Made by a program: the position numbers and the translations under genes. From an uncultured Bacilli bacterium (GTDB taxonomy: Bacteria > Bacillota_I > Bacilli_A > RF39 > UBA660), in NCBI GenBank assembly GCA_934101595.1, contig CAKORR010000005.1, positions 6,380 to 70,379 of the forward strand: 64,000 bases of DNA, read 5' to 3'. The notes beneath the pieces are model-generated. The model was not told the DNA's origin and ran no database searches. It saw only the letters and a list, made by a program, of their open reading frames with translations. Shown piece after piece: positions 1 through 64,000 of this stretch (positions are counted from its first letter, which is position 1; the number at the start of each line of letters is the position of its first letter).

Positions 1-18
1 TATTAGAAAAGGATAAAC

Positions 19-318
19 ATGATTAAATATTTAGAAAATGAAAACGATTTTGAAACACAAATAAATCAAGATTATGTATTAGTTGATTTTTATGCTGATT
101 GGTGTGGACCTTGCAAAATGCTTGGAAAAGTTTTGGAAGAACTTGATGATACAAATATTTTAAAAGTAAATGTTGATCAATTTGAGAATATTGCTAGAGA
201 GTTTGCAGTAATGAGCATTCCAACTTTGTGCATATTTAAAAAAGGTGAATTAGTAAAAAAACAAATAGGATTTCTTCCCAAAGAAGAATTAGAAAAAATA
301 ATAAATGAAACCAAATAA
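19..318 (+). CDS. trxA: thioredoxin
   Basis: 99 aa with the WCGPC active-site motif and thioredoxin fold length. Confidence 0.9.
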   Translation: MIKYLENENDFETQINQDYVLVDFYADWCGPCKMLGKVLEELDDTNILKVNVDQFENIAREFAVMSIPTLCIFKKGELVKKQIGFLPKEELEKIINETK

Positions 319-346
319 AAAATACTTTCAAACGAAAGTATTTTTT
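319..346. terminator. bidirectional intrinsic terminator between trxA and rpsD
   Basis: Inverted repeat aaaaatactttc/gaaagtattttt with a 4-nt loop. It is flanked by A-run and T-run and lies between convergent genes. Confidence 0.55.
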
Positions 347-347
347 A

Positions 348-950
348 TTATCTATTATAGAATTCAACGATTAGTGCTTCGTTTACTTCTTGGTTCAATT
401 CGCTTCTGTCAGGATATCTTACATAAGTACCTGATAATTTCTTTTCGTCAAAATTAACAAATTGTACTCTGGTAATTTTATCTTCTAAAGCCAATCTAAT
501 ACCAGCATGTTCTAATGAATTTTCTCTAACTGAAATTACATCACCAGGTTTGCATGTATATGAAGGAATGTCTGTTTTAACTCCATTTACAGCTATATGA
601 CCATGGTTAACGATTTGTCTTGCAGCTCTTCTAGTTTTAGCAAGTCCAAGACGATAAACTAAATTGTCAAGTCTGCTTTCTAGTAAAATAAGTAAATTCT
701 CACCAGCAATACCTTTCATTGAAGAGGCTTTTTCAAAAACTTTTTTGAATTGTTTTTCATTCAATCCATACATTAATCTAACTTTTTGTTTTTCTTGTAA
801 TTGGATTCCATATTCGCTTGATTTTCTTCTTCTATCTGCACCATGTTGTCCTGGAGCATATGGACGACGAGCTAATTCTTTTCCGTTTTCTAATGTAGAA
901 AAACCAAGACGTCTAGATTTTTTGTAAACTGGACCAGTATATCTTGCCAT
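348..950 (-). CDS. rpsD: 30S ribosomal protein S4
   Basis: 200 aa starting [16 protein letters not shown]..., the canonical S4 N-terminus, followed by an S4 RNA-binding domain. Confidence 0.95.
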
Positions 951-1161
951 AAAATTTCTCCTTTCATTATATTTGCATAATTAAAGGACAGTTATATATA
1001 CTTAAAGGGAGTTTGTATTAGTTTTTTTGCTAAGGCAGTCTTAACTACTCAAACACTATCGTTACAAACACATTTTAATTTTATATAACACTGCCAACTA
1101 AATGCATCTACCATTATACACTATATTTTTAATTTGTCAAATTATTATAAATTAACACAAT

Positions 1162-1641
1162 GTGACATTTTTTTTAAATAAAATCAATTATTATTGTTTT
1201 GGTGATTGTGTGAAAAAGAATATAAAGATTATTTTAATCGGTTCATTGATTGGAATTATAATATCCGGTGTTTTTGTGTATCGGTTTTATTTTAAAAAAC
1301 CTAATGATAAAAATACTGTAAGTGTTTTTCAAGCCGGAGTTTTTAAAGATGAAAATAGTGCTCAAAAAAAAGCTAACGAGTTAAATGGTATAGTTTATAA
1401 AGATGGTAGATATTATCGGGTTTATGTGGCTGTTTATAAAAATGAAGAAATAATTGCTCGAATGGAGGAGTATTATAAAAAGAACGATATTAATTATTAT
1501 ATAAAGTTGCTAAATGTTAATAGTGATTATCTTAACGTTTTAAATAAATATGAAAAAATGTTAGAAGCTAGTAATGATGAAGAAATATATGATGACTTAA
1601 ATTTATTGTTATTAAAGAAACTAGAAAGTAATATATTATGA
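1162..1641 (+). CDS. membrane-anchored SPOR-domain protein
   Basis: N-terminal TM helix. The C-terminal ~80 aa (VFQAGVFKDENSAQKKANELNG...YYRVYVAVYKNEE) looks like a SPOR repeat. Confidence 0.45.
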   Translation: MTFFLNKINYYCFGDCVKKNIKIILIGSLIGIIISGVFVYRFYFKKPNDKNTVSVFQAGVFKDENSAQKKANELNGIVYKDGRYYRVYVAVYKNEEIIARMEEYYKKNDINYYIKLLNVNSDYLNVLNKYEKMLEASNDEEIYDDLNLLLLKKLESNIL

Positions 1642-2327
1642 TAATTAAAGACATGCCTGAGGAAGCAAAACCTAGAGAAAAAGCCTTAAAATTTGGAATT
1701 CAGTCACTTAGTACTGATGAATTAATAGCAATAATTTTAAGATGTGGATGCAAAGGTAAAAGTGTCACTGATTTAGCCCAGGAAATACTTAAAGAGTTCA
1801 ATATTTATGGTAAGGATTCCCTGCCTAATATTAAAAGCCTTTATAAAGTTAAAGGCATCGGAAAAACTAAAGCATTAACGTTGTTAACTGCTCTTGAACT
1901 AGGTAAAAGATGTAGCAGAGAAATACTAGTTACGTCTAATCAAAAAATAACCAATAGCAGAATTTTATATAAGTACATAGCGTACCATTACACTAATATA
2001 TATCAAGAGCAATTAATTGTTATTTTATTAAATACCAAAAAAGAAGTGATTGATAGCAAAATAGTTTTTCAAGGAGCACTAGATAATGTGGTTATTCATC
2101 CTCGAGAAATCTATAAGTATGCTATATCAAATTCAGCTGCTAGCATCATTATTGCTCATAATCATCCTTCTAACGATACCACGCCTTCCAAAGCAGATAT
2201 TTTAGTTACTAAAAATATAAAAAAATGTGGTGAAATATTTGGTATACCACTTATAGATCATATGATTTTTGGGGATAATAATTATTATAGCTTCTATGAA
2301 AATGGTGATTTAAGTGAAAAAAAATAA
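1638..2327 (+). CDS. radC: RadC-like JAB-domain protein (UPF0758)
   Basis: 229 aa with an HhH N-terminal region and a JAMM-like HNHPSxxxxPSxxD motif. It sits upstream of mreC as in Bacillus. Confidence 0.85.
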   Translation: MIIKDMPEEAKPREKALKFGIQSLSTDELIAIILRCGCKGKSVTDLAQEILKEFNIYGKDSLPNIKSLYKVKGIGKTKALTLLTALELGKRCSREILVTSNQKITNSRILYKYIAYHYTNIYQEQLIVILLNTKKEVIDSKIVFQGALDNVVIHPREIYKYAISNSAASIIIAHNHPSNDTTPSKADILVTKNIKKCGEIFGIPLIDHMIFGDNNYYSFYENGDLSEKK

Positions 2328-2946
2328 AATAGTTATCTTTTTTTGTGTGGTAATAATTGTATTGTTTATTAGCAATCTTATTTGTTTTGTAAAAAATACT
2401 GATATTGTAAAAAACAAATTATTTGAAATATATTTAAATAGTGATTTAAAAAGTTTAAAAGCCGAAAATGATAATTTAAAAAGCATTTTAAAAATCAAAA
2501 AGTTAAACGAAAATATAGTTGCTTTTAGAGCTTATATGATTAATCCGTATGAAAGCTTTGTTGGAATAACAAATAATAAAAAAATTAAAACTGGTGACCC
2601 TGTATACAGCGAAGCAGGATTAATTGGCTTTGTAAAAAAAATATATCGCAATGAGATTTTAATAGAATCCTTAAACGTTACCAAAAGCAAAATATCAGTT
2701 ATGGTAAATGATAAATATGGTTTAATTAGTTGCGATAAAAATAATTGCACATTGGAAGGCTTATTGTCAACGGATATAAAAAAGGGCGATATAGTTTACA
2801 CTTCTGGATTAGCAAAAGCTAAAAAAGGTATGAAAGTTGGAGTTATAACAAAAATAGATAATAAAGATTCAATTTTTAAAACAAAAGCAACCATCGATAT
2901 AAACGCGTCCTATAAAAAGCTTAATTATCTTTTTATTGAGGTATAA
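2314..2946 (+). CDS. mreC: rod shape-determining protein MreC
   Basis: N-terminal TM, coiled-coil, then a beta-rich domain. Position radC-mreC-mreD is conserved. Confidence 0.65.
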   Translation: MKKNKIVIFFCVVIIVLFISNLICFVKNTDIVKNKLFEIYLNSDLKSLKAENDNLKSILKIKKLNENIVAFRAYMINPYESFVGITNNKKIKTGDPVYSEAGLIGFVKKIYRNEILIESLNVTKSKISVMVNDKYGLISCDKNNCTLEGLLSTDIKKGDIVYTSGLAKAKKGMKVGVITKIDNKDSIFKTKATIDINASYKKLNYLFIEV

Positions 2947-3232
2947 TATGTTAGTTCTAATATTAGTAGAAATCATTTTAATATATTTTAATGTGTACCT
3001 TTATTTACCATATTTTGCTATGTATTACAATAGTTCCAAGTATAATATCTTAATGCTTTTCGCATCGGTTATTTTAGATATTTATTTTTTTAGAATAAAA
3101 TTATCACTTTTTGCTTTTATAGTTTTGTGCACAAATTGGCTGCTAATATCGGTAAGAGGCAAGAAAGAAAAATTATATCTAGAAATAATTATATTTGTTG
3201 CTACACTAATGTTTGTTAATCTTTTTTTGTAA
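2936..3232 (+). CDS. mreD: rod shape-determining protein MreD (small polytopic membrane protein)
   Basis: ~95 aa, very hydrophobic, immediately after mreC. The start is a TTG at 2936 or an ATG at 2948. Confidence 0.4.
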   Translation: MRYNMLVLILVEIILIYFNVYLYLPYFAMYYNSSKYNILMLFASVILDIYFFRIKLSLFAFIVLCTNWLLISVRGKKEKLYLEIIIFVATLMFVNLFL

Positions 3233-3262
3233 AACCTCATATATATTATGTAGGGTGATCAT

Positions 3263-3844
3263 ATGGATGTATACGAATATATAAAAAAGAAAAATAATAA
3301 AAAGAATAATAAACTAAGCGATAAGTTTAGTAATGTTTTAACAAAAATATTAATCACTATCATATTTATATTTGTAAGCATAATATATGTAAAAAAAAGT
3401 GATGATAATTTAAAACTTTATAAAAAAAATGTTTTTGAAACAACGATATCTTTTAATCAAGCAAATAAATTTCTAAGCAAGTTTTTAGGCACAAAGAAAA
3501 AAATACCACTTATAAAAGATGCATATGTTTTTAATGAGGCAAATAAAACTCAAGAAAAGTTTTTGAATGGCACAAAAATAACGTACACAAGTATTACCCC
3601 TATAAAAGCATTGGAAAGCGGAGTAGTTGTATTTATCGGCGAGAAGGACAATTTAGGAAAAACAATTATTGTTCAAGGCACAGACGAATATGATATTTGG
3701 TATTCTAATGTAAGTGATTTTAATTTGAATATGTATGACTATATAGAAAAAGACTCAATAATAGGTAATTCCAATGAGGTAATTATTACTATTTCTAAAA
3801 ACGGTAACTTTATTGATTATGAAGAGTATCAAAACAAAGCTTAA
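3263..3844 (+). CDS. SpoIVFA-like protein with degenerate M23/LytM domain
   Basis: N-terminal TM plus a C-terminal LytM-like region (GVVVFIGEKDNLGKTIIVQGTDEYDIWY) lacking an obvious HxxxD/HxH metal site. Placed directly upstream of an M50 site-2 protease and of rplU-prp-rpmA-obg, as in the B. subtilis spoIVFA-spoIVFB locus. Confidence 0.45.
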   Translation: MDVYEYIKKKNNKKNNKLSDKFSNVLTKILITIIFIFVSIIYVKKSDDNLKLYKKNVFETTISFNQANKFLSKFLGTKKKIPLIKDAYVFNEANKTQEKFLNGTKITYTSITPIKALESGVVVFIGEKDNLGKTIIVQGTDEYDIWYSNVSDFNLNMYDYIEKDSIIGNSNEVIITISKNGNFIDYEEYQNKA

Positions 3845-4586
3845 GATAGATATAACAACTTATTTATTTGTTTTATTATATTTTTTATGCGGTTATATTA
3901 AAAATATAATTATCATATACATAATAATTATATTTCATGAATTTGGTCACGTTCTAGCTTCAAAAATATTAAAATATAAAATAACTAGTGTTACAATTTA
4001 TCCTTTTGGGGGAATTACCAAATCCGATCAATTAATTAACGCTCCCCTTAATAGCGACCTAATTATATATTGGGCGGGGCTCATTTTTCAAATAATTTTA
4101 TTTGTACCATTTATGTTATTTTACAAATTGGAAATAATAAATTTGAATACTCTAAAATTATTCGTTTATTTTAATATTTGTATTTTTTTATTTAATGCTC
4201 TTCCAATAGCGCCATTAGATGGATATTTAATTTTAAATAATATTTTAAATAGATTTACCTCATTTTATAATGCTAAAATTATAACTTATATTTTTTCGGC
4301 AATATTTATCGTATTTTTTATTTATTTTTATTATAGTAACTATATTATTTGGGTATTTTTAATCGTAAATCAATTAAAAGAAATAATAAATTTTAAATAT
4401 GTATTTAATAAATTTTTATTAGAGAGACATTTATATAAATTTTCATGGCGCAGAAAAAAATATTATAAAGAGATGAATCTTAAAAAACTTGAAAGAGAGA
4501 AACTTGGCCATTATTATAACGGATTTACATGGTTAAGTGAAAAAGATTTATTAAGTAAAATGTTTGACAAAAAGGGATATTTTTGA
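3813..4586 (+). CDS. M50 family site-2 metalloprotease, SpoIVFB-like
   Basis: HEFGH (HExxH) in a TM helix plus the [10 protein letters not shown] (NxxPxxxLDG) motif and a polytopic membrane topology. Gene order matches spoIVFB-rplU. Confidence 0.7.
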
Positions 4587-4594
4587 TATTATGT

Positions 4595-4690
4595 ATATCG
4601 TTTGAAGGGCTTTCCGGAAAAACCGCACTGAATAGGTTAATAAATCCTTGTGATACCTTAAGGGCGCGTCTTAATCAAAAAAGGAGGTAT
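4595..4690 (+). ncRNA. candidate ribosomal protein L21 leader (cis-regulatory RNA)
   Basis: Locally GC-richer structured untranslated region (gggctttccggaaaaaccgcactgaataggtt...ccttaagggcgcgtc) directly upstream of rplU. A leader is known at this position in Firmicutes. Confidence 0.3.
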
Positions 4691-4693
4691 GAA

Positions 4694-4993
4694 ATGAAAG
4701 CTATATTTGTAACAGGTGGAAAACAATATTATGTAAGCGAAAACGATGTTATCTATGTTGAAAAGTTAGATGCAGAAGTTGGTAGTGAGGTTACTTTTAC
4801 TGATGTATTATATGTTGATGGAACAGTTGGTACTCCAGTTGTAGATAATGCAAAAGTTGTATGTACTGTTGAAAAACATGGAAAAGATAAAAAGATTATT
4901 GTTTTCAAATATAAACCTAAAAAGAAATATCGTAATAAACAAGGTCATAGACAACCATACACTAAATTAGTTGTTAAGAAAATTGTTAAATAA
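4694..4993 (+). CDS. rplU: 50S ribosomal protein L21
   Basis: [25 protein letters not shown]... matches the L21 N-terminus. The RBS aaaggagg lies upstream of the ATG at 4694. The ORF-track start at 4583 is an in-frame upstream extension. Confidence 0.9.
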
Positions 4994-5287
4994 ATGATAA
5001 AGGTTAAAGTAGAAAGTGATAAAATAAGTATATTAGGGCATGCGCTTTATGACGATTATGGACGTGATATTGTCTGTGCAAGTGCTTCTTCAATCGTTAT
5101 TACAACTATTAATGCAATAATGTCATTTGATAGTAATTCAATAACTTATGAAAAGAAAAAAGATGCTTTAATAATTTATATTTTGAAAAAAAATAAAAAT
5201 ACAAAACTGTTATTAGATAATATGATTAATCTGTTAAATGAATTATCTAGTCAGTACAATGATAATATAAAAGTTATAGGAGGATAA
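4994..5287 (+). CDS. prp: ribosomal-processing cysteine protease Prp (YsxB family)
   Basis: ~97 aa protein between rplU and rpmA. Conserved His/Cys context ([18 protein letters not shown]). Confidence 0.8.
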
Positions 5288-5289
5288 TT

Positions 5290-5577
5290 ATGTTGTTTAT
5301 GAATTTAAATATTCAATTATTTGCTCATAAAAAAGGTCAATCTTCAACTGATAACGGACGTGACTCAAGAGGTCGTCGTTTAGGTGCTAAAGCTAGTGAT
5401 GGTGAAACTGTATCAGCTGGATCAATTATATATCGTCAAAGAGGAACTAAAATTTATCCTGGTAACAATGTAGGTATGGGAAAAGATCATACTTTATTTG
5501 CTAAAATTGACGGAATTGTAAAATTTGAAAGACTTGGAAGAGACAAAAAGAAAGCAAGCGTTTACGAAGTTAAGTAA
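5290..5577 (+). CDS. rpmA: 50S ribosomal protein L27 with Prp-cleaved N-terminal extension
   Basis: The ...[14 protein letters not shown]... Firmicutes L27 pro-sequence followed by the canonical L27 core. Confidence 0.95.
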
Positions 5578-5640
5578 GCGCTTTTTATATTAATTTATTT
5601 TCATATTTTCCAAAAAAGTTATAAAAAATGTAATAATATA

Positions 5641-5669
5641 TTGATTTCTTTGTATATTTATAATATAAT
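5641..5669 (+). promoter_or_regulatory. sigma-A-type promoter (TTGATT-17 bp-TATAAT)
   Basis: Near-consensus -35/-10 hexamers with a 17-bp spacer read directly from the sequence. Confidence 0.4.
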
Positions 5670-5711
5670 GAAATTGTTAGAAGGGTAGTAATTAAAAGGA
5701 GGTGTAGATAA

Positions 5712-5750
5712 ATGAAATTTTGGATTAATTGGTTCAGAAGATTTATCTAA
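5712..5750 (+). CDS. 12-codon leader peptide MKFWINWFRRFI
   Basis: Strong RBS aaaggaggtg 8 nt upstream of the ATG. The stop codon lies 5 nt before an intrinsic terminator. Confidence 0.35.
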   Translation: MKFWINWFRRFI

Positions 5751-5755
5751 TATAT

Positions 5756-5778
5756 AAAAGCTCTCTTGAGCTTTTTTT
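5756..5778 (+). terminator. intrinsic terminator/attenuator hairpin
   Basis: 8-bp stem aaaagctc/gagctttt with loop tctt, followed by a T-run. Confidence 0.55.
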
Positions 5779-5858
5779 GTGTCCAATGTTGTAAAGATCG
5801 CTGATATAATGTAAAGAGTATTTATTGTTGTGTTATACTTATTATAGAGGTGACGAAA

Positions 5859-6530
5859 ATGAGGAGTAATTCAAAATTACTTAAATTATTTGGGGCGTTT
5901 TTTGCATATTTTTTGTATTCGGCGTATATTTCAACCTTGCTTGGAAAAATTGGCATGGAAAGCAATATAATTGCCAGAGTTTTTTGCGATATTTTATTTA
6001 TGGTGCTAGTGTTTTTCTTATATCGCCAAAATTTAAAAGAAGACTGGAAAAGATTAAAAAAAATGCCGGCTTCCAAAATAATAAAAAACATAATTATGTG
6101 GCTTATAATATTATTTGGTGTAAACATTCTTTCGGGAGTTATAACTAAACTCCTTGCACCTAATTATGTTATTGATGCAAATACAAAACAAGTTTATAAT
6201 TTATATGATAAAGATACATGGTATGCCATATTTAGATTAATGATTTTCTCAACTTTTGTTGAGAGCATAATGTGGCAAGAAGCTATCCATGACAACGTAA
6301 AAGATAAAACTATGTTTGTAGTAATTGCATCGGCAATAGGTGTTGTGATGAATTTTGTTTTTAATGGACTTCCAAGCGAGTATGCATTGCTTCAAGTTTT
6401 TGCTTATTTTTTACCAGTGGCAGTTTTAGCAATTGCCTATCTTAAAAATGATTGTAATGTTTTTATAATGTTTTTTATAAAAATGTTATTCAATTTACTA
6501 CCACTAATTTTACTAGTTTTAGGTGTGTAG
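5859..6530 (+). CDS. polytopic membrane protein of unknown function
   Basis: ~6 predicted TM segments. RBS agaggtga precedes the ATG at 5859. The ORF-track start at 5850 is an upstream alternative. Confidence 0.45.
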   Translation: MRSNSKLLKLFGAFFAYFLYSAYISTLLGKIGMESNIIARVFCDILFMVLVFFLYRQNLKEDWKRLKKMPASKIIKNIIMWLIILFGVNILSGVITKLLAPNYVIDANTKQVYNLYDKDTWYAIFRLMIFSTFVESIMWQEAIHDNVKDKTMFVVIASAIGVVMNFVFNGLPSEYALLQVFAYFLPVAVLAIAYLKNDCNVFIMFFIKMLFNLLPLILLVLGV

Positions 6531-6552
6531 AACGAATTAAAGGAGGAAAAGG

Positions 6553-7242
6553 GTGAAGAAAGGAATAAATGTTGTTTTATTAGTTATATCCAGTTTATTA
6601 TGCATTACCATAATTATTCTTTCATTGACAATAAATAATATGGTAAGAAAAAAAGATTCTTCTTCATCCATAGCAGACTCCACTGTAGTTCAAAATAAAG
6701 ATGTGGAAATATTTAAAACTGAAAGTAGTAATTATATTTCATATATAGTTGAGGACTATGAAAGAAACTTAACATATTCATGGCAATTTAATAAAGAAGA
6801 TGAAAATAACAATCCTGTTAAAGAAAACTTGCTTCTAGATATTAATCTAAGATTAAGTATTGATAAAACTGGTGATGATGCAGGGAAAATTAATAAAACA
6901 GTAAATCAAAAAAAATTAATAGTTACATTTGATCATCACGGAAAATTGCCTACTAAGGCCAAAATAAGAATAAATGTAAGTAAAAAATTTAAGAATAACG
7001 AGAGCTTGTATTTGTACTATTATAATCCTGATAGTAAAAATATAGAATTTGTAGAGAAAAATTTAAAAGTAAAAGATGGCTGTGTGGAATTTGAAATTGA
7101 TCATTGCAGCGATTACTTTCTAACAGCAGCAGTTGTTAATGAAGCGATTAATAACCCCAAAAATGTAAATTATATTATTATTGGATTGGGCGCTGTTGTG
7201 CTATTATTAATATTAATAAATATGATTCAGCAGAAAAAATAA
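6553..7242 (+). CDS. membrane-anchored protein with N- and C-terminal TM helices
   Basis: Hydrophobic N-terminus, hydrophilic Asn/Lys-rich middle, and a C-terminal TM with a KK tail. Confidence 0.4.
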   Translation: MKKGINVVLLVISSLLCITIIILSLTINNMVRKKDSSSSIADSTVVQNKDVEIFKTESSNYISYIVEDYERNLTYSWQFNKEDENNNPVKENLLLDINLRLSIDKTGDDAGKINKTVNQKKLIVTFDHHGKLPTKAKIRINVSKKFKNNESLYLYYYNPDSKNIEFVEKNLKVKDGCVEFEIDHCSDYFLTAAVVNEAINNPKNVNYIIIGLGAVVLLLILINMIQQKK

Positions 7243-7321
7243 ATTGTTTGCTAAACTTCACTAATTATGCTAAAATATCGAACATAATTAATGAAGTTTT
7301 TATTTAGGTTGAGGTGATAAT

Positions 7322-8596
7322 ATGTTTGTAGATGAGGTTACTTTAAAAGTGATTGCAGGCAAAGGTGGCGATGGCTGTATGTCTTTTCGCCGAGAAAAAT
7401 GTGTTCCTATGGGTGGACCTGATGGGGCAAATGGTGGTAAAGGAGCAGACATTATTTTTTCTGTTGATCCCGGTCTTAAAACTTTGCTTGATTTAAAGTA
7501 TCAAAAAATTATTAAAGGCCAAAAAGGCGAAAACGGTAAGGGAAGCAATCGTACAGGAAAAAAAGCTGAAGATGTAATTATTAAAGTACCAGAGGGGACT
7601 GTTGTTTATGATACTTTGACTAATCTTGTGATTGCTGATTTAGTAAAACCAGGAGATAGTGCTATTATAGCTCATGGAGGAAGAGGTGGAAGAGGAAACA
7701 AGTCTTTTGCCAGTCAAAATAATACCGCACCTAAAATAAGTGAATATGGCGAGCCTGGGGAAGAAAGAATAATAAAATGTGAACTTAGAATGATTGCCGA
7801 TGTTGGATTCATTGGTATGCCATCGGTTGGTAAAAGTACTTTACTATCAATGATCAGCTCATCCAAGCCTAAAATAGCTGAATATCATTTTACAACATTA
7901 ACGCCCAATCTAGGAGTCGTAAAATTAAAAGATTATCGAACATTTATAGTAGCAGATCTTCCAGGACTTATTGAAAACGCAAGTAATGGTGCTGGTTTGG
8001 GATTAAAATTTCTAAAACACGCTATGCGTACGAGAATACTAGCCCATATAATTGACATGGGGTCAAGTGAAGGAAGAGATCCGATTCAAGATTTTAAGAT
8101 TATAAGAAATGAAATAAATAACTACAGTGAAAAATTGGCGAGAAAAAAAGAAATAGTTATTGCTAATAAAATGGATTTACCTGAAGCGGAAAACAATTTA
8201 AAAAAATTCAAGAAAGCTTTTCCCGACCTTAAAGTTTTTCCGGTAAGTGCCATAAATAATGAAGGCATCTCGGAGCTTCTAAATGAAGTTGCAAATATGA
8301 TTGATGAAATAGATAGTGATAATGCAATTGATAATGATGAGATGGAATCACATGTTCTTTATAAATTCACAAATGAAAAACCATACACGATTCATAACGA
8401 TAATGGTGTATGGAAAATTGAAGGAAAAGAAATTGAAAGAATATTTAAGATGACGAAATTTACTGAGGATGAATCTGTCATCCGTTTTGGAAGAATTTTA
8501 AAGAAAATGGGAATAGAAGATGAACTAGAAAAAATGGGCGCAGTGCGTGGAGACGAAGTTCAAATTCTTGATTACTTATTCATCTTCAAAGAGTAA
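7322..8596 (+). CDS. obg: GTPase Obg
   Basis: Obg fold N-terminus (FVDEVTLKVIAGKGGDGCMSFRREK), G motifs and a C-terminal TGS-like domain. Follows rpmA as in Bacillus. Confidence 0.95.
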   Translation: MFVDEVTLKVIAGKGGDGCMSFRREKCVPMGGPDGANGGKGADIIFSVDPGLKTLLDLKYQKIIKGQKGENGKGSNRTGKKAEDVIIKVPEGTVVYDTLTNLVIADLVKPGDSAIIAHGGRGGRGNKSFASQNNTAPKISEYGEPGEERIIKCELRMIADVGFIGMPSVGKSTLLSMISSSKPKIAEYHFTTLTPNLGVVKLKDYRTFIVADLPGLIENASNGAGLGLKFLKHAMRTRILAHIIDMGSSEGRDPIQDFKIIRNEINNYSEKLARKKEIVIANKMDLPEAENNLKKFKKAFPDLKVFPVSAINNEGISELLNEVANMIDEIDSDNAIDNDEMESHVLYKFTNEKPYTIHNDNGVWKIEGKEIERIFKMTKFTEDESVIRFGRILKKMGIEDELEKMGAVRGDEVQILDYLFIFKE

Positions 8597-8905
8597 AATA
8601 GATCCAAATTTTATTTTAGAACTAGCATTTTTGGGAAGCTCCAATATGCTAGTTTTGTTTTGCTTATTTTGAATTTTTATTACTCTGTTAGGGCCTAAAT
8701 TTTCATACTTGTAAATAACTTCGTTATTTTCATCTAATCCAACTACATCTATGTTTTCTTTCATAAAGAAAGTATGTATGCTATTGCATTTTTGGAATAA
8801 CATTCCATAATCAATATTTTTTTTACCTATTAAACCATTTAATCTCTTAAAAAACGTATCGGCAACAACGACATTAATATCATTTTTACCTATTTTTAGT
8901 TTCAT
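8576..8905 (-). CDS. DUF192-like conserved protein
   Basis: 109 aa with IHTFFM and M..D..V.LDE motifs reminiscent of the DUF192/COG1430 family. Confidence 0.4.
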   Translation of the reverse strand: MKLKIGKNDINVVVADTFFKRLNGLIGKKNIDYGMLFQKCNSIHTFFMKENIDVVGLDENNEVIYKYENLGPNRVIKIQNKQNKTSILELPKNASSKIKFGSILLFEDE

Positions 8906-9026
8906 ATTTATTCACCATTTTAATCATATCATTTTTTGAAAAAAATATGATCATTTATACATATAAAGACAATAAATTGACAAATTATAAATATTATTAT
9001 AAACTAAATATATAGTAGGTGAGTTT

Positions 9027-9236
9027 ATGAAAAACCAAAAAGGTCAAGCACTCGTTGAATATGTTCTTATTATTGCTGTTGTAAGTGTTGTTGTAATATC
9101 AGTAGTAAACATATTCGGTGGATATTTGAAAGATTCAATTACTAAAACTTCCTGCTCTTTAGTTGATAAAGAATACAAAGAGGGGGCTAAACCTGGGGAA
9201 GCTAAATGCGTATCTAAAGAAAAAATTGATGAATAA
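9027..9236 (+). CDS. Flp/Fap-family pilin
   Basis: MKNQKGQALVEYVLIIAVVSVVV... has a class III prepilin signal (G/xxxxEY) followed by a hydrophobic segment. Confidence 0.6.
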   Translation: MKNQKGQALVEYVLIIAVVSVVVISVVNIFGGYLKDSITKTSCSLVDKEYKEGAKPGEAKCVSKEKIDE

Positions 9237-9272
9237 ACCATAGTTATACTATAAATTTTATAAATAATAGAG

Positions 9273-9626
9273 GTGTGGTGCATGAATAAAAGAGGACAAG
9301 CGTTAGTTGAATTCATTTTAATCGTGCCGGTTTTAGTCATGATTTTATTTTGCTTAATTGATTTTGGTAATATATTTTCAAATAAAATAGTTATAGAAGG
9401 CAATCTCGATAAAGCGGTTAATATGTATGAAGAAAATAAAACATATGATGAAATTAAAAATGCGATTACAACCGACGGCAAAACTAAGTTAAATATAACT
9501 AATGAGAATAATGAATATATAAAGATTAATATAAAAAGAAAAATTGATATAATTACACCAGGTTTAAACAATATTATTGGATCGCCTTTTTATGTAAGTG
9601 TAGACAGGTTTATAAAATATGAATAA
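9273..9626 (+). CDS. TadE-like pseudopilin
   Basis: MNKRGQALVEFILIVPVLVMI... shows a Flp/TadE-type N-terminus. Confidence 0.5.
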   Translation: MWCMNKRGQALVEFILIVPVLVMILFCLIDFGNIFSNKIVIEGNLDKAVNMYEENKTYDEIKNAITTDGKTKLNITNENNEYIKINIKRKIDIITPGLNNIIGSPFYVSVDRFIKYE

Positions 9627-9987
9627 AAAAGGTCAAACGTTAATTATTTTTGTAATATTAATACCAATTATAATGGCAATATTTGCTTTAGTTATAGATA
9701 TTGGATTAATGACTTATGAAAATGTAAAATCAAAAAATACAACTAAAACAATTTTAAAAGAAGGCCTTAAAAATAATGATTTGAATGAAAATTATTTAAA
9801 GAAAATGCTTTTAAAAAATGGGATTAATTGCGATAATTTAAAAATATATGACGACGATAATAAATTTACAATATATAATCAGTATTTTATAAGTTCCATG
9901 TTTGGAAAAATACTTGGCATTAAAGAATATGAAGTAAATGTAAAAGCTGAAGTGACAAAAGAAACAAATAGTATTATAATTAAATAG
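9619..9987 (+). CDS. TadE/TadG-like pseudopilin
   Basis: MNKKGQTLIIFVILIPIIMAIF... N-terminus. Confidence 0.45.
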   Translation: MNKKGQTLIIFVILIPIIMAIFALVIDIGLMTYENVKSKNTTKTILKEGLKNNDLNENYLKKMLLKNGINCDNLKIYDDDNKFTIYNQYFISSMFGKILGIKEYEVNVKAEVTKETNSIIIK

Positions 9988-10004
9988 AATAAAGAAGGGT
10001 ATTT

Positions 10005-10781
10005 ATGAGTGTATTAAGAGGAAAAACATTGCTTATTGCCTCTGCTAAAGGCGGTGTAGGCAAAACATTTTTAACTACAAATTTAGCAGGTATATTTGCT
10101 AGTTTAAATAAAAAAGTCTTAATAATTGACTTTGATTTGTCGTGCGGTGGAATAGCAGTTAGCTTAAATACGCCTTTTGAAAAAAACATTTATAATTTTG
10201 TAGATGACTACAATAATAATAGGTATAAAAATTTTTCTAATTACGTAACAAAATATAATGATGAAATATATTTTTTAGCGTGCCCTAAAGATCCACGTCA
10301 AGCTGCCAGGATCGATTCTAAGTATATTGATATAATTCTTGACAAGGCCACAAATAACTTTGATGTTGTTTTAATAGATACAAATCATAATTTAAATGAA
10401 TTTAATATTTCAACCATGGACAAGGTTGATAAGATACTATTTGTAATAACTAACGATTTGTTAGATCTAAAAAATATGCGCAGTTTATTAAGTGTTTTTA
10501 AGGATGTAGAAAATACAAACTACAAGATACTACTTAATAATAGTAGGGATCCTTTTAAAAAGTATTTCTCTTTTTATGATATAAAAAATTTAATTAAAGC
10601 CAATATAGATTATACTATAAGCAGTGATTTATTTATTAAAAATATAGATGCTTACCAAGTTGATGGAAAGATAATTACTTTAGATAAAAAGATGCCAAGC
10701 GTATTTAATAAAGATTATGTTACTTTTATGACTATTGCATCTGATTTGTTCCAAGGAGATGATGAAAATGGCAAAAAGTAG
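10005..10781 (+). CDS. CpaE/TadZ-like ParA/MinD-family ATPase
   Basis: Deviant Walker A SAKGGVGKTF, and a position between the pilins and cpaF. Confidence 0.65.
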   Translation: MSVLRGKTLLIASAKGGVGKTFLTTNLAGIFASLNKKVLIIDFDLSCGGIAVSLNTPFEKNIYNFVDDYNNNRYKNFSNYVTKYNDEIYFLACPKDPRQAARIDSKYIDIILDKATNNFDVVLIDTNHNLNEFNISTMDKVDKILFVITNDLLDLKNMRSLLSVFKDVENTNYKILLNNSRDPFKKYFSFYDIKNLIKANIDYTISSDLFIKNIDAYQVDGKIITLDKKMPSVFNKDYVTFMTIASDLFQGDDENGKK

Positions 10782-12093
10782 CTTAAGAAGTGCTTTTGAT
10801 TTCGGCGAAGATAGAGCAAAACAATCTGTTTTAAATGATTATGATATTTTTAGAGATAAAAAGTTATTGGATTCTTTAAGAACTAAAATAGTTGAAAACT
10901 TGATAGACAATGAGATGCCTAAAGATGTCAATTTGACTGAATGGATAAATGATGAGATAGATAAATCAATCGAAGGTTATGATTTATCTAACCTTGAGAG
11001 AAGCCATTTATTTAATTTGATAGATAACGAAATTAATGGGCTTGGACCATTAACAGAATTACTCGAAGATAAAAACATTACTGAAATAATGGTAAACAGT
11101 CCTAAAGATATTTATATAGAAATAGATGGTAGTATTTTAAAAGATGAATCAGTTTCGTTTATTAATGATGAGCATATCATAAGAACGATTCAAAGAATGA
11201 TAGAACCTATGGGTAGAACAATTGATGCCACTAATCCAATGGTTGACTCAAGACTACCTGATGGTTCAAGAATTAACGCAATCATCCCTCCATTATCAAC
11301 CAAAGGGCCAGTTATCACAATTCGTAAATTTAAGGAAAGTATGACATCAATTGATGATTTAATTAGAATAGGATCAATTACTCCTTATATGGCTAGATTT
11401 CTTGAGGCTTGTGTTCAGGCTAAGGTTAATATTCTTGTTTGTGGTGGTACTGGTAGTGGTAAAACAACGTTATTAAATATACTAAGCAGTTTTATTAATC
11501 AAAACGAAAGAATTATAACGATAGAAGATGCCGCGGAGCTAAGGTTAAATCAAAGCCATGTTATTTCTCTAGAAACAAGAACAGTTAATTATGAGAGTGA
11601 AGGAGAAGTAACTATTAGAGATTTAGTTATAAATTCATTACGTATGCGCCCGGATAGAATTATTGTCGGCGAAGTAAGAGGAAAAGAAGCTTTTGACATG
11701 TTGCAAGCGATGAATACTGGCCATGATGGATCTATGACTACTTTGCATGCTAATGGCCCGCATGATGCTTTAAATCGCCTTGAAACCATGGTATTAATGG
11801 GAAATATGGAAATACCAGTAAATGCTATAAGAGAGTATATGTTTAATGCTATAGATTTAGTTGTAAATATTGAGCGTATGAGTGATGGAAGAAGAAAAAT
11901 AACTAGTATTTCCGAATTGGAAAAAATTACCGATGGAGAAATAAAATTAAAAGAAATATTTGCCTTTAAACAAAAAGGCTTGACTGATAATGGGGAAGTA
12001 GATGGTACCTATATTAAGTACAATTTTATTCCTAAAATATATAAAAAGATTAAGTCAAAAGGAATAAATACTATTGAAGATATTTTTGAATAA
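10768..12093 (+). CDS. Tad pilus secretion ATPase CpaF/TadA
   Basis: Walker [10 protein letters not shown], Asp/His boxes and type II/IV secretion ATPase length. The ATG at 10768 follows an RBS-like aaggagatga. The ORF-track start at 10735 is an upstream alternative. Confidence 0.85.
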
Positions 12094-12119
12094 ATAATCG
12101 TAAACGAAAGGAGTAAAAC

Positions 12120-13130
12120 ATGAATAATGATATGATTTTTGAAGTTACAATAGTCCAGGTTATATCTATTGTTTTACTTCTTATTGCAATTATATATTTA
12201 TTGAAACAATCACGTTTCAATAAATATGAACGGAGATTAGAAGACTTTTCATTGGTCTCTTTAAAAGATAAAGAGAAGCCCTTATTAGATAGAGTAATTA
12301 ATAGCATTTTTAAAATAGTAAAATTGCTTTCCAAAAATTTAGAAAAGCATAATTTTACTCCTGGTTTAGCTATGCGTTATGAAAAATATATTAAATTTGA
12401 AGATAGATTAAAAAAGTCCGGATATGATTATATAGCAGGTAAATTATGTTTATCTATGCTTATTGGAATTTTCAGCTTTATTACAATGATGTTTCAATAT
12501 ACAAAGTTTAACTTAAGTTTCTTTGTTTTAGTACTTATTTTAGGCTTCTATTTACCTGATATATATTTAATAATAGATTTTAAAAATAAGCGTAAAAGAA
12601 TTGAAGAAGATCTTTTAAAAGCAATAATTATAATGAATAGCGCGTTTAAATCAGGAAGTAATATTACCCAAGCTGTTCAAGTGGTTAAAGATAATTTAAG
12701 TGGCCCAATAAGTGATGAATTTAAAAAAATTTACATCGATATAAATTATGGCTTGAGCCTTGATGTAGTTTTTAATAGGTTTTATGAAAGAGTAAAAATA
12801 GATGATATAAAATATATTACTAGTTCTCTAACATTATTGAATAAAACTGGTGGAAACATCGTTAATGTTTTTACACTTATTGAAAAAACATTTTTTGATA
12901 GGAAAAAATTAAGAAATGAATTAAAAAGTTTAACTGCTTCAAGTGTATTTATATATAGATTGTTACTTGCTATGCCATTTGTACTATCGCTTGTAATATT
13001 CATTTTAAATAAAACATATTTTGCACCATTTTTTAACTCTTTATTAGGAATTATATCTTTTGTAATTTTAATATTGCTATATATTTTGTATGTGATTATT
13101 GTTAATAAGATATTGAAGGTGAAAATATGA
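12120..13130 (+). CDS. TadB-like inner-membrane platform protein
   Basis: GspF/T2SSF-like domain with TM helices at both ends, following cpaF. Confidence 0.6.
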   Translation: MNNDMIFEVTIVQVISIVLLLIAIIYLLKQSRFNKYERRLEDFSLVSLKDKEKPLLDRVINSIFKIVKLLSKNLEKHNFTPGLAMRYEKYIKFEDRLKKSGYDYIAGKLCLSMLIGIFSFITMMFQYTKFNLSFFVLVLILGFYLPDIYLIIDFKNKRKRIEEDLLKAIIIMNSAFKSGSNITQAVQVVKDNLSGPISDEFKKIYIDINYGLSLDVVFNRFYERVKIDDIKYITSSLTLLNKTGGNIVNVFTLIEKTFFDRKKLRNELKSLTASSVFIYRLLLAMPFVLSLVIFILNKTYFAPFFNSLLGIISFVILILLYILYVIIVNKILKVKI

Positions 13131-13825
13131 AAAAAAGTTTTGCAACCCGTATTTATAGTAAAAAAATATATGATAAAATTGATACTAAAGTAAAACTTTT
13201 TGGTAATTGGAAAAAAATTGATACTGAAACTTTTTTAAACACTAGGCTTATACTATGTATAATAACTTTCTGTATTACTATTATCACATCTAAAGCTGGA
13301 TTTATCTTAGCACCAATTTTTACAGTCTTTGTATATGTATTATTTGAATATTTTTTACTAGATTATAGATTAAAAAAAAGAACTAAAATATTGGAAGATG
13401 AGTCAATTTATTTTTTCGAGATTTTGGCTTTAACAATTGAAAGTGGCAGAAATTTAAAATCTTCAATAATTGTTGCCACGAAGGCTATTGATAATAACAT
13501 TTCAAACGAGTTTAAAAAGACCATTAATGAAGTTGATATGGGTAAAAGCCTTACCGAAGCCTTGGAAAGTATGAAGAAAAGAATCCCAAGTGATGCCATA
13601 AATAATGCAATTTTAAATATTACTCAATCGAATATCTTTGGAAGTAGTATAATTGAATCGCTTTATAATCAAATTGATTTTTTAAGAGAAAAAGAGCTAC
13701 AAGATGTTAAGAGAGAAATTGTAAAACTTCCAACTAAAATAAGTATTATTTCTGTATTATTCTTTGTACCTATAATGTTGCTTTTAATTTTAGCACCAGT
13801 TGTGTTAAACTATTTTATGAGATGA
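13127..13825 (+). CDS. TadC-like inner-membrane platform protein
   Basis: Second T2SSF-like membrane protein, translationally coupled to tadB. Confidence 0.55.
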   Translation: MKKSFATRIYSKKIYDKIDTKVKLFGNWKKIDTETFLNTRLILCIITFCITIITSKAGFILAPIFTVFVYVLFEYFLLDYRLKKRTKILEDESIYFFEILALTIESGRNLKSSIIVATKAIDNNISNEFKKTINEVDMGKSLTEALESMKKRIPSDAINNAILNITQSNIFGSSIIESLYNQIDFLREKELQDVKREIVKLPTKISIISVLFFVPIMLLLILAPVVLNYFMR

Positions 13826-13829
13826 TTTT

Positions 13830-14138
13830 ATGAAAAAGTTTAACATGATTGATGAAGGATTTATATGCGAAAATTGCCAGAAAAAAGTTGAGCCACTTTT
13901 ATACACCGCTAGGGATCACTGCCCAAGTTGTTTATGTAGTATTCACATTGATAATAATCCTGGCGATAGATCTGCTACATGTCTAGGAATTTTAAGACCA
14001 ATAGATATTGAAAAAAACAAAAAAGCCGAATATAAAATAATATATAAATGTGATAAATGTGGAATTATTAAAAAGAACATTATGGCAAAGGATGATAATT
14101 TCGATAAAATAATTGAAGTTATGCAAAAGAGTTTATAA
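13830..14138 (+). CDS. zinc-ribbon protein, RNHCP-domain-like
   Basis: CENC...RDHCPSC...CDKC cysteine pairs. The RDHCP motif resembles the RNHCP domain signature. Confidence 0.3.
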   Translation: MKKFNMIDEGFICENCQKKVEPLLYTARDHCPSCLCSIHIDNNPGDRSATCLGILRPIDIEKNKKAEYKIIYKCDKCGIIKKNIMAKDDNFDKIIEVMQKSL

Positions 14139-14212
14139 ATTACAGGTTTTATACTTGTAATTTTTTTCTTTGTTTGTTAAAATTAAATAGTATAAGAATA
14201 GGAGGATGCATT

Positions 14213-14623
14213 GTGGCATTTAGTAAATTTAAAAAGCTTTTTTCAGACGATGAAGATGATAATTTAATGGGAACAGAGGATGAGTTTTATTCGATTAGTG
14301 AAAGTGATGCGATTAAGGAAGCAGATAAATCGGGTAATAAAATGATTCTTTTAGAGCCAAGAGCTTATTCTGAAAGCCAACAGATAGCAGATCACTTAAA
14401 AAATAGAAATAGCGTAGTTGTGAATTTAAAAAGAGTAACAACTGAACAAGCAAAAAGAATTATAGATTTCTTAAGTGGCTGCATATATGCAATCGGAGGA
14501 ACAATGCAAAAAATTGGGGTTGGAATATACCTATGCACTCCTAAAAATGTAAATGTTCAAGGAAAAATAACGGACGAAAACGAAAAAGCTAAAAATAATT
14601 CTACTGATGAAGAGTGGGGTTAA
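14213..14623 (+). CDS. sepF: cell division protein SepF
   Basis: MAFSKFKKLFSDDEDD... N-terminus and a conserved SepF core (EPRAYSESQQIADHLKNRNSVVVNL). Likely GTG start at 14213 after RBS ggagga. The ORF-track start is 14174. Confidence 0.75.
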   Translation: MAFSKFKKLFSDDEDDNLMGTEDEFYSISESDAIKEADKSGNKMILLEPRAYSESQQIADHLKNRNSVVVNLKRVTTEQAKRIIDFLSGCIYAIGGTMQKIGVGIYLCTPKNVNVQGKITDENEKAKNNSTDEEWG

Positions 14624-14644
14624 TAAAATTAATTAGAGAGACTG

Positions 14645-15076
14645 GTGGGTATGAAAAAATTTAATACTAGTTTTACCGGATACTCTAAAACTGAAGTTAA
14701 CAATTTTGTTAAAGAAGTTACAAAAGAGTATGAAAACATGTTAAATAACTTAAAATCCAAAGATAGAGAAATAGAGGCCTTAAATAATGAACTAAAGCAT
14801 TATAAAGAGTTAGAACACTCACTTAACAAGGCACTATTAGTTGCTGAGGATGCCTCAAATAACATTAAAAGGATTGCTAAAAATGAATCGATTTCACTAC
14901 TGGAGGATGCTAAAAAAAATGCCTCACGTATTGTTAATGAAGCATTATTGAAAGCTGATAATATAACCAGTGAGGCTGAATCTTTAAAAAGAAGAGTAAT
15001 TATATTTAAACGCAGATTTAAACAAAGCCTTGAAGATGAAATAAGAATTGTTGATGATATCGACGAGAGACTATAA
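14645..15076 (+). CDS. DivIVA-domain protein
   Basis: N-terminal DivIVA motif (FNTSFTGYSKTEVNNFV) followed by a coiled coil. Follows sepF as in the Bacillus ylm cluster. Confidence 0.6.
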   Translation: MGMKKFNTSFTGYSKTEVNNFVKEVTKEYENMLNNLKSKDREIEALNNELKHYKELEHSLNKALLVAEDASNNIKRIAKNESISLLEDAKKNASRIVNEALLKADNITSEAESLKRRVIIFKRRFKQSLEDEIRIVDDIDERL

Positions 15077-15775
15077 ACTATTATTATTTTTTATGAACTC
15101 ACGGAGCATTTTGGTAAGTGCTCTTTTTTCTATTCTTGAAACATAACTTCTAGATATTTTTAATTCTTTTGCTATTTCTTTTTGGGTCATTTCATCATAA
15201 TCATGTAGTCCGTATCTTTTTACGATAATTAATCGTTCTCTTTCAGTTAAAATGTTTAAATATTTATTAAGTAAAAAGATGTTATTTTTATCATGTAACA
15301 AGTCCGCTAAATCCTTGCTTTCTTGTTTTAAAACGTCAATTAAACTAATTTCATTTCCTTCCTTATCATAACCAATAGAATCATTTAAGCTAACATTGTT
15401 TTGATTTTTTTTATCACTTCTAAAATACATCAAAATTTCATTTTGGATGCATCTTGCAGCATAAGTGGTTATTTTTGTGGATTTATTTTCTTTATAAGTG
15501 TCAATGCCTTTTATTAAACCTATTGTTCCAATTGAAATTAAATCATCTTGGTCATTTTTATTTCCTTCAAATTTTTTAGCTATATGAGCAACCAGTCTTA
15601 AGTTATGTTCTATAAGTTTACTTCGTGCATTTTTATCACCTTTTAACATTTCTTTTACATAATAATCTTCTTCTTCGGTAGTTAATGGATCCGGGAAAAC
15701 ATTATTTGAATAACTGCCTGTGAAAAACATCATTTCCTTAATAATATTTATTAATTGTAAAAACATATAAATCAC
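15071..15775 (-). CDS. sigK: sporulation sigma factor, pro-sigma-K-like (sigma-70 family)
   Basis: Regions 2 and 4 of sigma-70. The N-terminal pro-sequence ...FFTGSYSNNVFPDPLTTEEE... closely parallels B. subtilis pro-sigK (SYVKNNAFPQPLS). The gene is uninterrupted. Confidence 0.55.
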   Translation of the reverse strand: MIYMFLQLINIIKEMMFFTGSYSNNVFPDPLTTEEEDYYVKEMLKGDKNARSKLIEHNLRLVAHIAKKFEGNKNDQDDLISIGTIGLIKGIDTYKENKSTKITTYAARCIQNEILMYFRSDKKNQNNVSLNDSIGYDKEGNEISLIDVLKQESKDLADLLHDKNNIFLLNKYLNILTERERLIIVKRYGLHDYDEMTQKEIAKELKISRSYVSRIEKRALTKMLREFIKNNNSL

Positions 15776-15831
15776 CTAATAAATTATATTTGTTTTAATA
15801 GACTTTTAATATATTTTTTGATAATATTCAA

Positions 15832-16959
15832 ATGGTGGTTAGATTGATTAATGAAGTTACTATTAATATGGATATGAAAAATAAATATTTAAGTAAATAT
15901 GCTTGTTTAGATAGTGATGCGATTTATAAAGATTCTTTAAAAGACGATATTAGAACGTCTTTTTATCATGACATCGATAAAATAATATATTCTTTATCAT
16001 TTGCAAGATATATGGATAAAACTCAAGTTTATTCTTACAAAAATAATGATCATTTAACAAAAAGAATGCTTCATGTTCTTTTTGTAAGTAAAATTGCGCG
16101 AACGATTTCAAGAGCATTACGATTAAATGAAGATTTAACTGAGGCAATTGCCTTAGGTCATGATTTAGGGCACGTTCCTTTTGGCCATTTTGGTGAAAGC
16201 GTTCTTTCCAAAATTAGTATTGAACATAATTTGGGAGCATTTAATCATAATATTCACAGTGCTAGATTACTAATGTCTATTGAGAATTATGGCAATGGTT
16301 TAAATGTTTCTTTACAAGTACTTGATGGTATCATATGTCATAATGGTGAATTTGCAGTTCAAAAATTAATCCCTCAAAAGAAAACATTTAAAGAATTCTA
16401 TAACGAATATTATTTGTCTTATAAAAATCCTGAAGCAATGAAGAAATATGTATCAATGACATTAGAAGGCTGTATAGTTAGAATAAGTGATATGATTGCT
16501 TATTTAGGACGTGATATAGATGATGCAACTCGAATGAAATTTATATGTTTTTCGGACATTCCAAAGGATATTACCCTTGTTTTGGGTAATAATACTAGTG
16601 ACATAATAAAAACAGTTGTCAATGATATTATAAAAAACAGCTTCGACAAACCATATATTAAAATGAGTAAAGATGTTTATGAGGCAATAGCAAAATTAAA
16701 AGAGTTTAATTATAAGAATATCTATAATAAAGCGTTAACGGAAAAAGAAAAAGCAATTTATGAAAATATGATGAGAAAAGTGTATGATAAAGTTCTTAAA
16801 GATTTAAATGATAAAAATAATTCTGCAAGTGTAATAAAATCTTATTTAAAAAATATGTCATTAGAATATCAAAAAAATTCTAATGAACAAATTGCCCTAG
16901 ATTATGTGGCTGGAATGACTGATGATTTTTTAAAAAATATGTATCAGGAATTGTTATAA
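15832..16959 (+). CDS. HD-domain dGTP triphosphohydrolase-like protein
   Basis: HD motif (HDLGHVPFGHFGE) and dGTPase-like length. Confidence 0.7.
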   Translation: MVVRLINEVTINMDMKNKYLSKYACLDSDAIYKDSLKDDIRTSFYHDIDKIIYSLSFARYMDKTQVYSYKNNDHLTKRMLHVLFVSKIARTISRALRLNEDLTEAIALGHDLGHVPFGHFGESVLSKISIEHNLGAFNHNIHSARLLMSIENYGNGLNVSLQVLDGIICHNGEFAVQKLIPQKKTFKEFYNEYYLSYKNPEAMKKYVSMTLEGCIVRISDMIAYLGRDIDDATRMKFICFSDIPKDITLVLGNNTSDIIKTVVNDIIKNSFDKPYIKMSKDVYEAIAKLKEFNYKNIYNKALTEKEKAIYENMMRKVYDKVLKDLNDKNNSASVIKSYLKNMSLEYQKNSNEQIALDYVAGMTDDFLKNMYQELL

Positions 16960-16997
16960 AATAAGAAATAAATGTTATAATAAAGAAGAGGTGCCAA

Positions 16998-18278
16998 ATG
17001 CAATATAACAAGTATAATTACGAAACATATAATTTACATACGATAAAAAGCGATAAGTTTAAAAGTTGCCATATCGAAATAAATTTTAGGGATAATATCA
17101 CTAAAGAAAGTTATTTAAAATCTCTTTTTTTATCAAGCCTGATTCAGCTATGTACCAAAAAATATCCTCGTAGGATGGATTTGAGGAAACGCTCGGAGGA
17201 GCTATATCAGACAAGTTTATTTGCAAGTTCTTATAAAATGGGAGCAAGTTTGTTATTTATGGTGGGATGTGATTTTATTAATCCAACATATATAAAAGAT
17301 TCTCATTATTTAGAAAACGTCTTATGCTTTTTCCTTGATGCAGTATTTGAACCTAATATAGTTGAAAATGGGTTTGATAAGGACGCTTTTGAATTGGTTA
17401 AAAATGATATTTTATCAGAAATGGATACAGCTTGCGAGAGTCCTATGTCTTTAGCCAGTAAAAATGTGGTAAATTTAATTAATGGTGATAATCCCTTAAA
17501 ATTTATGTTATCTAATTATGATAAAAGCGAAGTAGAAAGTATTACCAAAGAGGACATTTATAGTTATTATAAAGAGGTAATAGAACATTATACGGCAGAT
17601 ATTATTGTATTTGGAGATCTTGATTTTGATTTTATAAAAGATTATTTAAGTAAAAATGTAGCAATCAATACTATAAAAAATCACAAAATATCTTTATACA
17701 CTGATATTAAAAAGCCCAAAAAGCCTTTATTTGTAAAAGAATCTTCAAAATTTATGCAAAGCACCTTGCTTTTAGGATATTCATTAGAAAATTTAACAGA
17801 AAAAGAAAAAATTTATGTATCTCATGTTTTTGATTATATCTTCTGTAATGGAGCGTTTAAATCAAAATTGTTTGCAAATCTACGTGAAAAAAATTCACTA
17901 TGCTATGGTGTTTCAAGTATTTATTTAAAATTTAATAAATTATATGTGATAAAAGTTTCCCTTGCCAAGGAAAATGTTTCTAAGGCTATTAAAGTTATAA
18001 AAAATAGTCTTAATGATATGAAAAATGGCCTTTTTGAAGACGAATTTATTGTCGAAACAAAAAAAGCCTTAACTAATTACTTGAAATCATCCGAAGATGC
18101 TATGTCAAGTTACATAAATAATTGTTATTTAAAAGAAATAGATAACTTCCCAAGCGTTAATGAAAGAATAAAAAGTATTAATTTAGTTACTAAAGAAGAC
18201 ATCCAAAACTTTGCAAAAAAATTAAAAGAATTAGTAATATATGTATTGGAGGATGGAGTTAAAGATGAAGCAAATTGA
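16998..18278 (+). CDS. M16-family peptidase-like protein (likely non-catalytic partner)
   Basis: M16 fold length. No HxxEH motif seen. Paired with the downstream M16 gene. Confidence 0.55.
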   Translation: MQYNKYNYETYNLHTIKSDKFKSCHIEINFRDNITKESYLKSLFLSSLIQLCTKKYPRRMDLRKRSEELYQTSLFASSYKMGASLLFMVGCDFINPTYIKDSHYLENVLCFFLDAVFEPNIVENGFDKDAFELVKNDILSEMDTACESPMSLASKNVVNLINGDNPLKFMLSNYDKSEVESITKEDIYSYYKEVIEHYTADIIVFGDLDFDFIKDYLSKNVAINTIKNHKISLYTDIKKPKKPLFVKESSKFMQSTLLLGYSLENLTEKEKIYVSHVFDYIFCNGAFKSKLFANLREKNSLCYGVSSIYLKFNKLYVIKVSLAKENVSKAIKVIKNSLNDMKNGLFEDEFIVETKKALTNYLKSSEDAMSSYINNCYLKEIDNFPSVNERIKSINLVTKEDIQNFAKKLKELVIYVLEDGVKDEAN

Positions 18279-19545
18279 AATAAAAGGCTTAAATGAAATT
18301 ATATATTATGATAAAGCTAGCTGCGGCCTTCCCATATATATGTGGCAAAATAAAAATCGAACACAATATTATTTATCCTTAGGTGTAAAATATGGATCGA
18401 ATGACACTGATTATAAAATTGGTGGAAAAACATACCATGACCCTAAGGGTATTGCTCATTATCTTGAACACTTAAAATTTAATGAAAGTGATAACTTTTC
18501 TGCTAATGATTTTTTCGAGGCTAATGGAAGTAGTTCAAATGCCTTTACTACATATGATTATACTAATTACGAAGTTATTGGTACAGAGTGTTTTAGTGAG
18601 AATTTAAATCATTTACTAGACTTTGTCTTTACGCCATTTTTTAAAACTAAACTTATAAATAAAGAAAGAGGTATTATTACCGAAGAAATAAAAATGGGAT
18701 TAGATAATCCTTATAATAAACTATATTATGATTTTTATAAAAGCGTTTTTAAGAATTATAATTATGGTTATGAAATTGCCGGAACAGTTGATGATATAAA
18801 AAAAATAGATTTAAAAAGTATAAAGAGAGTTTACAATACCTTCTATGTGCCAGATAACATGTTTTTAATTATCACTGGAAATTTTAATCCATATGAAGCA
18901 GTAGAAATTGTCAATAAAAATTTGAAAAATAAAAAATTTTTACCAACCGAAGAAGCAAAGAAAATAATAAAAAAAGAACCCAATAAAGTTGTTTTGAAAG
19001 AAAAAACAATTAAGGGTAATGTTGAAATACCTAAAGTTAAATTAGGCATAAAAATTCCTAAGAATAGATTTAAAAATATTGATAATGAGGTAATTTTGAT
19101 TTGCATTTCTATGATACTAAAATCCAATTTTGGAGCGACTTCTAGCTTTCAAGAGTTTTTACTTCAAAATAGACTAGTTGAATTTATTAATTTTTCCAGG
19201 GAGATATATAATGACTATATTCTAATCACGTTTACTTTCGAATCACGAATTCCTGAGGAGGCAATTAAATTAATAATTGATAAGTTAAATAATTTAGAAG
19301 TAGATAAAGATAGTATTGAGAGAAGAAGAAATGTAAATGTAGCTAATATTATTCTTGATTATGATAATATAATGTGTGTAAATTCAAATATTCAAACTAG
19401 TATTGTGAAGGATGGTAAAATTACCGACAATTTAAAAGAAATATTTGAAAATATTTCTTTAGAAAATGTACAAGATATTAAAGACAAATTAACATTTAAT
19501 ATAGATCAAATAGCGGTAGTAAAGCTTATTCCAAAGACTGATTAA
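18265..19545 (+). CDS. M16-family zinc peptidase (insulinase-like)
   Basis: Inverzincin motif HYLEHLKF (HxxEH). The ATG at 18265 is likely. The ORF-track start is 18241. Confidence 0.7.
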   Translation: MKQIEIKGLNEIIYYDKASCGLPIYMWQNKNRTQYYLSLGVKYGSNDTDYKIGGKTYHDPKGIAHYLEHLKFNESDNFSANDFFEANGSSSNAFTTYDYTNYEVIGTECFSENLNHLLDFVFTPFFKTKLINKERGIITEEIKMGLDNPYNKLYYDFYKSVFKNYNYGYEIAGTVDDIKKIDLKSIKRVYNTFYVPDNMFLIITGNFNPYEAVEIVNKNLKNKKFLPTEEAKKIIKKEPNKVVLKEKTIKGNVEIPKVKLGIKIPKNRFKNIDNEVILICISMILKSNFGATSSFQEFLLQNRLVEFINFSREIYNDYILITFTFESRIPEEAIKLIIDKLNNLEVDKDSIERRRNVNVANIILDYDNIMCVNSNIQTSIVKDGKITDNLKEIFENISLENVQDIKDKLTFNIDQIAVVKLIPKTD

Positions 19546-19885
19546 CTGCCTTGCTAGCAGCTGTGTTATATGCTCTTAATAATCCTCCAGCTCCAAGTTT
19601 TATTCCGCCAAAATATCTAACTACAACCAAAAGGCAGTTATCCAAACTGCTTTTTGTAATTATATTATATAGAGGTAATCCTCCGGTGTTATGAGGCTCA
19701 TTATCATCACTTTTGCGTATTATTGGACCAATTTTATAAGCATAAGGAATATGTCTTGCTTTTTTATGCTCCTTCTTTAAATCGCTTAAAATGTTTCTTG
19801 CTTCACTTTCATCATTAATTGTATAATAGTAAGCTATAAATTTTGATTTTTTTTCAACATAGATAAATTTGTTTAATAATTTCAT
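19526..19885 (-). CDS. IMPACT/YigZ-family N-domain protein (UPF0029)
   Basis: 119 aa with a conserved YigZ N-domain pattern (KKSKFIAY...HIPYAYK...GGIKLGAGGL). Confidence 0.55.
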   Translation of the reverse strand: MKLLNKFIYVEKKSKFIAYYYTINDESEARNILSDLKKEHKKARHIPYAYKIGPIIRKSDDNEPHNTGGLPLYNIITKSSLDNCLLVVVRYFGGIKLGAGGLLRAYNTAASKAVNQSLE

Positions 19886-19941
19886 AAAACACCACTAGTT
19901 AGATTATAACAAATGGTGTAGAATTAATAAAGGAGGGAACA

Positions 19942-21708
19942 ATGTTAAAGGAAAAACTAAAATTAATACCACATGCTCCGGGCAGTTATCAAATGCTTAA
20001 CAAAGATGGAATAGTAATCTATGTTGGTAAAGCTAAAGATTTACATAAGAGAGTTAATTCGTATTTTAATCGTGCTCAGACGGGAAAGACTCTTTTGCTA
20101 GTGAGTGAAATTGCTGATTTAACTTATATAGTTGCAAATAGTGAATTAGAAGCTTTTATAATCGAATTAAACTTAATTAAAAAGTACGATCCTTATTATA
20201 ATATCCTTTTAAAAGATGACAAAAGTTATCCCTATATAGAATATGTAAATAAACCTTACCCTAAGCTTAAGGTTTCCAGATACCTTACGACGAGAAAGAA
20301 AGATAAATTATGTATTTTTGGACCTTATCCAAATGCTTATGCGGCTAGAAGAATAGTTAATCTTTTAAATAGATTGTATCCCCTAAAAAAGTGTGAAACA
20401 TTACCGAAAACGCCTTGTCTTTATTATCACATAAATGAATGCTTAGGATATTGTATTCATAAGGATTTATCAAATGAAATTAATGAAATGGAAAAAGAAA
20501 TTCTTGGCTTTTTAAGAGGAAATGATAAAATATTAATTAATAAAATAGAAGAAAAAATAAAAATAAACAGTGATAACTTAAATTTTGAAGTTGCTCAAGA
20601 ATTAAAAGAAGAATTGTCATATATAAAAATTGTTTTAGCTAAGCAACATGTGGAATTACATGATTATATAAATAGGGATGTCATAGGCTATTATTATGAT
20701 AATGGATTCATGTCTGTTCAAGTGTTTTTCATAAGAAATGGAAAATTAATTGGAAACTATAATAAAGTTTTTCCGCTTGTCTCAGAGCCCTTAGAAGATT
20801 TAGAATTATTTATAATTGATTTTTATAAAAACAAGGAAATACCAACGGAAATTTTTATAAATGATGAAGTAAATACACTTCTTATTAAAACGATATTGGC
20901 TGTTAACGTATTAACTCCACAAAAAGGTAAAAAAAAGGACCTTCTTAAAATGGCAAACATGAATGCCAAAATTAATCTTAATAACCAAATTGCTATATAC
21001 TTAAAAGAAACCGAAAAATCAGAGAAGCCAAATGAATCGTTACGAAAGCTTCTTAACATTTCTCATTTAAAAAGAATCGATGTATTTGATAATTCAAATT
21101 TATTTGGCTCATTTGCAGTTAGTGCCATGGTTGTCTTTAAAAATGGATTGCCCGCTAAAAAAGAGTATCGAAAATATAAAATTAGTATTGATAAGAATGA
21201 CGATTATAATACCATGAAAGAAGTTATTTATAGACGATATTATAGAGCTTTAGTTGAAAAAACTGAGCTACCTGAACTAATTTTGGTGGATGGTGGAATA
21301 AATCAAATAAATGCTTGCAAAAGTGTCTTAGAAGACCTTGAATTATCAATTAAGGTATGTGGTTTAAAGAAGGATGACCACCACAGAACAAGCAATTTAG
21401 TTGATGGTGATACATTAAAAATATATGATCTTGATAAAAAATCTGATATATTTTTATATCTAACACGTATTCAAGACGAGGTACACAGATTTACAATTAC
21501 TTATCATCGTACCTTAAGAAATAATTCTCTCAATAAAAGTGTCCTAGATAATGTTCCAGGTATTGGCAAGGAAAGAAAAAAACTTCTGTTAAAAAGCTTT
21601 GGAAGCGTTTCTAAGATTAGGAGTGCCTCATTAGAGGAATTAAAGAAATTCATTCCAGAAAAAGTTGCCATAAATTTAATGGAATATATTAAAAATAGCG
21701 AAAATTAA
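19942..21708 (+). CDS. uvrC: excinuclease ABC subunit C
   Basis: GIY-YIG N-terminus (GSYQMLNKDGIVIYVGKAKDL), UvrBC domain and C-terminal HhH. Confidence 0.95.
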   Translation: MLKEKLKLIPHAPGSYQMLNKDGIVIYVGKAKDLHKRVNSYFNRAQTGKTLLLVSEIADLTYIVANSELEAFIIELNLIKKYDPYYNILLKDDKSYPYIEYVNKPYPKLKVSRYLTTRKKDKLCIFGPYPNAYAARRIVNLLNRLYPLKKCETLPKTPCLYYHINECLGYCIHKDLSNEINEMEKEILGFLRGNDKILINKIEEKIKINSDNLNFEVAQELKEELSYIKIVLAKQHVELHDYINRDVIGYYYDNGFMSVQVFFIRNGKLIGNYNKVFPLVSEPLEDLELFIIDFYKNKEIPTEIFINDEVNTLLIKTILAVNVLTPQKGKKKDLLKMANMNAKINLNNQIAIYLKETEKSEKPNESLRKLLNISHLKRIDVFDNSNLFGSFAVSAMVVFKNGLPAKKEYRKYKISIDKNDDYNTMKEVIYRRYYRALVEKTELPELILVDGGINQINACKSVLEDLELSIKVCGLKKDDHHRTSNLVDGDTLKIYDLDKKSDIFLYLTRIQDEVHRFTITYHRTLRNNSLNKSVLDNVPGIGKERKKLLLKSFGSVSKIRSASLEELKKFIPEKVAINLMEYIKNSEN

Positions 21709-21752
21709 TTGCGCTATTTTTTTAATAATACTATAATGTTTATGGTGATGTT

Positions 21753-22886
21753 ATGAGCTTGGTGCCTTTTTTATTGGATTACAGCATTAAAGTTTCTCAT
21801 GAAACTTATTCATTTTTAAATTCTGATTTTATATTTATCCCTTATAGCAAAGAGAATTTTTCTTTTTTAGCCGAGAGTAATATGATAAAAAAGGGTAGTT
21901 TAATTGCTAAAAATAATAATCACTTATATACAAGTACTATATCCGGAAAAATTGTTGGCACAAAAAAACTAAAAAATCAAGAATTTATTGCGATAGCAAA
22001 CGACTTTAAAGAAAAAAGGCTAGATAAAATAAAAGATAATAGAAAAAGCATTAAGTCTCGCGAAGATTTAGAAAGTCTCTTAAAAAAATTCTGTGTTAAT
22101 TTTCTGATTGAACCAAATAAAAATCTTATCGTTAATTTAATTGAAAACGAACCATACATACTTTCAGATACTAGGTTTTTTAGTGATAACATTGTGGATT
22201 GTTTAGAAGTTTTAGATTTTATAAAAGTTGTATATAATTATAAAAATATAGTTATTCTTATAAAAAATACTGAAACTGAGTTATTATTAAAATTAAACGA
22301 TATAATAGGAACTTATCCAGATATTAATATAGTAACTGTGCCAAATTTATATTTAATAAATAAAAAAGAAAATTATAAAAAGTATCTTAATATTGATATA
22401 GCAAATTGTTATGAAATTAATACTGATAAATTAGAAATTTTAATAAATATAATAAAATTTAATCAGTTGCCTTGTGAAAAATATATAACTATAACTGGTG
22501 ACGCTCTTAAAAATCCAATGGTTGTTAAAGTAAAGAAAGGTGCCCTAGTAAGAAATGTTATTAAGGAATGCTTCCTTTTTATGCCCAGCGATTTAAATAT
22601 CGTATATTATATAAATAGCGTATTAAAACCCCCTGTTTTAGACATTGATGAATTAATAGTAGATGATGATTTAAAGGGAATAGTAGTTTCTTATAAAAAG
22701 GATAAGAAAAGCGAAGATTGTATAAAATGTGGACTATGTAATAAATACTGTCCAATGAATCTTGATCCAATTAAGTACTATCGTAAGAACGCAACTTTAA
22801 AATGTTTAAATTGTGGCATATGTAATTATGTTTGCCCAAGCAATATTGATTTTAAAAAAATAATAAAAGAGGATAATAATGAATAA
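21753..22886 (+). CDS. 4Fe-4S dicluster protein, RnfC-like C-terminal region
   Basis: Two CxxCxxCxxxCP ferredoxin motifs at the C-terminus (CIKCGLCNKYCP, CLNCGICNYVCP). The N-terminal domain is not recognisable. Confidence 0.3.
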   Translation: MSLVPFLLDYSIKVSHETYSFLNSDFIFIPYSKENFSFLAESNMIKKGSLIAKNNNHLYTSTISGKIVGTKKLKNQEFIAIANDFKEKRLDKIKDNRKSIKSREDLESLLKKFCVNFLIEPNKNLIVNLIENEPYILSDTRFFSDNIVDCLEVLDFIKVVYNYKNIVILIKNTETELLLKLNDIIGTYPDINIVTVPNLYLINKKENYKKYLNIDIANCYEINTDKLEILINIIKFNQLPCEKYITITGDALKNPMVVKVKKGALVRNVIKECFLFMPSDLNIVYYINSVLKPPVLDIDELIVDDDLKGIVVSYKKDKKSEDCIKCGLCNKYCPMNLDPIKYYRKNATLKCLNCGICNYVCPSNIDFKKIIKEDNNE

Positions 22887-23763
22887 AGATTTAATATATT
22901 TAAAAAATTCCAAAGACAGTTATATGAAAGTATTATTTTTAACTCTTATAATGACTTCTACATTTGGATTTTACAAAAACATAATTTGCCTTTTAAACGA
23001 AAATGTAAATGAAAAAATAATAATTAAAGCCATTTTATTTCCCTTACTTGGATTTGTTCTTGGATTTGTTTTTGACTATTTAAAAAATAAATCTCTAAAA
23101 ATAGATTACAACTCTTTAACAGGCTTTTTAGTAGGAATGCATGCATCCATTAATCTTAATGTTTTAGTATTTATTCTTTCATTTTTTGTGTTATTCATGT
23201 TAAACAAGTTAGATAAAAATAATTATTTTAATAAACCAGCAATTCTAATGCTATTATTGGCATTAATAATGGTATTCTCTGGCTCTTATGATTATCAAAA
23301 TATATTGGAAAAAAAGTATCTTTATGATTATAGTTATCTTGATAAATTAATTGGCCACCAAGTAGGAGGACTTTTTAATACTAGTGTCCTTTTGATGATT
23401 ATTAGTTATATAATACTCTCATTTAATAAATTGTATAAAAAAGATATATTTATTGTTAGTTATTTTACTTATTTAATAGTATTACTTATAATTTTTATAA
23501 TAGGCAAAAATTATAAATGGGACTTACTAATTAACTCTAACACTATTTTTTACTTGGTTTTTATTGCTTCTTTAAATATATATTCTCCATATCATAATAA
23601 AGAAAGAATCATATATAGCATTTTAATAGGTGCTATTACCGGCGTAATAATGGGACTTACAAGTTTTACGGATGCCGTGGCTATAAGTATCATTATATTA
23701 AATATATTATTTTTGTTAAAAGATACATTGTTCGACAAAATAAATAATCCTAACGTGATTTAA
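22879..23763 (+). CDS. polytopic membrane protein (possibly RnfD/NqrB-like)
   Basis: ~8 TM helices, translationally coupled to the preceding Fe-S protein. Confidence 0.25.
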   Translation: MNKDLIYLKNSKDSYMKVLFLTLIMTSTFGFYKNIICLLNENVNEKIIIKAILFPLLGFVLGFVFDYLKNKSLKIDYNSLTGFLVGMHASINLNVLVFILSFFVLFMLNKLDKNNYFNKPAILMLLLALIMVFSGSYDYQNILEKKYLYDYSYLDKLIGHQVGGLFNTSVLLMIISYIILSFNKLYKKDIFIVSYFTYLIVLLIIFIIGKNYKWDLLINSNTIFYLVFIASLNIYSPYHNKERIIYSILIGAITGVIMGLTSFTDAVAISIIILNILFLLKDTLFDKINNPNVI

Positions 23764-23770
23764 TATTATA

Positions 23771-23798
23771 AAATTCCTTTAATAAGGAATTTTTTTTA
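23771..23798 (+). terminator. intrinsic terminator
   Basis: Stem aaattcct/aggaattt with loop ttaata, followed by a T8 run. Confidence 0.5.
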
Positions 23799-23810
23799 AG
23801 GGAGGGTTAT

Positions 23811-25481
23811 ATGAAAAAAGGTGTAGTAAAGAATGTTCTATTGTTTTTATTTGCTTTAGCGTTTTTTTCGCCAATCGTTAAAGCCGAAAAATTTGTTGCA
23901 GGAGAGAGCATTACAAGTGTTCCCATTTATCTCGATAAAATCACCAAAAAGAGTTATCGTTACTTTAAACCGGCTTATCGATCAAGTGACAACACAGTAT
24001 CATATTGTGTAGAGCCAGAAAAAGTAATAAGTACCACCAAAGATTACGAAAAAGTAACAAAAAATCAATGGGAGAGATTAAATGTTTCTAAAGAAAAGTG
24101 GGATAGGTTAACCAAAATTGCTTATTTTGGATATGGATATCAAAACCATACTGACATAAAGTGGAATGCTATAACACAATATCTTATCTGGCAAGAGGTG
24201 TTGCCTAATAATTGGTTTTTAACATTTACTGATGGCTACGAGGGAGAATTTAAGAATGTGTGGGAAAATGAAACAAATGAAATCATGTCACTTATAGATG
24301 ATTTTGAAAAATCCCCAAATATTCCCCTCAATATTAATGTTACAAAAAATAAAGAAAAAATCTTAACTGATAATAACGAAATTCTTAATAAATATTCAAT
24401 TAATAATGAAAATAAAGATATTGATGTTAAGATAATTGATAATAAGTTACACATTACGGCTAAGAAAAATGGTGATTATAAAATTACCTTAAAAAGAGGT
24501 GAATTTAAAGAAACTAGTTTGTATCTTGCAAGCGGTAGTCAAGGAGTCTTGACTCGTGATGGAAAAATAGAAAATAGTATTCAAATTAATATTTCGGTTA
24601 AATCAGGGAATTTAATTATAAAACGTGAAAGAGATAATTATTTGTATAATGAGAGCACAAATTATGATGCGTTGTATGAAATTACTGATAGCGAAAATAA
24701 TAAATATACAGTTTCTACTGATCAAGAAGGAGTGATAAACTTAATAGATTTACCAACTGGTAATGTAAAGGTAAAAGAAATTACTCCATCCGTTGGCTAT
24801 TATAAGGACGAAAATATATATGTTGATAATATAAAAAGTGATGATACAACTATTATAAATATTATTCCTAAGTTAATCAAAAAGAATGTATACATATCAA
24901 AAAAATATTATTTGAAAAATGATAATCTTTTGAGAAATGAAATTGGTTCCATTTTTTCCCTTCACAAGGATGAAAAATTTCTAAAATTACGTAAAACTAA
25001 CAAAGATGGAATCGTAATGTTTGAAATACCATACGGACATTACAGAATTATGCAAAACACTTCAAAAGAAGGATATGAATTAATGAAAGATTATAACATT
25101 TTTGTTACAAATGACGAAGATGAAAATTTTCAGTTTGTCAATTATCCCATAAACGAAGAAGAACCTATCGTGATTGTTAAAGAAAAAGAAGTACCAGTAA
25201 TTGTAAAAGAGGAAGTAGAAGTAGTAAAAGAAATTGAGGTAATTAAAGAAATACCTGTAGAAAAAGAAATTGAGGTAATTAAAGAGATACCTGTAGATAA
25301 AGAAATTGAGGTAATTAAAGAGATACCTGTAGATAAAGAAATTGAGGTAATAAAGACAATAGATCCTAACGATTATATCGAGGTTGAAAATCCCCATACT
25401 GGCGATGACACATTTAAAAATGTTATAAAATTAGGGATTTCGGCGTTAACAATCATGTTTTTTAGACGAAAAATGCAATAA
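23811..25481 (+). CDS. cell-wall-anchored surface protein with candidate thioester (TQXA-like) domain and NPHTG sorting signal
   Basis: Signal peptide. YCVEP (Cys66) and AITQYLIW (Gln123) resemble thioester-domain Cys/Gln motifs. 12-aa KEIEVIKEIPVD repeats. C-terminal NPHTG, a hydrophobic stretch and an RRKMQ tail. Confidence 0.5.
   Translation: MKKGVVKNVLLFLFALAFFSPIVKAEKFVAGESITSVPIYLDKITKKSYRYFKPAYRSSDNTVSYCVEPEKVISTTKDYEKVTKNQWERLNVSKEKWDRLTKIAYFGYGYQNHTDIKWNAITQYLIWQEVLPNNWFLTFTDGYEGEFKNVWENETNEIMSLIDDFEKSPNIPLNINVTKNKEKILTDNNEILNKYSINNENKDIDVKIIDNKLHITAKKNGDYKITLKRGEFKETSLYLASGSQGVLTRDGKIENSIQINISVKSGNLIIKRERDNYLYNESTNYDALYEITDSENNKYTVSTDQEGVINLIDLPTGNVKVKEITPSVGYYKDENIYVDNIKSDDTTIINIIPKLIKKNVYISKKYYLKNDNLLRNEIGSIFSLHKDEKFLKLRKTNKDGIVMFEIPYGHYRIMQNTSKEGYELMKDYNIFVTNDEDENFQFVNYPINEEEPIVIVKEKEVPVIVKEEVEVVKEIEVIKEIPVEKEIEVIKEIPVDKEIEVIKEIPVDKEIEVIKTIDPNDYIEVENPHTGDDTFKNVIKLGISALTIMFFRRKMQ
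25230..25358 (+). repeat. 36-bp tandem repeat x3.6 (coding KEIEVIKEIPVD units)
   Basis: gaaattgaggtaattaaagagatacctgtagataaa repeated head-to-tail, with one variant unit. Confidence 0.9.
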
Positions 25482-25555
25482 ATTTGCATTTTTTTTTAAA
25501 AAATAAAGGAAAAGGAACTTTTAAACGTAATAAATAATATTAGAGAGGTGTTTAT

Positions 25556-27301
25556 ATGGCGATTCTTACTGAAAAAGAAATTGAATCCATAAGAAGCTCG
25601 GCTGATATAGTTGATATAATAAAAGATTATATCCCTCTTACTCAAAAAGGGAAAAACTATTTTGGCGTTTGTCCGTTTCATAGCGATCACTCTCCAAGTA
25701 TGAGTGTATCCAAAGAAAAACAGATATATAAATGCTTTTCTTGTGGTGCTGCAGGGAATGTATTTACTTTTGTCGCCAATTATGAGAATGTGTCATTTAT
25801 TGAAAGTGTAAAAATAGTTGCGAATAAAATAGGTTTTAGTATAGATATCTCCGATCGAAAAACTCCTGAAAGTGAAAATAATTATTTAAAAATGCTTAAT
25901 ATTGCCGAAATGTTTTATAAAAACAATTTAAACACTGAGGCTGGAAAAAATGCTATATCTTATTTAAATGAGAGAAAAATAACCAAAAACATTATAGATG
26001 AATTTAATATCGGACTATCACTAAATGATCGCACGGCGCTTTATAACATCTTAAACAAAAAAGGATTCAAAAATGTTGAAATTGAAAAAGCTGGATTAAT
26101 TGGAATAAACGGAAAAGATGTGTATGATCTTTTTATTAACCGCATAATGTTTCCAATCCATGATAATAGTGGCAATGTAGTAGGTTTCACCGCCCGCATA
26201 TTTAACGGGGAAAAGACAGCAAAATATTTAAATTCCAAAGAAAGCGAAGTCTTTAAAAAAGGGAAAATACTTTTTAATTTGCATAGAGCAAAAGAGTTTA
26301 TAAAAGAAAAGCATGAAGTAATAATAGTTGAAGGAAATATGGACGCTATAAGAATGTATAGTGTGGGCTTTAAAAATACTATCGCTCTTATGGGAACGAG
26401 TCTTACCAAAGATCAAATTAGTTTATTAAAAAAGTTGAAATCTAAAATAGTATTAATGTTTGATAACGATTCCGCCGGTGAACAGGCAACCATAAATAAT
26501 GGACAGACTCTTTTAAATGATGGATTTGATGTGAGTGTTGTAAGATTAACGGATTACAAGGATCCGGATGATTACATTAAATATTATGGGTATGATAAAA
26601 TGCTAAATGCCATTAACGGAAAAGTTAGTTTTATAGATTTTAAAATGTTTTATTTAAAAAAGAATAAAAATTTAAATAATACTGATGAACTAATAAAATA
26701 TGTAAAAGAAGTTTTAGCAAGTATTAAAGACGAAAAAGATAACCTTGCCAAAGAAATAACTATTAAAAAGCTTAGTGAGGAATACAATATTTCACCTGAT
26801 GTATTAAAAGAAGAAATAAATTTAAAAAGTAATAAGGATCAAAATATCCCTAAAAGAGAAGTTAAAAAAAATCAATTATCAAAATATGACAAAGCTGTGG
26901 AAAATATTATTAATTATCTTCTTGAAGGAAGAGAATACATAAATATTTATAATGACCATAATTTGTTTATTGATAATAAAAAATATCGAAATATTATAAA
27001 TGAAATATTGTATTATTTTGAAAAATATAATAATATAAGCGTTGCAGAATTTATTTCATATGTCGAAGACAAAAAAGATATTAATAATAGCGTTTTAAAT
27101 ATTATTGCTTCATCTAATGAAAAAATTAGTAAAAATGATTTTTTAGAAAATTTAAATGCTATTAAAGTAATGAATGCCAATAATATGATAAAACGTTTAA
27201 AAGAAGAAATGAAAACAACATTAGATAATAACAAGAAATCTTCTTTAGCACAAAAAATAATAGAAATAAAAAAGGAAGTGTTTGAAGATGAAAGAAATTA
27301 A
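25556..27301 (+). CDS. dnaG: DNA primase
   Basis: Zinc ribbon [10 protein letters not shown]...CFSCG, TOPRIM domain (EGNMDAI, DNDSAG) and a C-terminal helicase-binding region. Confidence 0.9.
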
Positions 27302-28376
27302 AACATTTGAAGAAAGAAAAGAAGAATTAATAAAAAAAGGTAAGGGAAAAGGTTTTATAACTTTTGAAGAATTGGCTAATACATTAAAAGGATTAGATGT
27401 TGATGCGGATGCCCTCGACGAACTATATAACGCTTTTGTTGAAAATAATATTGAAGTAATAAATGAAGAAGATAGTGAATCGGATAATGCCGACAGAGAA
27501 AAAGAGCCAATTATATTAAGTGATGAAGATATCACCAAGGATGTAAATATTAATGATCCAGTAAGAATGTATCTAAAAGAAATTGGCCGTATCAGTCTTT
27601 TATCAAGTGAAGAAGAGCTTAAAATAAGTATGGCCATTGCTGAGGGAGATGAAGCAGCTAAAACAAAATTAGCCGAATCGAATCTACGACTTGTAGTATC
27701 TATCGCTAAAAGATATGTTGGGCGTGGGCTACTTTTCCTAGATTTAATTCAAGAAGGAAATATTGGGCTTATGAAAGCTGTAGAAAAATTTGATTATGGC
27801 AAAGGATATAAATTTTCAACATATGCTACATGGTGGATTAGACAGGCAATAACAAGAGCTTTAGCAGATCAAGCTAGAACTATTCGTGTTCCGGTTCATA
27901 TGGTTGAAACAATAAATAAAATGGCTCGTATTCAAAGACAATTAACTCTTGAATTGAACAGGGAACCTAGTGAAGAAGAATTAGCTGAAAAGATGGGCGT
28001 TTCAGTCGAAAAAGTAAGAGAGGTTATGAAAATAAGCCAAGAACCAGTTTCTCTTGAAACCCCAATCGGTGAGGAAGACGATTCTCATTTAGGAGATTTC
28101 TTAAAAGATGAAAATAGTATGTCTCCTGAAGAATACACCACTAATGAAATTTTAAAAGAAGAAATAAAAAATGTTTTAATGACACTTCAAGAACGTGAGC
28201 AAGAAGTATTAGAATTACGTTTTGGACTTATTGATGGAACCTGTCATACTCTAGAAGAAGTTGGAAAAAGATTTAACGTTACTAGAGAAAGAATCAGACA
28301 AATTGAGGCAAAAGCATTGCGAAAATTAAGACACCCATCTCGTGCTAAAAAACTAAAAGACTTTTTGGAAGAATAA
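27282..28376 (+). CDS. sigA: primary RNA polymerase sigma factor
   Basis: Regions 1.2 to 4 of RpoD ([33 protein letters not shown]). Conserved dnaG-sigA order. Confidence 0.95.
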
Positions 28377-28377
28377 T

Positions 28378-29022
28378 TTGACATTATCTAAAAGATTAGA
28401 ATTAATAGCTAAAAAAGTAGAGACTGGTGATATCGTCGCTGATGTTGGTTGTGATCATGCATACTTAAGTATTTATCTTGTAAAAAACTTTATATGTGAT
28501 CACGTTATTGCTACTGAAATTTCAAAAGGGCCATACAATAATGCTAAAAATAATATTGTTTTAAATGGAGTAGAAAATAAAATTAAACTTTATCTAACTG
28601 ATGGTCTTTCTAATGTTACAGATTATATAAATACTATTATTATTTCGGGTATGGGAACTGATACGATAATGGGGATTTTAAATAATTATAATAATTTAAA
28701 TAATATTAATAAAATCATTATTTCTTCTCATAATAAGTATAGCCATATGCGCAAATTTTTGAATCAGATTGGTTTTATTATTGTTGATGAGGAATATATA
28801 AATGATAAAAATAAAATGTATTTGGTTATGACCGCTAAAAAAAGTTCAAAAAAAAATACTTCTAATGAAATAAATTATGGATTAAAACTTAAAAAGAATG
28901 TATTTTTCTATGAATGGTATCTAAAAAAAATATTATTACTACTTAAGAAAGTACCTAAATATAGTACACGCTATCAAGAATTAGAAAAAGAAATTGAAAT
29001 TATAAAAGAATACATTAATTAA
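28378..29022 (+). CDS. trmK: tRNA (adenine22-N1)-methyltransferase TrmK-like
   Basis: SAM-MTase N-terminus (DVGCDHAYLSIYL). Position after sigA matches Bacillus yqfN. TTG start. Confidence 0.7.
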   Translation: MTLSKRLELIAKKVETGDIVADVGCDHAYLSIYLVKNFICDHVIATEISKGPYNNAKNNIVLNGVENKIKLYLTDGLSNVTDYINTIIISGMGTDTIMGILNNYNNLNNINKIIISSHNKYSHMRKFLNQIGFIIVDEEYINDKNKMYLVMTAKKSSKKNTSNEINYGLKLKKNVFFYEWYLKKILLLLKKVPKYSTRYQELEKEIEIIKEYIN

Positions 29023-29302
29023 AAAATACAGGTGTATTTATATTCGAAACAGCAGTAGTTGCTGTTTTTTCTTTATTTAAAGTTTCTTTATTATCAAGAT
29101 TTTTTACTGTTGGCTTGTCACTTTTTGTTCCTCTAAATTCCTTTAAAACTCCTAATATAGTTTTTGCATTTCCTATTACAGGTTTTATCTCTTTATATAA
29201 AGGTATTAACTGATTAACGACTGTAAGACTTTTAGAAATTCCAGAAATAACTTTGGCAAATGTTAAACCTCCAGTTGTAACACTTGAAAACATAATAACC
29301 AC
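29015..29302 (-). CDS. hypothetical small protein
   Basis: 95-aa ORF convergent with trmK. No recognisable motif. Confidence 0.2.
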   Translation of the reverse strand: MVIMFSSVTTGGLTFAKVISGISKSLTVVNQLIPLYKEIKPVIGNAKTILGVLKEFRGTKSDKPTVKNLDNKETLNKEKTATTAVSNINTPVFFN

Positions 29303-29591
29303 CTATTACAATATATGCCAATTTTAGCATTTGATTAAAAAAACATGAATTTTATAGAAAACAAAAATAAAGTGTGTTATACTACCTATAGTGAATGTAA
29401 AGGGTGTTATTATGGAAACGAGTAATCCAAAAAAAATTAATGCGTTATTATTTCCTTTTTTAAATATATATTATATTTTATTAAATGCCTTTAATGGACT
29501 TGTTTTTGTTATATTTAGACTTCCAGTAATATTATTTGAAATGATCAGTTTTAGACTTGACAAAACATATCGTAAATTTAAAGGCGAAAAT

Positions 29592-30968
29592 ATGAAGCCT
29601 GAGCTTAATTTACGTAATACCATTATGCAAGGGCCTAAAAAAAGAGTATATAAATATAGCGAAAGAACTCTAGCTAAGATGTCACAATATAAAGCAGCAT
29701 TATTAAAAGAATTGAGCGATGATACTGAAACTAGGAGTAAAACCCCAATAATATATTACTTTAAAGCTATGGATCCTGATGGAAAAATCATAAGTGGAAC
29801 TATGTATGGTTATACCAAAGTTGATGTAAACTCATTTTTACTAAATGAAGGTTACGACGTTTATATGATAAAAAATAATAAATGGGTTGACTTTTTATAT
29901 GGAGAAACAACGATATTTAAACCAACAATGTCAGTAAAAGATTTATTATTTTGGCTAACTCAATTAAGTACGTATTTAAAGGCGGGTATTACATTGACTG
30001 AGGCTGTTAGGATTCTTTCTAAACAAATGGGAGAGAAAAATAAAATCAAGCAAAGAGCATTTAAAGCGATATCATATGAACTTTCTTTAGGAGAATCTTT
30101 TTCAGGTGCTTTGGAAAAGCAAGGCTCAATGTTTCCGGCACTATTAATTAATATGATAAGAGCAGCCGAAGCAACGGGCACTTTAACTGATACTCTAGAT
30201 GATATGGCCAATTATTATAGTGAGCTAGATAAAACTAGAAAACAAATGATAAGTGCTATGACCTATCCGGCAATCATCATGGTTTTTGCTATCGGTGTTA
30301 TTACTTTCATAATGATTTATGTAATTCCGGAATTTGTAGGAATATACTCTGAATCTGGAGCCAAAATTACTGGTTTAACGGCATTCATCATTAATGCAAG
30401 TAAGTTTTTAACAAATAATATTATTTATATAATATTAGGGATTGCAGCTTTTATCATTGTTTTTGCAATTTTATATAAAAAAGTTACCACTTTTAGAGCT
30501 GTTGTACAATCGTTTTTAATGCATCTACCCGTTATTAGTAAAATTATAATATATAACGAATTAACTATTTTTACTAAAACATTTGCATCCCTTTTAAAAA
30601 ATAATGTATTTATTACTGATAGTATGACTATATTAAGCAAGATAACCAATAATGAAATTTATAAAAATATAATGTATGAGACAGTTAATAATATAGTAAA
30701 GGGAAACAAAATTAGTGATTCATTCAAAAATCACTGGGCTATACCTGACGTTGCATATTATATGATTGTTACTGGTGAAAGTACTGGTGAACTTGCTGAA
30801 ATGATGGACAAAGTAAGTGTGTATTATCAAGAAATGCATCGTAATATCGTTAATAATTTAAAGAGTTTTATTGAACCAGTAATGGTTACAGCTCTTTCTA
30901 TTATAGTTGGAATAATAATTTTAGCAGTCATCATTCCTATGTTTGGCATGTATGAACAGATAGAATAG
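29592..30968 (+). CDS. type IV pilus/T2SS platform protein PilC/GspF family
   Basis: N-terminal cytoplasmic domain (YYFKAMDPDGKIISGTMYGYTKVDVNSFLLNEGYDVYMI) and two T2SSF repeats. The ATG at 29592 follows an RBS aaaggcga. The ORF-track start is 29391. Confidence 0.75.
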   Translation: MKPELNLRNTIMQGPKKRVYKYSERTLAKMSQYKAALLKELSDDTETRSKTPIIYYFKAMDPDGKIISGTMYGYTKVDVNSFLLNEGYDVYMIKNNKWVDFLYGETTIFKPTMSVKDLLFWLTQLSTYLKAGITLTEAVRILSKQMGEKNKIKQRAFKAISYELSLGESFSGALEKQGSMFPALLINMIRAAEATGTLTDTLDDMANYYSELDKTRKQMISAMTYPAIIMVFAIGVITFIMIYVIPEFVGIYSESGAKITGLTAFIINASKFLTNNIIYIILGIAAFIIVFAILYKKVTTFRAVVQSFLMHLPVISKIIIYNELTIFTKTFASLLKNNVFITDSMTILSKITNNEIYKNIMYETVNNIVKGNKISDSFKNHWAIPDVAYYMIVTGESTGELAEMMDKVSVYYQEMHRNIVNNLKSFIEPVMVTALSIIVGIIILAVIIPMFGMYEQIE

Positions 30969-30977
30969 GGGAGTAAT

Positions 30978-39653: not shown

Positions 39654-40278
39654 ACAAATTATCTATAAATGCTTTGAATAACCTACGACTAATTAAATCA
39701 TCTGTATCCTCTGGATGCCATTCTACCCCAATAAAGAAAGAATGATTTTTATCTTCGATAGCCTCTATAACGTTATCATTAGCTATGCCAACAACATTTA
39801 AATTCGTATTCTTTATGATATCATTATGTCTTGAATTAGTTTTAAATGTTTCTTTTCTAATATATTTATATAATTTACTGTCTTTATTTAAAGACACTTC
39901 ATGAACATACTTTTTGATCGACTTATGATTTCCTTGTTTTAAGGCGCATACAGAGCCATTAAACGCTAAAGCCATCTCTTGCATGCCCAAGCATATTCCT
40001 AAGACAGGAATGCCTAATTTGTGGGTATATTTAATGATTTCAATATCTTTATTATTTATTCCATCACCACCAGGTAAAATAATACCATCACAAGTGTTTA
40101 AAACACTATATATTTTATTTAAATGATTATTAGTGATAATACCTATAATTTCCACATTAAAATATTTTAAACGCTTGATTACACTGTCTCTTACATAGTG
40201 TTTTAAAACTCCATTTGCTTCCTCTCTTAACAAAACCCCTACTCTTTTCATTATTTCCTTTCTAAAATGCAAATACAT
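39652..40278 (-). CDS. class I glutamine amidotransferase-like hydrolase (peptidase C26 family)
   Basis: GICLGMQ nucleophile elbow and a His/Glu region (EWHPE). The stop codon lies inside the 21-bp repeat. Confidence 0.6.
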   Translation of the reverse strand: MYLHFRKEIMKRVGVLLREEANGVLKHYVRDSVIKRLKYFNVEIIGIITNNHLNKIYSVLNTCDGIILPGGDGINNKDIEIIKYTHKLGIPVLGICLGMQEMALAFNGSVCALKQGNHKSIKKYVHEVSLNKDSKLYKYIRKETFKTNSRHNDIIKNTNLNVVGIANDNVIEAIEDKNHSFFIGVEWHPEDTDDLISRRLFKAFIDNL

Positions 40279-40573
40279 TTATTAATGTAATTATAACTCC
40301 TATTAATAAACCATATAATAATATCTTGTCCTCATTATATTTTTTTGCTTCAGGAAGTATTTCATGTATGGACAAAGTTATCATTATTCCGGCAACTAAT
40401 ATCAGAATTATACTAATTGATAAATTATTAATATAATTTTTTAAAAATATATAAGATAATATTGCACCTAGTGGTTCAGCCAAGCTTGATATAAATACTA
40501 ATTTTAGAGCCTTTTTACGACTATTAGTAGCATAATAAACTGGTATTGCAATACCTATTCCCTCAGATTGCAT
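40262..40573 (-). pseudogene. zupT: zupT (ZIP zinc transporter) C-terminal fragment
   Basis: GIGIAIPVYYATNSRKKALKLVFISSLAEPLGAI... aligns with ZupT residues that follow the second HNxPEG motif. Continues the reading frame of 43372..43863 once the insert is removed. Confidence 0.6.
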
Positions 40574-40597
40574 TCGTTAAGCAACACATATATAGAA

Positions 40598-42172
40598 TTA
40601 AAACTTTTTGAAGTTAAAAAATATATCAACACATCCATTCTCATGTATAGAAATTTTTTTAATCAGTTTCAAAACTAAATCCCTACTTGGATACTTATCC
40701 TTAAATGATAGAACCTCTTCTTGTAATGATTTAAAGATATTTTTACTTTTATTTATTTTTTCTAAATAACAATTGATCTCACTTAATTTTTCTTTTTTTG
40801 CCAAAATATCTTTGTTAAATTTGGTCTCTATCCTTTGGTACATATCTTCATTTATTTTATTCTGTAATTTATCAATGTACATATTATCCAAGTTATTTTT
40901 AATATTATCTATCTCAAACTCTAATTTATTTTTTATCTTATTATAAGAGGATAGTATATCGTTATTTTTATATTTTTTTAATACTTCTTTATCTAGTATT
41001 TTATTATTTACCATATATATTATTTTTTTTATTTCGTTAACTACACCTAGTTCTAAATTGTCATAATCAAAACCATGAGCGGTGCATAATCTAGGACTCT
41101 TATTATATTTTCGATAATAATTACATACCGTAGTACTTTTTCCATTGGCCCTTCTCGCTCTAATTCCAATATTATGGCCACAATCAGCACATCTTAGTAA
41201 GCCATCTAATAAAAACATTTCTTTTTTATCATTTCTTTGATGTTGATTTGGTAATAATTGTTGAACTCTATCAAATGTTTCTTTATTAATAATAGCGTCA
41301 TGTGTATTTTTAACTATTACCCATTCTTCTTTAGGATTGCAAATTATTTTACGGTATTTATAACTTAGTCTAGAACGCTTATTTTGAACTAAATCTCCAG
41401 TATATAATCTATTTTGCAATATTTTTTTTATAGTAGTATTGCACCAGTACCCTAAAATATTTCCATTTTTTCCAGATCTTATAAAATTTCTGTTTCTAGT
41501 TATAGAAAATGTGGGTATATTCTCACTATTTAATATATCTCTTATTTTATTAATTCTTATACCATTGGTAAACATATCAAATATTCTTTTAACAATTGGT
41601 GATTCAATTTCGTCTTTTACTAGATGATTCTTATTATTTGGATCGGTTTTATAACCAAAAGGGGGACATCCCCCTACCCATTTGCCTTCACATTGCATAG
41701 TATGCAGTGCTGTTCTAATTTTTTTTGATAAATCTTTCGCATACATATCATTTAATATTGCTTTAAATGGTGCAATGTCATTATTAGAATTATCTAAAAA
41801 AGTATCTATATTATCTGTTAAGGCAACATACCTAATATTATGAGCAGGAAACCATTTTTCTATATATTCACCAGTACCAATGTAATCTCTTGATAATCGT
41901 GATAAATCTTTAGTAATAACCATATTTACCCTTTTATTCTCAATGTCTTTTAACATTCTTTTAAAATTAGGTCTATCAAAATTAGTACCTGTAAACCCAT
42001 CATCAACATATATATCAACTAAAGTATATCCTTTTTCCTTTACGTAATTAGTTAATAATATTTTTTGATTTTGAATACTTTCACTTTCCCCTAAATTATC
42101 ATCTTCTTTAGATAACCTTATATAGATTGCTACCAAGTATTCTTTTACTATATTTTTTAAAACATTATACAT
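40598..42172 (-). CDS. large serine recombinase (resolvase/invertase N-domain plus zinc ribbon plus coiled coil)
   Basis: AIYIRLSKEDD (catalytic Ser), VITKDLSRLSRD, Cys-rich CADCGHN...CNYY...CTAH, and length 524 aa. Confidence 0.85.
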   Translation of the reverse strand: MYNVLKNIVKEYLVAIYIRLSKEDDNLGESESIQNQKILLTNYVKEKGYTLVDIYVDDGFTGTNFDRPNFKRMLKDIENKRVNMVITKDLSRLSRDYIGTGEYIEKWFPAHNIRYVALTDNIDTFLDNSNNDIAPFKAILNDMYAKDLSKKIRTALHTMQCEGKWVGGCPPFGYKTDPNNKNHLVKDEIESPIVKRIFDMFTNGIRINKIRDILNSENIPTFSITRNRNFIRSGKNGNILGYWCNTTIKKILQNRLYTGDLVQNKRSRLSYKYRKIICNPKEEWVIVKNTHDAIINKETFDRVQQLLPNQHQRNDKKEMFLLDGLLRCADCGHNIGIRARRANGKSTTVCNYYRKYNKSPRLCTAHGFDYDNLELGVVNEIKKIIYMVNNKILDKEVLKKYKNNDILSSYNKIKNKLEFEIDNIKNNLDNMYIDKLQNKINEDMYQRIETKFNKDILAKKEKLSEINCYLEKINKSKNIFKSLQEEVLSFKDKYPSRDLVLKLIKKISIHENGCVDIFFNFKKF

Positions 42173-42480
42173 TTTTCCTCCTTGATTATTAGGAATATAA
42201 TAATTGACTATGGTTATAAAAGCACATTGTAATCATAATGTAAGCCCACTTCTTTTTGATTTTTTAAATAATTTATGAAAGCTTCGACTAATAAAGTTTC
42301 TATTTTTTCATTATCATTATCATAAAATAAATTATATTTTAATTCCTTGGTTATAATAGCGCCTCCCTTTTTGTGATCTAATTAAATTTATGAAAAAACA
42401 TGCCTATTTATTTATAAAACAAAAAATAGACTATTAGATTAATCTATGTTACAATAACTTGTATAAGGAGGTTTTTGTTA

Positions 42481-43358
42481 TGAAAAAACAATTAAAAGAA
42501 TTATTTAAACTAAACAAGGAGGCTATTTCTAAAAATAAACCAGTTAAAATTACAAATTTAACTCAATATAGAAAAGAGTTAGAAAAAGGTACAACTGATT
42601 TTGATTTTAGTGAACTAAACGTAAATGATGATGATATTCAAAATATTAATCTAGAAAATTTGAATTTAGACATTGATTTAAGAGAAGTTTTTGTGCCTTT
42701 TAATGGTTCACAATTATTTGGAAAAAGTGTGCTTTTACCAATTGTTAAAGAACCAGGAGATTCTTTTTTAAACATCTCGAATTCAAGATTAGCTGGAAAT
42801 AATGTATCAGGAAGCTTAGATAAATTTGGTGATGACTTATATGGTAATCAAACATATATTTGGTATAGTGAAGAAACATTTGATGATGAGTACAAGTCAA
42901 AATATCCACAATTTTTCTTATCGAAAGACGCTCCTGAAGAATTGCGTCAAAAATATTATAATCCTATTATGGTTTCTAGAGAAATAATTGATTTAAGTCA
43001 TATAACTGCCGATAGCGAAGAAAATAAATATATAAAAATTCAGGTACCTGTAAGACAAACTTTAACTATTGATGAATACTTAAAATATTATGAATTTTTA
43101 AAAGGAAAGTATTTAGGAAATTTTTATATTAACGAGCAAGATTTATTGCAAATTGATATAATCGAAAGATATGGATTAGAACGAAGAGAAGAAATTTTAA
43201 GTCATATTAAAAGTAGAATAAACATTATTAACCAAATTGCTGAATGTGAGAATTACAATATAAATGAAATTAGCGACAAAGACGTTTGTTTATCATTAAA
43301 ACTTAGATTGAAAAAAGAAGATTTTAAAGAAATAAATAAACTACCAAATAATTGGTAG
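42481..43358 (+). CDS. hypothetical protein (cargo of the serine-recombinase element)
   Basis: ~292 aa, acidic, no recognisable motif. Divergent from the recombinase. The ORF-track start is 42459. Confidence 0.35.
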
Positions 43359-43371
43359 TTTTATTTAATAT

Positions 43372-43863
43372 TTATATTTTATTTGGTGATGCATAAAAAA
43401 AACAATCTTCAGGAATGTTGTGTAACATCAAGGCAACAGCTATTTTAATACCTAGGGATATATCTGCATAGCTAGACATAAATGATGCTATACCCTCCGG
43501 AAAATTATGAACCATTAATGCTATCATATTTAATATTCCTAATTTATACAAACTTTTTTCATTTTTTGAAAATTTAACAATAAATTTATTAATTATCAAT
43601 ATAATTAATGTTCCCAGTAAGAAGAAAACAATTAAAATTAAATTAGTTGTAAAAGCTGAATAGGTTTTTAAAAGATTAATAAATGACTCAGGTATTAATT
43701 CAAAGATGCTTATAGATATCATTATAGCAAGCGAAAAGCTTAAACATAGAGTAATAAATTTGTTTTGGTTTTCCTTTTTAATATTAATGAATGAAAATAA
43801 ACCACCAATCATAGTTGCAAACCCTGCCACTGAAGAAATTATTAATGCATATATTAGTTTCAT
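43372..43863 (-). pseudogene. zupT: zupT N-terminal fragment
   Basis: TM helices and both ZIP motifs HNFPEG and HNIPE. The frame ends 11 codons after the junction. Confidence 0.6.
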
Positions 43864-43982
43864 GTAACCACCAATTAATTATATGTTTTATACATAATTT
43901 ATATTTTGAAATTAATTAAAAGGTAATAATTACCAAACTAATTAGGGGTATTTTTCCTATTTCTGTCCATACTATAAATAGG

Positions 43983-44084
43983 AGGTAAGATTATGGAAAG
44001 AAATTCAAGCAAAGCAAAGAATTCTAATTCAGCAAGAGAAAAAGCACGTAAATCAAGTGCTAGATGTTCAAATGCTAGAAATAA
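43983..44084 (+). CDS. 33-aa highly basic Ser/Asn/Arg-rich peptide
   Basis: MERNSSKAKNSNSAREKARKSSARCSNARNNRK with a strong RBS aggaggt 7 nt upstream. Not in the ORF track. Confidence 0.25.
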
Positions 44085-44119
44085 CAGAAAATAATTTTAC
44101 AAAAATAAAAAGGAATGAT

Positions 44120-45001
44120 TTAAAATTCCTTTTTTTCATGGGGATGATTCTTGTAATCATTCTTTATTTTTTCATTACTTAAATGAGTATATATTTGAGT
44201 AGTTGATATATCGCTATGCCCTAATAGTTCTTGAACTATTCTTAAATCAGCGCCATTATTGATCATATGAGAAGCAAATGAGTGTCTTAAAGTATGGGGT
44301 GATATATCTTTTTTTATATTTTTTTCAAAACATATTTTTTTAATTATCTTAAAAAAGCCTTGTCTTGTCATTTGTCTACCAAAATTATTCAAAAAAACAT
44401 ATTCAGAGATATTATTTTTAAGGATTAAATTGCGGTAGGTTGTAATATAATCCTTTAAGTATGCCGAGGCAACTTCTCCAAACGGAATTAATCTTTCTTT
44501 ACTTCCCTTTCCATAAACACGAATTAAATCATCAGTAAAAGAAATATTTGATATTTTTAAATTTATAAGTTCAGATACTCTAAGGCCTGTTGAATATAGT
44601 AATTCAAGCATAGCTTTATTACGATAATCCAAAGGTGTTTTAGTTAGTATATCAAGAAGAATGTCTACCTCCTCTATTGTTAAAAAATTAGGTAATTTTT
44701 TTCTTAATTTTGGCTGAGATATATCTTCAGTTGGATTTATTTTAATCCTACCAATAAAATTTAAATATTTATAAAAAGTTTTTAATACTGTCAAATAATG
44801 AGCTCTTGTGGTATCACTCTTCTCTCTATTCATTTCCAAGAATTTTTTTACATCTTTTCTAGTTACATTAGTAGTATCTTTTTTGGATAAAGAATTTAAA
44901 AATAATTGTAAATTTTCTTCATATGATTTGACAGTATTTTCGCTTAATTTTCTTTCATATTTTAAGTAATCTAAGAAATCTAAAATATTTTGATCTTCCA
45001 T
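44120..45001 (-). CDS. xerD: tyrosine recombinase XerD-like
   Basis: C-terminal HTLRHSFASHMINNGADLRIVQELLGHSDISTTQIYTH (R..HxxR..Y catalytic set) and a SAM-like N-domain. 293 aa. Confidence 0.75.
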   Translation of the reverse strand: MEDQNILDFLDYLKYERKLSENTVKSYEENLQLFLNSLSKKDTTNVTRKDVKKFLEMNREKSDTTRAHYLTVLKTFYKYLNFIGRIKINPTEDISQPKLRKKLPNFLTIEEVDILLDILTKTPLDYRNKAMLELLYSTGLRVSELINLKISNISFTDDLIRVYGKGSKERLIPFGEVASAYLKDYITTYRNLILKNNISEYVFLNNFGRQMTRQGFFKIIKKICFEKNIKKDISPHTLRHSFASHMINNGADLRIVQELLGHSDISTTQIYTHLSNEKIKNDYKNHPHEKKEF

Positions 45002-45080
45002 AAAATCACACTCGCTAAAATAATTATATCTCTAAAATCATTTTTTGGCAAAATATGATATAATAAATAATGGTGATTTT

Positions 45081-46298
45081 ATGGAACTACTAGCTAATAT
45101 GTTAAGACCTAAAAAACTATCCGAAGTTATTGGCCAAACTCATTTAATTGGTAAAGATAAAATAATAACAAATATGATCCAAAACAAAAAGCTTTTTTCA
45201 ATGATTTTATATGGTCGCCCTGGCATTGGTAAAACAAGTATTGCCAATGCCATAGTTGGTGAACTAGATATTAAGTATCGCTTTTTAAATGCAACAGTAA
45301 ACAATAAAAATGATTTTGATATAGCCATTGAAGAAGCGAAAATGTATGGCGAAATGATACTCATAATTGATGAAATACATCGTATGAATAAGGATAAGCA
45401 AGATATTCTTTTACCGCATATCGAATCAGGGTTAATTATTTTAATTGGGTTAACTACTTCCAACCCATACCATAAAATTAACCCTGCAATACGAAGCAGG
45501 TGCCAAATATTTGAATTACATGATTTGACTGATCAAGAATTATTGGAAGGATTAAAAAAGGCCACAAAGTTTTTGAAAGATGTAAAGATTGATGATGAGG
45601 CTCTTTCTTTTATAGTATCTTATGCAAATGGTGATTTAAGGAGCGCTATCAATTTTCTAGAAATTGCATATTATTCAAGTAATAATAAAGTTATAACAAT
45701 TGATTTATTAAAAAAGATTAATTCTAAAGCTGTTTTCTTACATGACAAAAATGAGGATGGACACTATGATGTGTTAAGTGCCTTTCAAAAATCGATTAGA
45801 GGAAGTGATCCTGACGCTGCTATTCATTATTTAGCGAGATTAATAGTGGCTGGGGATTTAGACAGTATTTATAGACGGTTATCAGTTATTGCTTATGAGG
45901 ATATTGGGCTTGCTAATCCAAGCATTGGTCCAAAGTTAATGGCTGCTATTCACGCCGCCGAACTAGTTGGCCTTCCAGAGGCTAGAATTCCTCTTGCTGA
46001 AATTACTATTGAAATGAGCTTATCACCTAAAAGTAATAGTGCTTATTTAGCGCTAGATTCAGCCATTAAAGATATAGAAAGCGGTAATTCTGGCAGAGTG
46101 CCTGATCATATAAAAACCTCTTCTAAAACATATCTTTACCCTCATGATTATCCAAACGATTATGTGTATCAAGAATACTTACCAAAAAAACTTGCTGATA
46201 AAAAGTATTACACCCCTAAAAAAAATGGCTATGAAGCGACAATTAAAGCTATTTACGATAAATTAGAGAATATAAAAAGCAAAAATAATCATTCATAA
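45081..46298 (+). CDS. rarA: replication-associated recombination protein A (MgsA/RarA)
   Basis: AAA+ Walker A GRPGIGKTS, Walker B LIIDEIHR and the MgsA C-terminal domain. The ORF-track start is 45045. Confidence 0.85.
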   Translation: MELLANMLRPKKLSEVIGQTHLIGKDKIITNMIQNKKLFSMILYGRPGIGKTSIANAIVGELDIKYRFLNATVNNKNDFDIAIEEAKMYGEMILIIDEIHRMNKDKQDILLPHIESGLIILIGLTTSNPYHKINPAIRSRCQIFELHDLTDQELLEGLKKATKFLKDVKIDDEALSFIVSYANGDLRSAINFLEIAYYSSNNKVITIDLLKKINSKAVFLHDKNEDGHYDVLSAFQKSIRGSDPDAAIHYLARLIVAGDLDSIYRRLSVIAYEDIGLANPSIGPKLMAAIHAAELVGLPEARIPLAEITIEMSLSPKSNSAYLALDSAIKDIESGNSGRVPDHIKTSSKTYLYPHDYPNDYVYQEYLPKKLADKKYYTPKKNGYEATIKAIYDKLENIKSKNNHS

Positions 46299-46320
46299 TT
46301 AAATGAATGATTATTTTTTA
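46284..46320. terminator. bidirectional intrinsic terminator (13-bp perfect stem)
   Basis: aataatcattcat / atgaatgattatt with a 6-nt loop, flanked by A5 and T6, between convergent rarA and the adhesin gene. Confidence 0.6.
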
Positions 46321-49300
46321 TTAATTTTCTTTTCTTCTTTTAATTTTTACTAAACCTAATAAAATAGATGACAATCCTAATACGCTTAGCCAAGGATTTG
46401 TATCAATTCCAGTTTTAGGAGGCTCTATATCTCCTTCTCCAGCTGACACATAATATACTTTTATAACATTTTCATCGTTATTGTTTGAAATAGTAAGTGG
46501 AAGATTCTCTACTTTATCTAAGGCATAATATGTTGGCATTTTATCAGTATATGTTTCAACAACATCTAAGAAAGATTGATTTGTAAACACATCAGTTTTA
46601 GAACTATCTATTTCGCCATCTAGATAATATAAAACACTATAAGAAAGGTCAGTTCTTTTATTATATTTAAATACAATTTCGTTTAATGCTTCATTGTAAT
46701 GAACTGTTAATGTTTTTCCCTTATCTTTAGTGGTATATCCATCAATATCTATTGGATATTCTTTAACCTCGCACATATAAGTTTGATTTTCAACTATTTT
46801 GCGTGGAGCGATTTCTTTATTAGTCTCAGCATCAATGTATTTTACAACATATCTTAAATCATTTCTTTTCTCGTATAAAAATACTATAACATTCTCGCCT
46901 TCATCACTAATTGTAATCATTTTAATTGGCTCTGAAACAAGTTTGTATCCATCTATTTTAATATATTCTTCTTTTATAACATCTTTGTATTTTAGATTTC
47001 TTACTACCTTGTTATCACTAATTGAATTGCCTGTTTTTTTATCCAAATATTTAACTGCATAACTTAAATTATCTTTTATTTTGTAATAAAAAACTATTTC
47101 ATTGTTTTCTACATCAATTTTAAGTTCTTTGGTTTTTTCATCATCTAATACATAGCCTTTTATATCTATGGCATCTTCTTTTACAACATTCCTGTATCTT
47201 TGATTTTTTACAACTTTTTCATTCTCTAGAGACTTACCAGTTTCTCTATCTAAGTATTTTACTGTGTATTCTAAATCAGTTCTAATGGTATATCTAAATA
47301 CTATTTCATTATTTTCGGTATTTATTTCGATTGATTTAGTATTATCACCCATTAATATATAGCCTTTTATTTCAATTGCTTCTTCAGTATGAATAGATTT
47401 ATATTCTTTATTTTTAATAGTTTTAGAGTTTGCAATTTCATTATTAGTTTCATCATCAACATAACGTACTTTAACACTATATTTCTTTCTTGGGTATAAG
47501 AATTCAATTACTTTATTTTCTTCATCAATAACCACATCTTTAGTGCTTTCTTCGGGCATTAAATAACCTTTTAAAGCTGGTTTAGCAGTAAGATGAACAT
47601 TTTCCATATAAGTTATATTATCAAACTTTTCATCGTCATATAAAGGTGTTCTGTCAACTAAATCAAGATATCTTACAGTGTATTTGAAATCAGTTCTCTT
47701 GTAATAACAAACATTAATATAATTATCCTGATCTTTAACGACATATGAACCACTTTCATGCATGTTAGATGAACTAACTACACCATTTTTATAGCCAAAA
47801 CTTGGCTTATAAGCATTTAAAATATCATCATTTAATGTCACTTCGTCTAAAAATGTCTTATTTTCTTCAGTAGCACTACCAAGTTTATTTGAATTATCTT
47901 GTGAATCTTTAAAATAATTAATCGTATATTTTAAATTACTTTTTTTAGTGTAAATTATATTTATAATATTTTTTTCGTTATCAATATTAATCACAAAGTC
48001 TTTATTTTCATTAATAGTGTTATATCCATCTGGCTTTTTTAGATTTTCATCAACATTAATTAGTGATCCAACCTCACCTTTTCCATTTAATCTATACAGT
48101 AAATTATCTTCTGACATACTGTCTTTATAATAATTAACTTGATAGTTACTTAAAATGTAATAAACTGATGAACTGTCAGAAATTTTAACAGAGTCTTTAG
48201 AGTTATTAGGCTTATCATATGAAACTTCCGCATATTCATTAGTTTCATTCCATCCATTTGAAAGATGGCTTTCTAAAGCTTTTATTTTAAAACTTACACT
48301 ACTACCAGTTTCAGTAATATTACCTATATCAAATGTTATTTCATTATCATTAATTGTAGCATTGGAAGGTGAAGCACTTCCAGGTATATATTCAAATCCT
48401 TCTTTTATTACATCTTTTATTTTAGCATTAGTTCCAGCTGGTGATGTAGTTGTAATATTACTAGTTATAGCTTTAAAATCATCATTTAACTTATTTCCTG
48501 TATTAGCTAAATAAAAGTAACTAGGTTTTGTAGCAATATTTTGTAATAACTTTTTCTCGTCTTTATATTTATATTCTGGATCAAATCCAAAGCCTATTGT
48601 AAAAATATCATCAACGATACCTTTTGCATAATTTGCAGCGTTCATAGTATCATTAACATAATTTTCAGTAGTCCATTCTAAATCACCTGGTAAATCATAA
48701 CTTTCTGGCATTCCGTCAGTAAGTAAAATAATATGTTTTGAGTCTTTACCATTCAATTTATTAGCTGCTAAACGTAATCCAGCGGCAATATTAGTAGCAG
48801 ATTCAAGGCCTGAAAATTCACCTTCAGAAAAATGACTCTCTTCAGCGGAAAAATCAGATTTAGTAAATGCTTGCGATTTAAAATTCCTTTGTAATTTGGC
48901 ATTATCCCCAAATTCAACTAAGGCTATTTTCGCTTTTGGATACTTCTTTAATAAACTCTTAGAAAATTCAATCGCTTTCTCTTTAGCAATATTTATTTTG
49001 TAATCATATTCACATTGCCAATCATATTCACATTCATTCTTTGACATTTTCCATGCCATAGTTGTTGATATATCCAATACAAAAACTATATAAGGCACGG
49101 CTTCTTTAAATTCTGATGTAGTAACATTTTTGCCTTTAACGTCTAATGTAACTAAGTATTCGCCATCAACATCTGTTTTACTTACTGTCTTAGTTAATTT
49201 AACATCTCCTGGTTTAGATAATGAGCCATTATCATTTACAGGATCTTTAATGTCCCAAGTTTTATTAGTATTTGCTAATACTATTCCATAATTTCCAAAA

Positions 49301-49368
49301 TTTGAAAAAAGAATTGCAAATACCATAAAAATTCTTAATAAAAAATCAAATTTAGTATTCTTTTTCAT
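46321..49368 (-). CDS. large cell-wall-anchored adhesin (vWA domain plus ~5 MucBP-like repeats plus PPKTG sorting signal)
   Basis: Signal peptide. MIDAS-like VLDISTTM...LTDGMPE. Repeated ~70-aa DL(E/R)YTVKYLD... units. C-terminal PPKTG, a hydrophobic stretch and KIKRRKEN. Confidence 0.7.
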   Translation of the reverse strand: MKKNTKFDFLLRIFMVFAILFSNFGNYGIVLANTNKTWDIKDPVNDNGSLSKPGDVKLTKTVSKTDVDGEYLVTLDVKGKNVTTSEFKEAVPYIVFVLDISTTMAWKMSKNECEYDWQCEYDYKINIAKEKAIEFSKSLLKKYPKAKIALVEFGDNAKLQRNFKSQAFTKSDFSAEESHFSEGEFSGLESATNIAAGLRLAANKLNGKDSKHIILLTDGMPESYDLPGDLEWTTENYVNDTMNAANYAKGIVDDIFTIGFGFDPEYKYKDEKKLLQNIATKPSYFYLANTGNKLNDDFKAITSNITTTSPAGTNAKIKDVIKEGFEYIPGSASPSNATINDNEITFDIGNITETGSSVSFKIKALESHLSNGWNETNEYAEVSYDKPNNSKDSVKISDSSSVYYILSNYQVNYYKDSMSEDNLLYRLNGKGEVGSLINVDENLKKPDGYNTINENKDFVINIDNEKNIINIIYTKKSNLKYTINYFKDSQDNSNKLGSATEENKTFLDEVTLNDDILNAYKPSFGYKNGVVSSSNMHESGSYVVKDQDNYINVCYYKRTDFKYTVRYLDLVDRTPLYDDEKFDNITYMENVHLTAKPALKGYLMPEESTKDVVIDEENKVIEFLYPRKKYSVKVRYVDDETNNEIANSKTIKNKEYKSIHTEEAIEIKGYILMGDNTKSIEINTENNEIVFRYTIRTDLEYTVKYLDRETGKSLENEKVVKNQRYRNVVKEDAIDIKGYVLDDEKTKELKIDVENNEIVFYYKIKDNLSYAVKYLDKKTGNSISDNKVVRNLKYKDVIKEEYIKIDGYKLVSEPIKMITISDEGENVIVFLYEKRNDLRYVVKYIDAETNKEIAPRKIVENQTYMCEVKEYPIDIDGYTTKDKGKTLTVHYNEALNEIVFKYNKRTDLSYSVLYYLDGEIDSSKTDVFTNQSFLDVVETYTDKMPTYYALDKVENLPLTISNNNDENVIKVYYVSAGEGDIEPPKTGIDTNPWLSVLGLSSILLGLVKIKRRKEN

Positions 49369-49379
49369 AGTTTTCCTCC

Positions 49380-50054
49380 TTAATTAATTTTTTTTGCACT
49401 TATGACTAAAAATGAATTTGCCGGTTTATAATAACATGTTTGTAGTGTGATAATTTTATCATTTTTATTCACTGAAACATGAGTATCATAAATACTTTCT
49501 TCCTTGAGCCAATTTAAGTGTGTAATCCAATCGGAATCATTAAAACTAACAATAGTGTGAGGATATTTTTTAGCCTTTTTGATCATTATCGAAAAAATCT
49601 CCCACTTAGTCTCTTCAGAATTTAGATTTAAATAAATATACTTATTTTTAATATAAAAATCCTCATTTAAATAAAGTTCCAAATCATGAAAAACTGCATT
49701 TTTTAATGTTCTCGAATTATGACCATATATTAATAATTTACGGTCTATAATATTGTTACGATAATCTAAAAACACTTTGTCTGGATATTTTAAATAAAAT
49801 TTATTATCATTTGCCTGAAATATTTTTGTATTAATATTTGTGTTAGGAATTTTTATATATCCTACGATGTTTTCATCTTTTATTTTGTCACTCTCTTTTT
49901 TATCTGTAACAATATCTTTATTATATTCGTTACTCTTAATAGTAGATACAGCCTTATCATTGATGCTAATATTCTTATATCCAAAAGTAAATAATATTAT
50001 TATCAATAAAAAGCTTGCCAGAACAACCTTTAAATTTTTCACAAAGGTCCACAC
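49380..50054 (-). CDS. srtB: class B sortase
   Basis: N-terminal TM, YGHN and TLQTC catalytic motifs. Length and sequence closely parallel C. difficile SrtB. Confidence 0.8.
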   Translation of the reverse strand: MWTFVKNLKVVLASFLLIIILFTFGYKNISINDKAVSTIKSNEYNKDIVTDKKESDKIKDENIVGYIKIPNTNINTKIFQANDNKFYLKYPDKVFLDYRNNIIDRKLLIYGHNSRTLKNAVFHDLELYLNEDFYIKNKYIYLNLNSEETKWEIFSIMIKKAKKYPHTIVSFNDSDWITHLNWLKEESIYDTHVSVNKNDKIITLQTCYYKPANSFLVISAKKIN

Positions 50055-50137
50055 TCCCTTTTAAGAATATTCGAACACACAATTAATAGTACCATATTAA
50101 AACGTAATGTCAACACTATTTGTCTTATAATGTCGTT

Positions 50138-50812
50138 TTAACGAATTAAGTCACTAATCACATGGCTAGCAATTATAAATCCTGCAGCATTCGGTACAAA
50201 AGGTGTACTTCCGGGTACTCTATCGGAAACTTTTTTAGGAAGTTCGTCACTTGTTAAAACAACACATTTTTTTAAATTAATATGCTCATTTTTAACGATT
50301 TTTCTCATTACTTTAGCAACTGGATCATTCATAGTTTTATCTAAAGTAGTAATTTTTAGTTTGGTCGGATCAAAACGATTACCTGTACCAAGGCAAGTTA
50401 TTAGTTTTCTATTATTATTAAAAGCATATTTTATAATATCTTTTTTAGTGGTTATCGTATCACAGGCATCAATTATATAATCATAATCATTAAGTATTTC
50501 CAAATTATTTTTAGTAAGAAAAGTAGCCAGAGCCGTAATATTACACTCAGGATTTATGCTTTTTGCTCGTTTTTCGGCAACATCAACTTTTTTAAAACCA
50601 ATATTATCCATATTAGTAATAATTTGCCTATTAAGATTAGTAATATCTACATTATCATTATCAATTATTTTAATGTTTTTTATACCACTTCTTACTAGAC
50701 CTTCTAAGACTGCTCCACCTACTCCTCCAACACCAACTATTACAACTTTAGCGTTTGCTATTTTTAAAAAATCACTTTCACTAATTATTTTCTTTAATCT
50801 ATCAAATTGCAC
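50138..50812 (-). CDS. tcdA: ThiF/HesA-family protein, tRNA threonylcarbamoyladenosine dehydratase-like
   Basis: GVGGVGG nucleotide loop and NLNRQ, with ThiF-family length. Confidence 0.65.
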   Translation of the reverse strand: MQFDRLKKIISESDFLKIANAKVVIVGVGGVGGAVLEGLVRSGIKNIKIIDNDNVDITNLNRQIITNMDNIGFKKVDVAEKRAKSINPECNITALATFLTKNNLEILNDYDYIIDACDTITTKKDIIKYAFNNNRKLITCLGTGNRFDPTKLKITTLDKTMNDPVAKVMRKIVKNEHINLKKCVVLTSDELPKKVSDRVPGSTPFVPNAAGFIIASHVISDLIR

Positions 50813-51061
50813 AATATCACTCCATTAAAAAACCCAAAAGGTAGTTTGCTGTGATAAAAAACCTGCACACGCAAGGTGGGTATGCACATGACTATCTTTA
50901 GGATCCTAATTCACTTAATGGATTAGTCTTCAACACGGATAATCAATTAGATTCCCTTATATATCACTTAGTCGGTTTTATGAAAAACAAACTATCCTTC
51001 CAGGTATTAATATTATAACATATTTTCTAATTCTAATACATAAAATTTATCATCTTTACAT
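50813..51061 (-). ncRNA. candidate structured 5' leader (riboswitch/attenuator) of the tcdA-srtB-adhesin operon
   Basis: 249-nt untranslated gap with locally elevated GC (ccugcacacgcaaggugggu...). It ends in a bulged 5-bp hairpin plus U6 about 50 nt before the tcdA start. Confidence 0.25.
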
Positions 51062-52831
51062 TTAATTAACTTCTGATTTCCAGCATTTTGAAACGTCGCA
51101 ACTTGAACTATAAGGAGTTGGGTTTGGCATATCCATTTTAATGATCATAGGAATTTTAAAAGCACTTCCAAAACCTACACAACTTCCTGGTTGCAATACT
51201 TTTTGCTTTTCTATTACATCACTTGATATATTTGGTAACATTTCTTCAATATATTTTATGTCTTTAGGATGGGTCATTTTAAAAATCAAAAAGTTTGAAC
51301 ATTGAGCAATAACGGTATCAGAAATTTCAACTGGTCTTTGGGAAATAATGTCAAGTAAAACTCCATATTTACGTCCTTCTTTAGCAATACGGTCAAAAAT
51401 ATTATAACCAATCAAGAAAGTATCAATATCTTTTTGAATATATCTATGGGCTTCTTCTAAGAACAAATGATATGGTTTACTTGCTCTATCTTTCATTTTT
51501 TTAGAAGCTTCAAATAATAATCTTGAAAATATTTTAACAATTACTTTGGCGTAAACATCATCAATATCTTCCAAATTTATATTAATAATTTGAGCTTCAG
51601 CGCCATTTATTTTAGACAAGGAATCAATATATTCATTTACATCCCAATACTTATCTCCTGAAAAGTAAGAGCCAACTTTGCTAGTAATTATACTATTAAT
51701 TCTTACTTTCAAAATTATAGCGTCAGAATAAAGATTTTCATTTCCTTGAAATCCTTCACTAATTAATGTGAATTCTAAAGCTTTTCCAAAATCCTTAATA
51801 GAATAATAACTATTATCTGGAACGACTATATTTTCAATATCATCTTTAATATAACTTAATATATAGTTAGTAATTAAAACACTTTCCCCAAAATAGCCAT
51901 TCGAATCAATTTCAAAACATTCACTAAATGTTCTAGTGTAACCTAATCCAGGTATCACTGAATCAAAGTTAAATTCCTGGGTATTACATACTTCGATAAT
52001 AGTGAATATTTCATTTTTTTTACTAGCTGTTGTTTGATTAGAAAATAAAACTGCTAGTAATGCTTTTGCAATTAAATGATTTTTATAAATTCTTGCTTCT
52101 TCGTTATTTTGGGCAAATATCTTGGCTAATCTTATCGTTCTTTCAATTATTGGAAGTTGGCTGTGATTTGTAGCTTGTAACATTAAAGCCCAATCATCAA
52201 GGGTTAATAAATGAGTTGGAATATCAAGCTTAAAATCATTTGCTGACTCCACATTAGTAGTAATAAATTTATAATTATAATTAGGATCAATTTGATTTAA
52301 CGAGCTGAATGCATTTTTATACTCGCCATATGCATCAAAGAAAAATAATTTTGCTTTAGCTGTGTGCATATTGGGATTTGCAAATATATTTTGAACAATT
52401 CTTGAAACACCACAAGATTTACCACTACCTGAATTACCAAATATCGCTAAATGGTTTGAAAATAACGCGTTGATTTCCGGATAAATAGTAAAATTTTTAT
52501 AGGTTGCACTACGGCCAAGTTCAAATGATTTATCACTTGGAGAGCCTATTAATAAAAGCAGCTCAGAATTATTAATTATTCTTATTTTTGAAGACAATAA
52601 TGGTTTTCTCATAATACCATTTAAATATCTTCCATTTACATACTCACCTAGAAATCTAATTTTCATAGTTTTATCATTTAATTCAGTAATTTCTCCTAAT
52701 ATTCTTTGATCTTGCGATTCAAAAATAACATGAACATTCATTAAATCTGCTGATATATTGCCTTGTGAAATATTTTCAACCTCTGCAATATTATCAGAAA
52801 TGTAAAGTATCCTTCCAAACATAATAGTCAC
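51062..52831 (-). CDS. HerA/FtsK-like (DUF87-type) ATPase, solitary
   Basis: N-terminal HAS-barrel-like region, Walker A GNSGSGKS, Walker B HLFLEEAHRY. 589 aa. Confidence 0.5.
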   Translation of the reverse strand: MTIMFGRILYISDNIAEVENISQGNISADLMNVHVIFESQDQRILGEITELNDKTMKIRFLGEYVNGRYLNGIMRKPLLSSKIRIINNSELLLLIGSPSDKSFELGRSATYKNFTIYPEINALFSNHLAIFGNSGSGKSCGVSRIVQNIFANPNMHTAKAKLFFFDAYGEYKNAFSSLNQIDPNYNYKFITTNVESANDFKLDIPTHLLTLDDWALMLQATNHSQLPIIERTIRLAKIFAQNNEEARIYKNHLIAKALLAVLFSNQTTASKKNEIFTIIEVCNTQEFNFDSVIPGLGYTRTFSECFEIDSNGYFGESVLITNYILSYIKDDIENIVVPDNSYYSIKDFGKALEFTLISEGFQGNENLYSDAIILKVRINSIITSKVGSYFSGDKYWDVNEYIDSLSKINGAEAQIININLEDIDDVYAKVIVKIFSRLLFEASKKMKDRASKPYHLFLEEAHRYIQKDIDTFLIGYNIFDRIAKEGRKYGVLLDIISQRPVEISDTVIAQCSNFLIFKMTHPKDIKYIEEMLPNISSDVIEKQKVLQPGSCVGFGSAFKIPMIIKMDMPNPTPYSSSCDVSKCWKSEVN

Positions 52832-52890
52832 CTCTTATTATGAATAAATTATAACATAACCATAAAAAAAAGTAAAAATTAATTTACTTT

Positions 52891-54342
52891 CTAATTGTTT
52901 AATTTATCATTTAATAACTCTTTTGTTATAACAGGATTAGCTTTTCCTCTAGTTTCTTTCATAACTTGGCCAACAAAAAAGTCAAAAAGATTAGTTTTAC
53001 CAAGCTTATACGCTTCAACTTGATTTTGATTATTACTAATTATTGTTTCAATTATTTCTTTTAAAATTGCCTTATCAGATATTTGACTATCTAATTTTTC
53101 AATTAATAATTTTGGCTCTTTTTTTTCAAGTAGAGCCTTCGTAAATACTTCTTTGGCTTGTTTAGAAGAAATATTACCACTTAATATGGCGTCAATAATT
53201 TCTTTTAAGTAAACTGGAGTAATAAAGAATTCATCTATTGAAATATTTTCTTTATTTAATTCTCCAATTATATTAACACACAACCAATTAGAGGCCATAA
53301 CCGCATCAATATTTAACGCTAAACACTTATCATAATAATCAGATATACTCTTTTCTTTAATTATAGTTTGAGCATCATTTTCTTTAACGTTTAAATCCAT
53401 ATATCTCTTTTTGCGTTCATATGGCAATTCTGGAATTTCTTTTTTTATTTCCTGAAGCCATTTGCTAGTTATTTTATATTTAGGTATATTTGGTTCAACA
53501 AAGTATTTATAATCAATGGCATCAACCTTTGAACGCATAAACTTAGTTACGCCGGCTTCTTCATCCCAGCGTCTTGTTTCTTGCTTTACTTCCTCAAAAT
53601 AAGTGTTATTTTCTTTAGCTTTAATTTGTCTTTCAATTTCATAGTTTATGACATCTTTTACAGCACTAAATGAATTAACATTTTTAATTTCTACTTTAGT
53701 TCCCCAATTCATAGGATCAGTTGGATCTTTTTCACTATCCATTATTGAGACATTGACATCGCATCTGATTTGGCCTTTTTTACTATCAGCATCAGATATA
53801 TTAGCATATCTGTAAATAAGACGCATATGTTCTAAAAAAGCTACAGCATCATTAGCGTTGTGCAAATCAGGTTCTGTGACTAATTCTAATAAAGGTACTC
53901 CTGCTCTATTATAATCAATCATACTATTATTTTCATAATGGTCTAAAGAAGCAGAGTCTTCTTCTAGGTGAATATTATTAATTCTTATAGTTTTTTCTTC
54001 ACCATTGCTAGTAAATTTTACTTCACCATCAATTCCTACCGGAATTGGCTTTGTATCTTGGGTTATTTGATATCCTTTAGGTAAATCAGGATAATAGTAA
54101 TTCTTTCTTTCAAAGTACATATATTCTGGTTGCTTACAAGACAAAATAATACTTGCCATTAGTGATTTTTTTACAGCTTCTTTATTTACAACCGGAAGTG
54201 TACCTGGAAATCCAAGATCAACTGGTCTAATATTACTATTAGCGTATTCTGTAAATTCATTTTTGGCTGATGAAAACACCTTTGTGTTTGTTTTACTTAT
54301 TTCACAATGCATTTCCAATCCAATGCAAGGTATATACTTCAT
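52891..54342 (-). CDS. gatB: Asp-tRNA(Asn)/Glu-tRNA(Gln) amidotransferase subunit B
   Basis: Characteristic N-terminus MKYIPCIGLEMHCEI and a GatB/YqeY tail. Confidence 0.95.
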   Translation of the reverse strand: MKYIPCIGLEMHCEISKTNTKVFSSAKNEFTEYANSNIRPVDLGFPGTLPVVNKEAVKKSLMASIILSCKQPEYMYFERKNYYYPDLPKGYQITQDTKPIPVGIDGEVKFTSNGEEKTIRINNIHLEEDSASLDHYENNSMIDYNRAGVPLLELVTEPDLHNANDAVAFLEHMRLIYRYANISDADSKKGQIRCDVNVSIMDSEKDPTDPMNWGTKVEIKNVNSFSAVKDVINYEIERQIKAKENNTYFEEVKQETRRWDEEAGVTKFMRSKVDAIDYKYFVEPNIPKYKITSKWLQEIKKEIPELPYERKKRYMDLNVKENDAQTIIKEKSISDYYDKCLALNIDAVMASNWLCVNIIGELNKENISIDEFFITPVYLKEIIDAILSGNISSKQAKEVFTKALLEKKEPKLLIEKLDSQISDKAILKEIIETIISNNQNQVEAYKLGKTNLFDFFVGQVMKETRGKANPVITKELLNDKLNN

Positions 54343-55796
54343 TATTCTACCTCCTTGGCAATTTGATTTTTATAATCCATCGTTTGTTCTAAAGCATAAG
54401 CGATATTAAGAACATTCTCATCATCATAACAATTTCCAGTAATATTTATACCAACTGGCAATCCAGATACAAATCCATCCGGAATAGTTATAGAAGGAAA
54501 TCCACCATAATTTCCGATTTGAAGATGTTCATCAAGTGCTGTCAATTCATCACTTAAGGATTCGTTATCACTAAATTTCTTAGCTGGACCAATACCAACA
54601 GGTAAAACTACCGCATCATAGGTCTTATATAAATTTTTCCATGTATCAACAAGTAGTCTTCTTACTCTTTGAGCATTATTAAAATATCTTTCTTTATTTT
54701 CTTTTTGCAAAACATAACTACCAATTATAAATCTTCTTTTGATAAGCGGAGAAAAACCTTTAGTACGATAATCTTTAATCATATCAATGTAATTGTTACC
54801 ATTTCCACGAGGTCCAAATATTATACCTGTTAAATTGCTCATATTACTTGTAGCTTCAGCTGAATGAATTACAACATATGCACTAAATGAGGCATTAAGT
54901 AGATCTCTTGGTACACTAACCTCTTCCACCTGAACACCAAGTTTTTTAAGATTATTTAATACTTCAAAAAAGTTTTCAAGATGATCTTTTAATGTTTTAG
55001 AAGGGTTTTTATAATTATCTATATTACATAATTCTTTTATATAACATACTTTTTTTCCTTTAACATTGCCATTTAGTGCCTCACTTAAATGAATATTTTT
55101 TGAATCCCAAGAAGTCATATCATTTTCGTCAATGCCTTTCATATTGTCTACAACTAAACTGGCATCATAGACATTTCTTGCTAAAACACCCAAGTGATCA
55201 AGGCTTGAAGCAAAGGGAAACACCCCATAACGTGAAATCATACCGTAAGTAGGCTTATAGCCGACAATGCCACAATACGCTGCAGGCTTACGAATGGAAT
55301 CTCCTGTGTCAGTACCAGTTGCATATGGAAAAACACCGGCTGCAACAGCACAAGCTGAACCTGCAGATGAACCAGCACACATTCTTGTCTTATCCCAGGG
55401 ATTTAAAACTTTGCCTGTGTGACCAGTAGTTCCAGTACCTCCCATACCAAATTCATCTAAAACTGTTTTTCCTAGTTTTACTGCTCCAGCTTTGTCCAAA
55501 TTTACAATGCTAGTAGCCGAAAAAAATGGTACATAGTCTTTTAGCGTATTTGAAGAACCCGTAGATAAAATATCCTTAGTCGAATAATTATCTTTTATTC
55601 CATAAGGTATACCCGATAAAATATTATCAGTAACCTCAACTGGCTTAGCATCATCAATAATTGTCACAAATGCATTATATTTGTTATTTACAAGATGAGC
55701 TTTTTCTAATGATTCCTTGATTAATTCCTCACTAGTTACTTCTTTTTTCATTAACGCTTCATGAATTAATCTTAAGTCTTTGTCCATGTATTTCAT
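54342..55796 (-). CDS. gatA: amidotransferase subunit A (amidase signature family)
   Basis: Amidase signature GGSSAGSA and Ser-cisSer-Lys triad context. Confidence 0.95.
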   Translation of the reverse strand: MKYMDKDLRLIHEALMKKEVTSEELIKESLEKAHLVNNKYNAFVTIIDDAKPVEVTDNILSGIPYGIKDNYSTKDILSTGSSNTLKDYVPFFSATSIVNLDKAGAVKLGKTVLDEFGMGGTGTTGHTGKVLNPWDKTRMCAGSSAGSACAVAAGVFPYATGTDTGDSIRKPAAYCGIVGYKPTYGMISRYGVFPFASSLDHLGVLARNVYDASLVVDNMKGIDENDMTSWDSKNIHLSEALNGNVKGKKVCYIKELCNIDNYKNPSKTLKDHLENFFEVLNNLKKLGVQVEEVSVPRDLLNASFSAYVVIHSAEATSNMSNLTGIIFGPRGNGNNYIDMIKDYRTKGFSPLIKRRFIIGSYVLQKENKERYFNNAQRVRRLLVDTWKNLYKTYDAVVLPVGIGPAKKFSDNESLSDELTALDEHLQIGNYGGFPSITIPDGFVSGLPVGINITGNCYDDENVLNIAYALEQTMDYKNQIAKEVE

Positions 55797-56092
55797 TAGC
55801 CCACCACCTTTGGTACGATTATCTCTTCACCATCATGGCAATCACAATTTTTTAGTAATTCTTCGCGAGTAATAGAATCTTCAACCACATCTTCTCTTAG
55901 CTGATATTCAAAATCATCAAGTGCATGTGTCATTGGTTCAGCGTCTTTAATGTTTGGTATTTTATTAATTAAATCTATTTGTCTATCTATTTTGTCAAAT
56001 TCATCAAGCACCATTTTATTTTCTTCTTCAGAAAGGCCAATTAATAGCTTATCAGCCAAATCATTAACTAATTCTTTCGTAAACATATACAC
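55796..56092 (-). CDS. gatC: amidotransferase subunit C
   Basis: 98 aa, and a position upstream of gatA with overlapping stop/start. Confidence 0.85.
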   Translation of the reverse strand: MYMFTKELVNDLADKLLIGLSEEENKMVLDEFDKIDRQIDLINKIPNIKDAEPMTHALDDFEYQLREDVVEDSITREELLKNCDCHDGEEIIVPKVVG

Positions 56093-56094
56093 TC

Positions 56095-57474
56095 CTAATA
56101 TTCACAAGATCCTGGAGTTCTTGGATATGGTATAACATCTCTTATATTATCTACACCCGTTAAATATATTAGCAATCTTTCAAATCCCATGCCAAATCCT
56201 GAGTGAACACAACCACCATATCTTCTTAGGTTCATATACCATTCAAGTTGTGATGCATCCATGCTAAGTTCTTGCATTCTGTTTTTAAGTTTATCATAAT
56301 TTTCTTCTCTTTGACTGCCACCCATTAATTCACCAGCTCCTGGAACTTCTAAGTCTACAGCGGCAACAGTTTCATTATCACTATTTTGCTTCATATAAAA
56401 GGCTTTAATATCTTTAGGCCAGTTCTTTATAAAAACCGGTCCATTAAAGTATTCTGTAATATATTTTTCATGTTCTTTAGCAATATCTTCACCATATTCC
56501 GGAGCAAATTCCCACTTTACATCAGCTTCTTTTAATATTTTTATAACATCTTTATGATCTATTCTGGTAAATTTACTAGTAACAAGCTTATTTAATTTAT
56601 CTGTTAATCCGGGTTCAACAAACTTATCAAAAAATGCTATTTCATTAGAACATTTATCCAAAACATATTTGACAACATATTTTAACATATCTTCCATTAT
56701 GTCCATATCTTGCTCTAGATCACAAAAAGCTATTTCAGGTTCAATCATCCAAAATTCATTGGCATGAGTTTTAGTGTTAGAATTTTCAGCTCTAAAAGTT
56801 GGGCCAAATGTATAAGTTTTCTTATAAGCCATAGCAAATGTTTCAGCTTCAAGTTGACCAGATACAGTTAAATTGGCTTGTTTAGAAAAGAAATCTTTCT
56901 TATAATCAACTTTACCATCATTAGCTATCTTATCTAAATCAAGAGTAGTAACTTGAAACATCTCACCTGCTCCCTCACAATCACTGGCAGTAATTAATGG
57001 GGCATGAAAGTAAACATAATTTCTATCTTGAAAATATTTATGAATAGCATATGCTGCTACACTTCTAACTCTAAATACAGCATTAAATAGATTAGTACGT
57101 GGTCTTAAATAAGCTATTTCTCTTAAAAATTCTCTAGTAGGTCTTCCTTTTTTTTGCAAAGGATAATCATCTTCCACATCGCCAAGTAAAGAATAATCTA
57201 CAAGTAAAAGTTCAAACTCTTGTCCTTCTTTAGGTGAAGAAATAAGTTTTCCTTGAACTCTAATTGCACTTCCTATCTTGACTTTAGTTAACTCTAAAAA
57301 GTTTTTAATAGATTCATCATCATAAACAACTTGCAGAGTTTTAAAACAAGTACCATCACTTAAATCTATAAAACCAAAATGAGCTTGCTTACGATGAGCC
57401 TTAACCCAACCATTTATAGTAATTTCTTTATCTATATATTTTTCTTTTTCTTTATAAATATCTATTATATCCAT
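56095..57474 (-). CDS. asnS: asparagine--tRNA ligase
   Basis: Class IIb aaRS. FRAENSNTKTHANEFWMIEPE and the C-terminal block KDIKAFYM...GGSQREE...HSGFGMGFERLL...IPYPRTPGS match AsnRS rather than AspRS. Confidence 0.8.
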   Translation of the reverse strand: MDIIDIYKEKEKYIDKEITINGWVKAHRKQAHFGFIDLSDGTCFKTLQVVYDDESIKNFLELTKVKIGSAIRVQGKLISSPKEGQEFELLLVDYSLLGDVEDDYPLQKKGRPTREFLREIAYLRPRTNLFNAVFRVRSVAAYAIHKYFQDRNYVYFHAPLITASDCEGAGEMFQVTTLDLDKIANDGKVDYKKDFFSKQANLTVSGQLEAETFAMAYKKTYTFGPTFRAENSNTKTHANEFWMIEPEIAFCDLEQDMDIMEDMLKYVVKYVLDKCSNEIAFFDKFVEPGLTDKLNKLVTSKFTRIDHKDVIKILKEADVKWEFAPEYGEDIAKEHEKYITEYFNGPVFIKNWPKDIKAFYMKQNSDNETVAAVDLEVPGAGELMGGSQREENYDKLKNRMQELSMDASQLEWYMNLRRYGGCVHSGFGMGFERLLIYLTGVDNIRDVIPYPRTPGSCEY

Positions 57475-57488
57475 TAATTTTATCTCCT

Positions 57489-58754
57489 TTAGAACGTAGA
57501 AACAATGTAATCTATTATTTCTGCTTCATCAACTTTTGTTTCTTCTTTAGTTATATTATCTTTAACATTTATTAAGCCTCTACTTAAATCATCACTATTT
57601 AATATGATTAAAGCTTTGGCCATAAACCTATCAGCTTCTTTAAATTGAGCCTTCAACCCTCTATTATTATTTTCGGTTTCAACTTTTAAGCCACTCATCC
57701 TTAAATCTTGAACTAATGATAGAGCTTTTAATTTTTCTTCTTCATTTACATACATTACAAAAACATCTATACCAGAATTAAGGCTATCAGCTTCATTAAT
57801 AGTATTCAAAACCGTTACAAGTCTGTCTAAGCCAAAAGCCATTCCAACAGCAGGTATATCTGGTCCACCTAATTCATTTACTAAATTATTATATCTTCCA
57901 CCAGCTCCTAACGTATTAGCATTACCTAAATCTTTTAATTGAGTAGTAAATTCAAAAACTGTGTGATTATAATAATCTAATCCTCTAACAATATTAGAAT
58001 CAACTTCATAATCAACATCTAAAAGATCTAAATATGACAAAATTGTTTTAAAACGTTTACTGCTTTCTATATTTAAATAATCTAATATATTAGGAACATT
58101 TTTAAGTATTTCATTATCTTTATCAAATTTACAATCTAAAATCCTTAATGGATTTGTTTTGAATCTAGATTGACAATCTGGGCATAATTCATTAATGTGT
58201 GGCTCCAAATAACTCTTTAGAGCCTTTTTATAGTCTTCACGCGACTCATTATCACCCAAAGAATTAATGTGTACGGTTACATCCTCAATCCCAGCTTCTT
58301 CAAGGAAACGATAACCCATACTTATTACTTCAGCATCAATATAAGCATCATCACTTCCTAAGGCTTCAACACCAAACTGGGTAAACTCTCTAAATCTACC
58401 TGACTGAGGTCTTTCATAACGATACATTGTACCATTATAATATAATTTTTTAGGCATAATTGCATCGCCATACATTTTGTTTTCTATAAAACTACGTACA
58501 ACCCCAGCGGTTCCTTCTGGCCTTAATGTTAGCGATCTGTCAGAGCGATCTTTAAAATCATATGTTTCTTTTTTTACTATATCAGAGCTTTCACCAACGC
58601 TTCTATGAAATAATTCACTATTTTCAAAAATTGGCGTTCTTATAAATTCATAATTGTAGCAACTACAAAGCTCATCTATAAGTCTATTTAAATAAAGCCA
58701 CGTTCTAGAATCCTTTCCATAAATATCACATGTTCCTTTTGGTTTTGTAATCAT
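57489..58754 (-). CDS. hisS: histidine--tRNA ligase
   Basis: Class IIa motifs, GGRYNNLV...GMAFGLDRL and a C-terminal anticodon-binding domain. Confidence 0.95.
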   Translation of the reverse strand: MITKPKGTCDIYGKDSRTWLYLNRLIDELCSCYNYEFIRTPIFENSELFHRSVGESSDIVKKETYDFKDRSDRSLTLRPEGTAGVVRSFIENKMYGDAIMPKKLYYNGTMYRYERPQSGRFREFTQFGVEALGSDDAYIDAEVISMGYRFLEEAGIEDVTVHINSLGDNESREDYKKALKSYLEPHINELCPDCQSRFKTNPLRILDCKFDKDNEILKNVPNILDYLNIESSKRFKTILSYLDLLDVDYEVDSNIVRGLDYYNHTVFEFTTQLKDLGNANTLGAGGRYNNLVNELGGPDIPAVGMAFGLDRLVTVLNTINEADSLNSGIDVFVMYVNEEEKLKALSLVQDLRMSGLKVETENNNRGLKAQFKEADRFMAKALIILNSDDLSRGLINVKDNITKEETKVDEAEIIDYIVSTF

Positions 58755-58771
58755 TCTTATCCCTCCAATAA

Positions 58772-58930
58772 AAAAACCTAGCTCATGTAAGGACGGATAA
58801 TCCGCGGTGCCACCTTACTTTACTAGGTACTCTCATAAATTTATCGCATTTCTGCGTTTTCTAATATGTAAAGTTGTTCATTTCTTTTATAAACCATTAG
58901 GCATTCCCAGCATCTAGCCCTCTCTTAAAA
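58772..58930 (-). promoter_or_regulatory. T-box riboswitch leader upstream of hisS
   Basis: The minus-strand RNA contains AGAGAG...GGGAAUGCC (stem I) and the T-box sequence AAGGUGGCACCGCGG, followed by a hairpin and U7 just before the hisS RBS. Confidence 0.6.
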
Positions 58931-58977
58931 CTTTAAATAAAATACTTTTTCTTTACTTAGAAAAATTATTATAGTCT

Positions 58978-59088
58978 TATTTTATAGCAATTACGTGTTT
59001 TAGTCAATAATTCAATTAAAAAATATAAAAAAACCATTAACGTGGTTTTCTTGTTCTCGTTAATGGCTTATCTTCTATCATAGGTGTT
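58978..59088. repeat. ~110-bp conserved 3' module (copy 1): last 10 codons plus hairpin ccattaacg/cgttaatgg plus ~60 bp downstream
   Basis: Near-identical (about 5 mismatches) to 59668..59766. Confidence 0.8.
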
Positions 59089-59630
59089 GTTAATTGCTCA
59101 TAATTTGGAGCTTTAGTTATAGTTTTTTCTACATATTCTTTATTAGATTCCTGTAATTGGTCATTAGTAACTCTTTCTTGTTCTAGAGTTTCAGTTCTAT
59201 ATTCACTATAACTTCTTACAATTTCTCTAGCTTTTTTTAAAGACTCTTTTTTTGCTTTTAAATCTTTCGACTTACCAGAAGAAACATCAACTTTTTTAAA
59301 TAGACGCATAACACCGACGCCGTTTGAAATGCATAATGTGAAAAGTATTGCGAGGTGTGGCAAAGCGTAACCGCCTAAACCTTTTAAATTAACTAATCCT
59401 TCTAAAATGGTAAATATAAAAAGCAGTCCAAATGCACTATAGCACCCATCGAGAAAACTACATAGTCGTTCAAATCTACTTTTTTTCTTTTCATCATCTA
59501 TTTTATCAATTCTTTCACAAAGTTCTATCTCTTTTTTTGTTAATTCCTCTTCAGAAGTATTATTATTAACTAGTTCCATAACTTCATCTATAGGATTTAT
59601 TTCGTTTTCTAAAATATTTTCATCTTCCAT
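59037..59630 (-). CDS. 2-TM membrane protein of unknown family (paralog 1)
   Basis: Acidic N-terminal ~55 aa, two adjacent TM helices, a C-terminal ~90 aa coiled/charged region and the tail EDKPLTRTRKPR. Confidence 0.4.
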   Translation of the reverse strand: MEDENILENEINPIDEVMELVNNNTSEEELTKKEIELCERIDKIDDEKKKSRFERLCSFLDGCYSAFGLLFIFTILEGLVNLKGLGGYALPHLAILFTLCISNGVGVMRLFKKVDVSSGKSKDLKAKKESLKKAREIVRSYSEYRTETLEQERVTNDQLQESNKEYVEKTITKAPNYEQLTTPMIEDKPLTRTRKPR

Positions 59631-59667
59631 GTAGGTTCCTCTTTTCTTTTTGAAACATGATATTAAA

Positions 59668-59766
59668 TATTTTATAGCAATTACATGTTTTAGTCAATAA
59701 TTCAATTAAAAAATATAAAAAAGCCATTAACGTGGTTTTCTTGCTCTCGTTAATGGTTTATCTTCT
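59668..59766. repeat. ~110-bp conserved 3' module (copy 2)
   Basis: Near-identical to copy 1. It includes an inverted repeat that encodes ...PLTRARKPR and acts as a terminator-like hairpin followed by a T-run on the coding strand. Confidence 0.8.
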
Positions 59767-60305
59767 GAAACTTTTTTATTATATACAGGAATATCATCTA
59801 AAGATTGATATGGCATTACAATATTTGGACTTTTAATTTTACAACTTTGTGATGGCCCACTATAATTATTTTCGCGGGATAATTCGTGAGTCTTATTTTT
59901 ACAATAGCTTCTAATTAACCCTTGTGCTTCTTCTAAATCCTTTTCTACAAAAGTTAAATTGTTTAGTTCTTGCATATTCTCATTGTTTTTTCGAGTTACA
60001 GAAACATATCTAAAAGCGGCCGCCGTTATGGCTATATTGCAAATTGTTGCATGAATAAAAAAATGCTTTTCACCAGTTAGCGAATATTGAATAAGATCAT
60101 AAATTAGATATCCAAGTTCGCCCATTACCGCAGTTAAAGTTATAAAAAAGCCAGAACTGGCAATTTTCTTACTAATATTTAATGCTTTAATTTTTTCCTT
60201 TACTTCGAAAAGAGTATTAGAGATTTGTGATGCTTTTGCGTCAATCAATTCTTCACTCGCACCAGTATCAATTAAATATTCAACTTCTTCATATGAACTT
60301 TTCAT
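59727..60305 (-). CDS. 2-TM membrane protein of unknown family (paralog 2)
   Basis: Same architecture as paralog 1, with the tail EDKPLTRARKPR. The body is diverged. Confidence 0.4.
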   Translation of the reverse strand: MKSSYEEVEYLIDTGASEELIDAKASQISNTLFEVKEKIKALNISKKIASSGFFITLTAVMGELGYLIYDLIQYSLTGEKHFFIHATICNIAITAAAFRYVSVTRKNNENMQELNNLTFVEKDLEEAQGLIRSYCKNKTHELSRENNYSGPSQSCKIKSPNIVMPYQSLDDIPVYNKKVSEDKPLTRARKPR

Positions 60306-60361
60306 AAAAATTCCCCCTCATTAGTGACTAAATTATATCATTTTTGTAAAATAATGTCAAA

Positions 60362-60796
60362 TTATCGCTCCAACAGCAAAGTTGTTGGACCATCATTAAT
60401 GAGGGCTATTTTCATATCTGCCCCAAAAACACCAGTCTTAGTTGGTACTAAATTATTTAGTTTTTTATTAAATTCATCATATAAAATAGTGGCCTTTTCT
60501 CTTTTCATCGCTTTAACATAACTTGGCCTATTTCCACTTGAGGCATCGCCATATAGTGTGAATTGACTAATTGATAAAATCTCTCCTTGAACATCTAAAA
60601 GCGATTTATTCATAACACCATTTTCATCTTCAAAAATTCTTAGTTTTGGTATTTTATTAATCATATAATCTATTTTTTCACTATTATCATTATCGGTAAA
60701 ACCTACAAATACAACTAAGCCTTTTTTAATATTATTATATACCTTATTATCTATAGAAACGGAAGCACTTAAGCATTTTTGAACTAATACTCTCAT
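60362..60796 (-). CDS. dtd: D-aminoacyl-tRNA deacylase
   Basis: MRVLVQKC... N-terminus, SQFTLYGD motif, 144 aa. Conserved relA-dtd order. Confidence 0.9.
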   Translation of the reverse strand: MRVLVQKCLSASVSIDNKVYNNIKKGLVVFVGFTDNDNSEKIDYMINKIPKLRIFEDENGVMNKSLLDVQGEILSISQFTLYGDASSGNRPSYVKAMKREKATILYDEFNKKLNNLVPTKTGVFGADMKIALINDGPTTLLLER

Positions 60797-62946
60797 TATA
60801 TTACCTCAACTACATAGCGTTGTTTTTCTAAATCTAATTTTAATTTGTTAAGTTCTTGAGATGATTTAACTTTAACTACTATTTCATACTTATTATAATT
60901 GGCTTGATTTAATGTTTTTACCGAGTCTATAATTATATTTTTCATTGTGGCAAGTGTCAAAATATCTAACAAATAGTTTTTATCTTGTTCCGTAACTATA
61001 GTTATATTTGTTAAATAAGAGTTATCAGACTTATCGTTCCAACTCACTTCTATTAGTCTATCGCTATCATTTAAAATGTTTACGCAATCCTTTTTATGGA
61101 TAGTTATTCCTTCCCCACGAGTTATATAGCCAACTATAGGATCCCCTTTAATTGGTCTACAGCATTTAGCCAAGGAAACCATTATATTATCTGCCCCAGC
61201 TACTATAATATCACTTTTATAATTTTTACTATAATCATGATTTTGTTTACTAATTTTTTCAATCAAGGCATCTTCAACAGTCGATTTATCATTTGAAGTT
61301 AAATTAATAATATAACCTGGGGTAAAACGTAGTGAACCAAGCGATAGATAAATATCATTAATATCCTTTAACTTAAGATCTTTACATATTTTTAAAATAT
61401 TACCGTCATTCAAAATGTCTTGAAAAGCAAGTTTTCTTTTTCTAAGCTCCCTCTCCAAGAGTTCTTTGCCTCTTTCAATATAAATATCGCGATCTTGCTT
61501 ACTAAAATAGGCTTTAATTTTATTTTTAGCCTGAGTTGTTTTTACTATCTTTAGCCAGTTTTTACTTGGCGTTGCTGATGAACTTGTCTTTATTTTAACT
61601 ATGTCATTATCCATTAGTTCATGGTCTAAAGGAACCATAACATCATTAACGATTGCTCCGACCGTTTTATCACCAACATCACTATGAATTCGGTAGGCAA
61701 AATCAATTGGTGTAGATCCTTTCGGAAGCTCCACAACGTCCCCTTTAGGTGTAAAAACGTAGATCATTTCGTCAAGGAATTCTTTCGTGACTTCATTGGT
61801 AAAGTCAATATCGTTTTCTAAAGATTCCGATGTCTCAATGGCATTTCTAAACATTTCTAGTTTTTGTTCCATAATATTTTGAACTTTTTTACTACCTTTT
61901 TCTTTATACGACCAATGTGACGCAAGACCTTTTTCGGCTATTTCATCCATTTCAGTTGTTCTAAATTGAACTTCAAACAAACGACCATCGACTCCAAAAA
62001 TAGTTGTGTGTAGTGATTGGTACATGTTTTCCTTTGGCATGGCAATGTAATCTTTAAACCTCTTTGGAATTGGCCTGAATTTTGAATGAACAAGGCCTAC
62101 AGCAAGGTAACAGTCACTTTCCCTCTCTAAGATAACTCTTAAAGCCAGAAAGTCATATATTTCATTCCATTTTTTCCCTTTGGATAATTTATTGTAAATA
62201 CTGTAGACACTTTTTACTCGTCCTTTTATTTCAAACTGCAAGCCGTTTTTCAATAAAATATCAGTTATTTCTTCCTTCATCTCATCTAAGGCTTTATTAA
62301 GTTCATTTCTGCTATTATTTAATTTTTCCTCGATATCTTTATATACCTCTGGCTTTGTATATCGTAAGGACAAATCTTCTAACTCACTTTTAATAGAGTT
62401 AATACCTAAGCGATGAGCAATTGGCACTAATACGGTTAAAGTTTCATTGGCTTTTCTCTTCTGCTTTTTGGGATTTACTGCCCATATGGTTCGCATATTA
62501 TGTAGTCTATCTGCTAATTTAACATATAAAACTCGTACATCTTCAGACAATCCAACTAAAACTTTTCTTAAGTAAATAGCTGAAGAGTCCGAATCATCTT
62601 GGAGCTCTAATTTATTAATCTTTGAAATAGAAGTTACAATTTTTTTTATTTCTGGGGAAAAATTTTTCTCAAGATCTTCTTCAGTAGCGTTGCCATTATT
62701 AATTACTTCATGCAATAATGCACCTTGAATTGTTTCAACATCAACGTTTAATGATAGCAAAATATATGCAACATTCAAAGGATGCGTTATATAATCTTCA
62801 TTAGTTAACCTTTTTCTTCCTTCATGCATCTTTAACGCATATTGGTAAGCTTTTTTTATTTTTTCTATATCATCATTATTTTTATATAAATTTTCAGCTT
62901 TTTTTATAAAATCTTCATAGCTTATTTTATCGTATTTCATCATCAT
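60796..62946 (-). CDS. relA: bifunctional (p)ppGpp synthetase/hydrolase RelA/SpoT
   Basis: HD hydrolase domain, synthetase domain, TGS and ACT. 716 aa. Confidence 0.95.
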   Translation of the reverse strand: MMMKYDKISYEDFIKKAENLYKNNDDIEKIKKAYQYALKMHEGRKRLTNEDYITHPLNVAYILLSLNVDVETIQGALLHEVINNGNATEEDLEKNFSPEIKKIVTSISKINKLELQDDSDSSAIYLRKVLVGLSEDVRVLYVKLADRLHNMRTIWAVNPKKQKRKANETLTVLVPIAHRLGINSIKSELEDLSLRYTKPEVYKDIEEKLNNSRNELNKALDEMKEEITDILLKNGLQFEIKGRVKSVYSIYNKLSKGKKWNEIYDFLALRVILERESDCYLAVGLVHSKFRPIPKRFKDYIAMPKENMYQSLHTTIFGVDGRLFEVQFRTTEMDEIAEKGLASHWSYKEKGSKKVQNIMEQKLEMFRNAIETSESLENDIDFTNEVTKEFLDEMIYVFTPKGDVVELPKGSTPIDFAYRIHSDVGDKTVGAIVNDVMVPLDHELMDNDIVKIKTSSSATPSKNWLKIVKTTQAKNKIKAYFSKQDRDIYIERGKELLERELRKRKLAFQDILNDGNILKICKDLKLKDINDIYLSLGSLRFTPGYIINLTSNDKSTVEDALIEKISKQNHDYSKNYKSDIIVAGADNIMVSLAKCCRPIKGDPIVGYITRGEGITIHKKDCVNILNDSDRLIEVSWNDKSDNSYLTNITIVTEQDKNYLLDILTLATMKNIIIDSVKTLNQANYNKYEIVVKVKSSQELNKLKLDLEKQRYVVEVI

Positions 62947-63220
62947 CCCTAATTTCTCTTCTAGAATTGTCTAATTGCTTTTTCAAAAATTCAGAAAAAA
63001 CCAAATTATCGGTATTCAAAATATCATCGACCATTTTATATAATCCCAGACTTTCTGAATTATTCCAAAAATTTTCTTTACAACAATTCCATATATCTTC
63101 TTCATGTATATATGAATAGTTACATCTTTTAAGTTCTTTTGCTTTCACTTCTAATGCTGGTAATAGCCGTTTATACAAATCATTTAAACTCTTAAACTTT
63201 ATATCTTCCATAAAAATCAC
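62927..63220 (-). CDS. hypothetical small protein upstream of relA
   Basis: 97-aa ORF with no recognised motif. Confidence 0.3.
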   Translation of the reverse strand: MIFMEDIKFKSLNDLYKRLLPALEVKAKELKRCNYSYIHEEDIWNCCKENFWNNSESLGLYKMVDDILNTDNLVFSEFLKKQLDNSRREIRDDDEIR

Positions 63221-63285
63221 CTAAAAAACATAATTTATCATATAAATATTATATAACAAAAAATATATTATTTAAAGGTGATAGT

Positions 63286-64000
63286 TTGAAAAATAAATTC
63301 ATAAAATCAACATTTATTTTAATTATAGGCGGATTTGTAGTAAAAATATTGGGATTTGTAATTAAACTACTTTATACAAGAATAATAGGTCCAGAAGGAA
63401 TTGGGTTATATTCCTTAATAATACCTTCATACTCGCTATTTATTACTATAGCAACACTAGCTATGCCAGTGGCTATCTCAAAATTAGTAGCGGAAGGAAA
63501 GTATCCATATAAAGATATATTTTCTTCAGCATTTGCGATTATCTTTTTAGTTGATGCAATATTAATATTTTTTATATTGGCTTTCAAAAATTTTATAAGC
63601 GTAAATTTACTTAATGAACCTAGGCTTGAATTTTTATTTATAGCAATTACTATCACTATTCCATTTATAAGTGCTACAACGGTTTATAAGGGGTATTTTT
63701 TGGGCAAACAAAATATGATTCCAAATACAGTTTCCAATATTTTTGAACAAATATTAAGAATCGTTTTAATCATATTATTTTTGCCAATTATATACAAAAA
63801 AAGCATCATAGATGCCGTGGCAGGTTTGATATTACTGAGTGTATTTTCTGAAAGCTTATCACTATTAATATTCTTATTTTTTATGAGAAAAGAAAAAAGA
63901 CAAATATCATCTGTAAAAAAAGATATTTGTCATGACATATTAAAAACCGCTATCCCAAGTGTTTCATCACGACTTGTAGGTAATATTGGTTTCTTTTTTG
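63286..64000 (+). CDS. MOP-superfamily flippase (SpoVB/MurJ/Wzx-like), 5' partial
   Basis: TTG start after the RBS aaaggtga. A continuous hydrophobic ORF runs to the window end (GGFVVKILGFVIKLLYTRIIGPEGIGLYS...). Not in the ORF track because there is no stop in the window. Confidence 0.5.
   Translation, partial: MKNKFIKSTFILIIGGFVVKILGFVIKLLYTRIIGPEGIGLYSLIIPSYSLFITIATLAMPVAISKLVAEGKYPYKDIFSSAFAIIFLVDAILIFFILAFKNFISVNLLNEPRLEFLFIAITITIPFISATTVYKGYFLGKQNMIPNTVSNIFEQILRIVLIILFLPIIYKKSIIDAVAGLILLSVFSESLSLLIFLFFMRKEKRQISSVKKDICHDILKTAIPSVSSRLVGNIGFFF

Follow-up and report, generated by a model that had tools for sequence, protein, structure and literature searches.

A compact serine-recombinase element splits the transporter gene zupT in an uncultured Bacilli bacterium and carries a conserved small open reading frame, with excision possibly linked to sporulation

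In the window analysed here, a 64,000-nucleotide stretch of DNA from an uncultured Bacilli bacterium of the gut, zupT is interrupted by a 2,846-bp integrative element built around a large serine recombinase (LSR). Our analyses revealed that this is very probably an active LSR element targeting ZIP genes, and that it belongs to a previously undescribed family. Taken as a whole, the evidence is best explained, with somewhat better than even confidence, by a small, non-viral and non-conjugative integrative element whose excision would be triggered by sporulation. Sporulation-linked excision is plausible but unproven: plausible, because a sigma-E-like motif precedes a small open reading frame (ORF) of the element and the host carries sigK and spoIVFA/FB; unproven, because zupT is not among the known sporulation genes and searches for an excised circle gave no match. 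The original prediction had offered, beside developmental excision, a tiny integrative element with novel cargo, and this part has become the best supported, in the form of a mobile family with swappable cargo. The features are listed in Table 1.

Table 1. Features of the element and its insertion site, in window coordinates
Feature	Position	Strand	Remarks
zupT 5' part, 152 codons, ending ...HNIPE	43408..43863	-	Pfam Zip to profile position 219
Continuation of the interrupted zupT 5' ORF, 11 codons into the element	stop at 43372	-	
zupT 3' part, GIGIAIP... to the stop codon, 99 codons	40262..40561	-	
attL, gene orientation: ...ACATTCCT GA AGATTGTTTTTTTTATGCATCAC...	43385..43433	-	crossover GA 43410-43409
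attR, gene orientation: ...GTGTTGCTTAACGAATGCAATCT GA GGGAATAGGTATTGC...	40540..40588	-	crossover GA 40564-40563
attB: ACATTCCTGAGGGAATAGG			core ATTCCT-GA-GGGAAT
attP: GCAATCTGAAGATTGTTTT			reconstructed
Large serine recombinase, 524 aa	40598..42172	-	own RBS 41 nt after the small ORF
Small ORF, 46 codons	42214..42354	-	initiation position occupied by ATA, 7 nt downstream of GGGAGG
Bipartite promoter-like motif, AAATAAA-N14-CATAAATT, upstream of the small ORF	42385..42413	-	consensus match
Sigma-70-like promoter, extended -10 (TAGACT-17-TACAAT, TG), before the cargo gene	42427..42455	+	consensus match only
Cargo gene, 292 aa	42480..43358	+	
Bidirectional terminator-like hairpin, 10-bp stem	43338..43361	.	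terminator scan

The zupT gene, on the minus strand, is broken within the second of its HNxPEG motifs, at the codon for Glu. Its 5' ORF (43863..43372, 163 aa) matches the Pfam Zip profile up to position 219, and its 3' ORF (40573..40262, 103 aa) covers profile positions 219 to 321. When 43863..43408 is joined to 40561..40262, an open 251-aa protein results (...HNIPE/GIGIAIP...), which is 99% identical over its full length to P0001, an intact 251-aa ZupT. The two halves are thus colinear and rejoin in frame, as had been predicted. P0001 is encoded on contig L001 of the same species, which aligns to 44035..43409 and then directly to 40566..39869, the two blocks overlapping by four bases, CTGA. 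This empty site defines attB, as an intact gene from a relative was expected to do, and therefore places the insert at 40563..43408, counting one copy of GA; the interval proposed earlier, 40566..43407, is the same within the four shared bases. Both halves are open and conserved, and intact alleles exist in the species. Integration splits zupT, and by the sequence of these junctions the reverse reaction would restore it exactly.

The crossover dinucleotide, GA, corresponds to the first two bases of the Glu codon, and attB lies within the sequence that encodes the metal-binding HN(I/F)PEG motif of ZIP transporters. The reconstructed attP is a 48-bp palindrome, GTGnTGC..CAATCT-GA-AGATTG..GCAnCAC, whose arms around the GA match each other at 17 of 23 positions, and attB is symmetric over its inner 5-6 bp, both as read by eye. 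The element has no terminal repeats beyond the core, and an Rfam search over 39.5-44.2 kb returned nothing significant.

The species is polymorphic for the insertion. Contigs with a split half numbered 60 for one part of the gene and 46 for the other, and at least 27 contigs had an intact 251-aa allele, so that about one third of the observed zupT alleles are intact and about two thirds of the observed strains carry the element. ZupT supports zinc acquisition in gut Firmicutes. Given this role and the frequency of the element among the observed strains, a reversible zupT knockout could affect fitness under host zinc limitation. Between two element-carrying strains, the zupT 3' half shows 15 synonymous and 2 nonsynonymous changes, a pattern of purifying selection, from 17 substitutions, that lends indirect support to developmental excision; recombination with element-free strains could also have produced it. 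The element has diverged together with its flanks, at about 5% DNA divergence, and both zupT halves have stayed intact.

The element comprises three genes. The 524-aa protein is indeed an LSR, with all three LSR domains in Pfam (Resolvase PF00239, 1e-22; Recombinase PF07508, 9e-23; Zn_ribbon_recom PF13408, 2e-9) and the conserved YxRxS serine motif, in which Y17, I18, R19 and S21 are invariant in 32 homologs. The protein is full-length, with a pN/pS of about 0.1, and its stop codon lies 33 nt upstream of the attR crossover GA. The 292-aa cargo ORF had no match in Pfam, PHROG or PADLOC; its confident AlphaFold model resembled none of the solved structures, and its relatives are chromosomal genes of related spore formers. 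The promoter-like site before the cargo gene points away from the recombination module, in a scan that gave 29 sites against 33 expected from shuffled sequence and hence no excess, and the hairpin sits between the end of the cargo gene and the stop codon of the truncated zupT 5' ORF. The original prediction was right about the LSR and the 292-aa protein, but not in stating that the insert carries only these, since the conserved small ORF (42354..42214) lies between them. No conjugation or mobilisation functions were found in the 2,846 bp. A prophage remnant was considered and rejected, as the PHROGs matches were to the integrase only. Identity reaches 34% for the closest phage LSR and 48% for the closest one in IMG/VR, and the plasmid and phage databases held no close LSR (35% identity or less).

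Because it starts with ATA in the window, the small ORF is overlooked by ORF finders. In each of the 21 distinct loci that bear the module, an ORF of 35-46 codons with a ribosome-binding site immediately precedes the LSR. Some loci have ATG as its first codon and others have ATA there; the ATA start was seen in four distinct lineages, at a conserved distance from the RBS. In every pair compared, pN was lower than pS. We therefore assign the small ORF with good confidence to the recombination module. Its product shows no detectable similarity to known directionality factors, SprB/YotN being the factor compared among the gin, skinCd and SPbeta types, and the plasmid and phage databases contain no homolog. 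An all-against-library HMMER search with the small protein matched only seven tiny proteins, showing that it does not represent part of some larger known domain. We regard it as a candidate recombination directionality factor or regulator, the first of these having a little less than an even chance. A gene for such a factor had been expected elsewhere in the genome; a candidate was found, but inside the element.

The excised circle was sought through its junction. Neither the exact attP of the window nor a degenerate, family-level attP had a match in IMG/VR or the JGI metagenomes, and a 2.6-kb cargo-bearing contig that had seemed a possible circle proved to be the integrated form. Since IMG/VR lacks the family altogether, integrated form included, its negative result carries little weight. 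One could nonetheless ask whether the element is a relic, immobile and leaving zupT permanently inactivated: the collections searched yielded no circle junction, one family member, L006, is a decayed copy that has lost the zupT 5' half and the cargo, and the small ORF of the window has no canonical start codon. A relic is very improbable, however, given the full-length LSR under constraint, the intact and symmetric att arms, the open and conserved zupT halves, and the repeated occurrence of a properly spaced ATA start.

Comparison of the homologs points to a wider host range than one species. LSRs 60-92% identical split ZIP genes whose ZupT products are only 36-57% identical; the family inserts at either copy of the HNxPEG motif, and its cargo, which is partly defence-like, differs among members. 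In L003 and L017, for example, the LSRs are 92% identical, yet different motif copies are occupied and different cargo is carried. Similar recombinases in divergent hosts, at either motif copy and with differing cargo, mark a horizontally mobile family, which by these comparisons moves between distantly related Firmicutes and swaps its cargo.

The promoter-like motif ahead of the small ORF is one reason for considering developmental control. In the family it reads [G/A]AATAWW-N14-CATAnnTT, with a fixed 14-nt spacing and a variable spacer sequence. Of 22 distinct upstream regions, 13 contain it, with 0.025 occurrences expected per region, and among 120 related LSRs without the small ORF it precedes 4 (Fisher p = 1e-9); the motif was partly derived from these same sequences, and recurred in members that had not then been inspected. 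No sigma-70-like -35 box stands at the right spacing, and both boxes and their spacing fit sigma-E, the consensus of which (ATA at -35, CATA at -10) is quoted in bioRxiv 10.1101/2020.04.13.040188 and PMC3789822. The motif is thus like that of mother-cell sigma-E promoters, as a consensus match in DNA of 75% A+T. Weak sigma-E-like matches also occur upstream of the host sigK and spoIVFA. The possibility that zupT is itself a sigma-E-controlled gene found no support: the motif is absent from the zupT promoters of six other hosts, and only that of the window fits a relaxed form, through a TATAAT-containing box, CATATAAT.

The host is predicted from its genes to be an endospore former. As proposed originally, it has sigK-like and spoIVFB-like genes: sigK lies at 15071..15775 and scores above the NCBIfam cut-offs, and spoIVFA-like M23 and spoIVFB-like M50 peptidase genes occupy 3263..4586, adjoining rplU. 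The target of the element, on the other hand, is a ZIP/ZupT transporter and not a mother-cell sporulation gene, and we know of no mother-cell role for zupT. Sporulation-specific expression of the module can be proposed only tentatively, and we would sooner bet against it than for it.

Based on these observations, the following mechanism can be envisaged. The 46-codon ORF and then the LSR would form a two-gene recombination module at one end of the element, the rest being exchangeable cargo. The LSR would join the palindromic attP to an attB in HN(I/F)PEG-coding DNA, crossing over at the GA of the Glu codon. The two genes of the module may be expressed as an operon behind the sigma-E-type promoter-like motif, with a weak ATA codon as the presumed start of the small ORF in this subclade, and the small protein may serve as directionality factor or exert another control on excision. 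The main setting for excision would then be the mother cell during sporulation: the spore would retain the integrated copy, and the mother cell would regain zupT and free the circle on lysis. In its boldest form, this scheme makes the mother cell a launch pad, in which a sigma-E-type promoter drives a weakly translated, AUA-start micro-protein and the recombinase, excision takes place there only, and lysis releases circles that neighbouring cells could take up. We consider this rather unlikely; if true, it would be the first such element in a non-sporulation gene, and would explain how a 2.8-kb element without transfer genes crosses genera at no germ-line cost.

Should sporulation-triggered excision hold, developmentally programmed DNA excision would extend beyond sporulation genes and beyond prophage-sized elements, and circles freed on mother-cell lysis would suggest a transfer route for elements without transfer machinery. 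The sporulation link aside, the family offers a compact set of recombinases and att sites for which a protein motif, HNxPEG, reveals the targets, crossover falling at the GA of its Glu codon. It also introduces a new class of LSR-coupled proteins of about 40 aa as candidates for directionality factors, proteins that genome engineering seeks and that are difficult to identify, and a recurring ATA start codon that conceals their gene from standard annotation.

One of the closest known systems is that of the TndX/TnpX transposons (Tn5397, Tn4451/Tn4453). Among solved structures, the best match to the catalytic domain of the LSR is TnpX (8e-28), at roughly 45-50% identity as read by eye from the alignment. 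Tn5397 also crosses over at GA and targets DNA coding for a conserved motif, that of the Fic domain, and TndX was reported to suffice for both integration and excision (PMC4430133); given this sufficiency and the closeness to TnpX, a helper protein may not be needed. As in these transposons, more than one target site is used: relatives of about 52% identity have inserted at the similar sequence CCAGAAG, which lies within a gene for an ABC ATPase. The element could be an ordinary mini-transposon of this kind, free of developmental control, in which the LSR by itself brings about infrequent integration and excision during growth. The product of the small ORF would then be a repressor, leader peptide or accessory protein with no bearing on directionality, the motif would be a weak housekeeping or element-specific promoter, and zupT inactivation would be collateral or mildly useful. 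The variable, partly defence-like cargo and the polymorphism within the species accord with this, as does the presence of DUF4368, typical of the multi-targeting clade, in a few LSR homologs of 50-63% identity. However, the LSR of the window has no DUF4368 (PF14287) match at E <= 0.01, throughout the clade the small ORF goes strictly with the LSR, a coupling that sets the family apart from the TndX/TnpX transposons, and the motif fits sigma-E rather than a spaced sigma-70 promoter. The element has, moreover, co-diverged with its flanks between intact zupT halves. Unlike those transposons, it lacks conjugation and mobilisation genes, and the targets of its family are much narrower, being mostly the two HNxPEG-coding sites of ZIP genes. 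We regard the mini-transposon as a serious alternative, though the less probable one, and retain the sporulation-triggered element as our preferred explanation.

The preferred explanation draws on the sporulation-specific gene-intervening elements (the skin, SPbeta, vfbin and gin type), here gin of B. cereus (GirC/GirX), skinCd of C. difficile (CD1231/CD1234) and SPbeta (SprA/SprB), in which an LSR element likewise lies within a coding sequence that is restored when the element is precisely excised (PMC5595907, PMC5025042, PMC5499854). In gin and skinCd, as here, a very small, motif-less protein accompanies the LSR; GirX (42 aa) and CD1234 (72 aa) both act as directionality factors, are unique in sequence and are controlled by sporulation (PMC5595907, PMC5025042). 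All three systems place their recombination genes behind a mother-cell-type promoter, for which the element has a candidate by consensus match, and gin is also non-viral. In skinCd, as in the window, the LSR is followed immediately by the 3' half of the split gene (PMC5025042). This layout could be taken to mean that the element is a domesticated switch serving its host, which would need zupT to stay silent in germ-line cells and to be reconstructed in the mother cell, as for sigK/skin, spsM/SPbeta and gerE/gin, and the sigma-E-like motif, the sporulation genes of the host and the purifying selection on the split gene would agree with such a role. Yet the intact alleles, about one third of those observed, imply that zupT need not be split, the family plainly moves horizontally and carries unrelated cargo, and two different insertion points as well as other target genes are in use. 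Together with the lack of a known mother-cell role for zupT, this makes domestication very unlikely. The element further differs from the three systems in that its target is a housekeeping metal transporter rather than a mother-cell sporulation gene, and in that its family is mobile between hosts and polymorphic within a species. It has 2.8 kb and a single cargo gene, compared with 31 genes in gin and 19 in skinCd, and its small protein shows no detectable similarity to SprB/YotN of SPbeta, the factor compared.

Finally, the elements with diverse LSRs that Durrant et al. 2022 (PMC10083194) surveyed through comparative genomics share with the present one, in the portion of that text searched, the use of one conserved intragenic site and boundaries that can be inferred from empty sites. 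Neither ZIP nor zupT is named among the targets in the same portion. From the elements as described there, the present family is set apart by its minimal architecture, its conserved small ORF and its promoter motif.

The interruption of zupT, which encodes a ZIP-family zinc transporter, by a large serine recombinase (LSR) element is real as judged from the sequence, and its in silico removal rebuilds the gene exactly. When 43863..43408 is fused to 40561..40262, the frame stays open and encodes 251 aa (...HNIPE|GIGIAIP...), in keeping with the original prediction that the halves rejoin in frame. A public protein search returned an intact 251-aa ZupT, 99% identical, and numerous homologs 250 or 251 aa long. 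A contig encoding intact ZupT (L001, Logan ERR11769796) aligns to 44035..43409 and then straight to 40566..39869. Because these two alignments abut with an overlap of four shared bases, CTGA, the insert can be placed at 40563..43408, which agrees within those bases with the predicted 40566..43407. L001 also supplies the intact allele expected in relatives, its empty site, contiguous with both flanks, defining attB.

Features of the window discussed in the text
Feature	Position	Strand	Remarks
spoIVFA-like and spoIVFB-like genes	3263..4586		between mreC and rplU, near obg, as in Bacillus
Pilus and surface-protein/sortase genes, together	10005..13825, 29391..30968, 46321..50054		
sigK	15071..15775		uninterrupted, no skin-like element
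Prophage	34473..39653		filamentous-phage-like, 5.1 kb; absent from strain L002
Prophage direct repeat, 21 bp	34473-34493 and 39633-39653		TAATATATGTTATGTTAACTT
Prophage replication protein	34487..35287		G2P-type
Prophage assembly ATPase	37544..38287		Zot-like
Prophage membrane protein	38465..38671		coat-like, 68 aa
Prophage repressor	39383..39535		Arc-like
zupT 3' ORF	40573..40262	minus	Pfam Zip profile positions 219 to 321
Insert	40563..43408		2,846 bp
LSR	40598..42172	minus	524 aa; Resolvase, Recombinase, Zn_ribbon_recom domains
Small ORF	42354..42214	minus	46 codons; missing from ORF list
Strict sigma-E-like motif	42385..42413	minus	single occurrence in the 64-kb window
Cargo ORF	42480..43358	plus	292 aa
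Bidirectional terminator	43338..43361		10-bp stem; between cargo gene and truncated zupT 5' ORF
zupT 5' ORF	43863..43372	minus	Pfam Zip up to profile position 219
zupT promoter	43878..43906		AAATATA-N14-CATATAAT
xerD	44120..45001		
rarA	45045..46298		

In gene orientation, used for all att sequences, attB reads ACATTCCT-GA-GGGAATAGG, attL ACATTCCT-GA-AGATTGTTTTTTTTATGCATCAC and attR GTGTTGCTTAACGAATGCAATCT-GA-GGGAATAGG. Exchange at the GA dinucleotide accounts for both junctions and also for the difference between GAA and GAG one base further downstream. The attP reconstructed from the element ends, GTGTTGCTTAACGAATGCAATCT GA AGATTGTTTTTTTTATGCATCAC, is a 48-bp imperfect palindrome whose arms match each other at 17/23 positions (by-eye count), and attB is symmetric too, over its inner 5-6 bp; this layout is as expected for an LSR. 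The crossover GA, 33 nt from the LSR stop codon, opens the Glu codon of the metal-binding HNIPEG motif.

LSRs 60-81% identical to that of the window also interrupt ZIP genes in loci fetched from other genomes (L numbers), in differing chromosomal contexts and each directly upstream of the ZIP 3' half on the same strand.

Elements that split ZIP genes
Locus	Target site	Length	Cargo
Window, L002	second HNxPEG	2.8 kb	unannotated protein, 292 aa (285 aa in L002)
L003/L004	first HNxPEG	4 kb	GNAT, ASCH, 142-aa protein (PADLOC candidate system PDC-M11)
L007-L010	first HNxPEG	6.8 kb	single 1,587-aa NPCBM / F5/8-type-C protein
L017	second HNxPEG	2.8 kb	155-aa protein, weak AbiQ match
L019	second HNxPEG	3.9 kb	two small membrane or zinc-ribbon proteins
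L022	second HNxPEG	5.4 kb	RhuM/PDC-S05 gene among cargo
L054	first motif, GufA-like ZIP gene	9.3 kb	radical-SAM cluster
L018	second HNxPEG (search of 10 kb found no 5' half)	over 10 kb	biosynthetic genes

The ZIP gene is the site in 13-14 of the 21 distinct module-bearing loci. More distant LSRs (50-53% identical, in L023, L024 and L027), each with a small ORF, lie within an ABC-transporter ATPase gene (...PEAISMSDRVIVLS...), where a similar site, (A/T)CAGAAGC, just downstream of the LSR stop, encodes ...PEAISM... and the crossover is again the GA of a Glu codon. The family LSRs are 62-92% identical, far more alike than the host ZupT halves (36-57%), and those of L003 and L017, 92% identical, occupy different motif copies and carry different cargo, which shows horizontal movement and cargo exchange. 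The element is a member of an undescribed, horizontally mobile family of mini-islands targeting the HNxPEG-coding DNA of ZIP transporters. Close LSR relatives were absent from phage records (34% identity or less), IMG/VR (48% or less) and plasmids (35% or less). A decayed member (L006:7761-9998) keeps the small ORF, LSR and zupT 3' half; it lacks the cargo and the zupT 5' half, and uvrD is its immediate upstream neighbour. In the 668-aa database protein P0129, an LSR (77% identical) is fused to a Zip domain, the LSR frame appearing to continue into the zupT 3' half.

The insert had been thought to carry only the LSR and the 292-aa gene; alignment of the regions upstream of related LSRs uncovered a third gene, a conserved 46-codon ORF. 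It is preceded by the ribosome-binding site GGGAGG, and the binding site and start of the LSR follow 41 nt past its stop. A profile of the peptide found open copies in 26 fetched loci that represent 21 distinct ones, each copy immediately preceding the LSR on its strand, with LSR identity down to about 40%, and pN is below pS in all close pairs. The initiation position (42352..42354) is ATA in the window, L002, L003, L017 and L007, spanning four distinct element lineages, and ATG in L006, L018, L019 and L054, with identical spacing to the ribosome-binding site. The ATA may be either a deliberately weak start or an artefact that hides the gene from annotators. No relative of the peptide was found in Pfam or the PDB, SprB/YotN included, and 1.84 billion representative proteins yielded only 7 homologs, all tiny.

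The 292-aa cargo had no match in Pfam, PHROG or PADLOC and showed no defence signature, and its family comprises 46 database clusters, none annotated. Its AlphaFold model is confident (pLDDT 82, pTM 0.74), and Foldseek found no match to it among solved structures. Distant homologs are ordinary chromosomal genes near murA, rpmE, spoIIR and spoIID in related spore formers (L011:6001-6954, L016:6001-6936, L012:2916-7936), and no LSR was found near them; the cargo looks like a captured host gene. Some of these homologs sit among other unannotated ORFs of similar size, several of which adjoin the one in L012. By sequence, the cargo of three sister elements looks defence-related. These are L017:1916-3009, a weak AbiQ/ToxN-like protein with a non-coding stretch of about 600 bp after it, L003:5734-7105, which is PDC-M11 (GNAT and ASCH), and L022:8409-8870, which is RhuM/PDC-S05.

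Within the 90%-identity ZupT cluster, the 103-aa half occurs on 60 contigs, the 163-aa half on 46 and intact 251-aa alleles on at least 27, so the species is polymorphic for the element. A second carrier strain, L002, aligns colinearly with the window over flanks and element, at 95.4% DNA identity (LSR 97%, cargo 96.7%, intergenic region 91%); the element has diverged together with its surroundings. Between the two strains the zupT 3' half shows 15 synonymous and 2 nonsynonymous changes (pN/pS 0.04), the 5' half has too few to judge, and the LSR has pS 0.113 and pN 0.012. This pattern, in small numbers from two carriers, fits a split zupT that still matters; recombination with element-free strains could also have produced it.

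Upstream of the small ORF lies a bipartite motif with fixed spacing and variable spacer sequence, AAATAAA-N14-CATA(A/G/C)ATT in the window, L002, L003, L017 and L006 and GAATATT-N14-CATATTTT in L018 and L019. Of 22 distinct upstream regions, 13 match a relaxed pattern, [GTA][AC]ATA[AT][AT]-N13-15-CATA, at 31-71 nt before the small ORF, against a background expectation of 0.025 per region; the positive members include L029, L007, L027, L024 and L020, uninspected when the motif was defined. Among related LSRs lacking the small ORF, the relaxed pattern was found within 300 nt upstream in only 4/120 (Fisher p = 1e-9), and in 4/55 controls with at least 70% A+T (p = 4e-6). The sigma-E consensus of Haldenwang, from 1995, reportedly has a spacing of 14 nt. 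The boxes agree with the B. subtilis sigma-E consensus, (T/G)(A/C)ATA(A/T)(A/T) ... CATACA(A/C)T (bioRxiv 10.1101/2020.04.13.040188), and the sigma-E promoters of C. difficile show ATA at -35 and a CATA-type box at -10 (PMC3789822). By eye, no fitting sigma-70 -35 box was seen at 17 nt from any -10-like hexamer in the aligned upstream regions. Weak host controls are AAATATT-N13-CATATTAA, about 125 nt upstream of sigK, and TAATCTT-N14-CATATATA (3217..3245), just upstream of the spoIVFA-like gene. The window zupT promoter also fits the relaxed pattern, with a perfect TATAAT inside the match; in six other hosts the zupT promoters did not match. In DNA of 75% A+T, where the relaxed pattern also matches the window zupT promoter, the sigma-E assignment is suggestive and falls short of proof.

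The predicted sigK- and spoIVFB-like genes are present in the organism, and spoIVB, spoIIR, spoIID and spoIIID occur in the loci of two other element or cargo hosts. Up to 34413, most ORFs of at least 120 aa are on the plus strand; from 34487 onwards, most are on the minus strand. The prophage repeat, which by comparison with B. subtilis dif we take to resemble a dif site, falls exactly at this switch (~34400), with xerD and rarA nearby; the replication terminus probably lies within the window, which would place zupT about 6-9 kb from dif. The window also holds Tad/type-IV-pilus-like genes (a MinD/ParA-like ATPase, a TadA/VirB11-like ATPase and a PilC/ComGB-like protein) and a 1,015-aa VWA and MucBP surface protein adjoining a class B sortase. 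Should the element transfer by DNA uptake, the pilus genes could be relevant.

The conserved micro-ORF, the ATA start that recurs in it and the promoter motif of sigma-E type are new here; in combination they turn sporulation-linked excision into a testable hypothesis, one that we regard from these sequence features as possible though somewhat short of probable. The excised circle was sought in IMG/VR and JGI metagenomes with the window attP and a degenerate family attP; this search, of little power, found none, and the integrated form of the family was absent from IMG/VR too. The main rival is a TndX-like element without developmental control. TndX of Tn5397, which crosses over at GA within Fic-domain-coding DNA, is reported to be sufficient for both integration and excision (PMC4430133), which supports this rival, in which a helper protein would not be needed. 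However, in sporulation-specific intervening elements the LSR is accompanied by a tiny directionality factor of unique sequence that is under mother-cell control, such as GirX (42 aa) or CD1234 (72 aa) (PMC5595907, PMC5025042).

The recombinase itself is a typical LSR. Its catalytic domain best matches, among solved structures, TnpX of Tn4451 (8e-28, roughly 45-50% identity by eye), whereas the full-length protein matches SprA of SPbeta less strongly; the element has none of the transfer genes found in the Tn4451 and Tn5397 family. LSR elements generally insert at conserved coding sites (PMC10083194), and our literature search found no report linking zupT with serine recombinases. The window element differs from sporulation-specific intervening elements in one defining feature, since zupT is not a sporulation gene, and shares with skinCd an LSR that immediately precedes the 3' half of the interrupted gene (PMC5595907, PMC5025042).

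Follow-up and report, generated by a model that had tools for sequence, protein, structure and literature searches.

Several described systems resemble the locus analysed here. In compact, A+T-rich genomes of the Firmicute/Mollicute type, an intrinsic terminator next to a sigma-A promoter places a stem-loop and U-run at the end of a gene, with -35 and -10 hexamers at 17-nt spacing right after the hairpin. The terminator hairpins predicted for Mycoplasma gallisepticum are concentrated around stop codons (PMC4245973). Insertions or amplifications flanked by direct repeats, generated by Campbell-type or unequal crossover, place an insert between copies of a pre-existing segment; when the insert is lost, a single copy stays behind, and the distal gene is the only one open to loss. 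Integron cassettes with attC sites are small single-gene units of variable presence in which a 3' palindrome overlaps the gene end. SLATT/DUF4231 two-TM effectors are small proteins in which soluble helices flank a pair of adjacent hydrophobic helices. Small repeats that carry promoters or terminators occur in other bacteria.

The locus between dtd and hisS described here contains two genes, ORF A and ORF B, that end in the same 99-nt direct repeat, referred to as the module. The module consists of a gene end, a terminator-type hairpin and the native hisS promoter, doubled around a strain-variable gene. In contrast to an ordinary terminator-promoter junction, the whole junction is duplicated, at 96–98% identity, and, unlike in an ordinary intrinsic terminator, the stop codon and the last codons lie inside the stem. 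Compared with a typical direct-repeat-flanked insertion, the homology extends over just 99 bp, the reading frame of the insert runs on into the coding part of the repeat, and no donor was found. Integron cassettes differ by their attC boxes, integrase and attI, all missing here, where only two units occur and the unit has its own promoter. ORF A and ORF B are set apart from SLATT/DUF4231 proteins by their housekeeping neighbours and by the lack of nucleotide-signalling or defence partner genes. The components are ordinary, and duplication by direct-repeat-flanked insertion is a known type of event; a new mechanism is not demonstrated.

Gene order and the duplicated module

The window, i.e., the whole 64-kb stretch of DNA that was analysed, carries relA, dtd, ORF A, ORF B, a T-box leader, hisS, a gene for a 459-aa class IIb synthetase (3' of hisS), gatC and gatA in this order, the whole region being on the minus strand. 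The features are as follows.

60796-62946, minus strand: relA
60362-60796, minus strand: dtd (PF02580), left edge of the variable site
60332-60360, minus strand: predicted promoter P1 of ORF A, perfect TTGACA-17-TATAAT with TG extension, starting 1 nt past the dtd stop codon
59727-60305, minus strand: ORF A, 192-aa orphan membrane protein (from the ORF list and AF2; homologues in the same species only)
60000-60199, minus strand: hypervariable segment of ORF A, hydrophobic hairpin, codons ~48-106
59668-59766, minus strand: upstream module copy with the last 12 codons of ORF A, predicted terminator hairpin, T-run and a copy of the hisS promoter facing ORF B
59721-59759, minus strand: hairpin of the upstream module, ORF A stop codon in the 3' arm (arms 59748-59759 and 59721-59732, 15-nt loop)
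about 59705-59720, minus strand: T-run after the upstream hairpin
59669-59697, minus strand: promoter copy TTGACT-17-TAAAAT for ORF B, with RBS AAGAGGAA and ATG at 59630 downstream
59037-59630, minus strand: ORF B, 197-aa orphan with an architecture like that of ORF A, strain-variable
58978-59076, minus strand: downstream module copy with the last 12 codons of ORF B, predicted terminator hairpin, T-run and the hisS T-box promoter
59031-59069, minus strand: hairpin of the downstream module, ORF B stop codon in the 3' arm (arms 59058-59069 and 59031-59042, 15-nt loop)
about 59015-59030, minus strand: T-run after the downstream hairpin
58979-59007, minus strand: predicted native promoter of the T-box-hisS operon, TTGACT-17-TAAAAT; hexamers and TTGACTAAAA(C/G) context also in L006 and L016
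58786-58962, minus strand: predicted T-box leader of the hisS-asnS-like operon (RF00230)
57489-58754, minus strand: hisS (PF13393), right edge of the variable site

The placement of two tandem genes for two-TM proteins between dtd and the hisS T-box, reported in the initial annotation, was reproduced at the same coordinates, with both genes on the minus strand. ORF A and ORF B lie head to tail with a period of 690 bp, which is also the length of the unit formed by ORF B and one module. In every strain compared, the locus is bordered by relA, dtd and T-box-hisS. No recombinase gene was found less than 14 kb from the locus within the window, where the nearest candidates encode a Xer-like tyrosine recombinase (44120-45001) and a serine recombinase (40598-42172).

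Between the two copies of the module, identity is 96% in the window and 98% in most strains. The module is the sole long dispersed repeat of high identity in the 64 kb, and the chance expectation for a 20-mer from it in the window is 0.00. Its coding part opens with the final base of the codon that precedes Glu and comprises EDKPLTR(T/A)RKPR and the stop codon, the C-termini of ORF A and ORF B being EDKPLTRARKPR and EDKPLTRTRKPR, respectively. Both edges of the repeat are abrupt: the sequence right outside either end is unalignable between the copies. The downstream end lies 1 nt past the -10 hexamer, and an A/T-rich stretch separates the T-run from the promoter. A search for further copies, suggested in the initial annotation and covering the 64-kb window and short contigs, returned none in the window or in viral contigs, and from JGI metagenomes only the same locus.

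The C-terminal codons do form a terminator-like hairpin followed by a T-run, as had been proposed, with a stem of 12 bp rather than 9 bp (AAGCCATTAACG / CGTTAATGGTTT) and a 15-nt loop. The stop codon TAA is located inside the 3' arm, and T7ATAT6 comes next, giving U7AUAU6 on the transcript. The hairpin alone has a fold energy of -11.9 kcal/mol. Against shuffled sequences, the 71-nt stretch around the hairpin has a z of -4.6 in the downstream module, compared with -2.2 in the upstream module of the window; the weaker value is due to a private A.C mismatch, which other two-gene strains do not have in this copy. With regard to the features of an intrinsic terminator, a stable stem-loop directly followed by a U-run is present, whereas the short loop (3-8 nt) and the G+C-rich stem are not, as only 4 of the 12 pairs are G-C. 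A simple consensus terminator scan with a loop limit of 8 did not call the module hairpin, whose loop has 15 nt. No terminator was predicted between dtd and ORF A, and the module hairpin is thus the first candidate stop for relA-dtd-ORF A transcripts.

Predicted promoters and T-box leader

TTGACT-17-TAAAAT was called by the promoter scan in both module copies (10/12 matches), and both hallmarks of a sigma-70/sigma-A promoter were found, namely a hexamer spacing within 16-18 nt and conservation at the orthologous position. In the related species L016, where dtd abuts the leader, the dtd stop codon TAA is followed by six bases and TTGACTAAAACC...(17)...TAAAAT. L006, the closest species found (HisS 76% identical), has TTGACTAAAAG...(17)...TAAAAT ahead of the leader, and the corresponding promoter of L012 is TTGACG-17-TAGAAT; the version in the window reads TTGACTAAAACA(C/T)G...TAAAAT. 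On this comparison, the downstream half of the module is the predicted native sigma-A promoter of the hisS T-box leader. As the same hexamers occur at the orthologous place in sister species, the downstream module copy can be read as the hisS promoter preceded by the end of ORF B, and a module half composed of T-run and hisS promoter explains why it is present before both ORF B and hisS. P1, the candidate promoter of ORF A, sits close to the position that the hisS promoter takes in relatives whose gap is bare, 6-10 nt past the dtd stop codon.

The predicted T-box leader matched RF00230 over the full model (1-219) with an E-value of 4.6e-18 and 83.3 bits. This score is below the gathering score of 93, and therefore the leader is missing from the default scan. 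A GGUGGCACCGCG box was found in it. Nothing requires a special functional RNA, an option that had been raised for the module. That the ~60 bp downstream of the stop codon consist of the T-run and the hisS promoter had gone unnoticed in the initial annotation.

ORF A and ORF B encode diverged, predicted membrane-hairpin proteins

With the shared tail included, ORF A and ORF B are 26% identical over 117 aa (BLASTP, E 4e-7). With the tail removed, 20% identity over 149 collinear residues is left (E 0.018). Among the identical residues outside the module other than Met and Trp, the same codon is used at 16 of 33, compared to 16.7 expected from local codon usage. Same-codon use at chance level indicates that the two bodies diverged long ago or are barely related. 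This is far from the bodies of more than 95% identity that a recent tandem duplication would have left, and the contrast of diverged bodies with a near-identical 3' module held up on measurement (~20% protein identity vs 96% over 99 nt). Judged by these values, the module would be young or kept identical, unlike the old or barely related bodies.

Each protein has two hydrophobic segments and a basic C-terminal end, and an (I/V)RSY motif is common to both. The acidic N-terminus initially ascribed to both proteins is clear in ORF B (net -11) and only mild in ORF A (net -2). AF2 models, obtained from shallow alignments, had a pLDDT of 76 for ORF A and 71 for ORF B. In both models a short N-terminal helix is followed by a two-helix hairpin with the hydrophobic segments at its tip (helices 18-77 and 82-145 in ORF A; 27-81 and 89-172 in ORF B), and the C-terminal end is disordered, in ORF A the C-terminal 45 aa. 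Both hydrophobic segments are flanked by Lys and Arg. According to the positive-inside rule, such flanks mark the cytoplasmic side, which suggests a cytoplasmic location for both termini of ORF A and ORF B; all that would be exposed outside is a loop of about eight residues.

That the family could not be named from the sequence was borne out by searches of Pfam, NCBIfam, PADLOC and PHROGs, none of which gave a significant match for ORF A or ORF B (PADLOC: none below 1e-3), and by a PDB profile search without a match. In word-indexed searches of 5.8 billion clustered proteins, homologues occurred in the same species only. The full HMMER profile search of 1.84 billion representatives added nothing but fragments and one repeat artefact, P0010. 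The suggested lead to SLATT/DUF4231 came to nothing, as neither protein matched the SLATT or DUF4231 Pfam models at E <= 1. A match of ORF A to SieB superinfection exclusion (PF14163; E 0.021, 14.9 bits) was rejected as below the cut-off of 26. An origin from phage was likewise discarded: neither the module nor the proteins were matched in viral contigs. None of the collections searched contained a donor of ORF B. The ORF A/B protein family is previously undescribed.

ORF B with one module is a presence/absence polymorphism

Two arrangements occurred among the strains. ORF A, module, ORF B, module and T-box follow each other in the window, in L001 and 13 similar contigs, and in L002, L003 and L005. 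In L086 (from the JGI scan), L088/89, L090-92 and L093/94, ORF A and one module are directly followed by the T-box; ORF B is missing in L086 and L088-L094. No contig among those carrying these proteins had ORF B without ORF A. Hence, the 690-bp unit of ORF B and one module is a presence/absence polymorphism, and to this extent the word cassette-like in the initial annotation is apt, while an integron-type reading fails (see below). Since recombination between modules can remove only ORF B, the lack of strains with ORF B alone fits this arrangement.

ORF B differs between strains by 3 of 594 nt. ORF A is 92-100% identical overall, with the differences concentrated in 60000-60199, where identity drops to 84-95% between strains that are ~99-100% identical elsewhere. 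Synonymous and nonsynonymous differences are both elevated in this segment, with pS of up to 0.26 and pN/pS of 0.5-3, and its alleles have a mosaic structure. A diversity-generating retroelement (DGR), which would involve a template repeat, a reverse transcriptase and changes limited to adenine positions, was rejected as their source: the substitutions are of all types and the segment has no second copy in the window. ORF A is broken in two lineages without ORF B, indicating that it is dispensable: codon 34 is a stop in L090-92, and the ATG has become ATA in L093/94. The variable membrane hairpin is a weak hint that ORF A takes part in an interaction under diversifying or relaxed selection. 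Most likely, ORF A and ORF B are dispensable accessory membrane proteins.

By flanking SNPs, the window, L001, L002 and L003 form a tight cluster with L005 further off; the strains with ORF A only represent four separate, deeper lineages. At module position 82, T occurs in every single module, as it does in upstream copies, and C in most downstream copies. The flanking SNPs and position 82 together mildly favour a gain of ORF B and a module in one lineage. Copies and strains have variants in common at module positions 10, 44 and 82, and these are reshuffled, which points to ongoing exchange, and an attempt to polarise gain against loss by these variants gave no decision for the same reason. 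Given this reshuffling and the ease of deletion between 99-bp repeats, ORF B may instead have been lost repeatedly.

The dtd-hisS site in related species

A scan with HisS, using one genome per species, yielded 80 loci. They belong to uncultured gut Bacilli with labels such as Mycoplasma sp. CAG:776, CAG:956, Coprobacillus sp. CAG:605, Candidatus Coprovivens and Onthousia. At the loci with dtd on the same contig, the dtd-hisS gap ranged from 268 to 5357 bp. In three species (L012, L016 and L040; gap 268-283 bp), the leader alone lies between dtd and hisS; these relatives have the dtd-hisS adjacency that the initial annotation took to be broken in the window. The remaining species have one to five gap genes that differ by lineage. 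No Pfam match was obtained for 8/10 representative gap proteins, the two matches being a rhodanese lipoprotein (L006) and a Fic/DOC protein (L018). Searches with phmmer and jackhmmer detected no homology between ORF A or ORF B and the gap genes of 34 related species, and a module-like repeat is absent from the gaps of the relatives. The stretch from dtd to the hisS promoter/leader thus appears, from gene content, to be a place where this clade of gut Bacilli collects lineage-specific genes.

One gap protein, L022_3630 (187 aa, encoded directly after dtd), has an architecture like that of ORF A and ORF B, ends in ISRTRKKNNIK and has its own hairpin across the stop codon of its gene. It is itself an orphan and matched the A/B profile weakly (hhalign E 1.6e-3, probability 16%); a second protein, L079_4173, gave nothing. 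L022_3630 may be a distant relative of ORF A and ORF B, in which case the basic tail would be an old family feature and not a by-product of the hairpin.

Origin of the arrangement

We consider it probable that the module is a composite gene junction and no special element, and that ORF B reached its place by local recombination. The site between dtd and the hisS promoter/leader is taken by ORF A in this species, and in some strains a second, anciently diverged gene, ORF B, sits between two modules, so that both genes would end at the same terminator and ORF B and T-box-hisS would start from the same promoter. Recombination through the module, by a Campbell-type or unequal homologous crossover that brought in ORF B, may have produced this arrangement, and the two 99-bp repeats would now permit RecA-type loss of ORF B. 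The hairpin would stop relA-dtd-ORF A and ORF B transcripts and so insulate the T-box-controlled operon, and the promoter copy would provide constitutive expression of ORF B. As the stop codon is within the stem, it is conceivable that a ribosome terminating there would keep the hairpin from forming.

It is unlikely, though worth serious consideration, that ORF A and ORF B are old tandem paralogues whose module was kept identical by gene conversion, driven by selection on EDKPLTRxRKPR, the terminator and the promoter, with the strains that have ORF A only arising by repeated deletions between modules. Such paralogy would agree with the collinear architecture and common (I/V)RSY motif of the two proteins, with the possible distant homologue in L022, which lies at the same position, ends in ISRTRKK and has a hairpin over its stop codon, and with the module variants common to copies and strains; deletion across a 99-bp repeat is also easy, and a strain with only ORF B was never seen. 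However, the edges of the repeat are abrupt and similarity is not graded beyond them, four independent deletions would be needed versus one or two gains, and T at position 82 in all single modules, as opposed to C in most downstream copies, argues against it. A recent simple tandem duplication of one gene with its 3' flank would account for genes of the same size lying head to tail with a 690-bp period, and yet its probability is negligible, as the module is 96-98% identical but the bodies share 20% of their residues and have reached saturation at synonymous sites. We also regard as doubtful a recombination-driven cassette locus at which fast-evolving membrane-hairpin genes are added, lost and swapped via the module in an arms race with phages or bacteriocins, the hypervariable hairpin of ORF A serving as the interacting surface; the variability of this hairpin is the one observation that hints at an arms race.

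Two further explanations assign a function in mobility or dispersal to the module. If the hairpin were a site-specific recombination site, the 690-bp unit could be a cassette moved by a recombinase in an integron-like manner. The size of the unit, the imperfect palindrome at its 3' end and its strain-variable presence are in line with this proposal, as is the perfect complementarity of arms paired across the two copies in the window. This complementarity, however, rests on variants missing from the upstream copies of other two-gene strains, the promoter lies inside the module, no recombinase gene occurs within 14 kb, and there are two copies only, wherever searched. The stem is a plain one of 12 uninterrupted base pairs and lacks the two-box structure of attC, with paired R/L boxes and extrahelical bases, for which reason attC was rejected; the best matches to the core sites RYYYAAC and GTTRRRY, read from the sequence by eye, were CATTAAC and GTTAATG (5/7 each). 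Hybrid att sites (attL/attR from insertion of a circle) were discarded as well, because the remaining two-gene strains lack, in their upstream copies, the G at position 23 and the C at position 44 seen in the window, and have A..T instead. Movement by a recombinase is accordingly very improbable. Membership of the module in a dispersed family of intergenic repeats, MITE- or REP-like, with a terminator and a promoter, would have precedent in the promoter- or terminator-bearing small repeats of other bacteria, but it is hardly credible for a sequence with two copies only in the 64-kb window, a promoter half orthologous to the hisS promoter of sister species and no locus other than this one in the JGI metagenome scan. 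In sum, for each of the integron-cassette, SLATT, DGR and dispersed-repeat readings, at least one of the defining features tested was lacking.

Implications

With the module read as a gene junction doubled by local recombination, the locus shows how a new gene can be placed beside an essential and tightly regulated operon without disturbing it: both the insulating terminator and the driving promoter would have been copied along with the inserted gene. In this little-known clade of uncultured gut Bacilli, the dtd-hisS junction emerges as an accessory site that varies between strains and species, and ORF A and ORF B are candidates for strain-specific traits.

Variation of ORF A between strains

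The two orphan membrane-protein genes at the dtd-hisS site, ORF A and ORF B, were compared among contigs of the same species. Divergence formed a local hot spot in the hydrophobic hairpin of ORF A (window 60000-60199, codons ~48-106), where nucleotide identity was 84-95%, compared to ~99-100% elsewhere in the same genomes. Within this segment both synonymous and nonsynonymous changes were elevated, with pS values of up to 0.26 and pN/pS ratios of 0.5-3, and the alleles were mosaic. No comparable hot spot occurred in ORF B in the strain comparison. In two of the lineages that carry ORF A and a single copy of the 99-nt repeat module but lack ORF B, ORF A was inactivated: contigs L090-L092 have a stop at codon 34, and in L093/L094 an ATG to ATA change abolishes the start codon. 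These strains are left without any intact gene of the ORF A/B family at the dtd-hisS site.

In-frame length differences directly abut the 5' side of the module (window 59767-59780; 3077-3093 in strain contig L002). The additional KVSD in L002 reflects tandem duplication of the 9-nt AAGTTTCAG; relative to other strains, the window itself gains a single Lys. On the plus strand at 59838-59890, opposite the 3' portion of ORF A and thus in antisense orientation, a promoter-like TTTACA-17-TATAAT is directly followed by a terminator-like hairpin; this pair is probably a chance match.

Other features of the window

Further features were as follows:

40598-42172: large serine recombinase (Resolvase, Recombinase and Zn ribbon)
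44120-45001: Xer-like tyrosine recombinase
within 46321-52831: VWA/MucBP surface protein (1015 aa) and sortase
within 46321-52831: ThiF-family protein
within 46321-52831: HerA/DUF87-type ATPase (589 aa)
50827-51009, in the same region: 6S RNA

The serine recombinase may be a sign of an integrated element; both recombinases are located 15–18 kb away from the ORF A/B locus. An 18-nt coding tandem repeat occurs at 25185-25390 within a 556-aa ORF (23811-25481), its units reading by eye approximately as EIEVIKEIPV(E/D)K.

Specificity of the T-box leader

The antiterminator bulge of the T-box leader preceding hisS (58786-58962) is UGGC, which, by general T-box rules, pairs with a G73 discriminator and not with C73 of tRNA-His. 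The specifier region is AAC-A in the window and in related locus L006, where the next gene encodes a 459-aa AsnRS-like enzyme, and GAC-A in L012 and L016, the next gene in L012 encoding a 429-aa AspRS-like enzyme. Judged by the same rules, the probable ligand of the leader is tRNA-Asn or tRNA-Asp, not tRNA-His.

The dtd-hisS gap in related Bacilli

Among related gut Bacilli (L006-L085), the dtd-hisS gap ranged from 268 to 5357 bp, and its gene content differed by lineage, consisting mostly of orphans. In L022, the gene right behind dtd (3630-4193) encodes a 187-aa orphan with the architecture of ORF A and ORF B. The protein ends in the basic tail ISRTRKKNNIK, the stop codon of the gene is spanned by a hairpin, and similarity of the protein to the A/B profile was weak (hhalign E 1.6e-3). 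Among the gap genes, L018 has one for a Fic/DOC protein, and L006 has one for a rhodanese lipoprotein.

Tandem ~200-aa families occupy the gap in L007, L008, L010, L011, and L021. In these loci the final gene before hisS ends in ...SRSLR with CGTTAA (5700-5760 in L007 and the equivalent position in the others), and a -35 box TTGAC, located within 5-6 nt past the end of this gene, is able to pair with its last codons (CGTTAA/TTGACG). The predicted hisS promoter overlaps the gene end in all five, as it does in the window.
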